DNA of 64,000 nt from Proteiniphilum sp. UBA5384 (GTDB taxonomy: Bacteria > Bacteroidota > Bacteroidia > Bacteroidales > Dysgonomonadaceae), in assembly GCF_002410825.1 (NCBI RefSeq), contig NZ_DHOS01000034.1, forward strand, positions 90,088-154,087, read 5' to 3'. This document shows positions 1-64,000 of this stretch, piece by piece. How positions within the stretch are numbered: position 1 is the first letter of the stretch; every line of letters begins with the position of its first letter. Position numbers and translations under genes: made by a program. Under the pieces are notes generated by a model. The model was given only the letters and a program-made list of their open reading frames with translations, was not told where the DNA came from and did no database searches.

Positions 1-4
1 CAGT

Positions 5-607
5 TTGTCGGTATTTGAGTTGCGGACCAAAGCGCGTCGTTTGGTTCGCGAACATGGTGTGCAAATATTGATTATCGACTACTTGCAGTTAATGAATGCG
101 AGTGGTATGAGTTTTGGTAGTCGTGAGCAGGAGGTGAGCATGATCTCCCGTTCATTGAAGGGATTGGCCAAAGAGTTGAATATTCCCATCATCGCACTGT
201 CGCAGTTGAACCGCGGTGTGGAGAACCGCCAGGGAGTGGAAGGTAAAAGACCACAGTTGGCCGACCTACGTGAATCCGGAGCCATAGAGCAGGATGCCGA
301 TATTGTCTGTTTCATTCACCGTCCCGAATATTACCGGATCACTGAAGATGAACGGGGTAACTCTCTGGTGGGTATTGCAGAGATTATTGTGGCGAAACAT
401 CGTAATGGACCTACCGGTATCGCCAGTATGCGGTTCGATAATGAATATGCCCGTTTCCAGAATCTTGACGACTATGCGGTGGGGAGGAATTATGTGGAGC
501 GCCCTTCAAGGATGAACGTCCATTCCAAGCCGGCCGAGTCACCGGCGGATTCCTCTTTTCCCTCATCCGGCCTTGTTCCTCAGGGAAATGACCCATTGCC
601 ATTTTAG
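5..607 (+). CDS. dnaB: Replicative DNA helicase DnaB, C-terminal part (5' end lies outside the window)
   Basis: Motifs IIDYLQL, SQLNR and [13 protein letters not shown]; frame is open from the window start. Confidence 0.97.
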
Positions 608-789
608 GATAATCCAAATAATATTTCTATTTTTGTGCGTTAAACGTTCAATTTCATTGGGTGTTTTCTTGCTATGGCATAGTATAAGCAAGTTTATCCT
701 TTGCTCATTTGGCTTAACGAAAACATTCAATTACATAAGTTGTATAAGAACCCCATGTTAATGGGGTAGATATAGATAATATTCTTATT

Positions 790-2778
790 ATGAGTAAAAT
801 ATATGCGGTTCTCCTTCTCTTGTGCGTAACTCTTTTTTCTCTTCCGGCGCAGGATTTGAACTATCAGACTGTAGTGGTGGATGGACAGACCTATTACGAA
901 TATACCGTTCAGTCCGGAGAAGGACTCTATGCCGTATCTCGTATTTTCTCGGTTTCCGTAGCCGATATCTTGCGCCATAACCCCGGTGCGGAGAGAGGCT
1001 TATTGAATGGTCAAAAATTATTGATCCCGGTTAGCGGACAGAACAAGAGAAAGACGGCATCGTTGTCGCGGACTGATGTCTCCCGGGCTTCCCCGTCTCC
1101 GGTACTTGACCAGAATACTACCTTCCCGCATACTGTGGCTATAGGGGAAACCGTATTCAGCATATCTAGGATGTATCATACGACTGTAGATGAAATATAC
1201 CGGCTTAATCCCGGAGCGAGGGAGAAAATCAGTGAAGGACAGGTACTGGTCATTCCTCAACGTCGGGTTATCAGTAAAGAGAAAGAAGAGAACTATCGCT
1301 TTCATACAATACTTCCGAAAGAAACTCTATATTCCGTATCAAGGACCTACTCGTTGAAACCGGAAGACGTGATGCGGGCAAATCCCGGATTATCAGTAGA
1401 AACTTTCCGGATAGGGAAAACCATTCGTATACCATTCTTTGAGTCGTATGAGGTGGTACTGCCCTATGAACAGCAGACCACTAATATCCTTCATAAAGTG
1501 CGGCAAGGCGAGACTCTTTACAGTATAGCCAAGCAATATAATGTGGAAGTGCAGGATATTGAACATTTGAATGCCATACTGTTGGGAGGATTAAAGACCG
1601 ATATGGAAATATTAATTCCTGTAAAGAAAAGTGTAGTGGAAGGAGATTCCGGACCGGGAGCCAATGAAGCAAACCGATTGCTTAGCCGGTCATTTTCTTC
1701 AGAGAAAGTCAATGTAATGAAAGTGGGACTGCTACTCCCGTTTTTGGATGAGACAAAAGGGTCACACCTGCGTCTTCAGGAATATTATGAGGGATTCTTG
1801 CTGGCAGTAGAAAAAATGAAAAATCAAGGAGCCAGTATAGAGTTATTTGTTTTTGAGATTGGTAAGGGAGATGATACCCGGAAATTGAGTAGTTTGCTGG
1901 GTACATTGGAAATGCAATCCCTTAACCTTATTATTGGAGGAGTAAGTGACGCCCAGATCAAGTTGCTTTCTGATTTTTCGATCTCTCATGATATAAAATA
2001 TGTGGTTCCCTTTTCGCAGACCAACGCAGAGGTGCTGAACAATGGAAATATATTCCAGGTGAACCCGATGAAGGAGATGACTTATACGAAAGCTTCTTCG
2101 GTTTTCGTACAGACGTTTCGCAATGAGAATATCATTTTCGTACAGGGCGGCAGCAACGATAAGAATGATTTTGTTTCTTTGCTGCAAAACGACCTTCGAA
2201 AGAATAACGTCAGGTATGAGAATTTGAATACAGCTACAACACTGAGTACTGCCGTTCTTCCCCTGTTAAGCCGAAATAAAGAAAATCTTATTGTTCCCGT
2301 CAGTGGAGATTCTGGCTTTCTCCGCCAGATAATCGATGAATTGAAGAAAGTCCAGGAGTCCGATTCCAGTTTGATTATCACCCTCTTTGGATATCCCGAT
2401 TGGCAGACATATACCAGTCTAAAAAATGATTACGCCTTGTTTGGTACTTATATATTTGCTCCTTTCTTTGTGAATGACCAGGATAACAATGTGGAGGATT
2501 TTAAAACCAACTTCCGTAAATGGTATGGCAGAGACCTATTGGACACTTATCCCAGTTATGGGATGTGGGGATACGATACCGGATTGTTTTTCCTGACAGC
2601 CCTCCAGAGGTATGGTAATCATTTCGAGCATAGTATTGAACAGGTGAAGGTGAATTCACTCCAGTTCCCGTTCCATTTTGTAAGACCCAATAATTGGGGG
2701 GGATTTATTAATTCCGGTTTGTATTTCATAAATTGGGGTGCAAATGATAGGATTATTAAAACTGATAAAAGCCGATGA
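790..2778 (+). CDS. Secreted protein with four LysM repeats and a C-terminal periplasmic-binding-protein-like (LpoA/LppC-like) domain
   Basis: Signal peptide; LysM starts YTVQSGEGLYAVSR, HTVAIGETVFSISR, HTILPKETLYSVSR and HKVRQGETLYSIAK; C-terminal domain begins KVGLLLPF. Confidence 0.85.
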   Translation: MSKIYAVLLLLCVTLFSLPAQDLNYQTVVVDGQTYYEYTVQSGEGLYAVSRIFSVSVADILRHNPGAERGLLNGQKLLIPVSGQNKRKTASLSRTDVSRASPSPVLDQNTTFPHTVAIGETVFSISRMYHTTVDEIYRLNPGAREKISEGQVLVIPQRRVISKEKEENYRFHTILPKETLYSVSRTYSLKPEDVMRANPGLSVETFRIGKTIRIPFFESYEVVLPYEQQTTNILHKVRQGETLYSIAKQYNVEVQDIEHLNAILLGGLKTDMEILIPVKKSVVEGDSGPGANEANRLLSRSFSSEKVNVMKVGLLLPFLDETKGSHLRLQEYYEGFLLAVEKMKNQGASIELFVFEIGKGDDTRKLSSLLGTLEMQSLNLIIGGVSDAQIKLLSDFSISHDIKYVVPFSQTNAEVLNNGNIFQVNPMKEMTYTKASSVFVQTFRNENIIFVQGGSNDKNDFVSLLQNDLRKNNVRYENLNTATTLSTAVLPLLSRNKENLIVPVSGDSGFLRQIIDELKKVQESDSSLIITLFGYPDWQTYTSLKNDYALFGTYIFAPFFVNDQDNNVEDFKTNFRKWYGRDLLDTYPSYGMWGYDTGLFFLTALQRYGNHFEHSIEQVKVNSLQFPFHFVRPNNWGGFINSGLYFINWGANDRIIKTDKSR

Positions 2779-3491
2779 AATCCTTTTTATCTTTTATAGT
2801 CGTCTGTGTGTCTTTCTATTTGAGTACTTTTCCTATTCAGGCTCAGAGAGAAGTATTCAATGGTGAACTATATCTGGGCGCGGGCGCGGGCGCTACTTTT
2901 TCTAAAGTAGATTTTGTTCCCAAAGTGTCGACCGCATTCAAACAGGGAATCTATGGAGGCATAGCCGCAAAGTATATTTCGGAAAGGCATCTTGGACTCT
3001 TAATGGAACTCAATTTAGTTCAACGGGGATGGGAAGAGGATTTTGATACTTCGTCGGGTTTTTCTTATAACAGGACACTCAATTATATCGAAATCCCGTT
3101 TTTAATGCATGTCTACTTTGGCGAAAAGACAAAATTTATTTTCAATGCCGGTCCAAAAATATCATTCCTTGTGGGAGATAATGAAGTAATGAGTCAGTCT
3201 TTGTCTGATTATATGGATCAACAGAGAGCCGATTATCCGGATATGAAAATCGGAATGCAGTATCAAGGAATGAGCGACCCTAAAAAGATGGAATATGGAC
3301 TGGTTGCCGGGTTAGGAATGGCATTTAAAACCGGAATTGGTGATTTTAATCTTGAAGGACGCTATTATTTCGGATTGGGAGATATTTTTCCGGCCCGTAG
3401 TCAGCAAAACGAGGATGATACAGCGTATTTTTCCAGATCGGCATTCCGCATGATTGAAGTAAAACTAACCTATTATGTTCGCATATTTTGA
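2775..3491 (+). CDS. Outer-membrane beta-barrel protein (PorT/OMP_b-brl-like)
   Basis: Signal peptide; amphipathic strands such as LEGRYYFGL; terminal Phe; ATGA overlap with the upstream gene. Confidence 0.8.
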   Translation: MKSFLSFIVVCVSFYLSTFPIQAQREVFNGELYLGAGAGATFSKVDFVPKVSTAFKQGIYGGIAAKYISERHLGLLMELNLVQRGWEEDFDTSSGFSYNRTLNYIEIPFLMHVYFGEKTKFIFNAGPKISFLVGDNEVMSQSLSDYMDQQRADYPDMKIGMQYQGMSDPKKMEYGLVAGLGMAFKTGIGDFNLEGRYYFGLGDIFPARSQQNEDDTAYFSRSAFRMIEVKLTYYVRIF

Positions 3492-3655
3492 TGTGATAAT
3501 GAGGCTGATGTGGTTGATTTAGATTGAAAGGCTGGTAATTGGCAATTTCTTCCACTGTAATCGCCTTCAAATTTTGTATAACTGAAAAAGTATTGTACTT
3601 TTGTTGAACAAAAATAGATGAATATATGTTCATGTATTTGTTTGTTTTGTTCAGT

Positions 3656-4015
3656 ATGATGGATATGCAAAAAGAAATAGGATTGGAAAAGAATAAGATT
3701 GACCGTTCTCAATTTGAAGAGGCGGCATATATTCTGAGGGCACTTGCCAATGAAACTCGTTTATGTGTGGTTATGCAGCTTTCTCAGGTCGGTGAAAAGT
3801 CTGTAACTGAATTGATGGAGCAGATGGATTGTGAACAGTCTTTACTATCGCATCATCTCACCGATATGAGGGCAAAGGGAATCCTCCGTTGCCGCAAAAG
3901 CGGGAAGAATAGTTTTTATTCGCTGACTAATAAGCGATTCTCGAACGTGTTGAAATGTATTATAAGTTGCACGGGAAAGGATGATTTGCTGATCCCGACA
4001 AGTCGGGACGAGTAG
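3656..4015 (+). CDS. ArsR/SmtB family transcriptional regulator (start probably 3656, not 3626)
   Basis: LRALANETRL..., winged-HTH segment EQSLLSHHLTDMRAKGIL; five Cys residues. Confidence 0.9.
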   Translation: MMDMQKEIGLEKNKIDRSQFEEAAYILRALANETRLCVVMQLSQVGEKSVTELMEQMDCEQSLLSHHLTDMRAKGILRCRKSGKNSFYSLTNKRFSNVLKCIISCTGKDDLLIPTSRDE

Positions 4016-4072
4016 TGAGATTTGCTGATGGTAAGAATTTTTTTAAGTAAGAGGGTAATAGATAATAATTAT

Positions 4073-4318
4073 ATGAAATATTTTTTTAAGAAATACTGGT
4101 TGAGGATAGTGGGAATATTGGTCGGATCGTTAGGCGGCTACCTGTATTATTACTATGTGGGATGTGTGAGTGGAACCTGTCCTATTACATCTCGCCCTCA
4201 TACAATGATAATTTACGGCGGACTGATTGGTTATTTCATTTTTGAACTCTTTTCGGGAGGTAACAAGCCGAAGAAAGTAGAAGGGTTATCGGATAAAAGT
4301 ATCAAAAAGAGTAATTAA
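4073..4318 (+). CDS. Small membrane protein, DUF6132-like
   Basis: GGYLYYYYVGCVSGTCPITS between two hydrophobic helices; ATG at 4073 follows an AT-rich stretch. Confidence 0.75.
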   Translation: MKYFFKKYWLRIVGILVGSLGGYLYYYYVGCVSGTCPITSRPHTMIIYGGLIGYFIFELFSGGNKPKKVEGLSDKSIKKSN

Positions 4319-4330
4319 TATTATAAAGCA

Positions 4331-4831
4331 ATGAAAAATAATTTTTTAGTGATGGTAATGGTCCTGATGTTCATAGTGGCTTCATGTGGTAATACTAATA
4401 GGAAAGCCGCTTCAAATAATGGGGACGAAAATACAACAAAAACAGAAAATAATATGACAACATCAACAAAAACAATCCAATTAACGAGGGCCGATTTTTT
4501 GAAAAAGGTGGCCAATTTGGAAGCGAATCCAGACCAATGGATTTATCTGGGAGACAAACCCTGTATCATCGATTTTTATGCCGATTGGTGTGGCCCTTGC
4601 AAGATGATTGCACCTATCCTTGAAGAACTAGCCAATGAGTATGAGGATGAAATTTATATCTATAAAGTGGATACCGAGGCAGAGCAACAATTGGCTGCCG
4701 AGTTTGGTATCCGGAGTATACCCTCTTTGCTTTTTGTGCCGATGGGTGAAGCTCCTCAGATGGCTCAGGGAGCACTCCCGAAAGATGCTTTCAAGCAAGC
4801 TATAGAGGAGGTACTGCTGAAAAAAAACTGA
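4331..4831 (+). CDS. trxA: Thioredoxin with lipoprotein signal
   Basis: WCGPC active site; lipobox IVASC. Confidence 0.92.
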   Translation: MKNNFLVMVMVLMFIVASCGNTNRKAASNNGDENTTKTENNMTTSTKTIQLTRADFLKKVANLEANPDQWIYLGDKPCIIDFYADWCGPCKMIAPILEELANEYEDEIYIYKVDTEAEQQLAAEFGIRSIPSLLFVPMGEAPQMAQGALPKDAFKQAIEEVLLKKN

Positions 4832-4888
4832 TTTTCAATTGTAACGGGTTTTATTCTCATTGAATCCAATTCAATAGTAGGAAAAGTC

Positions 4889-4922
4889 AACGGATGTGCT
4901 TATAAAGGTGTATCCGTTTTTT
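4889..4922 (+). terminator. Intrinsic terminator after the thioredoxin gene
   Basis: AACGGAT...ATCCGTT stem followed by a T run. Confidence 0.7.
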
Positions 4923-4950
4923 ATTGTACATCTTTGGCTTATTTTTTTTG

Positions 4951-4958
4951 TAACTTTG
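4951..4958 (+). promoter_or_regulatory. Bacteroidetes housekeeping -7 promoter box for the U32 gene
   Basis: TAACTTTG matches TAnnTTTG, 23 nt before ATG 4982. Confidence 0.6.
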
Positions 4959-4981
4959 CACTTCCAAATTACAGCTCAGGA

Positions 4982-6250
4982 ATGAAATCTATTCAGGATT
5001 ATGAAATAATGGCGCCGGCAGGATCTTATGAATCGCTGACGGCGGCTATCCAGGGTGGTGCGGATTCCATATACTTCGGTATCGAGGGATTGAATATGCG
5101 TGCCAAATCATCCAATAACTTCACTATTGCCGATTTGCATAATATTGTGGCTATCTGTCGTGATCACAATATAAAAAGCTATCTTACGGTCAATACCATT
5201 ATTTACGACAACGATCTGGTGTTGATGCGAAAGGTGGTGGATGCGGCTAAGGAGGCGAACCTCTCTGCTGTTATCGCAGCTGATGTGGCGGTATTGATGT
5301 ATGCCCGTAGTATTGGTGTGGAAGTGCATTTATCTACTCAATTGAATATTACCAATACCGAATCGCTGAAGTTTTATGCGCAGTTCGCTGACGTAGTGGT
5401 GCTGGCACGGGAATTGAATATGGAGCAGGTAGCATCTATTTACCGGGATATCGTCGGCCAGCAGATCAAAGGGCCGTCGGGTGAATTGATCCGTATCGAG
5501 ATGTTTTGCCATGGTGCCCTGTGCATGGCGGTTTCGGGGAAGTGTTACCTGAGCCTGCATGAAAAGGATCTCTCTGCCAACAGGGGTGCGTGCAACCAGA
5601 TCTGCCGCCGGGGGTATATAGTGAAGGACAAGACCAGCGAGATAGAGTTGGAGGTCGACAATGAATATATCATGTCGCCCAAGGATCTGAAGACCATCCA
5701 TTTCATGAATAAGATGATGGATGCCGGCGTACGGGTATTCAAGATCGAAGGACGCGCAAGAGGACCGGAATATGTACGGGTGGTGACATCCTGTTATAAG
5801 GAGGCAGTAGAGGCGTATTGCAATGATACCTATGCCGAAGAGAAGATTAACGACTGGAATGAACGTCTCTCCACCGTGTTCAACCGCGGATTCTGGGATG
5901 GTTACTATCTGGGGCAGCGGCTGGGTGAATGGACACATCGTTATGGGTCTGGGGCCACCAAACGAAAAGTGTACGTTGGGAAAGCCATTAAACATTTCGG
6001 AAAGCTTGGTGTAACCGAATTTCTTGTGGAAACCCAGTCGGTAAAACCGGGGGATGAGCTGTTAATTACCGGTCCTACCACCGGAGCCGTTTTTCTCACA
6101 GCCGACGATATCAGGGTAGATCTTGTCACTGTATCCGAAGCAGTAAAAGGAGACTATTTTTCTATCAGGACCGATAAAAAAATCCGCCCGAACGACCAAC
6201 TCTATAAGATGGTAGCTGCCAACCGGCACGGGATAGCGCATGAGAGATAG
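4982..6250 (+). CDS. U32 family protein (prephenate-dependent Fe-S RNA hydroxylase type, TrhP/RlhA-like)
   Basis: EIMAPAGS, KIEGR and the Cys cluster HGALCMAVSGKCYLS...RGACNQICR. Confidence 0.9.
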   Translation: MKSIQDYEIMAPAGSYESLTAAIQGGADSIYFGIEGLNMRAKSSNNFTIADLHNIVAICRDHNIKSYLTVNTIIYDNDLVLMRKVVDAAKEANLSAVIAADVAVLMYARSIGVEVHLSTQLNITNTESLKFYAQFADVVVLARELNMEQVASIYRDIVGQQIKGPSGELIRIEMFCHGALCMAVSGKCYLSLHEKDLSANRGACNQICRRGYIVKDKTSEIELEVDNEYIMSPKDLKTIHFMNKMMDAGVRVFKIEGRARGPEYVRVVTSCYKEAVEAYCNDTYAEEKINDWNERLSTVFNRGFWDGYYLGQRLGEWTHRYGSGATKRKVYVGKAIKHFGKLGVTEFLVETQSVKPGDELLITGPTTGAVFLTADDIRVDLVTVSEAVKGDYFSIRTDKKIRPNDQLYKMVAANRHGIAHER

Positions 6251-6276
6251 GAAAGTAGGGCCCTTGAGAGACAGCC

Positions 6277-6873
6277 TCAATCTGTCTGCAAGTAATAAAA
6301 ATTTTCATTGCCGAAACGCAGATCGAACCGGCCATTGGAAAATGTGACCGGTGTATTATCTACAGTAGCCTTAAATGAAAATGTGCCGGATAAGATCACA
6401 CTATCCAGTTCTTTGTCTACATAAAGATTCTGTACCCGTTTGACAGTGAATACTCCCTCCAGTATTTTTAACTCCCTTGGACGTTCCCAGGAGAGGAGGG
6501 AGACTGCGCATTCCGGTCCCGTCAAATTGAATTTTTTACCATTCAAGGAGATCAATTCGATGAATGTGGCAGGTGTATATTCCGGGAGAGATACTACCAA
6601 GGTATGAGCCACTTCCCCCGTGTTACCGGAGAGGTAGATATGACAGGAATCATTTTGCACTACTATTTTTGAAGGATCGTGGCGCATTTGAGTGGTAAAC
6701 GGTGATAGTCCCCAATAGACGCCGAAACTGTTGTATCCTTTTTCCGAATAGATGGGAAGTCCGGGATTTTCGAGGTCTTCAATAAATATTGAGTTGGAAA
6801 TACGATAATCAAAATCGCGGGAACATCCGGTCGTGATGACAAATATGATGATAAAAAGATTGAGATATTTCAT
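6277..6873 (-). CDS. Hypothetical lipoprotein
   Basis: Lipobox TTGC after a hydrophobic signal; 198 aa; no recognised domain. Confidence 0.7.
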   Translation of the reverse strand: MKYLNLFIIIFVITTGCSRDFDYRISNSIFIEDLENPGLPIYSEKGYNSFGVYWGLSPFTTQMRHDPSKIVVQNDSCHIYLSGNTGEVAHTLVVSLPEYTPATFIELISLNGKKFNLTGPECAVSLLSWERPRELKILEGVFTVKRVQNLYVDKELDSVILSGTFSFKATVDNTPVTFSNGRFDLRFGNENFYYLQTD

Positions 6874-6893
6874 GATTGGAACTTTTATGGATT

Positions 6894-7679
6894 TTATTTC
6901 CTGGGAAAAAAATCGACCGGAGTTGTTACCAGGAACTGTACACCTCCGTAGGATTGGTTCGTAAGCAGGGAAAAATTGTTTTTTGTAAAATAAACCGGAG
7001 GAAATACCCCTTCAATGGCAAGTCGTGTCCCGTGCTTTAAAATCAAGCGTAGTCCGATGCTACCATAGGCATAAGAGAAAAAATCAGAGGGTGCCTTTCC
7101 GGCTGTGGAAAGAATATCGTTTTTGTATTTTTCCATCTCTTTCGAAATAAAATCGAGTCCGGTATTCTCGTATACCTTTACTCCAGCCTGCACCCCTCCT
7201 TTCACATAGGTCTGCCAGTTACTAAGACGTCCCCATAATAGTATATCCGCTTCCAGAGGAATACCCACATAGCCCAGGGATTCACTCATTCCGTGCACAC
7301 GGAAAAGTTCCACTCCTTGTGTCGACGGGTGGAACAGGTAAAGTTGAGAATTCATGGATGGGGAGATTCGTTCCTTGATCAGGGTATATCTCAATCCCGA
7401 GGAGAGCGTGACACGATTGTCCCATATGGAAAGTTCCGATTTTAAGCCTGTATAACGCGCATCGCCTCTGCCTGTCACATTTTCATTTCCTGAAAAACTA
7501 TCGTGAGTGGGATGATTCTTTTTGGTTTGACGAAATTCCCACCGGTCATCGATTTTGCCCTCCAGTTCGAAAATGCCATATTCAACGCCGATACGGAAAC
7601 GGGATGATTGTTGTTGCGCTTCTATAGCTAAAGCAGAACAAAGAAAGGCACAAAATGACAGCAATAATAATTTTTTCAT
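6894..7679 (-). CDS. Hypothetical secreted/outer-membrane beta-barrel-like protein
   Basis: Signal peptide; alternating aromatic/Gly strand pattern. Confidence 0.65.
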   Translation of the reverse strand: MKKLLLLSFCAFLCSALAIEAQQQSSRFRIGVEYGIFELEGKIDDRWEFRQTKKNHPTHDSFSGNENVTGRGDARYTGLKSELSIWDNRVTLSSGLRYTLIKERISPSMNSQLYLFHPSTQGVELFRVHGMSESLGYVGIPLEADILLWGRLSNWQTYVKGGVQAGVKVYENTGLDFISKEMEKYKNDILSTAGKAPSDFFSYAYGSIGLRLILKHGTRLAIEGVFPPVYFTKNNFSLLTNQSYGGVQFLVTTPVDFFPRK

Positions 7680-7745
7680 ATTAGAATGTCTGTTTTATCT
7701 TAAGCTCATATTTGTTTGAAGTATGGAAATATGTTTGTATAACAT

Positions 7746-7772
7746 AAGATGCAGAAAGCGGATAAACGTTGC
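7746..7772 (-). promoter_or_regulatory. Candidate ECF-sigma promoter for the 7679/6873 gene pair
   Basis: Minus strand GCAAC-N16-CATCTT about 65 nt upstream of the start; ECF-like -35/-10 geometry (inference). Confidence 0.4.
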
Positions 7773-7815
7773 GCAAGGATGGTTAATAAATATTAATTAA
7801 AGAATTGTGCAATAA

Positions 7816-8246
7816 TCTGTCTTTATAAGGACTGCCGCTCTGTGTCTGGCTGCCACGATGTTGTTTGCCGGTTGTTCCAGTATACTACCTTGATCCAATC
7901 TGAACCCAGTGGGGCAAAAGTATATATGAATGGAGAATATAAGGGGGTTACACCTCTCTCTTATTCTGATACAAAAATTGTGGGAAGTGTGACCTATCTT
8001 ACGTTGGAAAAAGAGGGATATCAGCCCTTTCAGACTTTCTTGTCAAGAAATGAAAGTGCGGACGTGGGAGCCATTATCGGGGGTGTTTTTGTTTTGGTCC
8101 CTTTCCTTTGGACAATGAAGTATAATCCTGTGCATACGTATGAATTACGCCCCATCGCCAATACTTCCCTGACTGGATCCACCCAGCCGGGTATATTGAC
8201 AGATACTGACGGCAACGAGTCTATTTCCTACGTATTGCAAGATTAA
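7816..8246 (+). pseudogene. PEGA-domain lipoprotein, frameshifted near 7882 (pseudogene or sequencing error)
   Basis: One frame reads IRTAALCLAATMLFAGCSS (lipobox) and stops at 7891; the PEGA body TTLIQSEPSGAKVY continues in another frame from 7884. Confidence 0.75.
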
Positions 8247-8295
8247 TCCGCCGCCAATCTCTTTATCTGCAACCGGCTATTAGGAGGCACCGCCA

Positions 8296-8817
8296 TCATT
8301 CCTGTTCCTTGAACCAGCTTGCATACATTAAATAGTTGTTCGCAATCTTTTGATTCATTTCCTTGGATTGTTCCGGATCGACCTTCTTTACAAATCTGGC
8401 CGGTACCCCGGCGTAGATACTGCCGGGTTCCACCTGCGTGCCACTTAATACCACCGAGCCGGCGGCGATGATGGCGCCTTCGCCTACCACAGCATGGTCG
8501 AGCACGATTGCTCCCATCCCAATGAGCGCCCCGTCTTTCACTTCAGCGCCATGGATGACAGCATTATGGCCGACGGATACATCATTGCCAATGATCGATA
8601 CCGATTTCTGATACAATGTATGGATGACTGTACCATCCTGTACATTTACCCTGTCTCCGATACGGATTGAATTTACATCACCGCGCAACACAGCGTTAAA
8701 CCAGATGCTGCAATCACGGCCAATGACTACATCTCCAATGATGGTGGCATTGTCTGCCAAATAAGTGCTTTCGTCGATTCTTGGAGTGAAACCTCGAACT
8801 GATTTTATAAGGGGCAT
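8296..8817 (-). CDS. Gamma carbonic anhydrase family (hexapeptide repeat) protein
   Basis: NVQDGTVIH and VGHNAVIHG metal-binding His residues; left-handed beta-helix repeats. Confidence 0.92.
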   Translation of the reverse strand: MPLIKSVRGFTPRIDESTYLADNATIIGDVVIGRDCSIWFNAVLRGDVNSIRIGDRVNVQDGTVIHTLYQKSVSIIGNDVSVGHNAVIHGAEVKDGALIGMGAIVLDHAVVGEGAIIAAGSVVLSGTQVEPGSIYAGVPARFVKKVDPEQSKEMNQKIANNYLMYASWFKEQE

Positions 8818-8913
8818 GATGTATTAATATGACTAATGAGACTAATATGACCAATAATTGTAATGAACGGTTGTTCAATTGGCACATAGGCATATTGATA
8901 GATTGGCATACTG

Positions 8914-10704
8914 TTAAATCGCTTTTGTCTTTCGTTTCAGCCAGGCTTTTTCCTCTTCGGTGAGATATTTTTTCAGCTTTTTAAATACCATTTTATGGTA
9001 GTTGTTGAGCCATTTAATCTCATCTTTAGTCAGGAGTTTTTTCTCTATTGGTTTGGTGTCGATGGGACAAAGCGTGATGGTTTCAAAATTATAGAAAGTG
9101 CCGAACTCTTTGGTTTTTTTATATTCTTGTGTGACAATCAGATTCTCAATACGGATTCCATATTGACCTGCACGGTATATTCCCGGCTCATCGGAAGTGA
9201 CCATTCCCGGTCTGAGTTGGGTTGGATTTTCTTCTGTACGGAAATTTTGAGGTCCTTCGTGGACGTTAAGGAAATGTCCGATGCCATGCCCGGTACCGTG
9301 ACCGTAGTTGAGTTCGTTATTCCACAGGAATTTTCTGGCAAGTATGTCGAGCTGCGAGCCTCGTGTCCCTTCGGGATAAATGGCGGTGGCAAGGGCGATA
9401 TGACCTTTCAACACCAATGTATAATCTTTTTTCATCTGTCGACTCAACTTCCCGACTGCTACCGTACGGGTAATATCGGTGGTGCCATCCTTAAACTGGG
9501 CGCCTGAGTCTATCAGCAGCAATCCCTCGGGATGTACTTGTTGGCTGGTCTGGGGCGTGGCGTGATAATGTACAACCGCACCGTTGCCAGTATATCCTGC
9601 AATGGTGGCGAAACTTTCACCCACAAAGAGATCTTGCTGGGAACGATATTCATACAGCTTTTCTTCTACTGTTATCTCTTCCACTTCTCCTGCGGGTACT
9701 GCTTTCTCTAACCACATAAAGAATTTTACAAGCGCTACCCCATCTTTGATCATGGCATTCCGGAATCCTTTCAATTCTGTTTCGTTTTTGATGCTTTTCA
9801 TCAGGTCTACCGGTGAGGGTATATCTATGATTGCACAAGAAGCGGGAATAGTCTGCAGCAATTTGTAATTAATTTTATTGCCGGTGATGCATACTGTACT
9901 GTTTGCCGGGACTCTGGAGATATATTCAAAGATATCATTGTAACCGGTAATCTTGATTCCCTGTTTTTTATATGAACCGGCTACTTCATCGGTCAGCTTG
10001 TCGGGGTCAATAAATAATACCGTTTCTTTTTCCGAGACGTAGGCATAGGCCAAAGCGACAGGATTATAATCTACATCGTTACCGCGGAGGTTAAAAGTCC
10101 ATGCTACCGCATCGAGAGTGACGATGATCAATCCATCCGCATTCGCTTTCTTCAATTCGGCATTGATACGGGCAATCTTACTTTTTACCGATTCACCGGA
10201 TACGTTCTCCGGTAATGTAAAGACTTTGTTTTTGGGGATTTCGGGACGATTGTCCCATATGACAGAAAATGGATCCAGCGAAGTCTCCAACCGAATTCCG
10301 TTTGTCTCGAGTTTGGCTTTTAGCGCTTTTGCATCAGCAGCAGCATATACCAACCCGTCGATTCCTACTGTTCCGCCTTTACCGGCCTGTGCAACAACCC
10401 AATCAATCATGTCGGGCGTGTCGGATTGTCCCATTTTAAATAACTCGAATCCGGTATCTTTCAATTGATCAGCCGCCTGCAGGAAATAACGCGAATCGGT
10501 CCATACGCCTGCTTCTTTTTTTGATACCACAGCGGTTCCGGCAGAACCGGTGAAGCCACTGATCCATTTCCTGGATTCCCAATGTTTGGGAGGGTATTCA
10601 CTTAAATGGGCATCGGTACTGGGAACAATGAACACATCCAGCTTTTTTTCTTCCATAAATTGTCTTATGGCTGAAAGTCTTTGAGGAATTTCGCTTGTTT
10701 TCAT
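8914..10704 (-). CDS. Aminopeptidase P family (M24B) protein; likely start 10704
   Basis: DSGAQF, GTTDITRT, GHGTGHGIG and DEPGIY motifs; N-terminal creatinase domains. Confidence 0.93.
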   Translation of the reverse strand: MKTSEIPQRLSAIRQFMEEKKLDVFIVPSTDAHLSEYPPKHWESRKWISGFTGSAGTAVVSKKEAGVWTDSRYFLQAADQLKDTGFELFKMGQSDTPDMIDWVVAQAGKGGTVGIDGLVYAAADAKALKAKLETNGIRLETSLDPFSVIWDNRPEIPKNKVFTLPENVSGESVKSKIARINAELKKANADGLIIVTLDAVAWTFNLRGNDVDYNPVALAYAYVSEKETVLFIDPDKLTDEVAGSYKKQGIKITGYNDIFEYISRVPANSTVCITGNKINYKLLQTIPASCAIIDIPSPVDLMKSIKNETELKGFRNAMIKDGVALVKFFMWLEKAVPAGEVEEITVEEKLYEYRSQQDLFVGESFATIAGYTGNGAVVHYHATPQTSQQVHPEGLLLIDSGAQFKDGTTDITRTVAVGKLSRQMKKDYTLVLKGHIALATAIYPEGTRGSQLDILARKFLWNNELNYGHGTGHGIGHFLNVHEGPQNFRTEENPTQLRPGMVTSDEPGIYRAGQYGIRIENLIVTQEYKKTKEFGTFYNFETITLCPIDTKPIEKKLLTKDEIKWLNNYHKMVFKKLKKYLTEEEKAWLKRKTKAI

Positions 10705-10744
10705 TATATTTGTATTTAGATCAACAAATATAGTGAAATGTTCT

Positions 10745-11098
10745 ATGAAAATCTCCATCGAATTAAAAAATATGCATTTTTTTGCTTACCATGGCGTATT
10801 GGAGCATGAAACAATTCAAGGAAATAATTTTTCTGTGACATTACGTTTTTCTGCCGATTTATCGGAGGCGTGTACCAGTGATGATGTGGTGGACACCGTC
10901 AACTATGCGGAAGTGTATGAACTGGTGAAAGAGGAGATGTCGATACCATCGAAGTTAATCGAAAATGCGGCATACCGTATTTTACGGAAAGTAAAAGAGG
11001 CGTTTCCGCAAATCAACCTGATTGAAGTGGCGTTGTCAAAAATGAATCCTCCTGTATCCGGACAGATGGAACAGTCTACAGTAATTATTTCAGAATGA
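10745..11098 (+). CDS. folB: Dihydroneopterin aldolase
   Basis: FFAYHGVLEHE, TVNYAEVY, LIE, SKMNPP. Confidence 0.93.
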   Translation: MKISIELKNMHFFAYHGVLEHETIQGNNFSVTLRFSADLSEACTSDDVVDTVNYAEVYELVKEEMSIPSKLIENAAYRILRKVKEAFPQINLIEVALSKMNPPVSGQMEQSTVIISE

Positions 11099-11166
11099 AA
11101 ATAGAAGCTGCTGTTAACTCACAACTTTTTATAAATTAGGATACGCCTCGAAAATGCTCAAACAGA

Positions 11167-11198
11167 TTTGGCAATTCTCACGGCTTTCACTATATTTG
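11167..11198 (+). promoter_or_regulatory. Bacteroidetes sigma-ABfr-type promoter for lptB-ruvX-def
   Basis: TTTG(11167)-N20-TATATTTG(11191), full consensus. Confidence 0.75.
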
Positions 11199-11216
11199 CG
11201 AAAATATTTCGAGTGA

Positions 11217-12050
11217 ATGGACGAAACGAAAGATGGCATGGCATCCGGCATTGAGATCGAAGGGGTTGATACGCTACCGCAGGATAGTGTGTCACAAGAG
11301 AAATCGCTGACGTTGCGTACCGAAAATCTGGTGAAGAGGTATGGCAAACGTACAGTTGTGAATCATGTCTCCATTGATGTGAAACAGGGAGAAATTGTGG
11401 GCTTGCTTGGTCCCAACGGTGCCGGGAAGACTACTACCTTTTATATGACGGTAGGCTTGATCGTACCAAACGAAGGAGAAATATTTATCGGTGAACGGAA
11501 CATTACCCGTTATCCGGTTTATAAACGTGCCCAGAACGGAATTGGTTACTTGGCCCAGGAAGCATCTATCTTCCGGAAGATGACGGTAGAAGATAATATC
11601 AAATCGGTATTGGAATTTACTGATAAGTCACCGAAAGAACAAAAGGAAAAACTGGAAAGCCTGATCAACGAGTTCGGGTTGGGAAAGGTTAGGAAGAATA
11701 CGGGTGATCGTCTTTCGGGTGGAGAACGCCGCCGTGCTGAAATTGCCCGCTGTCTGGCTATCGACCCGAAATTCATTATGCTCGATGAGCCGTTCGCGGG
11801 AATCGACCCGATTGCGGTGCAGGATATCCAGTCGATTGTGGCTCAGTTGAAATACCGGAATATCGGTATTCTTATTACCGACCATAATGTGGACGAAACA
11901 TTGAGTATCACCGACAGGGCATACCTGCTCTTCGAGGGAAAAGTGCTCTTCCAGGGAACCGCGGAGGAACTGGCGGATAATCCTGTGGTAAGGGAAAAAT
12001 ATCTGGGGCGCGATTTTGAATTGCGCAGACGTACATTCGATGTTCATTGA
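11217..12050 (+). CDS. lptB: LPS export ABC transporter ATP-binding protein
   Basis: GPNGAGKT, LSGGERRR, LDEPFAGIDP, LITDHNV. Confidence 0.95.
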   Translation: MDETKDGMASGIEIEGVDTLPQDSVSQEKSLTLRTENLVKRYGKRTVVNHVSIDVKQGEIVGLLGPNGAGKTTTFYMTVGLIVPNEGEIFIGERNITRYPVYKRAQNGIGYLAQEASIFRKMTVEDNIKSVLEFTDKSPKEQKEKLESLINEFGLGKVRKNTGDRLSGGERRRAEIARCLAIDPKFIMLDEPFAGIDPIAVQDIQSIVAQLKYRNIGILITDHNVDETLSITDRAYLLFEGKVLFQGTAEELADNPVVREKYLGRDFELRRRTFDVH

Positions 12051-12472
12051 AACTTATGGGGCGGCTTCTTTCTATCGATTATGGGAAAAAACGTACCGGA
12101 ATAGCCGTGAGCGATCCGCTGCAGATTATCGCCAATGGCCTTACGACAGTGGAAACATCCCGGATTTTTGATTTCTTGGATGAGTATCTCCAAAAAGAAG
12201 AGGTATCTTCTATTGTGGTAGGATTACCCAAACAGATGAACAATGAGCCTTCGGAGAACATGAAACGGATAGAGCCTTTCGTGAACCGATTGAAAAAATT
12301 ATACCCGCAAATTCCAGTGGAATATTGGGATGAGCGGTTTTCATCCAAAATGGCCCAGCAGACAATGAGGAATGCCGGACTGAAAAAAAAGGATCGTCAA
12401 AACAAAGAACTGGTTGACGAAATCAGTGCGGCCATTATCCTTCAGGGGTATATGGAGAGGAGATTGATGTGA
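12047..12472 (+). CDS. ruvX: Holliday junction resolvase-like / pre-16S rRNA nuclease YqgF
   Basis: SIDYGKKRTGIAVSD, DERFSS, DEISAAIILQ. Confidence 0.93.
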   Translation: MKLMGRLLSIDYGKKRTGIAVSDPLQIIANGLTTVETSRIFDFLDEYLQKEEVSSIVVGLPKQMNNEPSENMKRIEPFVNRLKKLYPQIPVEYWDERFSSKMAQQTMRNAGLKKKDRQNKELVDEISAAIILQGYMERRLM

Positions 12473-12487
12473 TGATTAGATGATTTA

Positions 12488-13054
12488 ATGATTATGATAT
12501 TACCCATATATATTTACGGACACCCGGTTTTAAGGAAAGTGGCACAGGATATTGATCCGGAGACCTATCCTAACTTGAAGGAGTTAATCGATAATATGTT
12601 CGAAACCATGTATAATGCCGACGGGATTGGACTTGCCGGTCCACAGGTGGGCTTGGAGGACCGTATCTTTGTGGTGGATCTCTCCCCGCTGGAGGATGAG
12701 GAACACCCTGAGTTCAAGGACTTCAAAAAAGCTTTTATCAATGCGCATATCATTGAACGGGGTGGGGAATTGGACGCTGTTGAAGAGGGATGCCTGAGTA
12801 TCCCCGGTATCCATGAGAAAGTGCCCAGGGAAGAGGAAATCCGTATCCAATATCTGGATGAGAACCTGCAACCGCACGATGAGGTGTTCTCCGGCTTTAG
12901 GGCGCGCGTCATCCAACACGAATACGACCATATAGACGGTATCCTGTTTGTCGATAAAATTTCACCACTCCGTAAGAGAATGGTGAAAGGTAAACTGGCT
13001 AATATGGAAAAAGGAAAAGTGGCCTGCGAGTATAGGATAAGGACGGTGAGATAG
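12488..13054 (+). CDS. def: Peptide deformylase
   Basis: [21 protein letters not shown]. Confidence 0.96.
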
Positions 13055-13249
13055 TTTTGGGGACGATTGCTTATGTTGATTTTTTATTTAATCAGAGAAA
13101 AATATTAATATTACGTCTGTTTTTGTATATGCTTGATACTTAGTTCTTTGTTTAGTGGTAATATTGCCTTTTATTTTTTGATTATACCTTTTACATCCTT
13201 TACTTTGCACTGTGAAAAGCCTATTGTTTTAAAATTAAATTTTAATTGT

Positions 13250-13651
13250 ATGAAAACAAAAACATTCTTTTTTGCATTGCTATTGATTGTAGCTACTAGT
13301 ACTTTAAGTGCTCAGAACATACAAGGTACATGGAAATCTCTGGATAGCTCGGGGCGTTCTACCCCTGAAGGTTATACCGTCCTAAAGCATATCACATCCA
13401 CTCATTTCATCTGGACGATGTTTGATAAAGAGGGGAATATCATCTCTGGCGCATCGGGAATCTATACACTCAAAGATGGTGTCTATACCGAAAAAATTTT
13501 ATATGCGTTGCCGGGAATGACAAGCTGGAAGGGGAAAAGTGCTACCTACGAAGTGAAGGTAGAGGGAAAGAAAATGTGGATTTCAGGATATCTTGAATTT
13601 GACCAAAACCGGAAAGTTCAGAATGAGGAGAATTGGGAAATAGTTGAATAG
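13250..13651 (+). CDS. Small secreted hypothetical protein (lipocalin-like beta-rich fold possible)
   Basis: Signal peptide MKTKTFFFALLL...AQ followed by IQGTWK; ATG at 13250. Confidence 0.7.
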   Translation: MKTKTFFFALLLIVATSTLSAQNIQGTWKSLDSSGRSTPEGYTVLKHITSTHFIWTMFDKEGNIISGASGIYTLKDGVYTEKILYALPGMTSWKGKSATYEVKVEGKKMWISGYLEFDQNRKVQNEENWEIVE

Positions 13652-13680
13652 TTTGATTTTGAAAAACAGACGATTTCAAT

Positions 13681-14655
13681 ATGAGAGTCCTGCATATTGT
13701 ATATTTTTTTTTAGCCTCTGCTCATCTTTGTTTAGGGAGTATGCATGATGATCATCCTCCCGGAACAAAATTGGTTACGGCCAAGAGTGACTTTCTTCAA
13801 GATTCTCTTTATCTGCGTAAAGGAAAAGACTGTATAGAGAGATTGGATTATGATTCAGCGCGTGTTTATTTGCTTCAAAGTGCTAATTCTACCGATATAC
13901 CGGTAAGGATCGAATCCTATTTATACCTGAATTTCATAGAGATCCGGCTTGAAAACTATGATATTGCTCTCAATTATTTGGAATTATACCATAAAAATGC
14001 TATGCTTCTTTTTCAGCGATCCATAGAAATTGAGGATTCAGTTCGTAATCAGAAAGATAATATTGATAATATATTTTCTTCGATAAGACGTCAAAATAAA
14101 GTCAGGCTTTTCTTTGTGATACTTTCAAGTCTCATTTTGCTGATTGTCATTGTTTTCCTGTTTTATATAAGTCAAAAGAGAGTCTCTGTTTATTCAACAA
14201 GAAAGAAAAAGGAATTGGAGAAATTAAATTCAACCATTCAAACAAAGAAGAAGTTACATAAATCGCTCGCCTATAATAGCTATCTTCTGCAGGCGGAGAT
14301 ATTTAAACAAATCCCTATTTACACGGAAATCAAAGAATTGGAGTGTCAGGATAGGAGTAAAAATGTAAGAGTGTTAACTTATGAGAAACAAGATCACCTG
14401 CAACGCGAACTTGATATTCATTTTGCAAATTTTCAAAGAGATTTGTGTACTATTCATGCCAAACTCACTCAAAATGACCTTAAATTATGTTGTCTTTCTC
14501 TCTTACCGTTGAATTCTTTTGCCAAAGCTTTGTGTTTTGGATCGACGGAAGTGAATGTTATCAAACAACGTAAATATTATATCAAGAAGAAAATGACTGA
14601 AGATTCTGACAATATTTTACTCTTTGACTTTATATTCTCGGCACGAAAAGAATAG
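13681..14655 (+). CDS. Membrane-anchored regulator-like protein (periplasmic TPR-like region, TM helix, degenerate LuxR-type HTH)
   Basis: Signal, helical repeats, a TM segment, and C-terminal LTQNDLKLCCL...KQRKYYIKKKM. Confidence 0.6.
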   Translation: MRVLHIVYFFLASAHLCLGSMHDDHPPGTKLVTAKSDFLQDSLYLRKGKDCIERLDYDSARVYLLQSANSTDIPVRIESYLYLNFIEIRLENYDIALNYLELYHKNAMLLFQRSIEIEDSVRNQKDNIDNIFSSIRRQNKVRLFFVILSSLILLIVIVFLFYISQKRVSVYSTRKKKELEKLNSTIQTKKKLHKSLAYNSYLLQAEIFKQIPIYTEIKELECQDRSKNVRVLTYEKQDHLQRELDIHFANFQRDLCTIHAKLTQNDLKLCCLSLLPLNSFAKALCFGSTEVNVIKQRKYYIKKKMTEDSDNILLFDFIFSARKE

Positions 14656-14700
14656 GGATGGCATTGATATGGTTGTCTTTAAATTGAATTCTGAGCAGCT

Positions 14701-15441
14701 TTATTCTCCGGTATAATAATTGTAATCCTCGATTACTTTTGCGATGAAATTTCTCCTTGTGGAAAATTGGTTTTTACTACGGATCACCTCTTCTATTTTA
14801 ATGGTGAGTTTATCCATCAATGCTTCATCCCTGCTCTGAATAGCGATGACGGCATTTTCTTTGATGATGCGCATGTCGTTATCGTTAAATCGTAACATCT
14901 GTGCCCGGGTGAAATGGGGTTGATAGTCCCCATTTATTTCTGCTAAAATGGTGTGGGTCAAATTATATTTCGATTTCTCGGAGACCACAGCCGTGCCTGC
15001 CGCCAAGTCGCCTAAACGCTGCGTGTGCTTGCTGAGCAGCATCGACCCCGCACCCGCTATAAATCCTAAATCAATATCGACGAGCCTGAATATCCACCGT
15101 GTAAAATAGTCAGTAAAGGATGCCTGGTAACCGTCTATCTTCACTACACGAGTTTTGACCAGCATCTTTCCCAAGGTTCGTCCTTCCATCAAGCTTTCAC
15201 TGATCAGCGAGTAAAATGCTACGGGAGAATAGATTACCAAAATGACTGCATTCCGGTTCCACATTTCCATATTGATAATTACATCCAAGGCACCCAGGTA
15301 TTTCAAGAGATAATACAGGCTGATGGCGTAGGACACTTTTATGATCATGTCGATGAGATAGCCCAGCATCCGTTCGCCTATTGATGCGGTATTGAAAAAA
15401 AGTGGTACATTTTGTGTGGTTGTTATGTATAACTTTGACAT
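14701..15441 (-). CDS. RDD family membrane protein
   Basis: ASIGERMLGYLID, GRTLGK, RWIFRLVD, QRLGDLAAGT. Confidence 0.9.
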   Translation of the reverse strand: MSKLYITTTQNVPLFFNTASIGERMLGYLIDMIIKVSYAISLYYLLKYLGALDVIINMEMWNRNAVILVIYSPVAFYSLISESLMEGRTLGKMLVKTRVVKIDGYQASFTDYFTRWIFRLVDIDLGFIAGAGSMLLSKHTQRLGDLAAGTAVVSEKSKYNLTHTILAEINGDYQPHFTRAQMLRFNDNDMRIIKENAVIAIQSRDEALMDKLTIKIEEVIRSKNQFSTRRNFIAKVIEDYNYYTGE

Positions 15442-15464
15442 TTTATACTAATTTAGCGAGCGAT

Positions 15465-16463
15465 ATGAAAGAAGTCGCCTTTATCAGACAAAATAAAAGC
15501 AAGTGGCTGGAGTTTGAGCAGTCGTTGGCCTCCAATCAGTCCCGTAACCCGGACGAGATGGCGAACCTCTATATCCACCTGCTGAATGATCTCTCTTTTG
15601 CGCAGACTTATTACCCAAAAAGCAAGACAACGGACTATCTCAATTTTCTGGTCACGCAAATATACCGCAAAATTTACAAAACAAAGCGTTTAGAAAAGAA
15701 CAGATTCCGGAAATTTTTCACAACCGATGTGCCGCTGTTGATGTACAAGCATCGAAAAACGATGTGGTTCGCCTTTGTGATGTTTTTGTTTTTTGTTGTT
15801 TTAGGAGCGGTCTCAGCGAAATATGACGATACGTTTGTGCGCTTGATCCTAGGCGACGGTTACGTGAACATGACGTTGGAAAATATTGAGAAAGGCGACC
15901 CGATGGCGGTATATAAATCGGGCGGACGTATGGGGTCTTTTATAGGGATCACGGTAAATAACGTGAATGTGGCATTGCGGGCTTTTATTTTTGGCATACT
16001 CGCCGGAATTCCCACTTTTTATATTGCCATGACAAACGGTATCATGGTCGGTTCGTTTCAATACTTCTTCTATGAACAGGGTGTTTTTGCTGAGAGCCTA
16101 CAGGGCATTTGGCTGCACGGGGCAATGGAGATTTTCAGCATCATCGTGGCTACTGCCTCCGGATTTATTCTGGCGGCGTCGGTACTTTTTCCCGGCACTT
16201 ATTCCCGTTTCAACTCCTTCAGGATGGGATTCAGGGAAAGCCTTTATATCATATTGAGTACCCTCCCGTTCTTCGTTGCCGCAGGATTTATTGAGGGGTT
16301 TGTGACCAGACTTTCCAATACAATGCCCCTTTCATTGAATCTGATCATTATCTTGGGCTCTTTCGCTTTTATTTTCTTCTATTATATGGTTTATCCGTTT
16401 ATCCTTTCCCGAAAAATGGGGAAAAGAAGAGAATTGTCCCACTATATACAATCAATCATCTAA
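15465..16463 (+). CDS. Stage II sporulation protein M (SpoIIM/DUF95) family membrane protein
   Basis: NNVNVAL, LHGAMEI and AGFIEGFVT motifs; ATG at 15465. Confidence 0.88.
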   Translation: MKEVAFIRQNKSKWLEFEQSLASNQSRNPDEMANLYIHLLNDLSFAQTYYPKSKTTDYLNFLVTQIYRKIYKTKRLEKNRFRKFFTTDVPLLMYKHRKTMWFAFVMFLFFVVLGAVSAKYDDTFVRLILGDGYVNMTLENIEKGDPMAVYKSGGRMGSFIGITVNNVNVALRAFIFGILAGIPTFYIAMTNGIMVGSFQYFFYEQGVFAESLQGIWLHGAMEIFSIIVATASGFILAASVLFPGTYSRFNSFRMGFRESLYIILSTLPFFVAAGFIEGFVTRLSNTMPLSLNLIIILGSFAFIFFYYMVYPFILSRKMGKRRELSHYIQSII

Positions 16464-16473
16464 TTTATATCGC

Positions 16474-17403
16474 ATGTTTCAGTTGTATAAACAAAGAGAT
16501 TTTAGCGCGTATATCAGCGATACTATCGCCTTTTTCAAAATCTACTGGAAAAATTTTTTCGGAAATTATATTGTCATCACCGGCGGTATCCTTGCACTGC
16601 TCAGTCTGTTTTATTTCTTTCTCTTCCGCGATCTTTTTACCGCTTTGTTCAATACGTCCAATCGCGGCATCGGTTATGATATAGGTTATTATTTCACAGA
16701 TAACCCTTTGCTGTTTATGTCCCTACTGGTTGTGGCGATAGTGCTGACTATCTTCTTTTCCATTCTTTCCACAGCCTATCCTGTTGTTTATCTGAAGATG
16801 ACTGAGGAGACGGATAGGGCCGATTTTTCCGCCTCTGAAATTTTTGAGCGAATAAAAAAATTCTTCCCTAAAATCATTCGTTTCGCCTTGTTTTCACTTA
16901 TTACGTTCTTGCCGCTCATTACCGTGGCGACTGTCCTGGCGAGCGTGCTGGTTATATTGGTGGTGGGTGTTTTTGTTCTGATTTTGCTCATGCCGGCTGT
17001 CTCAGTCTGGATTATGCAGACGTTCTATGCCTATCTGCTCAACGATATATCTTTTACCGATGCGATGCGGCAGGGCTGGAAAATCCTCTTCTCAAAGAAA
17101 TTCTGGCATATCATCGGGTCGGCAGCGGTTATTTATATCTTATTGAACATTGCCCAGAGCGTCGTCACCCTGATTCCTTATATGATCATCTTCTTTTCGG
17201 TATTGTCATCCGGAAATGGAGCGTTGAGCGCAAGTTTAGGTGTGTATATGTCGGTTTTGTATATTGTCGCACTTATATTGTCGTATATCATGTCGAATAT
17301 CCTGATGGTAAACCAGGGGATGGTATATTACAGCACGCTGGAACAGGTGAACCATACACAGGCATTATCGGAAATTGATTTAATAGGACAGAATGTGGAA
17401 TAA
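16474..17403 (+). CDS. Integral membrane protein of the SpoIIM-MoxR cluster
   Basis: Multiple TM helices; conserved-looking start FQLYKQRDFS; operonic spacing. Confidence 0.75.
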   Translation: MFQLYKQRDFSAYISDTIAFFKIYWKNFFGNYIVITGGILALLSLFYFFLFRDLFTALFNTSNRGIGYDIGYYFTDNPLLFMSLLVVAIVLTIFFSILSTAYPVVYLKMTEETDRADFSASEIFERIKKFFPKIIRFALFSLITFLPLITVATVLASVLVILVVGVFVLILLMPAVSVWIMQTFYAYLLNDISFTDAMRQGWKILFSKKFWHIIGSAAVIYILLNIAQSVVTLIPYMIIFFSVLSSGNGALSASLGVYMSVLYIVALILSYIMSNILMVNQGMVYYSTLEQVNHTQALSEIDLIGQNVE

Positions 17404-18250
17404 ACGAGTGATTATCCTTTTTGTTATCGGGATTACCTCCTGTCTTGGAGCTTTTCCGCAGGATAGCGTTGTGTCTGTTCCCCATGCCCCCGACGAGATA
17501 ATCGACGATACATTGCACGTTGTTCCGGATGCCAAAACCGTTTATCCGAATAACTTGTCGCAACTTCAGCGTGACAGCATTATCGATGTGATCCCTAAAG
17601 ATAGTTCGTCTATCACCTCTTTGCGGCATTTCGACGGAGATCTTGTCGGGAAATATGCGTCGGACAAGGAGCTGAATTACGAAAGGAATGTCAACAAGAG
17701 TCTCTTGCAACGACTGAAAGAGATGATCGGGTCATGGCTCGACAGGTTGCTTGGAAAGCCGGATTCCTCAAGAATTAATAATCTGTCTGATATCATTTTG
17801 GATATACTGCTGGTGCTGGTTTTTCTGGTGGCGGTCTATATTCTTGTGCGGCTGTTTATGAATCACCGTGGGCGTTGGTTTTTTGAAAAGAAAAACGAAT
17901 CTGTGGCTGTCAACCTCTCGAATGTAGAACAGCATATCCACGAAGCTGATTTCAGTGCGCTTCTCAAAGAAGCGGAACAGATCGGAGATGCGCGTCAGTC
18001 GGTCCGTCTGCTCTACTTATGGCTGTTGAAGACATTGGCAGACGACAATGTGATCGTGTGGAATCCCGACAAGACAAACGTCGATTATCTTGTCGAAATA
18101 AAGGATAAGGCATTGCAGGACGAATTCAGGTATCTCTCCTACCTCTACAATTACATCTGGTATGGTGAGTTTTCGCTGAACGATTCGGAATATAGGAGCA
18201 CCCGTGAAACGTTTCTCCGTCACATAAAAATAAATCCGGACAATGAGTAG
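17393..18250 (+). CDS. DUF4129 domain protein
   Basis: C-terminal VRLLYLWLL...WNPDKTNVDYL...YNYIWYGEF. Confidence 0.8.
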   Translation: MWNKRVIILFVIGITSCLGAFPQDSVVSVPHAPDEIIDDTLHVVPDAKTVYPNNLSQLQRDSIIDVIPKDSSSITSLRHFDGDLVGKYASDKELNYERNVNKSLLQRLKEMIGSWLDRLLGKPDSSRINNLSDIILDILLVLVFLVAVYILVRLFMNHRGRWFFEKKNESVAVNLSNVEQHIHEADFSALLKEAEQIGDARQSVRLLYLWLLKTLADDNVIVWNPDKTNVDYLVEIKDKALQDEFRYLSYLYNYIWYGEFSLNDSEYRSTRETFLRHIKINPDNE

Positions 18251-19469
18251 GGCATTAAAAATATATCTGATCCTGTTTGCAGTCCTTATTGCCGTAATGA
18301 TTGCGATAGACCTGTCGCGGGAAAAACCGCTGGACTGGTCCCCGACTTATTACTTGGACGGAAAGAAGCCGCTGGATTTATATGTGATGGACCGTGAGAT
18401 CGACCATCTGTTCAATGGCAGCGTCGTCCGCTACGATAAAAATCCGTTTGAATATTTTCAGCCACAGGATAGCCTGGACGTGAAAAAGGAAACCTATCTA
18501 TTCATCCGGGAATATGCATATATAGACGATGCGTTGGTAAACAAAATGCTCCATGCCGTAAGGCAAGGCAGTACCCTTTTTATTGCGTCCGACGGATTCA
18601 CGCCCTATCTGACCGACACGCTGCGTACCTCTTGTGAATATGCCTCTCTCCAGAACTCGGTTGGTTTCACCGCTAAGCCCGGAGAGAGAGACTCTTTGCG
18701 TCTCTCCTTTTCGAAAGAAGAATGGAGTGGGGAGGAGTATTCCTATTCTCCAGTCTTCGGGCAGTATGTGTTTTTGGAGGCCGACACAGCTTCGGCAACG
18801 GCGTTGGGATATATGGAATTTCAGGATGAGACGAAGTACATCAATTTTATGGAGTTCAGCTTTGGAGAAGGTAAAATCATTTTGCATAACCAACCGGTTA
18901 TTTTCTCCAACTTTTCGTTGCTTTCGAATGAAGCATTACAGGAGTACGCAGAAAGAGTGCTGAGCTATTTGCCGGACCAGCCGGTTGTCTGGTTCGTACA
19001 GTCGCAGCAGCATAGCTCAAACAGCGGAAATACCCCACTGAACGTTGTATTTGAATATCCGGCATTGAGGATGACTTGGCTGGTCTTCCTTTATGGACTG
19101 ATCGTGTTCATGGTTTTTACAGCCAAACGCAAACAACGGGTAGTTCCCATCATCAAACCACTGCAGAACACCACCGTAGAATTTGCACAGACCATTGGCA
19201 ATCTCTATTTTCAGGAAGGCGATATTTCTGATATTACACAGGAGAAGATTATTTATTTTATGGATAGGGTACGCAGAACCTACCATATAGATACGCAGTT
19301 GGAAGGGGAGGAACTGGCCAATCGGGTTTGTCTGAAATCGGGAAAAGATCCCGGACTGGTCAAAGAAATTTTCTTTTTGATCAAGCAGATAAGACGGCGG
19401 GGTGAATGTGACAAAGAGCAACTGGTACAATTGAGTACGCTAATAGATCAGTTTTGGAACGAGGACTAA
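18243..19469 (+). CDS. DUF4350 domain protein
   Basis: N-terminal TM anchor, DWSPTY...PL, C-terminal TM plus KRKQRVVPII...NTTVEF. Confidence 0.78.
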   Translation: MSRALKIYLILFAVLIAVMIAIDLSREKPLDWSPTYYLDGKKPLDLYVMDREIDHLFNGSVVRYDKNPFEYFQPQDSLDVKKETYLFIREYAYIDDALVNKMLHAVRQGSTLFIASDGFTPYLTDTLRTSCEYASLQNSVGFTAKPGERDSLRLSFSKEEWSGEEYSYSPVFGQYVFLEADTASATALGYMEFQDETKYINFMEFSFGEGKIILHNQPVIFSNFSLLSNEALQEYAERVLSYLPDQPVVWFVQSQQHSSNSGNTPLNVVFEYPALRMTWLVFLYGLIVFMVFTAKRKQRVVPIIKPLQNTTVEFAQTIGNLYFQEGDISDITQEKIIYFMDRVRRTYHIDTQLEGEELANRVCLKSGKDPGLVKEIFFLIKQIRRRGECDKEQLVQLSTLIDQFWNED

Positions 19470-19557
19470 TGGGACTAATGTGCCAATGTGATCAATCACT
19501 TCACCCCTTAGGCAGCTTTCATTCTCAATTAAATAAGTCTTTAAAAATGAATAAAAT

Positions 19558-20556
19558 ATGGAATCGAACGAAAAGGTAGAAGAGAATATCCGGTTTGAAT
19601 CGAGGATCGATTTGAGTGGATTACAGCACAAAATGGATGCCGTAAGGGCGGAGCTGCAAAAAGTGATTGTGGGGCAGGATAAATTAATTGATTATCTGTT
19701 GGTGGCACTCTTGGCTAACGGGCATGTGCTGTTGGAAGGCGTACCGGGTATTGCCAAAACGCTTGCCGTAAAATTGTTGGCCAAAGCGGTGGATACTTCT
19801 TTCAGCAGGATACAGTTCACCCCTGATTTAATGCCTTCCGATATCCTGGGAACATCGGTCTTTGATATGAAAACGTCCGATTTCCAATTCCGTAAAGGCC
19901 CTGTTTTTGCCAATCTTATCCTGGTGGATGAAGTGAACCGGGCACCGGCAAAGACACAGGCAGCCATGTTTGAAGTCATGGAGGAACGACAAGTGACACT
20001 CGATGGCACTACCTACCGGATGGAGGACCCATTTATTGTGATTGCTACGCAGAATCCTATCGAGCAGGAGGGGACTTACCGCTTGCCGGAAGCGCAGCTG
20101 GACCGTTTCCTCTTCAAGATCGTTATCGATTATCCCAATGTCGCGGAGGAGTTTGAGATCATCCGTAGGGAGCATGAAACAAAGGGTTTTAACAAGACTG
20201 AAAATATCAATAGTGTGGTGGCCGGTTCAGATATTGTAAAGTATCAACTACTTGTGCGTGAAGTGGTGGTAGAAAGCCACTTGATGGCTTATATCGCTAA
20301 TATAGTGCAGCAAACGCGCCGGACGCCGTTCCTCTACTTGGGCGCTTCTCCGCGTGCCTCGATCGCAGTCCTGAACGCAGCTAAGGGAATGGCGGCCCTT
20401 CATGGCCGTGATTTTGTGACACCGGAAGATATCAAGGAAATGGCTATTCCGGTATTGCGCCACCGCATGATTGTATCCCCTGAAAAGGAGATGGAAGGAC
20501 TCAAAGCTGAACAAATCATCTCGGAAATAATTTCCCATATAGAAGTTCCGCGATAG
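19558..20556 (+). CDS. moxR: MoxR family AAA+ ATPase
   Basis: Walker A EGVPGIAKT, RIQFTPDLMPSD, Walker B VDEVNR, ATQNPIEQEGTY, SPRA. Confidence 0.95.
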   Translation: MESNEKVEENIRFESRIDLSGLQHKMDAVRAELQKVIVGQDKLIDYLLVALLANGHVLLEGVPGIAKTLAVKLLAKAVDTSFSRIQFTPDLMPSDILGTSVFDMKTSDFQFRKGPVFANLILVDEVNRAPAKTQAAMFEVMEERQVTLDGTTYRMEDPFIVIATQNPIEQEGTYRLPEAQLDRFLFKIVIDYPNVAEEFEIIRREHETKGFNKTENINSVVAGSDIVKYQLLVREVVVESHLMAYIANIVQQTRRTPFLYLGASPRASIAVLNAAKGMAALHGRDFVTPEDIKEMAIPVLRHRMIVSPEKEMEGLKAEQIISEIISHIEVPR

Positions 20557-20663
20557 TAAGAATATTTTCCCCTCATGTTTCTGATAAAACAAACAGAATT
20601 GTGCCATACGGAAATATGATTAAGATATCTTGTATCTTGATTTTTGTCTCTATATTTAATTCT

Positions 20664-21995
20664 ATGCAAATATTGAAATCATTATACATAAACCAACTGT
20701 TTTATTGGTGGCTGCTGGGTATGGCAGTGTGCTCCTTCGTTTCTTTCTTCGTGGGTTGGTTATATCCTGTGGCGGTGGGGTTGTTAATTGTTTTATTATT
20801 ATTTCTCACGGTAGATATATTTGTGTTGTATTCAGGAAAGGATGGTATTTCGGCATCACGGGTTTTGCCGGAAATGCTCTCGAATGGTGATGAGAATTAT
20901 ATCCGGATAAAGGTCGCGAGCAACTATCGCATCCCCGTCCGTTTGCGTATCATCGATGAAATTCCTGCTCAATATCAGAAACGGGATTTCCTCATAGAGA
21001 GCCGTATAGAATCGTTCTCCGAAGAAGACTATACGTACTCGTTGCGTCCTGTACAGCGCGGAGAATACCAGTTCGGGAAACTCAATATATTTGTGCTTTC
21101 ACCGCTCCGGCTGGTGATGAGGCGGTTTGTCTTTTCGGATAATGCGGCCGTGGCAGCCTATCCTTCCTTCATCCAGATGAAGAAATATGACCTGATTGCT
21201 TTTTCCCATAACCCTTTTGAGTATGGATTAAAGAAAATCCGCCGGATCGGCCATACCATGGAGTTCGAGCAGATCAAGGAGTATGTGCAGGGTGATGACA
21301 TACGTACCATCAACTGGAAGGCGACTTCCAAAAAAGCACAATTGATGGTGAACCAATACCAGGAAGAAAAATCGCAACCGGTTTATCTCCTTATCGACAA
21401 GGGACGAAGCATGCAAATGCCTTTCAACGGGATGAGCCTGTTGGATTATGCCGTCAATTCTACATTGGCGCTCAGCAACATCGCTATCAGAAAACAGGAT
21501 AAGGCGGGCGTGCTTACTTTTTCGAAGAAAGTGGAAGACCGTGTTCCTGCCAATCGGCAAGCGGGACAGATGCAAAAGATCATGAATGCATTGTACCGCA
21601 TAGAAACCAACTTCCTGGAGAGTGATTTCAACCGGTTGTATGTAGAAATCAAACAAATCATTACACAACGAAGCCTGTTGATCCTTTATACCAATTTTGA
21701 AACGACCGATGCGTTGCAACGGCAACTCCCTTTCCTGAAAGCCATATCCAAAAATCATCTGCTCATAGTGGTATTTTTTAAAAATACAGAACTGAACCGG
21801 CTGATTGATAAAAAAGCGGAAAACCTGAACGATGTGTACGATAAGATTATTGCCGAAAAATTTGCTTTTGAGAAACGGTTGATTGTGCGTGAACTAACGC
21901 GGCACGGTATTCAATGTGTGCTCTCTTCTCCCGAAAGCCTCACGATCGACAGTATCAATAAATACCTGGAAATAAAAGCGAGGGGAATGATTTGA
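20664..21995 (+). CDS. DUF58 (vWA-like) protein with N-terminal TM helices
   Basis: EFEQIKEYVQGDDIRTINWKAT; MIDAS-like LLIDKGRSM. Confidence 0.9.
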   Translation: MQILKSLYINQLFYWWLLGMAVCSFVSFFVGWLYPVAVGLLIVLLLFLTVDIFVLYSGKDGISASRVLPEMLSNGDENYIRIKVASNYRIPVRLRIIDEIPAQYQKRDFLIESRIESFSEEDYTYSLRPVQRGEYQFGKLNIFVLSPLRLVMRRFVFSDNAAVAAYPSFIQMKKYDLIAFSHNPFEYGLKKIRRIGHTMEFEQIKEYVQGDDIRTINWKATSKKAQLMVNQYQEEKSQPVYLLIDKGRSMQMPFNGMSLLDYAVNSTLALSNIAIRKQDKAGVLTFSKKVEDRVPANRQAGQMQKIMNALYRIETNFLESDFNRLYVEIKQIITQRSLLILYTNFETTDALQRQLPFLKAISKNHLLIVVFFKNTELNRLIDKKAENLNDVYDKIIAEKFAFEKRLIVRELTRHGIQCVLSSPESLTIDSINKYLEIKARGMI

Positions 21996-22001
21996 CCTGT
22001 C

Positions 22002-22517
22002 TTATTTTTTAGTGAAAACAAGTTCGTCATATTCCTTATTGGAGATAAGCTTATCATTGAGATAAAGCGCTTTCTGCACTTTGGGATTACAGTTGCTTCC
22101 TGTGATGTAACAATCAAATGCAACCTTGTCACTTGTCCCATCCTCCCAATGTATCGTGAATTCTTCTCTTTTATGTTCATCGGTGGGACTGAACTCTCCA
22201 AAACCTAACAGTAAACTGCGCGGATTTTCTTCATCTTCAGGGTAATGCCTTAAGGATAAGGGTTCTGGCATAGTCGCACGAGTTTCAATTGGTTGGATTT
22301 CCACTATGTCATAAGTTTTATCTTTATAAGTAATCCACACGCCTCCATCCAGTAAGTTGTTTTCTGTTTCGGGGTCAAGGAGATTTTCTCCTGATTCATT
22401 GACTACCGAAATAAAAAACTCGTAGTTCATAAAATCCCAGATTGTGTCTTTACAATTATCTTTACAAGAAAGAATTGTGAAAAAAGATAATACAATAAAT
22501 AGATGTTTCGTTTTCAT
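22002..22517 (-). CDS. Hypothetical lipoprotein directly downstream of the C10 protease gene
   Basis: Lipobox ILSC; 6 nt gap to the upstream gene. Confidence 0.75.
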   Translation of the reverse strand: MKTKHLFIVLSFFTILSCKDNCKDTIWDFMNYEFFISVVNESGENLLDPETENNLLDGGVWITYKDKTYDIVEIQPIETRATMPEPLSLRHYPEDEENPRSLLLGFGEFSPTDEHKREEFTIHWEDGTSDKVAFDCYITGSNCNPKVQKALYLNDKLISNKEYDELVFTKK

Positions 22518-22523
22518 AATGTG

Positions 22524-23267
22524 CTATTTGTTTATATTATATACCATGGCTTTATCTTTATAATATCCCTTCCCTCCTTTGGGATTCAAATTTTCGAGAA
22601 TAAACCAACCATCGTTAGAGCCTCCCCATCCCCAATTCATGTGAAATCTTATAGTGGTATATGTACACATATTAGTTGAGATATATCCATCGCAAACCCA
22701 AGCATGGCCTACGGTATCAGAAAATCCTGATAAAATTACAGGTTTTCCCCCTGATATATTAGATTGCATAGTAGTAAGATTTATATTGCTTGAATAAGTT
22801 GCTGAGCTATAGTTGTAATTCGTCTTTAATAAATTAGGAATATCTTTTGTCTTTGCACCAGAGCCCGCACAATCATAATTCATCCCTATTTTTTGTCCAA
22901 TATCGACTATAAGACGAGCGGATTCCGTTGTTCCAACTGTCAAATCCATTGCATTCCAATCAAATTCGTCAGGATAATTGTGATGATACATAACTTGAGC
23001 AATTGCAATAGCAACGCAGCCGGCAGGAGCCTCGTCATTGCCACAGGAAAGAGGAACTTGATCGTTAAATGCTCCGTCCTGGTTCCACTCTGTCTCTAGT
23101 AAAGGTCTAATTGGCGATGCCAATGGTTCAATTTCTCCTGAGCGCACTGCATCTACCATTTCTTTCGTATCATTCATCCATTGAATTACACACAAAGGCA
23201 TGTCGTCGGTTTCTTCAAAATTTCCATCTGGCGAAAAAGCTAATACAATAGGCAAGGAACTTGTCTT
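22524..23267 (-). pseudogene. C10 (streptopain/SpeB-like) cysteine protease, 5'-truncated (no signal peptide, most of the prodomain missing)
   Basis: WNQ, AGCVAIAIAQVM (catalytic Cys), GHAWVCDGY (His), FHMNWGWGG; the frame begins inside the prodomain motif LPIVLAFS with TGA at 23270-23268. Confidence 0.8.
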
Positions 23268-23284
23268 TCAAATGTCTCACAATG

Positions 23285-23292
23285 CAAAAGTA
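23285..23292 (-). promoter_or_regulatory. -7 promoter box immediately upstream of the truncated C10 gene
   Basis: TACTTTTG on the minus strand. Confidence 0.5.
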
Positions 23293-23569
23293 TAAGAATA
23301 GGGGCATTAGAAATCTATTTTTTAATTTAAATAAAATGAAATGATGTTGTTTTGTGTGATTAGATGGGGCTTTTGTGAAAATCCACGATGCTATGGGGAA
23401 ATTTCTATTGGTAATTCAAGCTTTACTACTAAACAATAGAAGCTTCTTTATCTATGAGAAGTATAGGCGTTTTTATTCAGGAGTCAGAGGAAATCTTCCG
23501 GATTCGGTTGTTCGAGAGTCCTTGAGATGTTTGAAAGAGGGGAAGAGAATTATAAGAACGATATTGAGC

Positions 23570-23735
23570 GACGAGCAGTATGCCGGGAATAAAGCGAAAA
23601 TCCCTTGTGTTAAGCGTATAAAGACGGCAAGAGTAATGGAGTGCTTGGCCTCAAATCATCATGTTTGCGAATTATTTTTCCGTTTTTACGGATAATTTCA
23701 ATTAGGATGTTGGTGTCAAGTAGTATGCGGGCCAA
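23570..23735 (-). pseudogene. VapC/PIN toxin remnant with internal deletion and frameshift
   Basis: From TTG 23735: ARILLDTNILIEIIRKN (PIN N-terminus); from 23644 in another frame: ALHYSCRLYTLNTRDFRFIPGILL (PIN C-terminus). Confidence 0.75.
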
Positions 23736-23945
23736 GCAGTGGAACGTTTTTCTTCAACAGAAGGAAAAGATGTGTCCAATGCAATGTCCTCCCAAAATAC
23801 TTTATCTTTCAAATCTTCGGGTAACGAACCTAATGGTTTTCTTTTTTCTGCCTCCTTTACAATGATTTCTACCTTTTTCCCACTAATCATTCGGGAATGT
23901 TGATTGTCAGGCGCTTCCTTTTGGGATAATAATTTCTTGTATCTT
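23702..23945 (-). pseudogene. Putative antitoxin remnant upstream of the PIN fragment
   Basis: IQEIIIPKGS / RLTINIPE / MISGKKVEIIV fall in three successive frames; the 3' end overlaps the toxin start; TATCTTTG box at 23986-23993. Confidence 0.45.
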
Positions 23946-24104
23946 AACGCAAAAATTTCGGGATCAAATACAACTCAAAGATAATAAATATAACTGAATA
24001 TGAAGTCTTAAGTTCATATTTTTTAGAGAAACCTTTCATCTAAAGAATAACAACGGAGTTAAAGCTACCTGTTGCTAATATATAAGCACTTTACACTTAT
24101 AGGA

Positions 24105-24854
24105 TCAGTCTGGTGAAGTAGGCTGGGAGAGGAGTTTGGCTGCTTCACCATCCAGAAACCAGTGGAGATTTTCCGATTCCGGTTGTACCAGCGCAGCCGG
24201 ATATTTTTTCTTGGCCGTATCCGGTTGTTCAATGATTTCTTTCACTTTATCCGCCTTGTTTTCTCCTGTTACGAGAAAAAATACATTTTTTGCCGCATTG
24301 ATTACTTCTCCGGAGAGGCTCACCCGTTTCTGTCCGCTCACGGGATGAGTGGCTGTCACACAATTGTCAGGGTAATTCCAGAGATTTATTTCGTGAGGGA
24401 AGATGGATGCAGTATGTCCGTCGTCTCCCATGCCTAACATCAAGATGTCGAAAGAAGGCATACCATTCATCGTTTCTAATTCCCGGTTAAGCAATTCGCC
24501 ATACCTTCCGGCTTCCGTTGCGGGATCATTTTCTCCCAGAATGCGGAATATATTTTCTTCGGGTACTGGCACAAAATCAAAGAGATGCTCTTTGGTCATC
24601 TTGTAATTGCTTTCATCGTCGGATGGCGGCACACAGCGTTCATCACCCCAGAAAAATTTGACTTTTTCCCAGTTTATTTCGTTTTCAGGTAGTTGCGCCC
24701 AATAATCAAATAATGATTTTGGAGTAGAGCCGCCCGAAAGGGCAATCGTCACCACGTCTTTTTTTTTGTTGGATACCATTTCCTTTACCTTTTCGGTAAA
24801 TGCACGGTTCAACTCATCCTTTGTATTGAAAACTTGTATATCCATCTTTTTCAA
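24105..24854 (-). CDS. pgl: 6-phosphogluconolactonase
   Basis: ALSGGSTP, FWGDERCVPP, GMGDDGHTASIFP. Confidence 0.95.
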   Translation of the reverse strand: MKKMDIQVFNTKDELNRAFTEKVKEMVSNKKKDVVTIALSGGSTPKSLFDYWAQLPENEINWEKVKFFWGDERCVPPSDDESNYKMTKEHLFDFVPVPEENIFRILGENDPATEAGRYGELLNRELETMNGMPSFDILMLGMGDDGHTASIFPHEINLWNYPDNCVTATHPVSGQKRVSLSGEVINAAKNVFFLVTGENKADKVKEIIEQPDTAKKKYPAALVQPESENLHWFLDGEAAKLLSQPTSPD

Positions 24855-24906
24855 TTACCTATTACCCAATTACAGATCATCTGATCATTCATTTTCCATT
24901 GTTCCA

Positions 24907-26439
24907 TCACAACTCACAATAAATCCCATCTTCCGCCAGATTTTTGCATGGGTAGCGCCAGGTATTTTCTTTCCCTTCTATTAGGGCATCCGCCACGTCC
25001 GGTCCCCAGGAACCGGCGGGATAACCATGGAGTGGTACCTCCTCAGCGTCATTTGTCCAATAATCGAGGATAGGCTGTACGAATTTCCATGTTACTTCTG
25101 CTGCTGCACCCTGCATAAAGAGCATATTATCGCCTCCCATACAGTCGAGTATCAATCTTTCATAAGCACCGGGTATGTAGTGGTCGTTTAATTCCGAATA
25201 ATGAAAATCCATGTTGACCGATTTCACCTCATAACCGTTCCCCGGCACCTTCATTCCGGTCTTCAGCAAGATTCCTTCATCAGGTTGGATACGTAGAATC
25301 AGTTGATTATCTGAATGGACCGTTCCCTCGGCCGATTTAAACAGCCTTTGAGGTGATGGATGGAAATGTATGACTACCTCCGATACTTGTGTGGGGAGCC
25401 TTTTCCCGGTGCGTATATAAAAGGGAACGCCTTCCCATCGCCAGTTATCGATAAAGACTTTCATTGCGGCATAGGTCTCTGTGCGGGAGTCTGTTTTTAC
25501 GTTTGTCTCTTCACGATACCCTTTATAATGTTTTCCCCGTACGGTTGCTTCGGTATATTGTCCACGAATCACATTTTTTTTCAAGTCGGTTTTATTTAGG
25601 GGACGCAATGAGCGGAATACCTTCATCTTTTCATATCGGATTTCTTCCGGCGTTATTTTGTTAGGTGGTTCCATGGCCACTATCGACAATACTTGGAGCA
25701 GGTGATTCTGAATCATATCCCGCAAGGCCCCCGATTCATCATAATACCTGCCGCGATCTTCTACTCCCACGCTCTCTGCTGCTGTAATTTCGACATGTTG
25801 AATATAATTGCGATTCCATAGCGGTTCGTAAATACCATTTGCAAAACGTGTCACTAGCATGTTCTGAACCGTTTCCTTACCCAGATAATGATCTATCCGG
25901 TAAATCTGGTCTTCATGGAAAAATTCCAGCAGTTGCTTATTCAATTCAATAGCTGATGAGAGATCGTGCCCGAAAGGTTTTTCAATGATAATTCTACGAA
26001 AGCCTTTTTGCTGCAATGTGAGCCCCTGCCCATATAAAAATTTAGGAATAATAGGGTATAAGTAGGGCGGAGTAGAGAGGTAAAAAATATAATTATGTTC
26101 CAAGTTGAATTGCCTATTCAGTTCGCTCAGTTTCTTTTTTACCTGTATATACTCTTCTCCTTTTGCTGTATCAATACTCAAATAAAAGAGTAAAGAAAGG
26201 AAACTATTGATTTTCTTTTCATCTGTATTCTTAGAATGGGCAAATTGTCGGATACCCTCTTTCATTTTTTTGCGGAACTGTTTATTGGTGAATTCGGTTC
26301 GGCTCACTCCTAGAATAGCATATCCTTCCGGCAGGGAACCATTCATAAACAGGTCGAATACGGCGGGGATTAGTTTGCGATATGTGAGATCTCCCGATGC
26401 GCCAAAAATTACCAGCGCCTGATTGGTCGTTTTCTTCAT
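24907..26439 (-). CDS. zwf: Glucose-6-phosphate 1-dehydrogenase; likely start 26439
   Basis: GASGDL, IEKPFG, RIDHYLGKE. Confidence 0.97.
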   Translation of the reverse strand: MKKTTNQALVIFGASGDLTYRKLIPAVFDLFMNGSLPEGYAILGVSRTEFTNKQFRKKMKEGIRQFAHSKNTDEKKINSFLSLLFYLSIDTAKGEEYIQVKKKLSELNRQFNLEHNYIFYLSTPPYLYPIIPKFLYGQGLTLQQKGFRRIIIEKPFGHDLSSAIELNKQLLEFFHEDQIYRIDHYLGKETVQNMLVTRFANGIYEPLWNRNYIQHVEITAAESVGVEDRGRYYDESGALRDMIQNHLLQVLSIVAMEPPNKITPEEIRYEKMKVFRSLRPLNKTDLKKNVIRGQYTEATVRGKHYKGYREETNVKTDSRTETYAAMKVFIDNWRWEGVPFYIRTGKRLPTQVSEVVIHFHPSPQRLFKSAEGTVHSDNQLILRIQPDEGILLKTGMKVPGNGYEVKSVNMDFHYSELNDHYIPGAYERLILDCMGGDNMLFMQGAAAEVTWKFVQPILDYWTNDAEEVPLHGYPAGSWGPDVADALIEGKENTWRYPCKNLAEDGIYCEL

Positions 26440-26579
26440 TTTATAATAGGGTTTCGATGATATCAAAATAACAATTATGGGTCTAAAAAGTTGATCGTAT
26501 ACGTTTCATTTCATTTTGGCCGGATTATATAGAGTGTCAAATAGATATAATGATTACCTGTAATTTATTATTTTCAGTG

Positions 26580-26610
26580 TTTGAAGTTTGGATATTTTAT
26601 CGTATCTTTG
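26580..26610 (+). promoter_or_regulatory. Promoter of rpsF-rpsR-rplI
   Basis: TTTG(26580)-N19-TATCTTTG(26603). Confidence 0.7.
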
Positions 26611-26653
26611 CCGCTCAAAATTTTTTCAATAACGAATTAATAATTAAATTAGT

Positions 26654-27088
26654 ATGAACAATTACGAAACCGTTTTCATTTTGACTCCCGTTTTGTCTGA
26701 TGCTCAGATGAAGGAAGCGGTTGAAAAATTCAAATCCCTCCTTACGGATCAAGGGGCCGAAATTGTAAACGAGGAAGATTGGGGTTTACGCAAATTAGCA
26801 TATCCCATCGACAAAAAGACGACAGGATTTTATAATTTCCTGGAGTTTAATGCCGATCCGTCGGTAATAGAAAAACTTGAAGTGAATTTCCGTCGTGACG
26901 AGCGTGTGATCCGTTTCTTGACTGTGAAACAGGATAAATTTGCGCTGGAATATGCTCAAAAGAGAAGAAACCACAAGGGAGGCAAGAGACATGAAGCACA
27001 TGCCGCCGGTGAGACTGCAAAGACAGTAAGGAAAGAAAAAGCAGAAGCTGTGGAAGCGGAAGTAGAACTTAAAGAAAAGGAGGACTAA
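26654..27088 (+). CDS. rpsF: 30S ribosomal protein bS6 with a long charged C-terminal tail
   Basis: [28 protein letters not shown]. Confidence 0.97.
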
Positions 27089-27091
27089 GAA

Positions 27092-27358
27092 ATGGCTAAA
27101 CAGACAGAAATCAGATATCTTACCCCGCTATCGGTGGATGTGAAGAAGAAAAAATATTGCCGTTTCAAGAAAAATGGCATCAAGTATATTGACTATAAAG
27201 ATCCTGAATTCCTGAAGAAGTTCCTGAACGAACAGGGAAAGATTTTGCCGAGAAGGATTACGGGTACTTCGTTGAAGTTTCAACGACGAATCGCACAAGC
27301 AGTGAAGAGAGCGCGTCATATAGCTTTGCTTCCATACGTAACCGATTTAATGAAATAA
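27092..27358 (+). CDS. rpsR: 30S ribosomal protein bS18
   Basis: [22 protein letters not shown]. Confidence 0.97.
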
Positions 27359-27373
27359 AAAGGAGGAAGAAAA

Positions 27374-27817
27374 ATGGAAGTAATTTTAAAAGAAGATATA
27401 CAGAGTTTAGGCTACAAGGATGATGTGGTGAATGTAAAAAAAGGGTATGCCCGTAATTTCCTTATTCCCCAGGGTAAGGCAGTTATCGCCACTGAATCTG
27501 CCAAAAAAGTGTTGGCTGAGAACCAGAAACAACGTGCCCATAAATTGGCACAAATGAAGGCGGACGCACAAGCCCTTGCCGAAAAAATAGAAGGTGTTAC
27601 CTTGACTATCGGTGCAAAGACCAGTTCTACCGGCACTATTTTTGGTTCGGTCACCAGTATTCAGGTTTCTGATGCATTGAAAGAAAAAGGTTTTGAAGTA
27701 GACAGGAAGCTGATCGTGATCAAAGACCAAGTGAAAGAGGTAGGAAATTACAATGCAGTGGTAAGATTGCACAAGGAAGTTTCAGTAGATGTTCCTTTTG
27801 AGGTGATTGCTGAATAA
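27374..27817 (+). CDS. rplI: 50S ribosomal protein bL9
   Basis: LGYKDDVVNVKKGYARNFLIP, FGSV. Confidence 0.97.
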   Translation: MEVILKEDIQSLGYKDDVVNVKKGYARNFLIPQGKAVIATESAKKVLAENQKQRAHKLAQMKADAQALAEKIEGVTLTIGAKTSSTGTIFGSVTSIQVSDALKEKGFEVDRKLIVIKDQVKEVGNYNAVVRLHKEVSVDVPFEVIAE

Positions 27818-27841
27818 GAATTTGCACATCATATATGAAAG

Positions 27842-27870
27842 AGCTTCGGAATTTTCCGAAGCTTTTTTTA
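27842..27870 (+). terminator. Intrinsic terminator of the r-protein operon
   Basis: AGCTTCGGA-ATTT-TCCGAAGCT followed by a long T run. Confidence 0.9.
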
Positions 27871-27956
27871 TACACTTTCTTTGCATAGCTTTGCCTGATC
27901 AATATAGATCAATCTTGCGAGACATACACTACATATTGCTTATCTCCTTGTTTTGA

Positions 27957-28411
27957 TGTGTCTATCGAGAACAGGAACGGGGCCACCTTGCCATAGCCGA
28001 ATATAAACGTGCGTTGGAATTGGCTCAGCTTCACAACGATGATGAGAAACAAGCTCTGGTGTTTTATAATATGGGCGGGCTTTATTTTGATAAAAGAGCT
28101 TTCCGCCAAGCGTCGGATTATTATCAACAGTCAGTTGATAAATATGTAAATAATCCCGCTAAAGAACTTGTGAGTTTACATCGTGTTGCACAATCCTCTC
28201 TGTTGTCCGGTAATGCCGACAGTTCATTGGTATATAGCAAAGAGGAAAAGAATTGGCTCGCAGTACGGGTAATAAAAGAATGGAAGCGAAATTTATCAAT
28301 GATATGGCTATTGTCCTTTTTGATGAAGAAAAGTATCCTGAAGCGATCACCCTGCTACACCAATTCCGCAAGATTAATCCCGATACAGTTCATTTCACAG
28401 GTATCCTATAA
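27957..28411 (+). pseudogene. TPR-protein remnant, 5'-truncated and frameshifted near 28250
   Basis: AIAEYKRALELAQ...VFYNMGGLYF...ASDYYQQS in one frame; ELARSTGNKRMEAKFINDMAIVLFDEEKYPEAITLL in the next. Confidence 0.65.
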
Positions 28412-28430
28412 ATAAGGGTAGTGTATACTT

Positions 28431-29633
28431 TTATCCTTTCTCCAAAATCTTTATCGTATCGTTGGCGATCGTCAACTCTTCATCGGTGGGGATGATAACT
28501 ACTTTTACTTTGGAAGAGGGTTTGCTGATTACTGCTTCTTTGCCGTGGACGGCGTCGTTCAGTGCTTCATCCAGTTCAATTCCCATATATTCCATATTTC
28601 GGCAGACATCCCTTCTGGTGACAGCCTGATTTTCTCCTACACCTCCGGTGAATACCAGAATATCCACTCCTCCCAGTACGGCTGCATAAGAGCCGATATA
28701 TTTCTTGATACGATAGTTGTAGGTCTCCATCGCCAGGGCTGCACGCTCATTTCCACTTTCAATGGCGGCACTGATTTCCCGCATATCGGAAGATATTCCT
28801 GAAATACCGAGCACTCCCGAGAATTTATTCAACAAGGTGGATATCCCATTGGTGCCCATGTGTTCTTTCTCCATAATGTAGGAGATGGCGCCGGGATCCA
28901 CGTCGCCCGAACGGGTGCCCATGATTAAACCTTCTACGGGGGTCATCCCCATGCTGGTGTCCATGGACTTCCCGTTTTTGATGGCGGTAACCGATCCACC
29001 GTTACCGATATGGGCGGTAATGATGCGTTGCTCTTCGTAGGGGACACCCAGGAACTCGCATACCCTTTCCGAGACATAGCGGTGACTGGTGCCATGGAAT
29101 CCGTAGCGGCGAATACCATATTTTTCGTACAACGAATAGGGTATTCCGTACATGTAGGCATAATCGGGCATGGTCTGATGGAAAGCAGTGTCGAAAACGC
29201 CTACCTGGGGAGTTTCCGGCATCAGCTCCTGAATGGCGTAAATACCTTTCAGGTTGGGAGGATTATGCAGAGGAGCCAACTCAATGCATTCATTCAATAT
29301 CTCAATCACTTCGTCGGTAATGAGTACACTCTCGTTAAAACGTTCGCCGCCGTGCACTACCCTGTGTCCTACAGCCTCTATTTCGTCCAACGATTGAATG
29401 CAACCATATTTTTCACTCAGCAGTACACCCAGGATATATTCAATGCCGGCACGATGCTCCAGAATCTCCCCTTCTAAAATAACTTTCTGTCCGTCGGCAA
29501 GTGTGAACTTAAGGAAAGAACCCTTCATCCCGATTTTTTCTACACCGCCCTGGGCAATCACCTCTTTGCTCTCCATTTCGAAAAGCTTGTATTTGATGGA
29601 TGAACTTCCGCAGTTTAGGACTAATATTTTCAT
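28431..29633 (-). CDS. ackA: Acetate kinase
   Basis: LVLNCGSSSIK, GHRVVHGG, APLHNP, RRYGFHGTSH, TDEE. Confidence 0.98.
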   Translation of the reverse strand: MKILVLNCGSSSIKYKLFEMESKEVIAQGGVEKIGMKGSFLKFTLADGQKVILEGEILEHRAGIEYILGVLLSEKYGCIQSLDEIEAVGHRVVHGGERFNESVLITDEVIEILNECIELAPLHNPPNLKGIYAIQELMPETPQVGVFDTAFHQTMPDYAYMYGIPYSLYEKYGIRRYGFHGTSHRYVSERVCEFLGVPYEEQRIITAHIGNGGSVTAIKNGKSMDTSMGMTPVEGLIMGTRSGDVDPGAISYIMEKEHMGTNGISTLLNKFSGVLGISGISSDMREISAAIESGNERAALAMETYNYRIKKYIGSYAAVLGGVDILVFTGGVGENQAVTRRDVCRNMEYMGIELDEALNDAVHGKEAVISKPSSKVKVVIIPTDEELTIANDTIKILEKG

Positions 29634-29785
29634 CTTATTTATTCTTTATGTCGTCAAAATAGTCCCGACTTTCAGTCTAGGTTGACTTTGTCCATTTTCT
29701 GTCGTCACTCGGCATAGAACAAGTAAACTTGACTCTGCACTCGTTCCTAAGAAAATTCTTGGATCTTGACTCTTGGTTCTTTTAA

Positions 29786-30763
29786 TTAAACAATATTTTT
29801 ATTGAAGGAAACGGGGTTTCCGTCATTATCATAAATATAGAATCCCTTACCGGTACGGACCCCCAATTGGTTGGACCGGTACAGCTTCCATAGAATAGGA
29901 TTGGGCTTGTAATGCTTCACCCCGAAATCGTTGAACATAGCTTCCATAAGGGTGACAAGCCGTTCGATACCGACGATGTCAGCCATTCGGAAAATCCCGT
30001 ACCGTTGTCCGTAGATGATAGTGAAAGTCTCTTCAATATCTTCTATTGAACTAACCCTTTCCAGCAGGATCTGGCATGCCTCATTCAGCATGACCCCCAG
30101 CATCCGCAGGCTTACGTTACCATTGCTTTCATTGATGCGATGGGGTTTGTATTTGATCAGTCTGGCAAAGACCTCCATCTTGTGATAAACCTCTTCCGAG
30201 GTGTACATACCACTCACGATTTCCAGAATGCGGGCATCGGGATGTGACACGGGGAAGTAAAGGCTCACACAGCGTTCCTTATGATCGAGGTCGGCAGCTA
30301 ATTCGCTAATAATCACTGTGGATCCGTTGGATGCAATAATGGCATCTACATCGAGAATCTCTTCCAGTCGTTTGAAGATATTTTTTCGCAACGGAGTACT
30401 GCGCCGGCCGCTTTCTGAGTACCGGGTGCATTCAATAACCAAATCGCAGCCTTTAAAATCTTCATATACAAGAGTGGGCGTGATACGGTTCATGATGATC
30501 TTTTTTTCTGAAGGTGTCAACCCCCAGCTGCTAATCTTCTGATCCATGACTTTTTGTAATTCTCCCATCACGTAATCGATCCGTTCTTGTGACTCATCCA
30601 GAAAAACTACTTCCATGCCGGCTGTAGCGGCCATGTTGATGATGGTTCTACCCTCTTTGCCGGCACCGACTACTCCGATCTTTGAAAATAACTGTTTCTT
30701 CTTACTTTCGGATGAAATCGTAAGCCCGTATTTATCAATAGGTTCTATGATTATTTCGCTCAT
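29786..30763 (-). CDS. 3-hydroxyacyl-CoA dehydrogenase-fold protein with a degenerate active site
   Basis: Rossmann GAGKEG and C-terminal LGVRTGKGFYIY; the expected GxHFFNP reads SLYFPVS. Confidence 0.85.
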   Translation of the reverse strand: MSEIIIEPIDKYGLTISSESKKKQLFSKIGVVGAGKEGRTIINMAATAGMEVVFLDESQERIDYVMGELQKVMDQKISSWGLTPSEKKIIMNRITPTLVYEDFKGCDLVIECTRYSESGRRSTPLRKNIFKRLEEILDVDAIIASNGSTVIISELAADLDHKERCVSLYFPVSHPDARILEIVSGMYTSEEVYHKMEVFARLIKYKPHRINESNGNVSLRMLGVMLNEACQILLERVSSIEDIEETFTIIYGQRYGIFRMADIVGIERLVTLMEAMFNDFGVKHYKPNPILWKLYRSNQLGVRTGKGFYIYDNDGNPVSFNKNIV

Positions 30764-30772
30764 ATCCGGAGA

Positions 30773-31786
30773 CTATTTGTTTTGTTTTAACCCGATAGCC
30801 TGGTTGGCTGTGATGGCTACCATATTATAAATATCTTCTACTGAACAACCCCGTGAAAGATCATTTACCGGAGCAGCCATCCCTTGCAGCACCGGTCCGA
30901 CGGCTTCTGCATTGCCCAATCTCTGTACCAGCTTGTAACCGATATTTCCCGCTTCGAGCGTAGGAAAAACCAATATATTGGCTTTTCCAGCGATGGGGCT
31001 TCCCGGGGCTTTGCTTGCACCGACAGAGGGAACAATGGCAGCATCTGCCTGCAGCTCCCCGTCAATTTGTAATTCCGGATTGTTCTCTTTGACGATGCGG
31101 GTCGCTTCACGAACCTTGTCTACCATCTCATGTTCGGCACTTCCCTTGGTGGAGAAACTAAGCATAGCTATGTGCGGCTCCACGTTCACCATGCTCCTCA
31201 TCGTTTGTGCCGAGGCAATAGCGATGGATGCCAACTCTTCTGCATTTGGATTGGGCATCACGGCACAGTCGGCAAAGAGGAGCAGGCCATTCTCCCCATA
31301 TTGTGGCGTTTGGGTGAACATGATAAAAGCACCCGATACAACTTTTACGCCGGGTGAAGTCTTGATAATCTGCAAGGCCGGCCGGAGTACGTCGCCTGTC
31401 GTGTTTTTTGCCCCGGCTATCTCACCGTCTGCATCGCCCGCTTTGATCATAAGACAACCCAGATATAGCGGATCCTCCACCAGTTGGGATGCTTGTTCAT
31501 AAGTCATTCCTTTCTTTTTACGCAATTCTGTAAGGAGTTGAGTATAAATCTCTTTTTTATCATGTTCTTTTGGGTCTATGATTTTAGCCTTTCCGATATG
31601 AAGAAGGCCCAACTCTTTTGCAACTTTCTGTATTTCAGTAGTACTTCCCAATAGGATGATTTTCGCTACGCCGTCGCGAAGCAGTCGATCGGCTGCTGCG
31701 AGAGTCCGTTGTTCGGTGCCTTCAGGAAAAACGATACGCTGTATGTTCTCTTTAGCTCTTTTGATCAGATCATCAAGTAAGTTCAT
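30773..31786 (-). CDS. pta: Phosphate acetyltransferase
   Basis: IVFPEG, FADCAV, LSFSTKGSA, DGELQADAA, GNIGYK, NDLSRG. Confidence 0.97.
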   Translation of the reverse strand: MNLLDDLIKRAKENIQRIVFPEGTEQRTLAAADRLLRDGVAKIILLGSTTEIQKVAKELGLLHIGKAKIIDPKEHDKKEIYTQLLTELRKKKGMTYEQASQLVEDPLYLGCLMIKAGDADGEIAGAKNTTGDVLRPALQIIKTSPGVKVVSGAFIMFTQTPQYGENGLLLFADCAVMPNPNAEELASIAIASAQTMRSMVNVEPHIAMLSFSTKGSAEHEMVDKVREATRIVKENNPELQIDGELQADAAIVPSVGASKAPGSPIAGKANILVFPTLEAGNIGYKLVQRLGNAEAVGPVLQGMAAPVNDLSRGCSVEDIYNMVAITANQAIGLKQNK

Positions 31787-31854
31787 TGTAAAAAGTATGT
31801 TTTGGTCTTTTAATTCTTATCAATTTTCGATTGCAGAATATCCAACATTTCCGG

Positions 31855-31862
31855 CAAAAGTA
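31855..31862 (-). promoter_or_regulatory. -7 box for the pta operon
   Basis: TACTTTTG on the minus strand. Confidence 0.55.
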
Positions 31863-31902
31863 CAAAAAAAAGAGCATATAGAATAACAAAATGTCAATTG
31901 TT

Positions 31903-31933
31903 TTTGGATATGAAAACTTGTATGTTACCTTTG
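31903..31933 (+). promoter_or_regulatory. Promoter of the DMT transporter gene
   Basis: TTTG-N19-TACCTTTG. Confidence 0.6.
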
Positions 31934-31993
31934 TTCTTTTAGGGGAAAGAAGGGGTGGTGGATTTGATAATTAGTAATTAATTAAGCAAAAGG

Positions 31994-32908
31994 ATGAAAC
32001 CGTTGAAAAGAGAAGTGGCGGCGTATGCAGGTCTCACGTTGATGACTGTGATTATCGGGTTTTCTTTTATCTTTGTCAAGATCGCATTGCGTCATGCATC
32101 CACCACTGATTTGTTGGCACATCGATTTACAGCAGCCACAGTAGGCTTGTTGTGTTTTTACTTGTTCCGGCAAAAGGGATGGCCTGAACTTGGCGGGAAA
32201 AAGATGCTTCCCTTGCTTGTGACATCCCTTTTTTATCCGTTGCTGATGTTTTCGATGCAGACGGTGGGGTTACAATTTACTACTGCATCCGAAGCCGGCA
32301 TTTTATCGGCGACCACTCCCATCTTCACGATTATCCTTGCGGCACTGTTCCTTAAAGAGAGAAGCTCATTTTGGCAAATCATCTTTGTGCTATTATCAGT
32401 GGGAGGAATTGCCTACATCATGTACAAAAATGGATTAGGGGAAATAAGCAGTGAGACGTTGAAAGGTGATTTTTTTATCTTATTGTCTGTGGTATCGATG
32501 GCTATCTATTTTGTGTTGGGCAGGAAAGTCACCCAGCAGTTCGATGCCATGGATATTACTTTTTTCATGACGGTGGTTGCTTGCGTTGTATTCAACCTGC
32601 TTGCGGTAACAGATCACCTGAATTCAGGCACGTTACCGCTTTATTTTGATGCTTTCAAAAATATCGACTTTTTATGGACCATACTTTATCTGGGAGTGCT
32701 TTCTTCGTTCCTGACTTCATTCCTCACGAACAACGCTTTGAAGGTGATTCCGGCGTCGCAGGTCTCGATCTTCAATAACTTCAGCCCTGTGATAGCCGTT
32801 TTCGCCGGGGTGCTATTTTTGAATGAAACGCTCCATCTTTATCATATTATCGGAGGCATCATGGTACTGGTAGGAATTATCGGTGTGAATCTGTTAAAGA
32901 AGAAATGA
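31994..32908 (+). CDS. EamA/DMT family transporter
   Basis: About 10 TM helices in two EamA repeats; IGFSFIFVK, FLNETL. Confidence 0.92.
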   Translation: MKPLKREVAAYAGLTLMTVIIGFSFIFVKIALRHASTTDLLAHRFTAATVGLLCFYLFRQKGWPELGGKKMLPLLVTSLFYPLLMFSMQTVGLQFTTASEAGILSATTPIFTIILAALFLKERSSFWQIIFVLLSVGGIAYIMYKNGLGEISSETLKGDFFILLSVVSMAIYFVLGRKVTQQFDAMDITFFMTVVACVVFNLLAVTDHLNSGTLPLYFDAFKNIDFLWTILYLGVLSSFLTSFLTNNALKVIPASQVSIFNNFSPVIAVFAGVLFLNETLHLYHIIGGIMVLVGIIGVNLLKKK

Positions 32909-32946
32909 GGTTTAGATTACTTGAAAAATAGATTAAATATAAAGAA

Positions 32947-33276
32947 ATGATGAAAAATTGTCCAAACTGCAATGCTGAAGTTGAAAATAACTTCGAGTTA
33001 TGTTGGAACTGTAATTACAGTTTTAATGAACAAAGAATAGTTGATATCAAAGACATGGATGATGGGGGAAGATTGATTGACTGCTTAAGGTGTCATGTGC
33101 CTATGCTGTTTTCAGGAAAGTTCAAATTTCATGAGGGAACCAGAATGGGGATTTTAGGAGATTTATTTGAGATTTTTGTGAATCGGGAAGCATTTGACTT
33201 ATATGTATGTCCCAAATGTGGCAAGGTGGAGTTCTTTGCCCCGCTTGATAATAGCGGGTATAAATTTGATGAATAA
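32947..33276 (+). CDS. Small protein with four CxxC motifs (double zinc-ribbon-like)
   Basis: CPNC, CWNC, CLRC, CPKC. Confidence 0.75.
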   Translation: MMKNCPNCNAEVENNFELCWNCNYSFNEQRIVDIKDMDDGGRLIDCLRCHVPMLFSGKFKFHEGTRMGILGDLFEIFVNREAFDLYVCPKCGKVEFFAPLDNSGYKFDE

Positions 33277-33282
33277 AATAAA

Positions 33283-33645
33283 TTGAATGAAGACATTAAG
33301 ATTGGGAGCTCTAATGTATTAGCCTTTAGAGGCTATAGTTATACCAGTATATTGGTTGATATGAAAAGTGAAAAGCGAGTTGCTTCCGCAAAAGAGAAAG
33401 ATCAGGAAGTAATTCAACAATTGATTCGTCGGGTGATTAAGTGGGCTGATGAGGAGAGTTCATTGAGTTACCTGCCAACACGTAAGAATGATACTGCCCG
33501 TTTCCACTTGGGGCTTGATATGGATGAACACAGTAGAAGTCTAAAAAAAATGGAGGATACCAATTTTTTTTCAAAAGAGTTTTTAGATAATTACGATAAA
33601 ATTCATCGGAACTATTGAACGTATGTTGAAAATTAAAGCTTGATA
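33283..33645 (+). pseudogene. Fragment of a Bacteroidetes hypothetical protein
   Basis: Plausible protein-like text to NYDKIHR; a +1 frame continues TIERMLK before further stops; family resemblance is from memory only. Confidence 0.35.
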
Positions 33646-33727
33646 AAGATCAGCGTGTTGAGAAAGTAACAAGAAATGGGTTAAGCCCATATATTGGTCC
33701 CCAAATTTTAAATGAGGTGAAATATGT

Positions 33728-33846
33728 CTAAGGAACCGATTAATCCATGATTATATGGGTTAAACTATTTGATTTTCTGGGATGTGATAAGAAATAAGAT
33801 ACCTGAATTATATGAGCAGATAGTGGAAGTGGTTGATAAAGAGTAA
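33728..33846 (+). pseudogene. HepT/DUF86 (HEPN) toxin C-terminal remnant
   Basis: LRNRLIHDYMG (R-X4-H motif), then after a 1-nt deletion NYLIFWDVIRNKIPELYEQI. Confidence 0.75.
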
Positions 33847-33906
33847 GACACAATATTGACTGCTGCCAGGGTAAGTATCCCCATACTACTTATATCCATG
33901 AAGTTA

Positions 33907-35199
33907 TTAGATGGGGGCTGAAGCTTTTTCCATTTTCTTTTTGATCTCTTTAGTGCAGAGGTTGCCGATGCTGCCGGGGTGGGTGTGATGCACTTCTTTG
34001 GGTGCATGGAAAGTACCTGCCTGTACCTCTTTCCCTACTTGCTGATAGGCTTCGCGGAACGGGATGCCCTGCAATACGCGGTTGTTTACTTCTTCTACGG
34101 TGAAGAGGTATTCATACCGTGGGTCGGAGAGGATATTTTTGTTGACGGATATATTCTCAAGCATGAAACAGGTCATTTGTAAAAGCTTATGGAGCGTTTC
34201 CAGTGCGGGGAATAGTACTTCTTTCAATAATTGGTAATCGCGATGGTATCCATGGGGCATATTGGTGGTCATCAGCGTGATTTCATTGGGCAGGCTTTGC
34301 AGTCGGTTGCTATGACCCCGTATCAATTCCCATACGTCGGGATTTTTCTTGTGTGGCATAATACTCGACCCGGTGGTCAATGCATCGGGATAGGAGATAA
34401 AACCATAATTTCCTGAAAGATACATGCAGTTGTCGGCGGCCAGTTTATTGAGTGTGAAGGCGATATTGGACATGCTTTGTGCGAGGATACGCTCGGTCTT
34501 GCCGCGTCCCATCTGTGCGGCGACCACATTGTAATTCAGGGAGGCAAAACCCAATTCCCGGGTGGTCATCTCCCGATTCAGTGGGAAGGAACTGCCATAA
34601 CCTGCCGCGGACCCGAGGGGATTTTGATCGGCCACTTGCCATGCTGCGGCAAGTGTATGCATATCGTCCACCAATGTTTCGGCATAAGCGCCAAACCATA
34701 ACCCGAAAGAGGAGGGCATCGCCACCTGTCCGTGCGTATAACCGGGTAATAATACCTCTTTATGTTGTTCACTAAGGGATTGCAACAAGTCAAACAAAGC
34801 CAGGACCTCTTCTTTGATCTGTAGGATCTCCTCTTTGAGATACAGCTTGATATCGACCAATACCTGGTCATTGCGGGAGCGGCCGGAATGGATCTTTTTG
34901 CCCATCTCACCCAATCTCTCTGTCAGCATGGCTTCTACTTGTGAATGGATATCCTCGGCGTCATCGTCAAGCTTGAAATTGCCTTGTTCAACCTCCCTCA
35001 GGATGTTTTTCAATTCAGCTCTCAACGCCTTTTCTTCTTCCACCTCCAGAAGGCCGATCCCGACCAGCATCCTGATATGTGCCATTGATCCCAGAATATC
35101 ATGTTTGGCCAAACGTAAGTCGAGTTCGCGGTCGTTCCCCACGGTGAATTCTTCTACTTTTTTGTTGGCATCAAAGCCTTTATCCCATATTTTTGCCAT
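33907..35199 (-). CDS. argH: Argininosuccinate lyase
   Basis: HSGRSRNDQ, PGYTH, GSSIMPHKKNPD. Confidence 0.97.
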   Translation of the reverse strand: MAKIWDKGFDANKKVEEFTVGNDRELDLRLAKHDILGSMAHIRMLVGIGLLEVEEEKALRAELKNILREVEQGNFKLDDDAEDIHSQVEAMLTERLGEMGKKIHSGRSRNDQVLVDIKLYLKEEILQIKEEVLALFDLLQSLSEQHKEVLLPGYTHGQVAMPSSFGLWFGAYAETLVDDMHTLAAAWQVADQNPLGSAAGYGSSFPLNREMTTRELGFASLNYNVVAAQMGRGKTERILAQSMSNIAFTLNKLAADNCMYLSGNYGFISYPDALTTGSSIMPHKKNPDVWELIRGHSNRLQSLPNEITLMTTNMPHGYHRDYQLLKEVLFPALETLHKLLQMTCFMLENISVNKNILSDPRYEYLFTVEEVNNRVLQGIPFREAYQQVGKEVQAGTFHAPKEVHHTHPGSIGNLCTKEIKKKMEKASAPI

Positions 35200-35291
35200 C
35201 TCTTTTTCTTTTATGTTTTTTATTGCCTGTCCGAAACTGCATTTTTTCGTATAATCTCGTATAACCTCAGACAGCCTTGCATAATTGGTTG

Positions 35292-35299
35292 CAAATTTA
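35292..35299 (-). promoter_or_regulatory. Possible internal -7 box upstream of argH
   Basis: TAAATTTG on the minus strand in the 127-nt argE-argH gap. Confidence 0.4.
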
Positions 35300-35326
35300 C
35301 ATTTCTTTTCGGGGAGTTGAAAGTGA

Positions 35327-36391
35327 TTATTGTTGTTCAGCCAATTTTTCTATAAAATGGATGTATCCCTCAATTCCCTGTTGCAATTCTTTGATCCTCA
35401 CAAACTCGTCAGGACGATGGGATCGTTCTGATTCTCCCGGTCCCATTTTCAGGGCCGGGCAGGTAATTCGCATCCAATCGGAAGTAGTAGGGGAGGTGTA
35501 GCTTTCAATACCTAATTGTTGTACGCACAGCAGCAACGGATGACCAGTAGGTGTGGCCGAACTTCTATTGGTTAGTGACCGTGCTTTCAGTTCACTTTTC
35601 ACTATAGGCCGGAGGATCTCCATGATTTCGCTGTTGGTGTACATCTCTGTCGGACGGATATCCACCACGAAGCTACACCGGTCGGGAACTACATTGTGTT
35701 GTCTACCTGCATTGATCTGGGTGACAGTCAATTTCACTTCTCCCATTGTGAGTGATATTTTACTGAACTTCGTCGATCTAAGTATGTTGATATCATCGAT
35801 CGCAATGTAAAGCGCGTTCACTCCCTCATTACGGGCAGCATGTCCGCTTACCCCTTTCGCTTCTCCGTCGATCACCAGTAGTCCCCTTTCGGCTATGGCA
35901 GCCTTCATGCCGGTTGGTTCACCGATAATAGCCATACTTACTTCTTCGGAGAGATGTTGCCAAAGCAATCTCATCCCGTCGGTACCGGAATTCTCTTCCT
36001 CTGCCGACAATGCCAACAAGAGGTTGAAAGGTAATTCCTTCTCGTAAAAGTATAAAAATGTTTGTAATAATGTGACTACACTGGCGCCCGCGTCATTACT
36101 GCCCAACCCGTAGACATGAGTATTGGAACGGGGTGGGGTAAACGGATCGAAAGTATATCCGGTATTCGGGCGTACGGTGTCGAGATGCGAGTTTAGCATT
36201 AACGTTGGTTTTGATATGTTGTGATGAAGTTGGCGAACAATCAAGTTATTGCCGATGCGTTCTATGGAAATTCCTCTTTCACTGAAATATCCTGTCAGAA
36301 AGTTACTCCGAGGGCCTTCCTCTCCGGAGAATGATTGTATAGAAACCAGTTTTCTCAGCAACTCAACTGCGTTTTGTATATAAGAATCCAT
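35327..36391 (-). CDS. argE: M20 metallopeptidase, ArgE-type deacylase (probably acts on N-succinylcitrulline)
   Basis: NSHLDTV, GSNDAG, AEEE, GEPT, SHRPDE; operon context. Confidence 0.88.
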   Translation of the reverse strand: MDSYIQNAVELLRKLVSIQSFSGEEGPRSNFLTGYFSERGISIERIGNNLIVRQLHHNISKPTLMLNSHLDTVRPNTGYTFDPFTPPRSNTHVYGLGSNDAGASVVTLLQTFLYFYEKELPFNLLLALSAEEENSGTDGMRLLWQHLSEEVSMAIIGEPTGMKAAIAERGLLVIDGEAKGVSGHAARNEGVNALYIAIDDINILRSTKFSKISLTMGEVKLTVTQINAGRQHNVVPDRCSFVVDIRPTEMYTNSEIMEILRPIVKSELKARSLTNRSSATPTGHPLLLCVQQLGIESYTSPTTSDWMRITCPALKMGPGESERSHRPDEFVRIKELQQGIEGYIHFIEKLAEQQ

Positions 36392-36511
36392 TAAGAAATT
36401 AAAAAATTAAAAGTTAAAAGTGATATCCGGAATAAGACTTTATTAATTGACAATGAATTCTTCATTTCTCAATTTCAGACTTCTCCTTTAATTTGACACA
36501 TCAGTAAATCA

Positions 36512-37300
36512 TCACATTAAACTCGTCCCTTTTCCGGATAACAGGTTTTTTGCATGTAATACCACTACTTGTGATACGCCATTGTTGATCGCCTTGAAAG
36601 AGTTATCCAATTTGGGAATCATTCCATCCACGATAATACCCTGTTGTTTATAAACCGCATATTCTTCCCTATTCATGGTAAGTATCAGACTGTCCGGATC
36701 GTTTACATCCCCTAATACACCCTCTTTTTCAAAGCAATAATAGATCGTAACATTATATTTTTCCGAGAGCGCTGTAGCTACCGTATAGGCGATGGTGTCG
36801 GCGTTGGTGTTCAACAGTGAGCCGTTCTCGTCATGAGTAATAGCACAAAAAACGGGAGTAATATTGCTTTCGATCAATTTTGATATGAAGCCGGTATTGG
36901 TTTTATCCGGATCGGGATCGCCGACAAAACCAAAGTCGACGGGCACAGAGGAGCGTCGTATTGCCGGGATAGTGTTGGCATCCGCCCCTGAAAGGCCGAG
37001 AGCGTTGCAGCCTATTTTTTGCAGTAATGCCACTATATTTTTATTACCCCATCCGGCATATACCATTGTGACTACTTTAAGCGTTTCTTCGTCGGTAATA
37101 CGTCGTCCGTTTAACATTTTTGTCTCTATGCCGAGTTGTTTTGCCATCTTTGAAGCCATCACTCCTCCACCATGAACCAGTAGTTTATGTCCATCCAATT
37201 GGTGAAAGTCATACAGGAAGGATTCCAATGCTGCCGGATTATCTACTATATTTCCACCGATTTTTACAATCGAAAGGGTTGCTTTTTTATTCTCTGCCAT
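36512..37300 (-). CDS. argB: N-acylglutamate kinase
   Basis: KIGGN, VHGGG, NTNADT, GMIPKL. Confidence 0.95.
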   Translation of the reverse strand: MAENKKATLSIVKIGGNIVDNPAALESFLYDFHQLDGHKLLVHGGGVMASKMAKQLGIETKMLNGRRITDEETLKVVTMVYAGWGNKNIVALLQKIGCNALGLSGADANTIPAIRRSSVPVDFGFVGDPDPDKTNTGFISKLIESNITPVFCAITHDENGSLLNTNADTIAYTVATALSEKYNVTIYYCFEKEGVLGDVNDPDSLILTMNREEYAVYKQQGIIVDGMIPKLDNSFKAINNGVSQVVVLHAKNLLSGKGTSLM

Positions 37301-37353
37301 CTTTTTGTTAAATCGTTAAATCAACAAATCACATCAGTAAATCATTACATTAA

Positions 37354-38307
37354 CTACAGTCCCAGTAATATCTCTTTCAGTACCACTTGGGCCGAAACCA
37401 CGCGGTTGGCTGCTTCAGGAATTACTATCGATTGTGGGCTGTCGATCACTTCGTCACTGACGATCATATTACGTCGTACCGGCAGGCAGTGCATGAAATA
37501 TGCATTATTGGTCAGTGCCATTTTTTTTCGGTCTACTGTCCACGTGCGATCGGTGCTTAATATCTTTCCGTAGTTTGGATCCTTGAAAGCTGCCCAGTTC
37601 TTCGCATAGATAAAATCGGCATCTTTGTATGCCTTCTCCCTATCATATTCCACCATGGCATTGCCAACGAATTTCTCGTCCAACTCATATCCGACGGGAT
37701 GGGTGATCACGAAGTCATATCCGGTGGCGTTCATCCACTCGGCAAATGAATTGGGAACTGCCTGGGGCAGTGCCCTGGGATGAGGAGCCCAGGTGAGTAC
37801 CACTTTCGGCTTTTCCGTTTTTTTATATTCCTCTATCGTGATCAAGTCGGCAAAACTTTGTAACGGGTGGCGGGTGGCTGCTTCCATACTGAATACCGGT
37901 TTTCCGGAATATTGGATGAACTGATTCAGGATAACCTCGTTATAATCAGATGCTTTATCTTCGAACTGGGCAAATGAGCGCACTCCAATCACGTCGCAGT
38001 AGGATCCCATTACCGGAATTGCTTCAAGGATATGTTCCGGTTTATCGCCATCCATAATAACACCCTTTTCGGTCTCTAATTTCCATGCACCCTGATTGAT
38101 GTCGAGCACGATCACGTTCATCCCCAGGTTGAGCCCTGCTTTTTGGGTGCTCAAACGTGTACGCAGGCTCGAGTTGAAAAAAATCATCAATAAAGTCTTG
38201 TTTTTGCCCAACTCCTGGTCGGCAAAAGGATTTTCTTTGACCTGCCTGGCTTTTTCGAGTGCACTCTTCAGGTTACCGATGTCGTGTACGGATATGAAGT
38301 TCCTCAT
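37354..38307 (-). CDS. argF: N-succinylornithine carbamoyltransferase (ArgF')
   Basis: SLRTR, HPLQ, HCLP; residue 90 is Pro (GDKP90EH). Confidence 0.9.
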   Translation of the reverse strand: MRNFISVHDIGNLKSALEKARQVKENPFADQELGKNKTLLMIFFNSSLRTRLSTQKAGLNLGMNVIVLDINQGAWKLETEKGVIMDGDKPEHILEAIPVMGSYCDVIGVRSFAQFEDKASDYNEVILNQFIQYSGKPVFSMEAATRHPLQSFADLITIEEYKKTEKPKVVLTWAPHPRALPQAVPNSFAEWMNATGYDFVITHPVGYELDEKFVGNAMVEYDREKAYKDADFIYAKNWAAFKDPNYGKILSTDRTWTVDRKKMALTNNAYFMHCLPVRRNMIVSDEVIDSPQSIVIPEAANRVVSAQVVLKEILLGL

Positions 38308-39428
38308 ATTAATTTCTTTTTTAGTTCGGTGATGAAAAAATCAACGTCTTCTTTTGATATCGAGAGTGGCGGTAATAGTCGCATTACATTATTCTTTGCC
38401 CCTCCGGTAAAGATATGACTTTCGAAGAGAAGTTGGTTGCGGATATCTGCAAATTCAGGGAGAAACTCTATGCCGAGCATCAATCCCTGCCCACGAAGTT
38501 CTGTAATGCCCTCAATTTCTGATAACTTATGCCGGAGATAACTACCCACCTTTTCTGCGTTTTTTACCAGTGACTCTTCTTTTATGATATTGAGCACCGC
38601 AATGGCTGCTGCACAGGCAAGATGGTTTCCTCCAAAGGTGGTGCCGAGTATTCCTTTTTTTGCTTCGAATTTGGGAGAGATCAGCACGCCTCCGATTGGA
38701 AAACCGTTTCCCATCCCTTTGGCTATCGTGATTAAGTCGGGTCGTATGCCGGCTGATTGATGAGCAAAGAACTGGCCACTACGACCATATCCCGACTGTA
38801 TTTCATCGAGGATTAATATTACATCATTCTCGCTGCAGAGGGATGATAATTGCTGCAAAAATAAATTTTCGGGGGTATAGATACCTGCAACTCCGAGGAT
38901 ACCCTCGATAATGACAGCGGCGACATTCCCCTTGTTGATTTCGGTGGCTACCGCTTCTATATCGTTGAGCGGAACAAAAGTAACTACATGTCCTTTATTA
39001 TAAGGAGCCTGGATAGCCGGGTTGTCCGTGACTGCCACTGCTCCCGAGGTGCGTCCGTGGAACGCACCTCGAAAAGCGATCACACGTTTCTTTCCAGTAT
39101 GAAAAGAGGCCAGTTTTAATGCATTCTCGTTGGCTTCAGCACCGGAGTTACAAAGAAATAGTGAATAATCGGAATAACCGGATTGTTCACCCAGTTTATT
39201 AGCCAGTTCCAGCTGTAAAGAGTTCTGTACCGAGTTGGAGTAGAATCCGATCTTCTCTATCTGATGCTGTAACGTTTCTACATAATGAGGGTGAGAGTGT
39301 CCGATGGAAATGACAGCATGTCCCCCATAAAGATCCAGGTATTCCGTTCCTTCATTGTCCCATACATGGCAACCTTTACCCTGTACAGGCTCAATATCCC
39401 ACAAACTATATACGTCGAATAGGTTCAT
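38304..39428 (-). CDS. argD: N-acylornithine aminotransferase
   Basis: DEIQSGYGRSG, TIAKGMGNG, GTTFGGN. Confidence 0.94.
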   Translation of the reverse strand: MNLFDVYSLWDIEPVQGKGCHVWDNEGTEYLDLYGGHAVISIGHSHPHYVETLQHQIEKIGFYSNSVQNSLQLELANKLGEQSGYSDYSLFLCNSGAEANENALKLASFHTGKKRVIAFRGAFHGRTSGAVAVTDNPAIQAPYNKGHVVTFVPLNDIEAVATEINKGNVAAVIIEGILGVAGIYTPENLFLQQLSSLCSENDVILILDEIQSGYGRSGQFFAHQSAGIRPDLITIAKGMGNGFPIGGVLISPKFEAKKGILGTTFGGNHLACAAAIAVLNIIKEESLVKNAEKVGSYLRHKLSEIEGITELRGQGLMLGIEFLPEFADIRNQLLFESHIFTGGAKNNVMRLLPPLSISKEDVDFFITELKKKLI

Positions 39429-39517
39429 CCTTTTAAGTTAAAAATAAAAAATTAAATCCGAGACAAGATAAAATTGATTTGTAGATTAGCTGATTAAATT
39501 ATCATTACATCATTACA

Positions 39518-40492
39518 TCAGAACGCGTTTCCCTTCAATCGCAACCCCGTTGTTTCATCCAACCCGAACATCAGGTTCATGTTCTGCACAGCCTGTCCTG
39601 ATGCTCCTTTTACTAGATTATCAATGATAGAGGTGATATGGATATAGCCGTTATGGAATTCGATATGCAATAGACCTTTATTGGTATTTACCACCTCTTT
39701 CAGACTGATAGCTTGTTGAGATATGAACACGAACGGGGAGGATCGATAGTATCCTTTATATAGATCGATTACTTCCGGTTCAGGCAGAGAGCCGTTCCAT
39801 TTCGTATAGACACTGGCAAAAATACCACGGGTGAAATCACCCCGCATTGGCACAAAGTTGACCTGTGGCAGATTATTATTCCCTGCGCTTTTCAATGTAT
39901 TACCGATCTCTTCCAGATGTTGATGCGTGAAGGGTTTATATACTGAAATATTATTGTCACGGTAGCTGAAATGCGTAGTGTCACCCGGTTTTTTTCCTGC
40001 GCCGGTAGAACCTGTAATGGCATGCACATGTATTTCTTCTTTCAACAGATTCCGGGATGCCAAGGGCAATAGCGCCAGCATAATCGTCGTGGCGAAACAG
40101 CCTGGGTTGGCTACATTCATAGCGGTACGGATCTGTTCCCGGTTTTGTTCGCAGAGTCCAAATACAAAATGCCGGTTATTGAACACCGGATTATTACGGA
40201 AATCATTGCCAAGGTCAATAATCCTGCATGATGAGGGAATATTATTATCACTTAGAAAAGCCCGTGATAACCCATGTCCCAGACAAAGGAATATCACATC
40301 GGGTTGATGGAAGGTTTCGCTGAAGACCAGATTTGTGTCGCCCAACAAGTCACGATGTATTTCCGCTACCGGCGTTCCCACCGATGTAGTGCTAATCACC
40401 GACTCTATGTTTACTTCAGGGTGATGGAGCAGGATACGGAGCAGTTCTCCTGCTGTATACCCTGTTCCGCCGGCTATGCTTACATTAATCAT
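39518..40492 (-). CDS. argC: N-acyl-gamma-glutamyl-phosphate reductase
   Basis: GGTGYTA, ANPGCFAT, DNLVKGASGQAVQN. Confidence 0.96.
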   Translation of the reverse strand: MINVSIAGGTGYTAGELLRILLHHPEVNIESVISTTSVGTPVAEIHRDLLGDTNLVFSETFHQPDVIFLCLGHGLSRAFLSDNNIPSSCRIIDLGNDFRNNPVFNNRHFVFGLCEQNREQIRTAMNVANPGCFATTIMLALLPLASRNLLKEEIHVHAITGSTGAGKKPGDTTHFSYRDNNISVYKPFTHQHLEEIGNTLKSAGNNNLPQVNFVPMRGDFTRGIFASVYTKWNGSLPEPEVIDLYKGYYRSSPFVFISQQAISLKEVVNTNKGLLHIEFHNGYIHITSIIDNLVKGASGQAVQNMNLMFGLDETTGLRLKGNAF

Positions 40493-41675
40493 TGTCGTGA
40501 ATTGTATAATAAATTTTCAACGGGTTGGCGATTACTTTTGTGAATCCTACTACATCCTGGCCGGAGAATGATTTGTTGATCTCTCCGTATTCGCCGAATT
40601 TGGAATTCATCAGGTCGTATTCGCTGGAACATCCCAATACAGCGAAGTGATAAGGACGTAATTCTATTTCTACTTCACCCGTTACATAATGCTGGGTGTC
40701 GTTAAGGAATGTCTCGATATTGCGCATTACCGGTTCAAGGTATTGTGCCTCATGCATCAGTTGACCGTACCAATTGGCGAGCTGCTCTTTCCAATAGAGT
40801 TGTTGTTTGGTCAGTACATGTTTTTCCAACAGGTGATGCGCCTTGACGATGATCAGTGGAGCCGGAGCTTCAAAAGCGACACGTCCTTTGGTCCCGATAA
40901 TGGTATCGCCCACATGTACATCACGCCCGATACCATATTTCGAAGCAATCTTGTGTAACGTATGGATTAATGCAACGGGAGCCATCTTTTCACCATTGAG
41001 CGCGATCGGTTCGCCTTTTTCAAATTTTAAAGTGATGCGTTTCGTTCCCCTGTCGGTTACCTGTGAGGGATATGCCTCTTCGGGCAGTACGCCGGACGAT
41101 TTCAGTGTTTCCACGCCTCCTACGCTGGTTCCCCAGATTCCCTGGTTAATGGAATATTTCGATTTTTCCCATGAAAAGTCGAACCCTTTTTCTTTCAGGT
41201 AATCAATCTCCTGTTGACGGGAAAGGCATAACTCACGGATCGGTGCAATAATCTGTACTTCCGGTGCCAATACTTCAAATACCAGGTCGAACCGTACCTG
41301 GTCATTCCCGGCACCCGTACTCCCATGTGCCACGAAATCAGCACCTACTTCCTTTACATGATCCAGTATTGCCATTGCCTGAAAGAAACGCTCGGAACTG
41401 ACTGATAACGGATAGGTGTTATTTTTTAATACATTCCCAAAAATGAGGTATTTGATGCCTCTGCTATAATAGTCATCCACAGCATCGATGCAAGTGTGGG
41501 TGGAGGCGCCCAATTGTAATGCACGTGCTTCGATTGACTTTGCTTCTTCGTTTGAAAAACCGCCTGTGTTCACAATAACGGTATGTACTTCCAGTCCTTT
41601 TTCATTGATCAGCCAAGGCACACAAAACGAGGTGTCGAGGCCTCCACTAAACGCTAATACTACTTTTTTCTTCAT
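40485..41675 (-). CDS. argG: Argininosuccinate synthase
   Basis: LAFSGGLDTS, HGSTGAGNDQVRF. Confidence 0.97.
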   Translation of the reverse strand: MKKKVVLAFSGGLDTSFCVPWLINEKGLEVHTVIVNTGGFSNEEAKSIEARALQLGASTHTCIDAVDDYYSRGIKYLIFGNVLKNNTYPLSVSSERFFQAMAILDHVKEVGADFVAHGSTGAGNDQVRFDLVFEVLAPEVQIIAPIRELCLSRQQEIDYLKEKGFDFSWEKSKYSINQGIWGTSVGGVETLKSSGVLPEEAYPSQVTDRGTKRITLKFEKGEPIALNGEKMAPVALIHTLHKIASKYGIGRDVHVGDTIIGTKGRVAFEAPAPLIIVKAHHLLEKHVLTKQQLYWKEQLANWYGQLMHEAQYLEPVMRNIETFLNDTQHYVTGEVEIELRPYHFAVLGCSSEYDLMNSKFGEYGEINKSFSGQDVVGFTKVIANPLKIYYTIHDND

Positions 41676-42289
41676 TTTTTATGTAATTTATTGGTTTTTT
41701 TTATTTTGATGACCGGTTTTACCACCTTCTTTGCGAAAGGGCTAGCCTGCATCGCCGGCTGTACCTTAGGATCGTAGAGTAAACCTGTGCAGAGGCACAT
41801 CCTGTAGTTATTACGTTGAAGGATATCAAAATTCCTGCATCCCTGACATCCTTTCCAGAACTCTTCGTCATCGGTCAATTCAGAAAATGTGACAGGCTTG
41901 AATCCCAGTTCTGTATTCATTTTCATTACTGCCAGACCGGTCGTGATGCTGAATATTTTGGCATTCGGATAGAGTTTACGGGAAAGATCAAAAATTTTTC
42001 TTTTGATTTTCTTGGCCAGTCCCTGGTTACGATAATCGGGATGTACTACCAGTCCGGAATTAGCTACAAAACGCTTGTGACTAAAAGTTTCGATATAGGC
42101 AAAGCCCACTAGCTTATCACCATCGAGGGCGATCACCGCTTTGCCTGCTTCAATCTTTTCAGCTACATACTCAGCACTGCGTTTGGCAATACCTGTGCCG
42201 CGTGCTTGTGCAGACTCGTAAATAAGATCGCAAATCTCTTGCGCATAGTCTACGTAGCCGCTATTGGCAATATGAATAATTACATTCAT
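41672..42289 (-). CDS. GNAT acyltransferase, first gene of the arg operon (Bacteroidetes ArgA-like N-acylglutamate synthase)
   Basis: VVHPDYRNQGLA CoA-binding motif; position in operon; C-terminal CxxC...CxC. Confidence 0.8.
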   Translation of the reverse strand: MNVIIHIANSGYVDYAQEICDLIYESAQARGTGIAKRSAEYVAEKIEAGKAVIALDGDKLVGFAYIETFSHKRFVANSGLVVHPDYRNQGLAKKIKRKIFDLSRKLYPNAKIFSITTGLAVMKMNTELGFKPVTFSELTDDEEFWKGCQGCRNFDILQRNNYRMCLCTGLLYDPKVQPAMQASPFAKKVVKPVIKIKKTNKLHKK

Positions 42290-42329
42290 CCTAAAACAAT
42301 AAAATAATTAGAGAGTTGATTGTAAAGTG

Positions 42330-42385
42330 TTGCCCCGAGGGCAAAAAGATAAAAGGGGAAAGGTGCGGAACCCGAAGTTCACGCA
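42330..42385 (-). terminator. Attenuator-like hairpins in the arg leader
   Basis: TGCG-t-GAAC-ttcgg-GTTC-CGCA (42385-42364), then a pyrimidine tract, then TTGCCC-tcg-GGGCAA (42344-42330). Confidence 0.5.
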
Positions 42386-42389
42386 TAAT

Positions 42390-42455
42390 TCAAAAGCATC
42401 GTCGGACTAAGACTGCTGCTTGGGGATAGTGGATATGTGAAAAGTATATCTTCAT
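42390..42455 (-). CDS. Putative arg operon leader peptide MKIYFSHIHYPQAAVLVRRCF
   Basis: 21-codon uORF with tandem CGA CGA codons; starts 7 nt after a TAnnTTTG box and ends 4 nt before a hairpin. Confidence 0.6.
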   Translation of the reverse strand: MKIYFSHIHYPQAAVLVRRCF

Positions 42456-42462
42456 CAGGCTG

Positions 42463-42470
42463 CAAAAGTA
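42463..42470 (-). promoter_or_regulatory. -7 box of the arg operon
   Basis: TACTTTTG on the minus strand; no clear -33 TTTG. Confidence 0.6.
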
Positions 42471-42716
42471 ATCATTATATTTGTATTTGTTACTCTTTTC
42501 TGTGAAAAACTTACTAAAATCAGACTATTTCAGTCCTTTTGCATTATTTTTATGCCTGACATCGGCTTTGATGCATTCAAATGAATGAGAAATTTATTTC
42601 TACCCATTACTTAACGAAATAATTGTTTTTTTCTTTATAAACGGCAAACTGTTTTTTTATTTCCACAAAAAATACAAAAATGTATTAATTGAGTTGTCTT
42701 TTTGATACTTTTGTCT

Positions 42717-42724
42717 TATTTTTG
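42717..42724 (+). promoter_or_regulatory. -7 box for the radical SAM gene (a second box at 42706-42713)
   Basis: TATTTTTG and TACTTTTG. Confidence 0.45.
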
Positions 42725-42818
42725 CATAGTTGGAACTGCAATCTAGACCTCACTTCCCGTTTCGCGGGCACTTATTTACTTCCTGTGGTTCACCAAGCAG
42801 AACATAATTCAAATTGAT

Positions 42819-44150
42819 ATGGAAAATAAAAAGTATAGAAATTTCATTTTGCGTAATTATAATGATTTACCTCAATTGAGTGCCTTATCCGATCAGGAAA
42901 GGGAGGCAATAGGTGTTGTGGGCAGGGTGCTGCCTTTTAAGGCAAATAATTATGTGGTGGAGGAATTGATTAACTGGAACAATGTGCCGGAAGATCCTAT
43001 TTTTACGCTCACTTTTCCACGGGAGGAAATGCTCTCGAAAACCCATTATGCGCAGGTGAAGAAGTTGATTGATGCGGGGGATGATACGGCATTAAAACAA
43101 AAAGTATACGATATCAGGATGAAGTTGAACCCCAATCCGGCAGGACAGGAGCATAATGTGCCGACGGTAGACGGGGTAAAATTACATGGTATGCAGCATA
43201 AATATCGGGAAACGGTCCTTTTCTTTCCCAGTCAGGGACAGACCTGTCATGCTTATTGTACTTTCTGTTTCCGTTGGCCGCAATTTTCAGGTATGAATGA
43301 GTTAAAATTTGCGATGAAAGAAGCTGCTTTGCTTCACAAGTACCTGCTGAAACATCCCAAAGTATCGGACGTCCTTTTTACAGGCGGTGATCCGCTGACG
43401 GCAAAGGCCAGTATTATGGCAACCTATATCGAGCCGCTTCTGACAAAAGAGTTCTCTCATATCCGGAATATCCGTATCGGGTCGAAGACTTTGGCTTACT
43501 GGCCATACCGGTTTCTGACAGACAAAGATGCAGACGATATGTTGCGTTTGTTTGAGAAGGTGAAAAAGGCTGGTAAGCACCTTGCTTTCCAGGGGCACTT
43601 TAACCATCCGGTAGAACTTTCAACCGACGCAGTGCAACAAGCTATCCAGAGAATACTCAATACCGGAGCACAGATTAGGACCCAGTCGCCTTTACTGCGT
43701 CATATCAATGATAATCCCCAGACATGGGCTAATATGTGGAAAGAGCAGGTCAGGCAAGGTTTGATACCTTATTATATGTTTGTAGCACGGGATACCGGTT
43801 CCAAAACTTTCTTTGAAGTGCCGCTGGAAAAAGCATGGAATATTTTCAGGAAGGCTTATCGTAGTGTGAGCGGTATTTGCCGTACTGTCCGCGGACCCAG
43901 TATGAGTGCCAATCCGGGAAAGATACAAATCCTGGGTGTGACAGAGGTAAACGGGGAGAAAGTGTTTGTGTTGCGTTTTCTTCAGTGCCGTAATCCAGAC
44001 TTGGTGGATATACCTTTCTTTGCGAGATACGATAAAAAAGCGACATGGTTTGATGAACTCTCTCCGGCGTTTGGAGAGAAAGAATTTTTCTTCCAGAAAG
44101 ATAATCTGTTGGGAAGGCATGAAAGAGATGATGATTTTATGTGGGAATAG
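42819..44150 (+). CDS. KamA-family radical SAM/PLP aminomutase-like protein
   Basis: CHAYCTFC (CxxxCxxC), VLFTGGDPL, HFNHP, TQSPLL, PYY, PGK. Confidence 0.88.
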   Translation: MENKKYRNFILRNYNDLPQLSALSDQEREAIGVVGRVLPFKANNYVVEELINWNNVPEDPIFTLTFPREEMLSKTHYAQVKKLIDAGDDTALKQKVYDIRMKLNPNPAGQEHNVPTVDGVKLHGMQHKYRETVLFFPSQGQTCHAYCTFCFRWPQFSGMNELKFAMKEAALLHKYLLKHPKVSDVLFTGGDPLTAKASIMATYIEPLLTKEFSHIRNIRIGSKTLAYWPYRFLTDKDADDMLRLFEKVKKAGKHLAFQGHFNHPVELSTDAVQQAIQRILNTGAQIRTQSPLLRHINDNPQTWANMWKEQVRQGLIPYYMFVARDTGSKTFFEVPLEKAWNIFRKAYRSVSGICRTVRGPSMSANPGKIQILGVTEVNGEKVFVLRFLQCRNPDLVDIPFFARYDKKATWFDELSPAFGEKEFFFQKDNLLGRHERDDDFMWE

Positions 44151-44290
44151 AGGCTGAATTCATTCCTTTTTTTCTATTTATCAACAAAAAACTCAATGTT
44201 TTAAATAATTAACATTGAATTCGCTGATTTATTACTTATTTTGTTGGTTTGAAACGAGCATGACAACTGTTGTATGAAAATAGAAACACT

Positions 44291-45055
44291 ATGGGTCGAA
44301 TTATAGCTCTGGCAAATCAGAAGGGAGGAGTGGGGAAAACTACCACCACAATTAATCTTGCAGCATCGCTTGCCGCATTGGAAAAAAAAGTATTGGTTGT
44401 TGATGCCGATCCTCAGGCGAATGCTTCCTCGGGATTAGGCCTTGACATTAAAAAGGTAACCAACACCATTTATGAAGGCCTGATTGGTAAGTGTACCCCC
44501 GAAGAAGCGGTACAGCATACTCCATTCGAAAATATCGATATCATCTCCTCTCATATCAACCTGGTAGGCGCTGAGCTGGAAATGGTACAGATGGAAACCA
44601 GGGAGAAGAGATTGAGAAATCTTTTGCATCCGGTAAGTGATCGGTATGACTTTATCCTGATAGATTGTTCCCCCTCATTGGGCATTATTACGGTAAATGC
44701 ACTTACCGCTGCCGATTCGGTCCTGATTCCCGTGCAATGCGAGTATTTTGCACTGGAAGGATTGAGCAAGTTATTGAATACAATAAAGATTATTAAGTCA
44801 AAACTGAATACGAAGCTCGAGATAGAGGGTTTTGTCCTTACGATGTATGATTCCCGGTTGCGTCTTCATAACCAAATCTACGAAGAGGTGAAGCATCACT
44901 TCAAAGAATTGGTATTTACCACGGTTGTGCAGCGTAATATTACCCTCAGCGAATCACAGAGTCATGCCAAACCGGCACTCATGTACGATGCCGATTCACG
45001 TGGGGCGACAAATCATATACAGCTTGCACAGGAATTGATAGAAAAAAATTCGTAA
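44291..45055 (+). CDS. parA: Chromosome partitioning ATPase ParA/Soj
   Basis: NQKGGVGKTTT, DADPQANAS, IDCSPSLG, EYFALEG. Confidence 0.96.
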   Translation: MGRIIALANQKGGVGKTTTTINLAASLAALEKKVLVVDADPQANASSGLGLDIKKVTNTIYEGLIGKCTPEEAVQHTPFENIDIISSHINLVGAELEMVQMETREKRLRNLLHPVSDRYDFILIDCSPSLGIITVNALTAADSVLIPVQCEYFALEGLSKLLNTIKIIKSKLNTKLEIEGFVLTMYDSRLRLHNQIYEEVKHHFKELVFTTVVQRNITLSESQSHAKPALMYDADSRGATNHIQLAQELIEKNS

Positions 45056-45080
45056 CTTTGTATTCCTTACGGTATAGATT

Positions 45081-45989
45081 ATGGCGAAAAAGAATGCATT
45101 AGGACGGGGATTGGATGCTCTGATCACCTTTAATGACGGTGAGACTCAAGGCTCTTCTTCCATCAGTGAGGTGGACCTTGACAAGATTGTTCCTAACCCG
45201 GATCAACCACGTAGGGCATTCGATGAGGAGGCCCTGCGGGAATTGGCGATATCCATCGGGTCGATTGGTGTAATTCAACCTGTCACATTAAGGAAATTAG
45301 AAGATGATACCTACCAGATCATTGCCGGTGAACGTAGGTATCGTGCTTCTCAGATAGCCGGATTGGACACTATCCCGGCTTATATCAAGACAGCCGACAA
45401 TGAAGAGATGATGGAGATGGCGCTGATTGAAAATATTCAGCGTGAGGATCTGAATTCTATTGAAATTGCCCTGGCATATCAGAATTTGATTGACTCCCTG
45501 TCCCTTACCCAGGAGCAATTGAGCGAGAGGGTAGGTAAGAAACGTACCACTGTTACCAATTACCTGCGCTTGTTAAAACTTCCGGCCGAGGTGCAGATGG
45601 GGGTAAAAAATAAAAAGATCGACATGGGGCATGCACGTGCTTTGATCACCATGAACGATCCGGTGAAGCAACTTTCATTATATAACCTCATCCTTGAAGA
45701 AGGATTGTCGGTACGGAAAGTGGAGTCGATAGTGAAAGGTTTAGAAGAAGGCATATCTATTGAACAATTGAATGGTGCCGGCAGCAAAAAAAACAAAACT
45801 ACGAAGACTTCTGCTACACAACAATTGTCTGACGACTTTGATGCGTTAAAACAACATCTCTCCTCCTATTTCCAGACTGATGTGCAATTCAGTTGCAACA
45901 AGCGAGGGAAAGGGAAGATTACCATTCCTTTTGATTCTACGGAGGATCTGGAGCGTCTTATTGTTATGTTTGATAAAATGCAAAAATAA
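45081..45989 (+). CDS. parB: Chromosome partitioning protein ParB
   Basis: LGRGLDALI, NPDQPR, IIAGERRYRA, ENIQREDLN, GHAR. Confidence 0.96.
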   Translation: MAKKNALGRGLDALITFNDGETQGSSSISEVDLDKIVPNPDQPRRAFDEEALRELAISIGSIGVIQPVTLRKLEDDTYQIIAGERRYRASQIAGLDTIPAYIKTADNEEMMEMALIENIQREDLNSIEIALAYQNLIDSLSLTQEQLSERVGKKRTTVTNYLRLLKLPAEVQMGVKNKKIDMGHARALITMNDPVKQLSLYNLILEEGLSVRKVESIVKGLEEGISIEQLNGAGSKKNKTTKTSATQQLSDDFDALKQHLSSYFQTDVQFSCNKRGKGKITIPFDSTEDLERLIVMFDKMQK

Positions 45990-45995
45990 TCGCCG

Positions 45996-46763
45996 ATGAT
46001 GAATGTGCCCGGAATCATTATTTGTCTGTTGATCCTCTTTAGTACGGTTAATGCCCAGGCGCAGATCCAGTCACTGCAACAGTTGCAGGACTCTATTCCC
46101 GTATTGGTGGAAGATTCCACGCTCTTGCAGGCGACTGATTCCGTCTCGATAAATGCGAAAGATAGTAAACAAGAAACCGGGAAACAAGATTCTGTCCTGA
46201 CAAAAAAGGATAAACTACCCGTTGAAATTACTTCCGATAAATTTTTCGCTCCTTCCTATATGTTTAGCCCTTCTCCGCGTAAAGCGGTTATTTATTCGGC
46301 TCTCTTTCCCGGCCTGGGGCAGATTTATAACCGTAAGTACTGGAAACTGCCTATCTTGTATGGTGGTGTTGCAGGGTTAACCTATGCTATCACATGGAAT
46401 AATGGGTATTATCAATATTATCTGGGAGGCTATAAAGATATTATGGATGATGATCCCGCAACTAACCGCTGGCATAGCATGTTGCCCTATGGACAGGATC
46501 CGGAGACGGCAAATATCCAGCAGATTACAAGTGTCTTACAACGGCAGAAAGACCGTTATCGCTATTATAGGGATTTGAGTATTATCATCACATTTGGTGT
46601 TTATTTGATTACCATCATAGATGCCTATGTAGATGCACAGTTATTCGATTTTAATATGAGCCCCGATTTATCAATGCGTATGACCCCTGTGATTATCAGG
46701 GAAGAGCGGGGTAATAAACTTGGAAGTTCGTCCTACGGATTACAGTGGAGTTTTAATTTTTAG
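45996..46763 (+). CDS. DUF5683 family protein
   Basis: SALFPGLGQIYNRKYWK, IIDAYVDAQL; usual position after parB. Confidence 0.8.
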   Translation: MMNVPGIIICLLILFSTVNAQAQIQSLQQLQDSIPVLVEDSTLLQATDSVSINAKDSKQETGKQDSVLTKKDKLPVEITSDKFFAPSYMFSPSPRKAVIYSALFPGLGQIYNRKYWKLPILYGGVAGLTYAITWNNGYYQYYLGGYKDIMDDDPATNRWHSMLPYGQDPETANIQQITSVLQRQKDRYRYYRDLSIIITFGVYLITIIDAYVDAQLFDFNMSPDLSMRMTPVIIREERGNKLGSSSYGLQWSFNF

Positions 46764-46776
46764 CAGTAAGAACATC

Positions 46777-46799
46777 ACCCGCTCATCTTCTGAGTGGGT
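46777..46799 (+). other. 9-bp intergenic stem-loop before mltD
   Basis: ACCCGCTCA-TCTTC-TGAGTGGGT with a weak T tail. Confidence 0.5.
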
Positions 46800-46810
46800 A
46801 ATTATTTGGT

Positions 46811-48292
46811 ATGAAAAGAATTATTTTGATTGTATTGATAACTGTATGGTATGGATTAAGCCTTACAGGACAGGAAATCTCGCCAGGCGAAACAAAAAAT
46901 ATTGATGATAACGCAATCGTTTATCCCGAAAGTATGACGGAAAAACTGAGCGATTTGTTGCGCAATTGGCAACTTGACCTTTCGAATGCTGAGATCGATT
47001 GCAAAAGGGGACAAAATGTAACCTTCCACGATTCAATTTATACTAAGAGACTACACAATCTGCCCTCCGAGATGGAACTTTCATTCAATAGCGTAGTCAA
47101 GAATTATATAGAGATGTACGCTGTGCGGAAAAGAGAACAGGTCGGGTATATGCTGGCACTGGGCGACTATTATTTCCCGATGTTTGAGCAAGCATTAGAC
47201 AGGTATGGACTTCCATTGGAACTAAAATATCTGCCTGTGATTGAGTCTGCTCTGAACCCTGTGGCGGTTTCCCGTGCCGGTGCTACAGGGTTGTGGCAGT
47301 TTATGCTGCGTACAGGAAAAGGCTATGGGTTAGAAGTGAACAGCCTTGTAGATGAAAGGCGCGATCCCTATAAGTCTACAGATGCAGCTGCGCGTTATCT
47401 GAAGGATTTGTATGCCATTTATGGCGACTGGAATCTGGTGATAGCCGCCTATAATTGTGGTCCCGGAAATGTAAATAAAGCCATTGCCCGAAGTGGAGGC
47501 AAACACGACTATTGGGAAATTTACTACCGCTTGCCGAGGGAAACGAGAGGATATGTGCCGGCATTTATTGCAGCCAACTATATTATGCATCATTACACAG
47601 ATCATAATATCTGTCCGGCCTATTCTCCTTCGCTGACTACCGTTGCGATAGATACAGTGCATGTAAAAGAACGGATGCACCTCGAACAGGTTGCCGGAGT
47701 CCTGGATGTGCCATTGAGCGAACTGCAGAGATTGAACCCTCAATTCCGGAAAGATGTGATACCGGGTGATTTCAAACCGTATGCCTTGGTATTACCATCG
47801 GAAAAAATGTATGCTTTTATTGATAAAAACGATACCATCCTGAATTATCAGAAAGATCGTTACCTTACCCACAGGGCCACGACAGATGCTTTTCTGGATG
47901 GTTCTGTCTCAGCGGGATCGGGAAATACAGCCGATATCTATTATCGTGTAAAGAAAGGTGATAACCTCTCCACGATCGCCCGAAGGCATGGTACCACAGT
48001 AGCGCGGCTTAAATCATGGAATGGACTTCGTTCCAGTAATCTTAGTATAGGAAAACAGTTGATTGTAGGCAAAAAGAGGACACCTGCACCCCCACCGGCA
48101 GATAAAAACGAACTTTCATCTGGATCAGCGGTTGAGACTGAATCAGAACTCGAATTGGAAGCCGGAACCCGGGAGTACAACCGTAACAAAACGTCGGGGG
48201 GAAATGACATCATTTCCTCTTATTTGAAAAGCCAGATTGAAAAAGCTGAACAGAGGAATATAATGGAAAAAGAGGAAGGCTCCGCTGAATAA
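46811..48292 (+). CDS. mltD: Lytic murein transglycosylase with LysM (MltD-like)
   Basis: VIESAL, AGATGLWQFM, AAYNCGPG, ETRGYV; LysM YRVKKGDNLSTIA. Confidence 0.92.
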   Translation: MKRIILIVLITVWYGLSLTGQEISPGETKNIDDNAIVYPESMTEKLSDLLRNWQLDLSNAEIDCKRGQNVTFHDSIYTKRLHNLPSEMELSFNSVVKNYIEMYAVRKREQVGYMLALGDYYFPMFEQALDRYGLPLELKYLPVIESALNPVAVSRAGATGLWQFMLRTGKGYGLEVNSLVDERRDPYKSTDAAARYLKDLYAIYGDWNLVIAAYNCGPGNVNKAIARSGGKHDYWEIYYRLPRETRGYVPAFIAANYIMHHYTDHNICPAYSPSLTTVAIDTVHVKERMHLEQVAGVLDVPLSELQRLNPQFRKDVIPGDFKPYALVLPSEKMYAFIDKNDTILNYQKDRYLTHRATTDAFLDGSVSAGSGNTADIYYRVKKGDNLSTIARRHGTTVARLKSWNGLRSSNLSIGKQLIVGKKRTPAPPPADKNELSSGSAVETESELELEAGTREYNRNKTSGGNDIISSYLKSQIEKAEQRNIMEKEEGSAE

Positions 48293-48293
48293 A

Positions 48294-50615
48294 CTATGTT
48301 ACCAGTACCTTTTTCGTAGACGTGATGCCATCATTGGTCCTGACTCGTACAATATATATGCCTTTAGGCAAGTGTGCAGAAGAATAGGAGGTCCTGTTCA
48401 GACTTATATCAGTAGTTTCGTGATGGATTTTAATTCCTGACGAATAGTATATTTCCCATTCTTCCAACTCATAGTTCGATTCAATAAATATCCTCTTCAT
48501 CTCTTTGGAATAGTAGACTGATAATTTCGGTTGTTTCTTTTCTGACTCTACTGAAGTGGCAAGATTCCCTATCACATAAGGTGAAATCAGTAACGCTGTG
48601 TTAATTGGATTTTCAACGTTCTCCGAAGATTTTACCCATCCCAACGTGTTTTTCATCCACGTTGTGGAAACCCATCCCGATCCGATCTTTCTGGGATCTG
48701 CATTGAATGTGGAAAAACCGGAAGAAACCCCGTTCTTATCATAATAGGAGATATAGAATGTTCCTGAAACAGTTACAGGAACATCAAACCGGATATAGTT
48801 CTCTACACTGTGGCGCATATCACGTGGGGCTGTAGGGAAGCCTGTATTGGTGTAATACGCATAATTATAATTATAGGATTGTTCGTATAGGAGTTGTTCC
48901 GGCCCATTTTCACCAGAGTAAACCCTTATGCGGATGTCCATTTGCGCAATACTGTTGATGGATGGGGAAGAGAGGAAAACGCCTCTCAATTGTACCTTGC
49001 TTTTGGCATCGAACTGTTCCGCAAATTCCGAATATCCGAAAGTATTATTAGTGGAGAAAAATGGTACCGATTGGAAATGATACTTTACTGCCTTGTCACC
49101 TTCCTTGAAATTATGACTTTTTTTATAAGGATCTTGCGCATAAGGATTAAACCCTCCTATTTGTTTGGTCTGCAGGTTTTCCGGATCGAGGTAATAGCTG
49201 ATAGGGTTTGTATTGTAGGGTAACGTATCTTGCACATTCCAGAATTTGGAAAGAGAGGCATAATAATCCGGACCTTTTGGAGAAGAGCAATATGAACTTC
49301 CTCCGGTTAAAGTGCCTACCACTCTTTTCTCCCTGTCGAGCAGCGGAGAACCTGAAGATCCTCCTTCCGTGGCTCCGGTATCCCAGGCTCTTACCACCCA
49401 ATGGGCATTGGGTGCTTCCTGATCATAATTGGGGAGGTCGAAAGAGCCAATGGTTAACGGATCATCCTCAATGGCTACTTTTTTAATTCCTCCATTGGGA
49501 TGGTGCAATCCATGAAAAGGCGTTTCACGAGCCGGATTATTTGCATTCCATCCCAGGTAATAAGGTTGGTATTCCGCAGGGATGGCCGATTCCTCCGGTT
49601 GCAGTTTCAGTTTTAAGAGAGAAATATCGTGATTTTCGCTGATTAACACTGAATCTGCAGAAGCCATCGTCATTTGTATAGGGCCGCGGATATCCATATC
49701 ACACAATGGAGATTGGTAGTTGAAAAAAGCAACAATACTTCCGGCTACTTTATCATAATGCCAGCTTCCGCGTTGCCCGTATTTTTGCCATAAGGACGGA
49801 TTACTTGACCCGAAGCTATAGTTGTTATTCAGGCAGTGAGTGGCCGTCAGCAAATAAGGAGTGCCGTCTTCCGCCGTGTTATTCACAAGCACTCCGGTAC
49901 AATAGAATGTTCCATTGATGATTAATCCCACTACACCACTTCCCGGTTGAATATCTTCGGGATAACAGATCAGGTTGGGATGACAATCCTGTTCCGGGTC
50001 CCTAGGTTCTAAAGCTCTTAAGATTCCCACAAAATCGTGATTCACTTCACCTATTTCAATTTCACCTTTAAAACCAGGCTCCAGGGGTTCCTGGTATTCT
50101 ACAATCAGCGCATCACCTGTGATAGGCTGTATTGGCAACATGTTCAACTCGGTGTTGTTTTTTTCTGTATAGGAGCCCAGTATTTCCGACTGGTCGGAAT
50201 TATAAACAAACAGCTTAGCTTCCGGGGGCAATCTGAATTTAGAAAAGAGGATATTCAGTGAGAATGCGCCGCTAGAACGGATGCCTACACGCCATACTCT
50301 CATATTGCCGGTAATAAAAGTAACGCCTGAATTATCCGGTCGAAGAAAAGGATGGAACTTATAGGCAAATTCCAGACTTTTGAAGTTTGTCTGATTCTGA
50401 AGCGAACGCCGCAATTCCGCCTGTCCGTCTATGGCAGGCATTTCTACAAAGATATCTGTGTGCTGTCCAATGGATCTTGCTCCCATGCCTGCGTGAAGGG
50501 GTAGTGGTTTCCCACCGTAACTAATCTGTCCTACTGCCGTTTGTAGTAGGACGGAGCAAATAAATAGAAGACAACTCTTCAGAATAAACCGGAAAGGAGA
50601 GATAACATTTCTCAT
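48294..50615 (-). CDS. Trypsin-like serine endopeptidase (lysyl endopeptidase/PepK-like) with T9SS C-terminal sorting domain
   Basis: Prodomain, LLTATHC (His), DISLL (Asp), GGSSGSPL (Ser); CTD ending GIYIVRV...KKVLVT. Confidence 0.88.
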   Translation of the reverse strand: MRNVISPFRFILKSCLLFICSVLLQTAVGQISYGGKPLPLHAGMGARSIGQHTDIFVEMPAIDGQAELRRSLQNQTNFKSLEFAYKFHPFLRPDNSGVTFITGNMRVWRVGIRSSGAFSLNILFSKFRLPPEAKLFVYNSDQSEILGSYTEKNNTELNMLPIQPITGDALIVEYQEPLEPGFKGEIEIGEVNHDFVGILRALEPRDPEQDCHPNLICYPEDIQPGSGVVGLIINGTFYCTGVLVNNTAEDGTPYLLTATHCLNNNYSFGSSNPSLWQKYGQRGSWHYDKVAGSIVAFFNYQSPLCDMDIRGPIQMTMASADSVLISENHDISLLKLKLQPEESAIPAEYQPYYLGWNANNPARETPFHGLHHPNGGIKKVAIEDDPLTIGSFDLPNYDQEAPNAHWVVRAWDTGATEGGSSGSPLLDREKRVVGTLTGGSSYCSSPKGPDYYASLSKFWNVQDTLPYNTNPISYYLDPENLQTKQIGGFNPYAQDPYKKSHNFKEGDKAVKYHFQSVPFFSTNNTFGYSEFAEQFDAKSKVQLRGVFLSSPSINSIAQMDIRIRVYSGENGPEQLLYEQSYNYNYAYYTNTGFPTAPRDMRHSVENYIRFDVPVTVSGTFYISYYDKNGVSSGFSTFNADPRKIGSGWVSTTWMKNTLGWVKSSENVENPINTALLISPYVIGNLATSVESEKKQPKLSVYYSKEMKRIFIESNYELEEWEIYYSSGIKIHHETTDISLNRTSYSSAHLPKGIYIVRVRTNDGITSTKKVLVT

Positions 50616-50761
50616 GAATGGGAATCAATTGAATGAAAACATTCAAACATGTTTGAATGTTGTTTAATTGGCTTAATGAAATAGCTATTGCAAATATAAG
50701 GTTTTTTAAGGAATAGAAGTAAATTTGCACTAAATTATTTACATAAAGTAGCGTAGAAGCG

Positions 50762-51559
50762 ATGAAGATGCCATTGAATGGAATGAAAAGCTTTTTAGAT
50801 GAAAAAGCAGATCAATATAATCAAATTTCATTTATTGAAAATGATCCGATATCTGTTCCTCACCTGTTTCTGGAAAATCGGGACCGGGAGATTATGGGTT
50901 TCTTTGCAGCCACTCTGGCATGGGGACAGCGGAAAACCATTATTGCCAAATGTAATGAGTTAGTGCATAGGTTTGGAAGTGAGCCCTATCGTTTCATTAT
51001 GGAGCATGGCGATGAGGACCTGAAAGGTCTGTTGGGCTTTAAACATCGTACTTTTAATGATATCGACTTACTCTATTTTGTGGATTTTCTGCATCGGCAC
51101 TATTCCCGTCATCATACGCTGGAAGACGCTTTTCTGAACGAAGGCGTTTTTAATTCTATAGAGGACTCACTGATCCGGTTCGAACAAGGATTTTTTAATC
51201 ACCCGGCTACACCCCATCGTACCCGTAAACATGTGGCTACACCGTTTCGTAATTCTGCCTGTAAGAGGATCAATATGTTTCTCAGATGGATGGTGAGAAG
51301 TGATGACAAGGGTGTGGATTTTGGCATTTGGAAGCGGGTTCCACAACATGCACTGGTTTGCCCTATCGATCTGCATGTGGATAGGGCGGCTCGCCAGTTG
51401 GGACTGATTACCCGTAAACAGACCGATTGGAAAACAGCATTGGAACTTACCCGAAACCTTTCTCTTCTGGATCCTGATGATCCCGTAAAATATGATTTTG
51501 CACTTTTCGGGTTGTCTTTGGAAAATTATTTTGCCTCTCCCCCAAATTCCATCAGGTAA
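50762..51559 (+). CDS. TIGR02757/DUF2400 family protein
   Basis: NDPISVPH, SACKRINMFLRWMVR, DPDDPVKYDFALFG. Confidence 0.85.
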   Translation: MKMPLNGMKSFLDEKADQYNQISFIENDPISVPHLFLENRDREIMGFFAATLAWGQRKTIIAKCNELVHRFGSEPYRFIMEHGDEDLKGLLGFKHRTFNDIDLLYFVDFLHRHYSRHHTLEDAFLNEGVFNSIEDSLIRFEQGFFNHPATPHRTRKHVATPFRNSACKRINMFLRWMVRSDDKGVDFGIWKRVPQHALVCPIDLHVDRAARQLGLITRKQTDWKTALELTRNLSLLDPDDPVKYDFALFGLSLENYFASPPNSIR

Positions 51560-52642
51560 GCTTTGATAAATCCATCGAGATCGCCATCCATCACACCAGT
51601 AACATCTGATGTCTGGTAGTTAGTACGGTGGTCTTTTACCCGACGGTCATCGAATACATAGCTGCGGATTTGGGACCCCCATTCGATTTTCTTCTTGCCG
51701 GCTTCTATAGCAGCCTGTGCGGCCCGACGCTTTTCCAGTTCAATTTCATAGAGTTGCGACTTGAGTAAACGAAGTGCATTTTCACGGTTTCCCATCTGCG
51801 AACGGCTCTCGGTATTCTCAATCACAATCTCCTGTTCTTCGCCGGTGTCAGGGTCTTTATACTGGTAGTGCAGGCGGACGCCTGTTTCTACCTTATTTAC
51901 ATTCTGTCCTCCTGCTCCGGATGAACGGAAAGTATCCCAACTCAGGTTGGCCGGATTTACTTCAATCTCGATAGAGTCATCCACCAGTGGTACCACAAAT
52001 ACCGAGGCGAACGAGGTCATTCGTTTACCCTGCGCATTGAAAGGCGATACGCGTACCAGCCTATGTACCCCGTTCTCACTTTTCAGGAAGCCATACGCCA
52101 AGTCGCCCTCCACCTGTAGGGTAGCTGTTTTAATGCCTGCATCGTCACCATCCTGCCAGTTGCTGACAGTGGTTTTGTAATTCTTTCCTTCACACCACCG
52201 CTGATACATGCGGAAGAGCATCGAAGCCCAATCCTGACTCTCGGTACCGCCGGCACCGGCGTTGATCTTTAATACCGCGCCTAATTGATCTTCTTCGCGA
52301 CGGAGCATATTTTTTAACTCTAACTCCTCTATCAACTGGAGTGCATGGTTGTAATTGGCATCTATTTCCTCTTCCGATACAATTCCTTCCCTGGCGAAGT
52401 CGAATGCCAATTGTAATTCTTCTGCAGCAGATTTCACTTCCTGATAGGAGTTGATCCAGTATTTCAATTCACGCACTACCTTCATTTGCTGCTCTGCCGC
52501 TTTGGCATCATTCCAAAAATCGGGGGATTGGGTGCGTAACTCTTCTTCTTCTAATTGGATATGCTTTGCATCGACGTCAAAGATACCCCCTCAGCGCGTG
52601 CTCGCGCTCCAACACATCTTTTAGTTGGTCTGCCGTTATCAT
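51526..52642 (-). CDS. prfB: Peptide chain release factor 2 with programmed +1 frameshift
   Basis: ATG 52642 MITADQLKDVLEREHALRGYL, then CTT TGA C (52582-52576) and DVDAKHIQLEEEE in the +1 frame; SPF and GGQ motifs. Confidence 0.97.
52576..52591 (-). promoter_or_regulatory. RF2 frameshift cassette
   Basis: AGGGGG-TAT-CTT-TGA-C. Confidence 0.95.
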
Positions 52643-52674
52643 ATTGATTTTTTTCAGTTTTTGAATTTAGGATG

Positions 52675-52682
52675 CAAAGTTA
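52675..52682 (-). promoter_or_regulatory. -7 box for prfB
   Basis: TAACTTTG on the minus strand. Confidence 0.6.
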
Positions 52683-52737
52683 AGAAAAGATCCTTAAATT
52701 TCGACAGCATAGGGTCTAGTCTGACGGATATCCATAA

Positions 52738-53745
52738 TTATTTGAAAATATCGAGTCTTTCTCCGGCTTTTAATACCGCGCCTAACTGCGGATTCCATTC
52801 TTTCAACTGATCTACTGTACAGCCATACTGTCTTGAAATGGAATAGAGCGTTTCACCCATTTGTACTGTATGGCTTCTGGTGGGAGAAGAGATAATCATG
52901 ACTTCTTCCTCCCTCAGCACCATTTCTCTTTTTGCCTGCCGAAGCGTATCTTTATTTTCTTTCCCCTTTGGGACAGGGTCGATTGGTTGATTCTTGACTG
53001 AATTGGTCTGTACGAGAATAATAGGATCATCACCGTTCCCTGAATGGCTCTCTGTCTGTTGTGCAGTAACGATGGCATTTGTTGTCTTTCCTTCTTTGGC
53101 GGGATTTATTTCCGGAATATCCCGATAGTTTTGCGCTTTAGTTTTTGAGGTTGGATAGGATATCTGTTGTTTGTTACTGCTTGATGGTTTTTGTTGCGTT
53201 ACATAAGATGCATTTTCTTCTAATACCCTACCTCCACGCAAATAACGTGATGCGTAATAGGGTTCAGTAGAAGATGATATAATCACTCCACTGGTAATGG
53301 AGGCATGGATGAACTTGAATTGACCGTTGGTGGATGTCTCTGTCACTATTCCCACATGTCCGACATTCCCGTTTTTCCTGTTTCCTTCAAAAAATACAAG
53401 ATCTCCCTTTCGAAGTTCTTCCCGCCGGGTAATGGAGGGGACTTGCCTGTCTTGTCCCGATGAACTGGAGCCTAATCTGTAGCCGAATTTTTTGAATACG
53501 AAAGAGGTATAACCCGAACAGTCGAAAGTGTTGGGTCCTTTTCCCGCATATCGGTATGGCTTGCCAAGGTATTGCCTTCCATATTGAATGATATCATCCT
53601 GTAACGTGGTGGAAGTTTTGTTATCGGAGACAACGGTTTTTCCCGTGCCGCATGAGGTCAGGATGAGTAATATAATAGCCAGGGAGGTGACCTTTACCCG
53701 GCTGTTATTTTTATATATCGTAGAAAATACGCTATAGAGTGACAT
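52738..53745 (-). CDS. NlpC/P60 peptidoglycan endopeptidase lipoprotein with C-terminal LysM; likely start 53745
   Basis: Lipobox LTSC, FDCSGY, GDLVFF, HVGI; LysM HTVQMGETLYSISR. Confidence 0.9.
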   Translation of the reverse strand: MSLYSVFSTIYKNNSRVKVTSLAIILLILTSCGTGKTVVSDNKTSTTLQDDIIQYGRQYLGKPYRYAGKGPNTFDCSGYTSFVFKKFGYRLGSSSSGQDRQVPSITRREELRKGDLVFFEGNRKNGNVGHVGIVTETSTNGQFKFIHASITSGVIISSSTEPYYASRYLRGGRVLEENASYVTQQKPSSSNKQQISYPTSKTKAQNYRDIPEINPAKEGKTTNAIVTAQQTESHSGNGDDPIILVQTNSVKNQPIDPVPKGKENKDTLRQAKREMVLREEEVMIISSPTRSHTVQMGETLYSISRQYGCTVDQLKEWNPQLGAVLKAGERLDIFK

Positions 53746-53925
53746 ATTTAAAAGACAAAAATAAGCAAAATCGTTCTTGTAGCAGATGTACTTCTTGTTT
53801 TTTAACAACATCATTCTGCCGGCAGGGAGGGTAGGGAAATAAAAAATTGTATCTTTGAAACCTGCCAGAGCCAATCTGGTTTTGGAGAAGAGTGGTTTAT
53901 CGATGAAAAAATAAAGCAGTGAAGA

Positions 53926-54531
53926 ATGAAGCCATTAAAGAATATTATTTTTGATTTTGGAGGAGTGCTAATCGATTGGAACCCGGTTTATCTTTATAGA
54001 AAGGTCTTCGACAAAGAAGAGATGGATTGGTTTCTTGCACATATATGTCGTTACGAATGGAATATACTGCAGGATGCGGGGCGTTCCCTGGCCGAAGGAA
54101 CAAGGATCCTGCAGGAACAATATCCGGAGTATAAAAAAGAGATCGCCATGTATTACGGGCGATGGCAGGAGATGTTGGGAGGAACGATTGACGAGAATGT
54201 GAGGTTGATTAAATTGCTGAAAGGAAATTATAAAGTATATGGTCTTACCAATTGGTCGGCAGAAACAATTCCTCTTGCCGTGGAGCGCTATGATTTTTTC
54301 AACGATCTGGATGGTATGGTCGTTTCGGGGGAAGAAAAAACGATAAAACCCGATCCGAAACTCTACAGGATATTAATGGAACGTTATGGGATAAAAGCAG
54401 AGGAATCGTTGTTTATCGATGACAACTATGCAAATGTAGAGACGGCGCAGCGATTAGGATTTCAGACCATCCATCTGACGGAGGGCATGAATCTCGAAAA
54501 AAATCTCAGGGAAAGAGCAGTTTTAATTTAG
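53926..54531 (+). CDS. HAD family phosphatase
   Basis: IFDFGGVLID, LTNW, KPD, FIDD. Confidence 0.92.
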   Translation: MKPLKNIIFDFGGVLIDWNPVYLYRKVFDKEEMDWFLAHICRYEWNILQDAGRSLAEGTRILQEQYPEYKKEIAMYYGRWQEMLGGTIDENVRLIKLLKGNYKVYGLTNWSAETIPLAVERYDFFNDLDGMVVSGEEKTIKPDPKLYRILMERYGIKAEESLFIDDNYANVETAQRLGFQTIHLTEGMNLEKNLRERAVLI

Positions 54532-54554
54532 TATATTGCCATAATATATTTTCT

Positions 54555-55721
54555 CTATTTCCGGTTATTCTTCTTATAATCTTCGTAAAAAGCTTGTGCC
54601 ATCCAGTTAGCCAGCGCCTGACGGTTATCACTTTGTAGAATGCGACGACGATCGAAGTCATTTTGAATATTTCCTGTTTCCACAAGGATAGAGGGTGGTT
54701 GCAAGTTGCGGAGAACATAGAGGTTACGCTGCTCGACGAATCCCCCAAAACCTCTCCCCGGCTGATGTGTGTCATATTTCATGCGAAAGTAGTCCCGCAT
54801 GGTAGTGGCTAATTTTTTTGATTGGTTATCATTGGAGTGATAGAAAAATACATCAATACGCTTGCCCTTGCTGCGACTGTCCACATGGAGGTCGATGGCG
54901 CGGATATAATCATATTTATTTTTATCCCGTTGATAGAATTCGTTCACTTTGTCCACTCGTTGTTTTAGTCTTTCGAGTTGGTTTCGAGGTATGGCTTTTC
55001 CCATACATGTTTCATTCGAGCTGTTGTTCAGGTACATTTCATCCCGGATACCGTCTTTGGGATCCTGTATGATTACGTACACGGTGGCTCCCTCCATCAT
55101 CAGGTTACGAGCCAACCGTAAGGCAATATCATACGCATATTCATCTTCATGGAGAAACCTGTTCCCTACGCGTGCGATAGCCCCCGGATCGGGGCCGCCG
55201 TGACCGCTGATAATATAGAAACAAGTATTTCTTAACCGGTCCGATTGCGGTTGCATGTTGCTCAGTTTTTTTCCGAAAATAGAAGGATCGGTTCCCCGGG
55301 ATATTGCTTCAAGGGGTAATGATTGTGCCTTTTCTGCTGGTATGGGTTGTATCTCTTCCGGGGAAAGCGGTTGTTCCTCTTGTATGGAATCCGGCTGTAC
55401 TTCTTCTGCGGGAACCGCTTGCATCTCTTCCGGCAGTATCATCAGTCCCTCTTCTGTAGCAGCTATTCGTTTATCTTCCGGATGAAATGGAGGAATTATG
55501 TATTTCCTGCCCATTATCAATCCTCCCTTGGCGGTGAACTTCCCTGTGTTTAGCTCCCTGAACGCTTTCACATAAGAATCCCCGACCCTGTCGTATCGGC
55601 GCAGAAACGAGTGGATGCCATCCCCCGCCTTCGGATAGGCCGTGTCTTGTGCGACCAAAGAGGTTGTTCCCAATAACAATAAGCATAGGATATTTCCAAA
55701 AAGATAAACTTTCATATACAA
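54555..55721 (-). CDS. N-acetylmuramoyl-L-alanine amidase (Amidase_3)
   Basis: SGHGGPDPGA, HEDE, DLHVDS, VETGN; signal peptide. Confidence 0.9.
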   Translation of the reverse strand: MYMKVYLFGNILCLLLLGTTSLVAQDTAYPKAGDGIHSFLRRYDRVGDSYVKAFRELNTGKFTAKGGLIMGRKYIIPPFHPEDKRIAATEEGLMILPEEMQAVPAEEVQPDSIQEEQPLSPEEIQPIPAEKAQSLPLEAISRGTDPSIFGKKLSNMQPQSDRLRNTCFYIISGHGGPDPGAIARVGNRFLHEDEYAYDIALRLARNLMMEGATVYVIIQDPKDGIRDEMYLNNSSNETCMGKAIPRNQLERLKQRVDKVNEFYQRDKNKYDYIRAIDLHVDSRSKGKRIDVFFYHSNDNQSKKLATTMRDYFRMKYDTHQPGRGFGGFVEQRNLYVLRNLQPPSILVETGNIQNDFDRRRILQSDNRQALANWMAQAFYEDYKKNNRK

Positions 55722-55886
55722 AATACAATATTTTCATTCTGTGATGAAAAGATAATAACAGAGCTGTGAAAATGTTTTGACAGGATCATTGCCAAAAATA
55801 ATTATTTTATTTCGTTTAATAGTCTTATAGAAAGAATCAATACTATATTTTAACGTTTATTCAAGACTATCTGCCTGTTTTATTAT

Positions 55887-55894
55887 TACCTTTG
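55887..55894 (+). promoter_or_regulatory. -7 box of the metK operon
   Basis: TACCTTTG directly before the riboswitch. Confidence 0.65.
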
Positions 55895-55908
55895 CCCCGA
55901 CAGAATAA

Positions 55909-55960
55909 GTGTGGAAAGATTTGAACTGCTTGCAACCACAGAAAAAAATGCTAAAACGCT
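55909..55960 (+). ncRNA. SAM-II riboswitch aptamer in the metK leader
   Basis: P1 UGUGG/CCACA; GAUUU (55918-22), UUGC (55930-33), A-rich linker and GCUAA (55950-54) match the SAM-II pseudoknot core; upstream of SAM synthetase. Confidence 0.8.
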
Positions 55961-56018
55961 TTATTGCATTTTCCTTCTCTTCATTGCTTCGGTTCATCTA
56001 ATTTATATCAGATTAAAA

Positions 56019-57323
56019 ATGAATTATTTTTTTACCTCCGAGTCGGTGTCGGAAGGACACCCCGATAAAGTGTCTGATCAAATATCGGATGCGTTGGTCG
56101 ATGAATTTTTAGCATACGACCGTGATTCTAAAGTGGCGTGTGAAACGCTGGTGACAACCGGACAGGTTGTGCTGGCCGGTGAAGTAAAATCAAAAGCTTA
56201 TGTAGATGTTGCCGAAGTGGCGCGTAATGTGATTGCTTCGATAGGCTATACCAAAAGTGAATATCATTTCGAAGCACAATCGTGCGGGGTCTTTTCCAGT
56301 ATACATGAACAATCGGATGATATCAACCGTGGAGTAGATCAAAAAGCCGATCCTATGGATCAGGGTGCGGGTGATCAGGGAATGATGTTTGGTTATGCAA
56401 CCGATGAGACTGAAAATTATATGCCTCTTGCACTCGATTTGAGTCATGCTTTGTTACAGGAACTGGCCAATATCCGGAAAAATGAACCGGAACTAATGCC
56501 TTATTTGCGTCCCGATGCCAAGTCGCAGGTAACTATCGAATACAATGAGGAGGGAACCCCGCTACGTATAGATGCTATTGTGATCTCTACACAACATGAT
56601 GAGTTTGAAATGCCGAAGAACAATACGAAAGAAGCAGTGCTTGAAGCCGATAGGAGAATGCAGTCACGTATCCGGTCGGATGTGAAGACTATTCTTATTC
56701 CTCGCGTGCAGGCACAGTACAAAGGAAGAAAAGATGTGCATCGTCTCTTTGAAGGTGAGTTCACCCTCCATGTAAACCCGACAGGGAAATTTGTAATTGG
56801 AGGACCCCATGGTGATACCGGATTGACAGGCCGGAAAATTATTGTGGATACATATGGAGGAAAAGCCCCTCATGGAGGTGGGGCTTTTTCAGGAAAAGAC
56901 CCTTCAAAAGTAGACCGTTCGGCAGCCTACGCAGCACGGCATATCGCAAAAAATATGGTGGCAGCAGGTATCGCCCGGGAGATATTGATCCAGGTCTCTT
57001 ATGCCATAGGAGTTGCAGAACCAATGAATATTTATGTTGATACTTTCGGAAAGAGTAATGTGAAGCTTTCCGACGGAGAAATCGCCAGGAAGATCGGACT
57101 ATTGTTTGACTTACGTCCTAAAGCCATTGAACAGCGGTTGAAACTGCGAAATCCTATTTACAGGGAAACTGCTTCTTACGGACATATGGGACGTGAACCG
57201 AAAATAGTAAAGAAGGAGTTCAATTCTCGTTATATGCTTGAGCCGGTACGGGTTGAGGTGGAGTTGTTTACTTGGGAAAAATTGGATTATGTGGATAAAA
57301 TCAGGAGAGAGTTTGGATTGTAG
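56019..57323 (+). CDS. metK: S-adenosylmethionine synthetase; start 56019
   Basis: [28 protein letters not shown]. Confidence 0.98.
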
Positions 57324-57373
57324 GATAAGTGGTTAAGTGAATAAGTCTTGGTTCTTGGCTCTAAAAGGAAAAG

Positions 57374-57958
57374 ATGGAAAACGGAAACAAGGAGGTGGTG
57401 GTCTATTGTGCCTCCAGCGGGAAGATCGATCAGCTCTATTTTGATGCTGCATCGAAATTGGGTGAACTGCTTGCCAAAGAAGGTATCACCTGTGTCAATG
57501 GTGCCGGAAGCGAAGGACTGATGGGTGCATTGAATGATGCGGTACTGGAAAATGGAGGAAAAGTGAAAGGTATTATTCCACAGTTTATGGTGGATGCCGG
57601 TTGGGGACACAAACGTCTTACCGAGATGATTGTCACGGCAACTATTCATGAAAGGAAGGCTGCTATGGCGAAATCAGCCGATGCGGTGATTGCCCTGCCC
57701 GGGGGAATAGGAACGCTGGAGGAATTGGCGGAGATCATCACTTGGAGACAGTTGGGTTTGTATCATAATCCGGTCATTATATTGAATATCAACGATTATT
57801 ATCAACCACTTCTCACTTTTTTAGAGAAGATGATCGATGAGAAATTTATGAAGGATGTCTATCGGGAATTATGGCAAGTGGCAATAACTCCGCAAGAAGC
57901 TGTCGACTTGGTTCATAGTGCTCCCGATTGGAATCCCGGTTACACCAAATACGATTAA
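57374..57958 (+). CDS. LOG family (TIGR00730) nucleotide phosphoribohydrolase
   Basis: HERK and PGGIGTLEE motifs. Confidence 0.92.
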   Translation: MENGNKEVVVYCASSGKIDQLYFDAASKLGELLAKEGITCVNGAGSEGLMGALNDAVLENGGKVKGIIPQFMVDAGWGHKRLTEMIVTATIHERKAAMAKSADAVIALPGGIGTLEELAEIITWRQLGLYHNPVIILNINDYYQPLLTFLEKMIDEKFMKDVYRELWQVAITPQEAVDLVHSAPDWNPGYTKYD

Positions 57959-57983
57959 TGGTTCAATCATACTGGGAAAGGGT

Positions 57984-58871
57984 ATGGTACTGGGTTTAGA
58001 TACTACTCAAGATCTTATCCCTTACTACTTGAAGGTAGAAGTGGAACAGGCGAACCCCGATTCATTGCAGATGAATTTCGGGCATTACGACTTTTTAGCG
58101 ACCGATAGTGGCCGCCTTTTTTTCGATTTTGAAAAGTCGATTCTACCAGTACACTCCCTCTCTACGGGGAGTGTAGGAACTGCAATGCCTTTTTCCATTT
58201 GGATAGATTCTATTTTTTTCTTGCTATTCCTCTTGAGTTTTGTGTTCCTTGCGTTTGTTTTTAAATGGGAAGGTGCAGCTTTGAAAGGAAATTTGAAAAA
58301 TGTAATATCTCCGGGTAAGAATGCTTTCTCCACACATAAGAGTCAGGTGACCAAAACGGAGGTCTGGGGCGAATTTTATCTCCTCTTTCAGTCAGTACTG
58401 ATATTTTCCATTTTCATTTTCTCATCGTTATGGAGTAATGGGCTTTCCTCATATTCTCATGGAATGCAGTTAATAGCGTTTATGGGAACCCTGATGGGGT
58501 TAGGGCTGTGGGTGTTTATGAAAGTACTGGGCTATAGGCTCATCGGTGCATTTTTTCTGAAAAATGAAATGAAAGGATGGACTATCTATTATTCGCGTAT
58601 GATGGAGATTTTGGGAATCGTCTTTTTCTTACCGGTCGTTTTTTATGTTTTTTTACATGAAGTTAGGAATATTATATTTGTGGGCCTGTTGGTACTTTTT
58701 TTTATTAGTCGCTTGGTTATTTACATTGAGTTATTAAATATTTTTGTTAAAAATAAGATCGGGCCTTTCTATTTTTTTGTCTATCTTTGCGGGACTGAAA
58801 TTGCGCCTTATTTGCTATTGTATAAGGGGCTACTTTCAGCCATAATTATTGCAGGAGATAACATTATATGA
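57984..58871 (+). CDS. DUF4271 family membrane protein
   Basis: Multiple TM helices ending YFFVYLCGTEIAPY. Confidence 0.8.
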   Translation: MVLGLDTTQDLIPYYLKVEVEQANPDSLQMNFGHYDFLATDSGRLFFDFEKSILPVHSLSTGSVGTAMPFSIWIDSIFFLLFLLSFVFLAFVFKWEGAALKGNLKNVISPGKNAFSTHKSQVTKTEVWGEFYLLFQSVLIFSIFIFSSLWSNGLSSYSHGMQLIAFMGTLMGLGLWVFMKVLGYRLIGAFFLKNEMKGWTIYYSRMMEILGIVFFLPVVFYVFLHEVRNIIFVGLLVLFFISRLVIYIELLNIFVKNKIGPFYFFVYLCGTEIAPYLLLYKGLLSAIIIAGDNII

Positions 58872-59632
58872 ATACGCGCAAAGTAAAGAAGATTCTCATA
58901 TCCCAACCTAAACCGAGTAGCGAAAAATCGCCTTATTACGAGATTGCGGAGAAATTTCATGTAGACATGGATTTCTATCCTCTAATAAAGGTAGAAAGAG
59001 TATCTCTCAAGGAATTTCGTCAACAGCGGATCAATATACTCGATTTTACGGCAATCATTTTTACGGCAAGAACAGCAGTGGATAAATTTTTCTCGATTTG
59101 TGAGGAAATGAAGATCGTCATTCCCGAGACAATGAAATATTTCTGTATCTCTGAAACGGTTGCCCTCTATCTCCAAAAATATATCGTCTATAGGAAAAGA
59201 AAGATTTTTTTTAGTCAGACAGGTAAAATTGATGGACTGAATAATGCTTTTACGAAACATTCCAAGGAAAAATTCCTTTTCCCGGTTCCTGAAGAGCATA
59301 ATGACGAGGTGACCCATTTTCTCGAAGAAAAGAAAATAAACTATACCAAGAGTGTAATGTATCGGACTGTAAGCAATGATTTCGTTGAAGATAAGAAGTT
59401 CGATTACGATATGATTATCTTCTTCAGCCCATTGGGCGTGCAATCGTTATTGAAAAATTTTCCTGATTTCAGTCAGGGAGATATAGCTACAGGATGTTTT
59501 GGCAACGCTACGGCGAAAGCGATAACGGACGCGGGGCTGAGACTCGATTGTGAAGCGCCTCAACCTGACTATCCTTCCATGACTGCCGCATTGGAAGCTT
59601 TCCTGAAAGAAAACCACAAACATTGGGCCTGA
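58868..59632 (+). CDS. hemD: Uroporphyrinogen-III synthase family protein
   Basis: ILISQPKP, IIFTARTAVD, FFSPLGV. Confidence 0.85.
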   Translation: MNTRKVKKILISQPKPSSEKSPYYEIAEKFHVDMDFYPLIKVERVSLKEFRQQRINILDFTAIIFTARTAVDKFFSICEEMKIVIPETMKYFCISETVALYLQKYIVYRKRKIFFSQTGKIDGLNNAFTKHSKEKFLFPVPEEHNDEVTHFLEEKKINYTKSVMYRTVSNDFVEDKKFDYDMIIFFSPLGVQSLLKNFPDFSQGDIATGCFGNATAKAITDAGLRLDCEAPQPDYPSMTAALEAFLKENHKHWA

Positions 59633-59711
59633 TTTTTTCCGAATCTGTTACGATTGATTCTAAAAACAATTATCTTTGTCAACGTAATTGCTTTCGGAGG
59701 ATTGCATTTTT

Positions 59712-60116
59712 ATGACAGAACAGCGTTTCAGATTTACAAAAGAAGAACGGGTAACAGGTGAAAAAAGAGTGGAGACCCTCTTTGCACTGGGCTACTCCTT
59801 TATGTCATATCCTTTTCGGATAGTATATCTGAAAACCGCGCCCTATGGGGTATTGCCGCTGTCTATACTTATTTCTGTTCCCAAAAAGAGGTTGAAGTCT
59901 GCTGTAGACCGTAATCGGATGAAGCGGCTGACCCGGGAAGCTTACCGGCTGAACAAACACTTTCTTTTCAACCGGGAGTTGGCCGAAAACAGGCATTTGG
60001 ACGTGGCATTTATTTATGTGGCAGACAAGTTGTGTGATTATGCTGCTGTGGAGAAAGGGATGCGGAAAGCCCTAAAAGAGTTGGATCACCGGATTGAAGA
60101 AAGAAAATTGTGTTGA
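59712..60116 (+). CDS. rnpA: Ribonuclease P protein component
   Basis: [26 protein letters not shown] (RNR motif). Confidence 0.95.
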
Positions 60117-60385
60117 GAATAATGAAGATCATATTAACATGGGTCTTGCTCCTGCCGGTCTATTTCTACCGGGTTGTCATTTCTCCGCTTACGCCGCCTA
60201 GTTGCCGATATACGCCCACTTGTTCACAATATACAATTGAAGCACTCAAAAAACATGGGCCTTTCAAAGGTTTTTATTTGTCTGCCAAGCGCATCTTAAG
60301 TTGCAATCCCTGGGGAGGGTCGGGTTATGATCCCGTACCTGATCCTAAGTCAAGAAAAAGAAAACAGAAAGCACAGGTCAATTAA
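60110..60385 (+). CDS. yidD: Membrane protein insertion efficiency factor
   Basis: [27 protein letters not shown]. Confidence 0.95.
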
Positions 60386-60388
60386 AAT

Positions 60389-61090
60389 ATGGAATTTTAC
60401 GACGTACATACCCATCAGATTTTTCTTGAGGATAGCGATGACCCTTATCACTCGTGTATCTTCGATGTTTACCCCCTTGAATTTGAAGTAGCAAAAGAAT
60501 CCTATTCCCGACACGCCTTTTCGTGTGGAATCCACCCATGGTATTCGGAAGAGAGCGATACCCAATTGGCGTACTTGTCTGAAATTGCATCCAACCCCCG
60601 TATTATTGCTATAGGGGAAACCGGGATAGATAGGTTGAAAGGCCCTTCATTTGACCTTCAGATACCTGTATTTAAGAAACATATAGAGATATCCGAAAAA
60701 TTGTCGAAACCGGTAGTTGTTCACTGTGTGAAGGCATGGGAAGAATTGATACGGATTAAAAGAGAGGTAAGACCGACCCAGCCTTGGATCATTCACGGAT
60801 ACCGGAGTAAACCGGAATTGACGGAGCGACTTGTCAGAGAAGGATTTCTTTTTTCCGTAGGAGACAATATCAATGTGGATTCCATGCAGTTAATACCACT
60901 TGATTCTCTCTTTTGTGAAACTGATGAAAGTGATATGCCTATCCGTCAGATATATCTCCAGACCGCACTTGCCCTAAATATGAATATAGAAGAATTTGCC
61001 GAAAGAATTGCCGAAAATGTGAGAAGGATATTTCCTTTATTACAGGCGCCCAAACCATATTATCCCGATGAAGAAGAGGTAGAGGATTGA
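60389..61090 (+). CDS. tatD: TatD family hydrolase
   Basis: DVHTH, GIHPW, GETGID, VHCVKA, IHGY, ETD. Confidence 0.92.
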   Translation: MEFYDVHTHQIFLEDSDDPYHSCIFDVYPLEFEVAKESYSRHAFSCGIHPWYSEESDTQLAYLSEIASNPRIIAIGETGIDRLKGPSFDLQIPVFKKHIEISEKLSKPVVVHCVKAWEELIRIKREVRPTQPWIIHGYRSKPELTERLVREGFLFSVGDNINVDSMQLIPLDSLFCETDESDMPIRQIYLQTALALNMNIEEFAERIAENVRRIFPLLQAPKPYYPDEEEVED

Positions 61091-61166
61091 TATTTTTACA
61101 TAGCGCTCGTATCCGCGATATAAATAATATTTTTCAGTTTATCTATTTTTTGTTTCTAAAATGTCC

Positions 61167-61194
61167 TATATTTGTAACCCCCAATCCTAGGGGG
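61167..61194 (+). promoter_or_regulatory. -7 box plus a short CCCCC/GGGGG hairpin before the ECF sigma gene
   Basis: TATATTTG at 61167-74 followed by CCCCC-AATCCTA-GGGGG. Confidence 0.5.
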
Positions 61195-61208
61195 AAATAG
61201 ATAATACA

Positions 61209-61814
61209 TTGGATGTGACGCCCGAAAAAATATCATACGTTTTCATAAAGTTTAAAGAAGGAGATGAAGAGGCATTTTCTTTCTTTTACAAATATTTTAT
61301 CAACGATATGTATGCTTATGGCAGAAGCTTGGGGGCGGATGAAAAACAGGTAATGGATGCAGTGCAAGACGTTTTTCTAAAAGTATTTTTTGACAGACCC
61401 CATCTTTCATCCGTAGAGCATTTCAAATATTTTCTGTTTAAATCATTGAAGAATAGGTTGTATGATCTTTTTAAATCAAAGTCGTTTTCGAAAACCGAGA
61501 ATATTGATGAAGAAGTCTTAAGTTTCACTATCAGGGTCACTATATTGGATGAAATTATCGAAGAGGAAGACCGCATAGTAGTTAAACAAAAAATTGAGAA
61601 ACTATTATCCGTACTCTCCCCATTGCAAAAAGAAGCCCTTTATCTGCGTTATATCCAGGAACTTGATTATGCGGAAATTTCGGAAATAATGGATAAGTCA
61701 GAAGTCTCTATCCGTAAACTTGTCTCGGAAGCTATCCGTAAAATCAGGAAAGAAAATAAAATATTGCCTATGCTTGTCTTTATCTGGTTTTTGTATGATG
61801 GTTTTCATTTGTAA
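61209..61814 (+). CDS. ECF RNA polymerase sigma-70 factor (TTG start)
   Basis: DAVQDVFLK region 2; LSPLQKEALYLRY...YAEISEIM region 4. Confidence 0.92.
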   Translation: MDVTPEKISYVFIKFKEGDEEAFSFFYKYFINDMYAYGRSLGADEKQVMDAVQDVFLKVFFDRPHLSSVEHFKYFLFKSLKNRLYDLFKSKSFSKTENIDEEVLSFTIRVTILDEIIEEEDRIVVKQKIEKLLSVLSPLQKEALYLRYIQELDYAEISEIMDKSEVSIRKLVSEAIRKIRKENKILPMLVFIWFLYDGFHL

Positions 61815-61902
61815 CTTTTATTAACTAATTTTATCCGGAAAAACACTCACAAAAAAACAACTTGCTCGTATCTCTCAAAATAATCGACAGGCTAAATTAT
61901 AG

Positions 61903-63078
61903 ATGAAGGGGAGCAAATATCAAGGGTACAAGGCAATTGACTTTCTCAAGGATGATGATTTCTTGAAATGGAATCTTTTTCGATCGGAGGAAGACAATGC
62001 TTACTGGGCAAAAGTCATGATAGATTGCCCCGAGTTGAAGCCACTGATAGATAGTGCTATAGAGTTATATGACACCCAGATACGACTGAATGATTACTCT
62101 CTCTCTCCGGAACAGGTAAGGATATATCATGATGATTTTCAGTATTATATAGCACAGCGTAGAAAACGGAAAACCCTCACTTACTGGCTTTCCGGAGCAG
62201 CCTCTGTTTTGCTTCTGTTGGCTGTCAATCAAGTTTTCAAACCTTTTGTCAGGCAGGATTCGGGATTGTGGGATTTTGTAAATACAAATTTGTTACCGGT
62301 AGATTCTGCTTCCAAAGATATTCAATTGTATGTTTCCGGCGATCAGTTAGTTACTATTGAAGAAAAGGAGGCAGATATCACATATAATACCGACAGCATT
62401 CAGGTGACGGGTAAATCACTTGCTGAAGTTAATACCACTGACTATAGCCGGCTTATTGTTCCGAAGGGAAAAAGGTCGAAGCTCACTTTATCCGACGGTA
62501 CAACCTTGCATGTAAATTCCGGCACAAAAGTGGTTTATCCCAACCGTTTCATGGGGGATAAGCGGGAAATTTACGTGAATGGTGAAGTGTTTTTGGATGT
62601 CACTCCTAATCAGAAACAGCCTTTTATCGTCAGGACCGATGAAATCACAGTGCGTGTGATGGGGACTAAATTCAATGTACTGGCCTATGAAGAAGATGCG
62701 GGCACGCAAGTGGTACTTGCTTCCGGAGCAGTCAGGATAACATCCAATGAGCATTCCGAAAAAATCGATCTGACACCCTCACAATTGTACGATTATAAAG
62801 CCGGACAAGCGTCCGTAACGCAGGTAGATGTAGAAAAATATATATCATGGATACAAGGCATCCTCTATGTGGAAGATGAACGCCTCGATATTTTGATGAC
62901 CAGGCTTTCTCGCTATTATGGAGAAGATATTATATTTGATGAAGGCCTGATAAACCAGAAATGTACCGGAAAAGTGGACTTGAAAAATGATCTTGGAGAA
63001 GTACTGAACGGGCTAACTTTCTCTTTCCCGATTATTGTGAAACAGGAAAACGGAGGATACAGAGTAAGCACGAAATAA
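61903..63078 (+). CDS. fecR: FecR family anti-sigma factor
   Basis: TM helix, LSDGTTLHVNSGT, GEVFLDV, VRVMGTKFNV. Confidence 0.93.
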   Translation: MKGSKYQGYKAIDFLKDDDFLKWNLFRSEEDNAYWAKVMIDCPELKPLIDSAIELYDTQIRLNDYSLSPEQVRIYHDDFQYYIAQRRKRKTLTYWLSGAASVLLLLAVNQVFKPFVRQDSGLWDFVNTNLLPVDSASKDIQLYVSGDQLVTIEEKEADITYNTDSIQVTGKSLAEVNTTDYSRLIVPKGKRSKLTLSDGTTLHVNSGTKVVYPNRFMGDKREIYVNGEVFLDVTPNQKQPFIVRTDEITVRVMGTKFNVLAYEEDAGTQVVLASGAVRITSNEHSEKIDLTPSQLYDYKAGQASVTQVDVEKYISWIQGILYVEDERLDILMTRLSRYYGEDIIFDEGLINQKCTGKVDLKNDLGEVLNGLTFSFPIIVKQENGGYRVSTK

Positions 63079-63330
63079 AAAAGTGATTGAAGAATAAAAC
63101 TGGGAACCGTCTGTTTAGAGTCAGAAATTGTGAAATTAGAGTTCGATGTTCAAGGCGTAGACTGCTTTTAAATTGAACTTGGTTGAGTACTGCAAAATGT
63201 AGAGGGAGAGTATAAAATATATAAGTAAAGATAAAACGGATGAATTGCTTTTGGATTGTGAATTAACAACATGAACATAATAAAATAAAGCCAAATGGAA
63301 GAAAATAGAAGATGAAATGAAACTAAAAAA

Positions 63331-63362
63331 GATCGGACAACGTCGCCAAACACCATCCGATC
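63331..63362 (+). other. Stem-loop in the fecR-susC leader
   Basis: GATCGGA...TCCGATC 7-bp stem around GTCGCCAAAC, preceded by an A run. Confidence 0.55.
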
Positions 63363-63416
63363 CCGTGATTAAAAGTAGACATTTATAATATATCACCTTT
63401 AAATCAAGACAAATAT

Positions 63417-63989
63417 ATGACAAAAAATATTAGCATTCACCTAAAAAACGCTAATACTCAAAAAACTTTCAAAATCATGAAGCTTATCGCACTATTCCTC
63501 ACTATAGGAATAAGCATCAGTTATGCCGGTAACAGTTATTCTCAGGCTACTACCTTAAGTCTGAACTTAAAGAATAAAACTGTACGTGAAGTTTTTAGAG
63601 AGATAGAGAAAAACAGTGAATATATTTTCCTCTATAATCGTGAAACCCTCGATCCCGAGCGGAGAGTGTCGATTAATGTAGAAAAAGAGACCATAAGCAA
63701 TGTGTTGGATAAATTGTTCGAAGAAACTGATAATATCTATAATGTATCCGACCGGCAAGTCTACATTTCTAGAGTAGAGAAATTAAAACAAGCTGAGATC
63801 GCTGAACCTAAACAACAAAAGAAAACTATTCAGGGTATTGTTGTGGATCAGGAGGGTGAATCGATAATCGGAGCAAATATCATTGAGATCGGTACTACCA
63901 ACGGTACCGTAACGGATATTGATGGGAGGTTTACATTACAGGTAGAAAACAATGCTATCATAAAAATATCCTATATTGGGTATCACTAG
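63417..63989 (+). pseudogene. susC: N-terminus of a SusC/RagA TonB-dependent transducer (STN plus CarboxypepD_reg-like domains) ending at a premature TAG
   Basis: LSLNLKNKTVREVF STN domain; IQGIVVDQEGESIIGANI...NGTVTDIDGRF...SYIGY, then CAC TAG. Confidence 0.7.
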
Positions 63990-64000
63990 TGTCCCATAAA

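Follow-up and report, generated by a model that had tools for sequence, protein, structure and literature searches.

The closest described relatives of the protein studied here are the (S)-3-hydroxybutyryl-CoA dehydrogenases (Hbd; EC 1.1.1.157; PDB entries 4KUG, 6AA8, and 9JHE), two-domain proteins of the HAD fold encoded with thl, crt, and bcd, together with human mitochondrial HADH/SCHAD (PDB entry 1F0Y), which has the same fold and a His158-Glu170 dyad. A role outside β-oxidation is represented in this fold by lambda-crystallin/CRYL1 (PDB entries 3ADO and 3F3S), an active L-gulonate 3-dehydrogenase with intact catalytic residues. In other dehydrogenase families, tyrosine is an established catalytic acid/base, and redox sensors of the NmrA/HSCARG type keep a dehydrogenase fold and its dinucleotide site, lack the catalytic acid/base, and act via protein partners. 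In the class II phosphotransacetylase (Pta) of E. coli and Salmonella, an N-terminal regulatory domain confers inhibition by NADH and activation by pyruvate. The substrate contacts of Hbd have been assigned in the F. prausnitzii enzyme, where Asp31, Glu90, Lys95, Asn115, and Ser117 bind NAD, Lys54 and Lys56 bind the CoA nucleotide, and the acetoacetyl group is held by Ser117, His136, and Asn186 (PMC11476959). The genome paper on Petrimonas mucosa lists a gene between pta (ING2E5A_0730) and ackA (ING2E5A_0728), ING2E5A_0729, as hbd and notes that the butanoate pathway is incomplete (PMC7768429).

In the window, i.e., the whole 64,000-nucleotide stretch of Proteiniphilum sp. UBA5384 DNA analyzed here, a HAD-fold gene occupies the same place. 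We refer to this pta-ackA intervening gene, and to its family, as X (Table 1). All three genes are co-oriented on the minus strand. A first-pass annotation of the sequence had described X as an intact, co-oriented reading frame 9 nt from pta, and we found exactly this: the frame is open over 325 codons, and its ATG at 30763 follows the TAG stop of pta (30775-30773). The Pta of the window consists of the PTA_PTB domain alone and is thus the short class I form, without the N-terminal regulatory domain. The gap to ackA, which the annotation had not mentioned, is unusually long at 152 nt; median intergenic gaps in the family are 25 nt from pta to X and 22 nt from X to ackA. No terminator-like site was found within this spacer, and a promoter and terminator scan of the operon gave counts at the level expected from shuffled sequence. 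About 25 nt 5′ of the ackA ATG, the spacer reads TATTTTG, which comes close to the Bacteroidetes −7 box (TAnnTTTG); ackA may therefore have a candidate internal promoter of its own.

Table 1. Gene X, its neighbors, and mapped features of X, in coordinates of the window
Feature	Position	Strand	Description
Gene X	29786..30763	−	HAD-fold protein of 325 aa (P0001) from the ackA-linked family
pta	30773..31786	−	Class I phosphotransacetylase, 337 aa; NF007233 433 bits, above cut-off
ackA	28431..29633	−	Acetate kinase, 400 aa; TIGR00016 531 bits
X-ackA spacer	29634..29785	−	152 nt
Tyr169 codon (TAC)	30257..30259	−	Aligned with the catalytic His (His138 in C. butyricum Hbd, His158 in human HADH)
Leu219 codon	30107..30109	−	Position of the catalytic Asn188
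Rossmann motif G33-A-G35-K-E-G38	30650..30667	−	All three glycines invariant across X groups
W80-G81-L82-T83	30515..30526	−	Family-specific motif; stands where Hbd has its CoA-nucleotide clamp (Lys54-x-Lys56)
Acidic N-terminal extension, residues 1-26	30686..30763	−	Conserved; consensus MxExIxEPIExYGL...LFSK
Insertion loop, residues 112-125, after strand 108-111	30389..30430	−	pLDDT <50 at residues 116-118

X carries the Pfam domains 3HCDH_N (E 2.5e-29) and 3HCDH (E 1.6e-19), which together make up the full two-domain HAD fold. An AF2 monomer model built on a 43-sequence alignment reached a pLDDT of 87, with low confidence at residues 1-21 and 116-118, and superposed on the Hbd structure 4kug with a TM score of 0.95 and an rmsd of 1.6 Å (Foldseek; 29% identity). 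In this model, the fold of X is intact. Among the curated NCBIfam models, X stayed below the cut-off for all 20 that it matched, the best being NF004474 (190.9 bits versus a cut-off of 408), and no model separates the X family.

The first-pass annotation had called X a probable pseudoenzyme on the strength of residue changes seen in a gap-free alignment to the family motif. HMMER gave the same picture, with residues 129-313 aligning gap-free to the Hbd structures 9fbd, 4kug, and 4pzc and RCVSLYFPVSHPDARILEIV of X lying opposite R/KxIGMHFFNPxPxMxLVExI of Hbd. Counting along C. butyricum Hbd (4kug) reproduced the literature numbering Ser117/His138/Glu150/Asn188. On this scale, Ser117 corresponds to Ser148, the catalytic His138 to Tyr169, whose TAC codon is one transition from CAC, Asn141 to Val172, and the partner Glu150 to Glu181; the Hbd signature HxFxPxxxMxLxE accordingly reads YxPxSxxxAxIxE. 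The annotation had thus read all three key positions correctly (His to Tyr, the following Asn to Val, Glu kept), as well as the GAGKEG nucleotide motif and the ECTRYSE that takes the place of the EAVPE-type motif (EAxxE). The loop after ECT contains a 6-residue insertion, because of which Glu90 of the NAD site has no confident placement in X.

Further differences from Hbd went unmentioned in that annotation. Asn188 is replaced by Leu219, Lys54 and Lys56 are replaced by Ser79 and Gly81 on either side of Trp80, which is invariant, and X has a 26-aa N-terminal extension. Equivalents of the GxGxxG motif, Asp31, Asn115, Glu150, and Arg189 are all present. Compared with human HADH (22% identity), the His158-Glu170 region aligns gap-free with X, whereas equivalents of the dyad His, Asn208, and Asn161 are lacking. 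CRYL1 matches X weakly (E 1e-9 to 3e-10) and, unlike X, has no link to AckA.

X is not confined to this organism. Of 201 evenly sampled Bacteroidales genomes, 87 (~40%) have an ortholog at E ≤ 3e-60, clearly set apart from ordinary Hbd paralogs, which scored E ≥ 1e-43 and have no N-terminal extension. The order pta-X-ackA was found in 71 of the first 74 loci, the exceptions being mostly contig ends, and in 78 of the 80 loci that came from named genomes, which include Dysgonomonas, Tannerella, Paludibacter, Azobacteroides, and Bacteroides luti. The 20 lowest-scoring orthologs (33-40% identity) all lie directly upstream of ackA, 12 of them with pta also upstream. In other classes of the phylum, homologs of ~315 aa and 30-35% identity, here called X′, are directly upstream of ackA in all seven loci with no pta nearby; sampled other orders of the same class yielded no match at E ≤ 1e-45. 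As ackA is adjacent to nearly every copy examined and no pta lies near the X′ loci of the other classes, the constant partner of X is ackA, and pta joined the pair in Bacteroidales. The placement next to pta emphasized by the first-pass annotation therefore holds as pta-X-ackA within Bacteroidales but not phylum-wide. Porphyromonas gingivalis has pta directly next to ack and lacks an X between the two (PMC6461089), indicating that X is not indispensable to the pathway.

Several loci depart from the usual arrangement. A tandem in L181 (G016:C74:14000-20300) consists of a pta fragment, an X of the low-identity subgroup, ackA, an X of the His-type subgroup, and a second ackA, so that the two X subgroups each come with an ackA paralog of their own. 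In four of the seven X′ loci (L156, L157, L161, and L162), genes for an ABC-2 type transporter permease and a DrrA-like ATPase precede X′-ackA, which may reflect either lineage synteny or a functional link. Longer proteins contained no natural fusion of X with Pta or AckA, a weak negative; only ~590-aa proteins with two tandem HAD units were matched (P0127-P0135 and P0272-P0274, some named Micromonosporaceae), and these are among the best non-Bacteroidota matches to X. The nearest single-domain outgroups (P0133, P0136, P0139, and P0160) are also without Asn188, reading GFITTR or GFVTPR.

To compare individual positions, we tabulated 20 canonical Hbd representatives, 7 X′, 21 low-identity X, 39 His-type X, and 35 Tyr-type X proteins. 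Every group shows complete or near-complete conservation of Gly33, Gly35, Gly38, Glu111, Glu181, and Arg220, a single Ser is the only departure from Asn at position 146 (= Asn115), and an acidic residue at position 56, after strand 2, is found throughout the X groups. All X proteins have Trp80, Gly or Ala at position 81, and Thr83. Canonical Hbd has Asn188, Asn141, and Ser117 in 20 of 20 representatives and Lys or Arg at positions 54 and 56. The Asn188 position of the X groups is Thr, Val, Leu, Met, Ile, or Phe, and Asn141 persists in X′ alone. At position 117, about one-half of the X′ and low-identity X proteins have Ala, the His-type Bacteroidales clade has Ser or Thr, and the Tyr clade has Ser, Pro, Phe, Tyr, or Thr. 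The alignments thus indicate that the X branch has kept its dinucleotide motifs (GxGxxG, the acidic residue after strand 2, and Asn115), has lost residues that hold acetoacetyl- or 3-hydroxyacyl-CoA (Asn188, Asn141, and Lys54/Lys56), and has gained a Trp-Gly-x-Thr motif and an acidic N-terminal tail. The only X orthologs seen with Asn at the Asn188 position are L152 and L154 (Bacteroides luti DSM 26991 and a Bacteroidaceae MAG), which read GLVCNRL; this Asn is either retained or regained. Cys165 and Cys230 are invariant in Bacteroidales X proteins. A phosphorylating aldehyde-dehydrogenase type of activity, with a Cys nucleophile acting on acetyl phosphate, was considered and dropped, as both cysteines are missing from the ackA-linked relatives in other classes.

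Most members of the X family keep the His-Glu pair, and position 117 is always Ser or Thr in the His-keeping Bacteroidales clade, a pattern that could reflect real catalysis there. His-form carriers include Dysgonomonas gadei and Paludibacter. The catalytic His was replaced at least four separate times in the family, twice by Tyr and twice by Asn. One loss maps to the stem branch (length 0.33, support 100) that leads to the Tyr clade. The others are in L070 (= L122), a Dysgonomonas MAG in which His to Tyr is accompanied by Thr117 to Pro and His174 to Tyr; in L138, a termite-gut Bacteroidales MAG with His to Asn; and in L177, with His to Asn plus Asn115 to Ser. An AU test with the three trait columns removed rejected the grouping of L070 with the Tyr clade (p 0.02) and of all three tested lineages together (p 0.0004), p-values that are weakened by the groups having been named after the tree was seen. 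L177 (G081:C14:13590-17530) is the most degenerate X that we observed, and its frame is still open between pta and ackA.

The window's X belongs to a clade of many genera, including Proteiniphilum, Fermentimonas, and Petrimonas, in which Tyr is fixed. Among 61 genomes of the same family as the window, the X loci fall into two groups: in the many-genus clade (67-100% identity), Tyr is present in 35 of 35 loci, and in the second group (53-59% identity), His is kept with L070 as the sole exception. Of the database relatives of at least 80% identity (121 cluster representatives named Proteiniphilum, Fermentimonas, or Dysgonomonadaceae), 120 have Tyr and the remaining one has Ser; Glu181 and His174 are invariant among them. 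The X of Proteiniphilum acetatigenes DSM 18083, at 94% identity, is of the Tyr form. Within the Tyr clade, the median pairwise dN/dS of X was 0.024 (14 unsaturated pairs), compared with 0.080 for pta and 0.048 for ackA at the same loci; these are NG86 estimates, and most pairs are saturated at synonymous sites. X is therefore at least as constrained as its essential-type neighbors. The first-pass annotation had asked whether the His-to-Tyr change is conserved under purifying selection, and with a dN/dS of ~0.02 and Tyr in nearly all of the ~150 close relatives, it is. The change is real, but it is a clade-level event within a larger family that mostly keeps His and that had lost Asn188, Asn141, and the CoA-binding lysines beforehand.

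The active-site loop of the Tyr clade (residues 165-181) is almost invariant. The changes fixed in the clade, H169Y and L216N, and the clade-invariant Pro171, His174, and Asn214 all lie around the old active site, and judging from this pattern, the pocket fits a working ligand site, possibly a catalytic one, better than a dead one. The nearby His of the SHP motif, His174, had been raised as a possible occupant of the catalytic position. Because the nearest relatives that keep the catalytic His have His174 as well, and L070, which lost the catalytic His independently, has Tyr there, this residue is a poor candidate for a replacement catalytic base.

These data show that X is intact, is under strong constraint, and belongs to a so far undescribed branch of the HAD fold linked to ackA, and we infer that the function under selection is other than Hbd catalysis. 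Databases and the Petrimonas genome paper nevertheless treat X as an ordinary (S)-3-hydroxybutyryl-CoA dehydrogenase of the butyrate pathway. Its Pfam domains and best NCBIfam matches, which are Hbd models, agree with that reading, as does the listing of ING2E5A_0729 as hbd (PMC7768429). We regard it as highly unlikely, as His138, Asn188, Asn141, and Lys54/Lys56 are all replaced and the score is far under every curated cut-off. Moreover, in the genome, which is 98% complete, X is the only full-length HAD gene, the only crotonase-family (ECH_1) gene is MenB (487 bits versus a cut-off of 380), and no thiolase above cut-off is present as a full gene. With neither a thiolase nor a crotonase, the thiolase-Hbd-crotonase route cannot run; elsewhere the genome has one acyl-CoA dehydrogenase and two butyrate-kinase-like genes. 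The incomplete pathway noted for Petrimonas points the same way. Residue, cut-off, and pathway evidence thus bear out the earlier view that X cannot be a normal Hbd, and by residue and pathway evidence the hbd call is wrong. The loss of catalytic residues would also be expected of a gene that is decaying but still uninterrupted, in this strain or in its lineage. This explanation is barely credible given the dN/dS of 0.02, the intact frame in the ~230 loci and proteins examined, and the many genera spanned by the Tyr clade. Its strain-specific form, which the first-pass annotation had tied to close relatives all keeping His, is ruled out by that dN/dS and by the clade-wide Tyr, which those relatives carry.

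The main rival to the reading that we favor holds that X is catalytically active as an NAD(P)-dependent oxidoreductase on a new substrate that is not a 3-hydroxyacyl-CoA, e.g., a free acid or an acyl-phosphate-related AckA intermediate, and that the site has been rebuilt in the Tyr clade, with Tyr169 (perhaps with Asn216) acting as an acid/base in the manner of SDR or AKR enzymes. The invariant Rossmann motif, the His-Glu pair kept by most of the family, the very strong selection on X, the near invariance of the Tyr-clade active-site loop with its fixed positions at the pocket (H169Y, L216N, P171, H174, and N214), and the proven role of Tyr in other dehydrogenases would all be accounted for. 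Position 117, next to the nicotinamide, however varies in the Tyr clade, and roughly half of the X′ and low-identity X proteins have Ala there. The replacement of His by Tyr twice and by Asn twice, in L177 with loss of Asn115 as well, is hard to square with a single chemistry, and the gene context (ackA with or without pta) yields no candidate substrate. We therefore consider this activity possible but doubtful. A purely structural role, as a scaffold or assembly factor for an AckA(-Pta) complex with no need of a nucleotide, would suit the operon position, the short gaps, the co-duplication with ackA, and an N-terminal tail that is conserved yet disordered. It seems improbable, as GxGxxG, the acidic position 56, and Asn146 have stayed invariant over several hundred million years of divergence, which would be unexpected for an unused site.

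The explanation that we consider the most likely, albeit tentatively, is that X serves AckA (and Pta) as an accessory or regulatory protein without catalytic activity, binds NAD(H), and is distinct from Hbd. The invariant Rossmann site argues for NAD(H) binding, and the tight, ancient linkage to ackA together with the co-duplication with ackA argues for a direct functional or physical partnership with AckA. The first-pass annotation had proposed a non-catalytic acyl-CoA/NAD sensor or scaffold, or an enzyme with new chemistry; of these, an acyl-CoA sensor now appears less likely because the CoA-nucleotide lysines are gone while the NAD motif is invariant. In our proposal, X would bind NAD(H) through the retained Rossmann site and, as a partner of AckA and Pta, would couple ATP-yielding acetate formation to the redox state, with the disordered but conserved N-terminal tail as a candidate docking peptide. 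By analogy with class II Pta, X may do the work of the NADH-sensitive regulatory domain, which is missing from the short class I Pta encoded here. The two would share redox control of the Pta-AckA branch, whereas the class II domain has an unrelated fold and is fused to Pta, and X is a separate HAD-fold gene whose constant neighbor is ackA. NmrA-like sensors offer an analogy in mode of action only, as their fold is SDR and that of X is HAD; the invariant motifs of X point to a putative nucleotide site, and its ackA linkage and conserved, disordered tail to a candidate protein partner.

A bolder form of this proposal, which we put forward as a speculation, is that X represents a new class of HAD-fold pseudo-dehydrogenase, complexed with AckA (and with Pta in Bacteroidales) via the N-terminal tail and/or the Trp-Gly-x-Thr surface, that gates substrate-level phosphorylation by the NADH/NAD+ ratio. 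If so, the acetate branch of Bacteroidota would have in X a phylum-wide control point that has so far gone unrecognized. The main ATP-yielding route of fermentation in Bacteroidales, which are dominant in gut and anaerobic-digester communities, is Pta-AckA. As a conserved third gene inside this operon, found in ~40% of the sampled genomes and paired with ackA in other classes, X is an obvious candidate for the control step so far missing from the branch. That the catalytic His was lost repeatedly while purifying selection stayed strong also provides a clean natural case of a dehydrogenase fold being retained beyond its ancestral chemistry.

The HAD fold itself is known; what is new is an ackA-linked, catalytically degenerate subfamily within it. 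Full-text literature searches found no description of the X family, and the ESM Atlas held nothing for X beyond generic "HAD family" clusters. Annotated as hbd (K00074-type), X is counted toward "butyrate synthesis potential" in genome-based metabolic reconstructions, and in the Petrimonas paper, whose supplements contain no expression data for ING2E5A_0728 to ING2E5A_0730, its ortholog is the only Hbd-pathway step in an otherwise incomplete route (PMC7768429).

Two further features of the surrounding DNA were recorded. An EamA transporter gene (31994-32908, plus strand) is divergent from pta. A few kilobases downstream of ackA, a 6-phosphogluconolactonase gene (Glucosamine_iso family, 249 aa) is paired with a glucose-6-phosphate dehydrogenase gene (519 aa) at 24105-26466 on the minus strand.

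What the first reader, a model, noticed from the sequence alone, without database searches (positions are those of the whole stretch)
42330..42470. Candidate arginine-sensing leader peptide/attenuator controlling the arg operon
Seen: on the minus strand a TACTTTTG box (42470-42463) is followed 7 nt later by ATG 42455. This opens a 21-codon ORF, MKIYFSHIHYPQAAVLVRRCF*, whose only Arg codons are a tandem CGA CGA two codons before the stop. Four nt after the stop is an 8-bp hairpin (42385-42364), then a 20-nt pyrimidine tract and a second hairpin (42344-42330), 40 nt before the first arg gene. No argR lies next to the operon. Established: amino-acid operon attenuators use uORFs with cognate codons; known Arg/ornithine-sensing arrest peptides (fungal AAP, gammaproteobacterial SpeFL) have unrelated sequences. 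Inference: a nearly leaderless uORF couples Arg supply or ribosome stalling to termination in a phylum that mostly lacks Shine-Dalgarno initiation. I know of no described Bacteroidetes arg attenuator of this form.
Basis: partly seen in the sequence, partly recalled or inferred. Interest (0 to 1): 0.8.

Follow-up and report, generated by a model that had tools for sequence, protein, structure and literature searches.

The report
Arginine-codon leader peptide before arg operon
A tiny 21-codon gene that starts at the very 5' end of the arginine-biosynthesis mRNA and always carries two rare CGA arginine codons is conserved in 44 related Bacteroidales species, so it most likely lets the cell gauge arginine supply by how fast ribosomes read it; no such leader appears to have been described for arginine operons.

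Summary
Comparison with other genomes shows it is real. Upstream of the GNAT-argG-argC-argD-argF'-argB-argE-argH operon, 44 species-level Proteiniphilum/Fermentimonas-like genomes share four features. A TAnnTTTG promoter box lies 4-12 nt (mostly 7) before an ATG. A 21-23-codon ORF ends ...L-V-R-R-C-F-stop. Two hairpins sit at fixed distances and show compensatory changes. Both Arg codons are always CGA (86/86). CGA is the rarest Arg codon in the window, whereas synonymous sites of the neighbouring gene are near saturation. These operons have no adjacent argR and no ARG boxes. Bacteroides-type operons have both and lack the uORF. Different uORFs that also carry tandem or clustered Arg codons precede arg operons in Chitinophagaceae, Flavobacteriaceae and other Bacteroidales. 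In Chitinophaga, public transcriptome contigs show a discrete leader-only RNA. No Rfam, Pfam or NCBIfam family matches, and I found no paper. Best reading: a leaderless Arg-tRNA-sensing leader peptide (confidence 0.65). The output step is unresolved. There is no canonical terminator and no conserved terminator/antiterminator alternative, so Rho-dependent termination or control of mRNA decay are as likely as classical attenuation. It is a new variant of a known kind.

The parts
42463..42483 (-). Promoter: extended -7 element AAATATAATGATTACTTTTG. The core Bacteroidota box is TAnnTTTG = TACTTTTG at 42470-42463.
   Evidence: Read. The block is conserved in 43 aligned promoters. In all 44 leaders the box lies 4-12 nt before the uORF ATG, and 7 nt in most. 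The consensus is cited from PMC7366714.
42390..42455 (-). Leader ORF (uORF): 21 codons plus TGA, MKIYFSHIHYPQAAVLVRRCF*. It starts 0-3 nt from the predicted transcription start, so it is effectively leaderless.
   Evidence: It is conserved as a 21-23-codon ORF (one of 26 codons) in 44 species, always with an ATG start and a TAA or TGA stop. Synonymous changes occur at Leu(-7), Thr(-9) and Asp(-8). Alignment gaps inside the ORF are 3 or 6 columns.
42399..42404 (-). Tandem rare arginine codons CGA CGA, the proposed sensor.
   Evidence: CGA accounts for 86/86 Arg codons at these two positions in 43 species. CGA is 9% of Arg codons in the window's long ORFs, and none of 37 Arg-Arg pairs there is CGA-CGA. 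At conserved residues of the neighbouring GNAT gene the commonest codon holds on average only 58% of species.
42438..42454 (-). Weak 5'-terminal hairpin (UGAAGA / UUUUCA) that includes the U and G of the start codon.
   Evidence: 83% of cells are paired and 3 of 6 pairs change on both sides. Its function is unknown.
42394..42421 (-). Helix P0 inside the uORF (AAGCA 42421-42417 with UGCUU 42398-42394). Its loop holds GUC CGA CGA.
   Evidence: 92% of cells are paired. The pair at columns 47-76 switches from A-U to G-C in 3 species (Lys AAA to Glu GAA together with Phe UUU to UUC).
42364..42385 (-). Hairpin 1, starting 5 nt after the stop codon.
   Evidence: It occupies positions +5..+26 after the stop in most species, at -5 to -12 kcal/mol. 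RNAalifold finds 7 pairs, 6 with compensatory changes. 91% of cells are paired, and no shuffle in 500 reached the observed covariation score for the three helices tested together. Mean z against shuffles is -3.4.
42345..42363 (-). Pyrimidine tract between the hairpins (CCUUUCCCCUUUUAUCUUU).
   Evidence: Across species it is C 34%, U 45%, G 6%. Composition is conserved but sequence is not.
42330..42344 (-). Hairpin 2, a short GC-rich stem-loop.
   Evidence: It is present at about +46..+60 in nearly all species with 26 different stem sequences, mean z -2.0. The tail is CA-rich, not U-rich, in most.
42290..42329 (-). CA-rich then AU-rich spacer and the translation start region of the first gene (..UUAUUGUUUUAGG AUG).
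33907..42289 (-). Regulated operon: GNAT 42289-41672, argG 41675-40485, argC 40492-39518, argD 39428-38304, N-acetylornithine carbamoyltransferase-like argF' 38307-37354, argB 37300-36512, argE-like 36391-35327, argH 35199-33907.
   Evidence: ORF list and NCBIfam matches.

Best explanation
This is the leader region of the arginine-biosynthesis operon of a Proteiniphilum-like bacterium (Dysgonomonadaceae, Bacteroidales). Transcription starts a few bases after the TAnnTTTG box, so the mRNA begins essentially with the AUG of a 21-codon leader ORF. Near the end of that ORF lie two invariant, rare CGA arginine codons. Shown: the ORF, its frame, its position at the promoter, the CGA pair and the two downstream hairpins are all under purifying selection. 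The element occurs only in front of this operon. It replaces the argR gene and ARG-box arrangement seen in other Bacteroidales. Inferred: when charged tRNA-Arg is scarce, ribosomes wait at CGA-CGA, and this parked ribosome raises expression of the operon. When arginine is plentiful, the ribosome runs to the stop codon, leaves, and the leader is shut off. The shut-off step itself is not resolved by sequence. I rank Rho-dependent or factor-dependent premature termination in the C-rich, G-poor leader at about 0.35. Control of mRNA decay or 5'-end access by the stalled ribosome, as in Salmonella speF orf34, is about 0.2. A classical hairpin-switch intrinsic terminator is about 0.15. The remainder is 'other'.
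For: (1) Conservation. Twenty of 21 loci found purely by GNAT homology carry the uORF. A further 23 distinct leaders came from a DNA-pattern scan. In that scan, 37 hits lie 103-137 nt upstream of a GNAT orthologue, and one more box-plus-uORF instance runs off its locus before any downstream gene can be read. The remaining 82 hits, mostly in unrelated phyla, lack that architecture.
(2) Coding signature. The start is always ATG, the stop is TAA or TGA, indels are in frame, and synonymous variation occurs at Leu, Thr and Asp positions.
(3) Codon-level constraint. CGA is used 86/86 times, GTC 39/39 and TGC 42/42, while GNAT synonymous sites are near saturation: only 2 of 114 conserved-residue columns have at least 95% one codon. 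CGA is the rarest Arg codon here.
(4) Leaderless start. The box-to-ATG gap is 4-12 nt in 44/44 leaders. In 8 metatranscriptomes that hold a clade-A relative at 100% identity, no RNA contig extends upstream of the uORF, and the most 5' contig is adapter-flanked at +8.
(5) Structured leader. Hairpins 1 and 2 are kept by covariation at fixed distances from the stop codon.
(6) Alternative to ArgR. argR is absent from the window and from all uORF loci and sits directly upstream of GNAT in 12 other Bacteroidales loci. ARG-box-like palindromes occur in 12/12 of those loci, in none of the window intergenic region, and in 1/44 uORF leaders.
(7) Recurrence. Unrelated uORFs with tandem or clustered Arg codons precede arg operons in other Bacteroidales, Chitinophagales (CGA CGA invariant in 13 loci) and Flavobacteriaceae.
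(8) In Chitinophaga, transcriptome contigs show a leader-only RNA ending at the second hairpin. In one run an abundant RNA ends exactly after the first CGA.
Against: There is no experimental link to arginine in this organism. Depth in the metatranscriptomes is too low to see attenuation.
The consensus scan finds no intrinsic terminator in the leader. The tails of both hairpins have only 1-4 U in the first 8 nt in most species.
I found no conserved mutually exclusive pairing.
The geometry is awkward for simple models. A ribosome at CGA-CGA ends 3-7 nt before hairpin 1 and leaves it folded, while a ribosome at the stop codon would melt it.
The peptide is conserved beyond the Arg codons (S-H, K-A-T, L-V..C-F), so a peptide-specific role is possible.
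Twenty-three of the 44 leaders were retrieved with the conserved block itself, which inflates its apparent invariance. The 20 homology-retrieved leaders show the same CGA pair.
An ArgR encoded elsewhere in the genome was not excluded.
Confidence: 0.65

Rival explanations
1. Arrest-peptide sensor of free arginine, working like the fungal arginine attenuator peptide or TnaC. The nascent chain ...LVRRCF together with free L-arginine in the exit tunnel stalls the ribosome at or near the stop codon. This holds hairpin 1 open and switches the operon off at high arginine.
For: The peptide sequence is conserved well beyond the two Arg residues. The stop codon lies a fixed 4-5 nt before hairpin 1, so a ribosome arrested at the stop would keep it melted. 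This gives the right regulatory sign without needing an antiterminator.
Against: The absolute invariance of the synonymous codon CGA (86/86), and its recurrence in unrelated leader peptides of Chitinophagales and other Bacteroidales, point to decoding rather than to the peptide. BLASTP finds no similarity to AAP or SpeFL, using sequences recalled from memory. The C-terminal residues differ between the families (RRCF, RRPRI, RRQRI, RRRF, VRR).
Confidence: 0.1
2. The small ORF encodes a functional 21-residue micro-protein, for example a partner of an arginine-pathway enzyme, that is simply co-transcribed with the operon. It is not a cis-regulator.
For: Purifying selection acts on several non-Arg residues. 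Many bacterial small proteins are unannotated.
Against: A trans-acting peptide does not explain the codon-level invariance of rare codons, the fixed spacing of the stop codon to a covarying hairpin, or the 84-118-nt structured untranslated spacer. Nor does it explain the mutual exclusivity with argR and ARG boxes or the recurrence of unrelated Arg-ending peptides at the same place in other lineages. No Pfam or NCBIfam family matches.
Confidence: 0.07
3. The leader is a protein- or ligand-binding structured RNA, or a DNA operator for a distant regulator. On this reading the open reading frame is incidental.
For: Several blocks are conserved at the nucleotide level, including third codon positions (UCACAU, AAAGCA, GUCCGACGAUGCUUU). 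There are four hairpins, three with some covariation.
Against: The frame is kept open in 44/44 leaders, with an ATG fixed at the promoter, in-frame indels, stop-codon swaps between TAA and TGA, and synonymous changes at other codons. No Rfam family matches, even at E up to 10. There is no ARG-box-like palindrome. The one palindrome in the window's intergenic region is not conserved.
Confidence: 0.05
4. The conserved uORF is translated but mainly sets a constitutive level, for example through mRNA stability or protection from Rho. Arginine control comes from an ArgR or other regulator encoded elsewhere.
For: ArgR elsewhere in the genome could not be excluded with a 64-kb window. The output platform is non-canonical.
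Against: No ARG boxes occur in the promoter or leader, whereas 12/12 argR-linked operons have them right at the promoter. The use of cognate, rare, tandem Arg codons in front of an arginine operon, repeated in independent lineages, is hard to explain without arginine sensing.
Confidence: 0.08

Closest known systems
Leader-peptide transcription attenuators of amino-acid biosynthetic operons (trpL, hisL, leuL, thrL, pheL, ilvL; from my own knowledge, also the Bacteroid-trp motif upstream of trp operons in Bacteroidetes)
   Same: A short ORF lies in the 5' leader of a biosynthetic operon, with tandem codons for the cognate amino acid 2-3 codons before the stop. The stop codon sits about 5 nt before the first downstream hairpin, the same geometry as trpL and its region 2. 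A series of consecutive hairpins follows.
   Different: The amino acid is arginine, for which I know of no such leader; E. coli arg genes use ArgR. The ORF is leaderless, starting at the transcript's 5' end, rather than driven by a Shine-Dalgarno site. I found no U-run terminator and no conserved antiterminator alternative. The sensor is a specific rare codon (CGA) kept without synonymous change.
Salmonella/E. coli speF leader ORF orf34 (SpeFL), PMC6386406
   Same: Two consecutive Arg codons in an upstream ORF act as an arginine sensor. Ribosome pausing there in low arginine changes mRNA folding and fate. Translation of the uORF also counteracts Rho.
   Different: That element controls ornithine decarboxylase, not arginine biosynthesis. 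Its ORF has 34 codons and an ornithine-sensing arrest domain. Its output is RNase G sensitivity. It has no sequence similarity to this uORF and comes from a different phylum.
Staphylococcus aureus rbfL leader peptide, PMC13009471
   Same: Rare Arg codons in a small uORF sense arginine limitation through ribosome pausing.
   Different: There the pausing ribosome occludes the adjacent ribosome-binding site and represses translation of a biofilm regulator. Here the first gene starts 100 nt downstream, and expression should go up on starvation.
Fungal arginine attenuator peptide (AAP; CPA1/arg-2 uORF)
   Same: A uORF upstream of an arginine-pathway gene mediates arginine control through ribosome stalling.
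   Different: AAP senses free arginine through the nascent peptide, independently of Arg codons, and blocks scanning in eukaryotes. It shows no sequence similarity. Here, codon identity is the conserved feature.
ArgR/ARG-box repression of the argR-GNAT-argG... operon in Bacteroides and Parabacteroides
   Same: The operon and first gene (GNAT) are the same, and the promoter type is the same.
   Different: Those operons begin with argR and carry ARG-box palindromes at the promoter (12/12), with no Arg-rich uORF. The window has neither argR nor ARG boxes and has the uORF instead.

Membership tests
Leader-peptide (ribosome-mediated) attenuators | A short translated ORF lies in the 5' leader of an amino-acid biosynthetic operon | tested here: met
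   The 21-codon ORF lies 100 nt upstream of GNAT-argGCDF'BEH. The frame is conserved in 44 species with a coding substitution pattern. Translation itself was not observed.
Leader-peptide (ribosome-mediated) attenuators | Tandem or clustered codons for the cognate amino acid lie near the 3' end of the ORF | tested here: met
   CGA CGA lies two codons before the stop and is invariant, 86/86.
Leader-peptide (ribosome-mediated) attenuators | An intrinsic terminator (GC-rich hairpin plus U-run) lies between the leader ORF and the first gene | tested here: not met
   The terminator scan finds none in the leader. The hairpin 1 tail is CCUUUCCC and the hairpin 2 tail is CACUUUAC. Across species most tails have 1-4 U in the first 8 nt, and a minority reach 5-7 (L003, L019, L020, L097, L148, L176, L187).
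Leader-peptide (ribosome-mediated) attenuators | An antiterminator structure is mutually exclusive with the terminator and is selected by ribosome position | tested here: not met
   Constrained folding with a ribosome at the Arg codons or at the stop gives no consistent switch. The freed 3' arm of hairpin 1 has no conserved partner. Complementarity between the Arg block and hairpin 2, and between the 5' end and the Y-tract, does not differ from shuffles.
Leader-peptide (ribosome-mediated) attenuators | Read-through depends on supply of the cognate charged tRNA | not testable with these tools
   Only low-depth metatranscriptome contigs are available.
Nascent-peptide arrest sensors (AAP, TnaC, SpeFL) | Function depends on peptide sequence, not on synonymous codon choice; members are homologous to known examples | tested here: not met
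   Synonymous codon choice is invariant at Val-Arg-Arg-Cys, unlike GNAT. BLASTP finds no alignment to SpeFL or AAP, using sequences recalled from memory. Conservation of other residues leaves a peptide contribution open.
ArgR/ARG-box regulon | An argR gene is linked to the operon and ARG-box palindromes lie at the promoter | tested here: not met
   There is no argR in the window or in the uORF loci. There is no ARG-box-like site in 42290-42818 at up to 2 mismatches. Such sites occur in 1/44 uORF leaders against 12/12 argR-led operons.
Rho-dependent leader attenuators governed by a uORF (tna, speF, mgtA type) | A C-rich, G-poor, largely unstructured rut region lies downstream of the uORF; termination is sensitive to Rho inhibition | tested here: inconclusive
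   The leader after the stop codon is C 24% and G 13%. The spacer between the hairpins is C 34% and G 6%. A CA-rich tract follows hairpin 2. However, the single-stranded segments are only about 20-40 nt and are separated by hairpins. Rho dependence is not testable here.
Any curated RNA or protein family | A match to an Rfam, Pfam or NCBIfam model | tested here: not met
   Rfam at E up to 10 on 41500-43500 gave only noise. Rfam at gathering threshold on 15 related loci gave 0 matches. Six leader peptides gave 0 families in NCBIfam and in Pfam at E up to 10.

The most novel reading that the evidence does not exclude
Arg operons across Bacteroidota that lack an operon-linked ArgR are governed by an undescribed class of arginyl-tRNA-sensing leader peptides. 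These are built around the slowly decoded CGA-CGA pair. In Dysgonomonadaceae they are translated from a leaderless mRNA, and they work without a terminator/antiterminator switch: the ribosome parked at the end of the tiny ORF controls Rho access or mRNA decay. This would be the first ribosome-mediated attenuation system for arginine biosynthesis, and a model for uORF control in a phylum without Shine-Dalgarno initiation.
Probability: 0.35. Interest if true: 0.8.

Novelty: new variant of a known kind. Interest (0 to 1): 0.7.

Why it matters
Arginine biosynthesis is the textbook case of repressor (ArgR) control. Leader-peptide attenuation is known for Trp, His, Leu, Thr, Phe and Ile/Val operons, but to my knowledge not for arg operons.

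A conserved Arg-codon leader that replaces argR and ARG boxes would show that regulatory logic for one pathway has been swapped within a single order of bacteria.

It also offers a compact system for three open questions:
- how leaderless translation works in Bacteroidota;
- how uORFs act in a phylum that largely lacks Shine-Dalgarno pairing;
- how codon-specific decoding (CGA read through an inosine wobble) is used as a metabolic sensor.

Practically, it supplies an arginine-responsive genetic part for Bacteroidales, and an annotation rule for dozens of genomes in which this small gene is not called.

Tried and rejected
1. Known RNA families: Rfam found nothing relevant in the window or in 15 related loci.
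2. Known peptide families: Pfam and NCBIfam gave nothing.
3. Intrinsic terminator: the consensus scan found none in the leader, and hairpin tails are not U-runs. In 28000-47900 as a whole, terminator-like sites are no more frequent than in shuffles.
4. Classical switch: folding with a ribosome placed at the Arg codons or at the stop gave no consistent alternative. In clade A the 3' arm of hairpin 1 can pair with uORF 'ACAGAC', but not in the window's clade.
5. Pairing of the Arg block with hairpin 2: strong in one clade (CCGACG:CGUCGG) but not significant overall, mean z -0.35.
6. Pairing of the 5' end with the pyrimidine tract: mean z -0.22, and a species' own tract pairs no better than another species' tract.
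7. Sequestration of the GNAT start by the tract after hairpin 1 (AUCCU:AGGAU): present in some species only, and retained where the start region differs. Rejected by inspection.
8. ArgR operator: there is no ARG-box-like site. The palindrome ATTCAttTGAAT at 42586-42575 is not conserved in any related locus.
9. A second copy of the motif in the window: none beyond chance.
10. Programmed frameshift at UUU-U-stop: rejected, because the UUC variants (4 species) break the slippery run.
11. Transcript evidence for this organism: only low-depth contigs from relatives, which read through the leader into GNAT. This says nothing about regulation.
12. Literature: eight full-text searches found no paper on an arg-operon leader peptide in Bacteroidota.
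Full report
**1. Observation.**
- TACTTTTG lies at 42470-42463, and ATG at 42455 follows 7 nt later.
- The 21-codon ORF MKIYFSHIHYPQAAVLVRRCF ends at TGA 42392-42390.
- Its only Arg codons are CGA CGA at 42404-42399.
- Hairpin 1 (H1) is at 42385-42364: 8 bp with one bulge, -8.6 kcal/mol.
- A pyrimidine tract lies at 42363-42345.
- Hairpin 2 (H2) is at 42344-42330, -7.1 kcal/mol.
- The first gene starts at 42289.

Taken alone, the window gives only weak statistical support. The pattern 'box + ATG + short ORF ending in RR' occurs twice, against 0.13 expected. The whole leader does not fold better than shuffles (z = -0.98).

**2. Context.** The downstream genes form a complete arginine-biosynthesis operon. 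In order they are a GNAT acetyltransferase, argG, argC, argD, an N-acetylornithine-carbamoyltransferase-like argF', argB, an ArgE/DapE-family deacylase and argH. Several start and stop codons overlap. Upstream and divergent lie a KamA-family radical-SAM gene and a parA-like gene. The GNAT protein is 98% identical to one from a Proteiniphilum MAG. Proteiniphilum belongs to Dysgonomonadaceae, Bacteroidales. A tblastn search with a Bacteroides ArgR finds nothing in the 64-kb window.

**3. The uORF is conserved.** I retrieved orthologous loci by GNAT homology from one genome per species. Among the 21 closest, 20 have a small ORF in the same place; the exception is a Petrimonas MAG, L014. A pattern scan with the conserved block gave 120 listed hits.
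- Thirty-seven lie 103-137 nt upstream of a GNAT orthologue.
- One more has the full box-plus-uORF architecture but runs off the end of its locus before any downstream gene can be read.
- The other 82 hits, mostly in unrelated phyla and about as many as chance predicts, lack that architecture.

After removing duplicates, 44 distinct leaders remain. In all of them a TAnnTTTG box lies 4-12 nt (7 in most) before an ATG. That ATG opens a 21-23-codon ORF (one has 26 codons). The consensus is M-K-x-x-F-S-H-(T/I)-H-(Y/F)-x-K-A-T-x-L-V-R-R-C-F-stop. The stop lies 84-118 nt from the GNAT start.

The substitution pattern is that of a coding sequence.
- Leu(-7) uses CTG, TTA, TTG and CTA.
- Thr(-9) uses all four ACN codons.
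- The stop alternates between TAA and TGA.
- Alignment gaps inside the ORF are 3 or 6 columns.

**4. Codon-level constraint.** The two Arg codons are CGA in 86 of 86 cases. The preceding Val is GTC in 39/39, and the following Cys is TGC in 42/42. In the GNAT gene of the same genomes, the commonest codon at conserved residues holds only 58% on average, and only 2 of 114 such columns reach 95%. Synonymous sites are therefore near saturation, and the invariance in the uORF reflects selection.

CGA is the rarest Arg codon in the window's long ORFs (9%). None of 37 Arg-Arg pairs there is CGA-CGA. From established knowledge, bacterial CGA is read by the inosine-containing tRNA-Arg through a weak I:A wobble.

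One caveat applies. Twenty-three leaders were retrieved using the block itself, which inflates its apparent invariance. The 20 homology-retrieved leaders show the same CGA pair.

**5. RNA structure.** H1 sits at +5..+26 after the stop codon in most species. RNAalifold recovers it with compensatory changes in 6 of 7 pairs. My pair count gives 91% of cells paired for H1. For the three helices tested together, the covariation score beat all 500 shuffles and all slid registers.

H2 sits at about +46..+60 with 26 different stem sequences. Mean z-scores against shuffles are -3.4 for H1 and -2.0 for H2.

Two further helices are weaker.
- A helix inside the uORF (AAAGCA:UGCUUU) encloses the Arg codons in its loop. 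It has one covarying pair, in which Lys to Glu changes together with UUU to UUC.
- A weak 5'-terminal hairpin includes the start codon.

Between H1 and H2 lies a tract of 34% C, 45% U and 6% G. After H2 comes a CA-rich tract.

**6. What is absent.**
- No Rfam family matches, even at E up to 10, nor in 15 related loci.
- No Pfam or NCBIfam model fits the peptides.
- No intrinsic terminator is detected. Hairpin tails are not U-runs in most species.
- Folding with a ribosome placed at the Arg codons or at the stop codon gives no conserved alternative structure.
- No ARG box is present. Twelve Bacteroidales loci carry argR directly upstream of GNAT, and all 12 have ARG-box-like palindromes at the promoter and no Arg-rich uORF. 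The window's intergenic region has none at up to 2 mismatches, and only 1 of 44 uORF leaders has one at up to 1 mismatch.

The uORF arrangement and the argR/ARG-box arrangement therefore look like alternatives.

**7. Other lineages and RNA data.** Unrelated small ORFs with tandem or clustered Arg codons at or near their end precede the same operon in several other groups.
- Other Bacteroidales carry ..HVRRCA*, ..ARVRR* and ..NRRARR*.
- Flavobacteriaceae carry ..KRRRYC* and ..STRRRF*. Two of the four loci also have a second mini-ORF, ..PRRP*, whose stop lies in a hairpin loop.
- Chitinophagales carry ..YLSRRPRI* and ..LIRRQRI*, with CGA CGA invariant in 13 loci while the third Arg codon varies.

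In Chitinophaga, the second hairpin after the uORF is followed by a U-rich tail in most loci read. Public transcriptome contigs of near-identical strains show a leader-only RNA running from about 2655-2675 to about 2896-2923 in L060. That 3' end lies at the second hairpin, and nothing is assembled downstream.

In one run an abundant contig (depth 846, against 120 for the read-through contig) ends at L060 position 2846, which is the last base of the first CGA codon. A second, 43-nt contig joins that same position to adapter sequence. This fits a ribosome paused with the second CGA in its A site. It also coincides with the base of a predicted hairpin, and it comes from contigs, not reads.

For a clade-A relative of the window (L012), eight metatranscriptomes hold contigs that run from the leader into GNAT. 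None extends upstream of the uORF. The most 5' contig is adapter-flanked 8 nt after the A of the ATG. This supports a leaderless transcript.

**8. Mechanism.**
- Shown: a translated-looking, promoter-abutting ORF with an invariant rare Arg codon pair; two covarying hairpins at fixed distance; specificity for the arg operon; and absence of the ArgR arrangement.
- Inferred: charged tRNA-Arg supply sets how long ribosomes wait at CGA-CGA, and this sets operon expression.
- Unresolved: the output step.

The geometry is as follows. A ribosome with the second CGA in its A site covers RNA only to about the stop codon, so H1 stays folded. A ribosome at the stop codon would open the 5' arm of H1. This matches the placement of region 2 after trpL, but I cannot find a region 4. 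Simple coupling models that treat H1 as a terminator or pause site predict the wrong sign.

I therefore rank the output models this way:
- Rho- or factor-dependent termination in the C-rich leader, about 0.35. The arrangement of Y-tract, hairpin and CA-tract recalls a split rut site.
- Protection of the 5' end or of RNase sites by the parked ribosome, about 0.2. Salmonella speF orf34 is a precedent, where pausing at two Arg codons yields an RNase G-resistant fold (PMC6386406).
- A classical intrinsic switch, about 0.15.

An arginine-binding arrest peptide is a weaker rival (0.1) because codon identity, not only the peptide, is conserved.

**9. Comparison and novelty.** The element works like a leader-peptide attenuator and meets the sensor criteria of that family. 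It fails the terminator and antiterminator criteria in the window's clade. It is unrelated in sequence to SpeFL and AAP.

The nearest functional precedents for Arg codons as sensors are speF orf34 (PMC6386406) and S. aureus rbfL (PMC13009471). Neither controls arginine biosynthesis.

Eight full-text searches found no description of an arg-operon leader peptide in Bacteroidota. Leaderless mRNAs are reported as rare (about 3.7%) in Bacteroides thetaiotaomicron (PMC7366714).

I classify the element as a new variant of a known kind, with interest 0.7.

Noticed in passing
L060:2655-2925 (Chitinophaga pinensis locus; runs coded X25-X28, X30, X33, X43): Transcriptome contigs show a discrete leader-only RNA ending at the second hairpin after the uORF. 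In one run an abundant contig (depth 846, against 120 downstream) ends exactly after the first of the two CGA codons, at 2846, and a second, 43-nt contig joins that position to adapter sequence. This could be a footprint of ribosome pausing or A-site cleavage. It is also the 3' base of a predicted hairpin.
   Followed up: partly
L057, L060-L062, L064, L066, L070, L074, L077, L080, L075, L052, L053 (about 120-150 nt upstream of GNAT): Chitinophagales arg leaders hold a longer conserved ORF, ...AYHPSL.EG.YSIGFNVFRYLSRRPRI* or ...SISKLIRRQRI*, with invariant CGA CGA. Most lack an in-frame ATG; a conserved TTG is the best start candidate. L075 is labelled Beijerinckiaceae but carries this Chitinophagales-type leader, so the contig may be mis-binned.
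   Followed up: partly
L028, L030, L039, L043 (Flavobacteriaceae; 280-350 nt upstream of GNAT): A leaderless-looking 22-24-codon uORF ends ..KRRRYC*, ..STRRRF*, ..ISRRSI* or ..SRHRS*. In L030 and L039 (ATG start) a second mini-ORF, MCHIFPRRP* or MCFIYPRRP*, has its stop codon in the loop of a conserved hairpin (CGCCCGUAAGGGU). L028 keeps the CGC CGC CCG TAA tail without an in-frame ATG, and in L043 the frame differs.
   Followed up: no
L014:2700-3000 (Petrimonas MAG): This is the only close relative without the uORF. The same promoter box is followed by a short, different leader (ATGCATGGTTAA, then a hairpin), and no argR lies within 3 kb. It may be a natural loss-of-leader variant useful for comparison.
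   Followed up: no
window 42819-45055 (+) and L014:371-2681: A KamA-family radical-SAM aminomutase-like gene (its best specific NCBIfam match, arginine 2,3-aminomutase, is below cut-off) and a parA-like ATPase gene are divergently adjacent to the arg operon. The synteny is conserved in Petrimonas.
   Followed up: no
window 41672-41675, 40485-40492, 38304-38307: Start and stop codons of GNAT/argG, argG/argC and argD/argF' overlap. This suggests translational coupling, so control at the first gene could propagate down the operon.
   Followed up: no
window 42575-42586 (minus strand): A perfect inverted repeat, ATTCA-tt-TGAAT, lies about 105-115 nt upstream of the promoter box. It superficially resembles ARG-box half-sites in the wrong order, and it is not conserved in any of the related loci.
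   Followed up: yes
window, about 35100 (minus strand), near the 5' end of argH: A second TAnnTTTG box plus ATG (gap 7) opens a 26-codon ORF ending ..KKKRR. By position (argH spans 35199-33907) it lies inside coding sequence, and I take it for a chance match.
   Followed up: no
window 42501-42510 and the aligned promoters of 43 relatives: A conserved T-run block (GATTTTTTTC-like) lies about 30 nt upstream of the extended -7 element. That is too far upstream to be the usual -33 TTTG motif, and its role is unknown.
   Followed up: no
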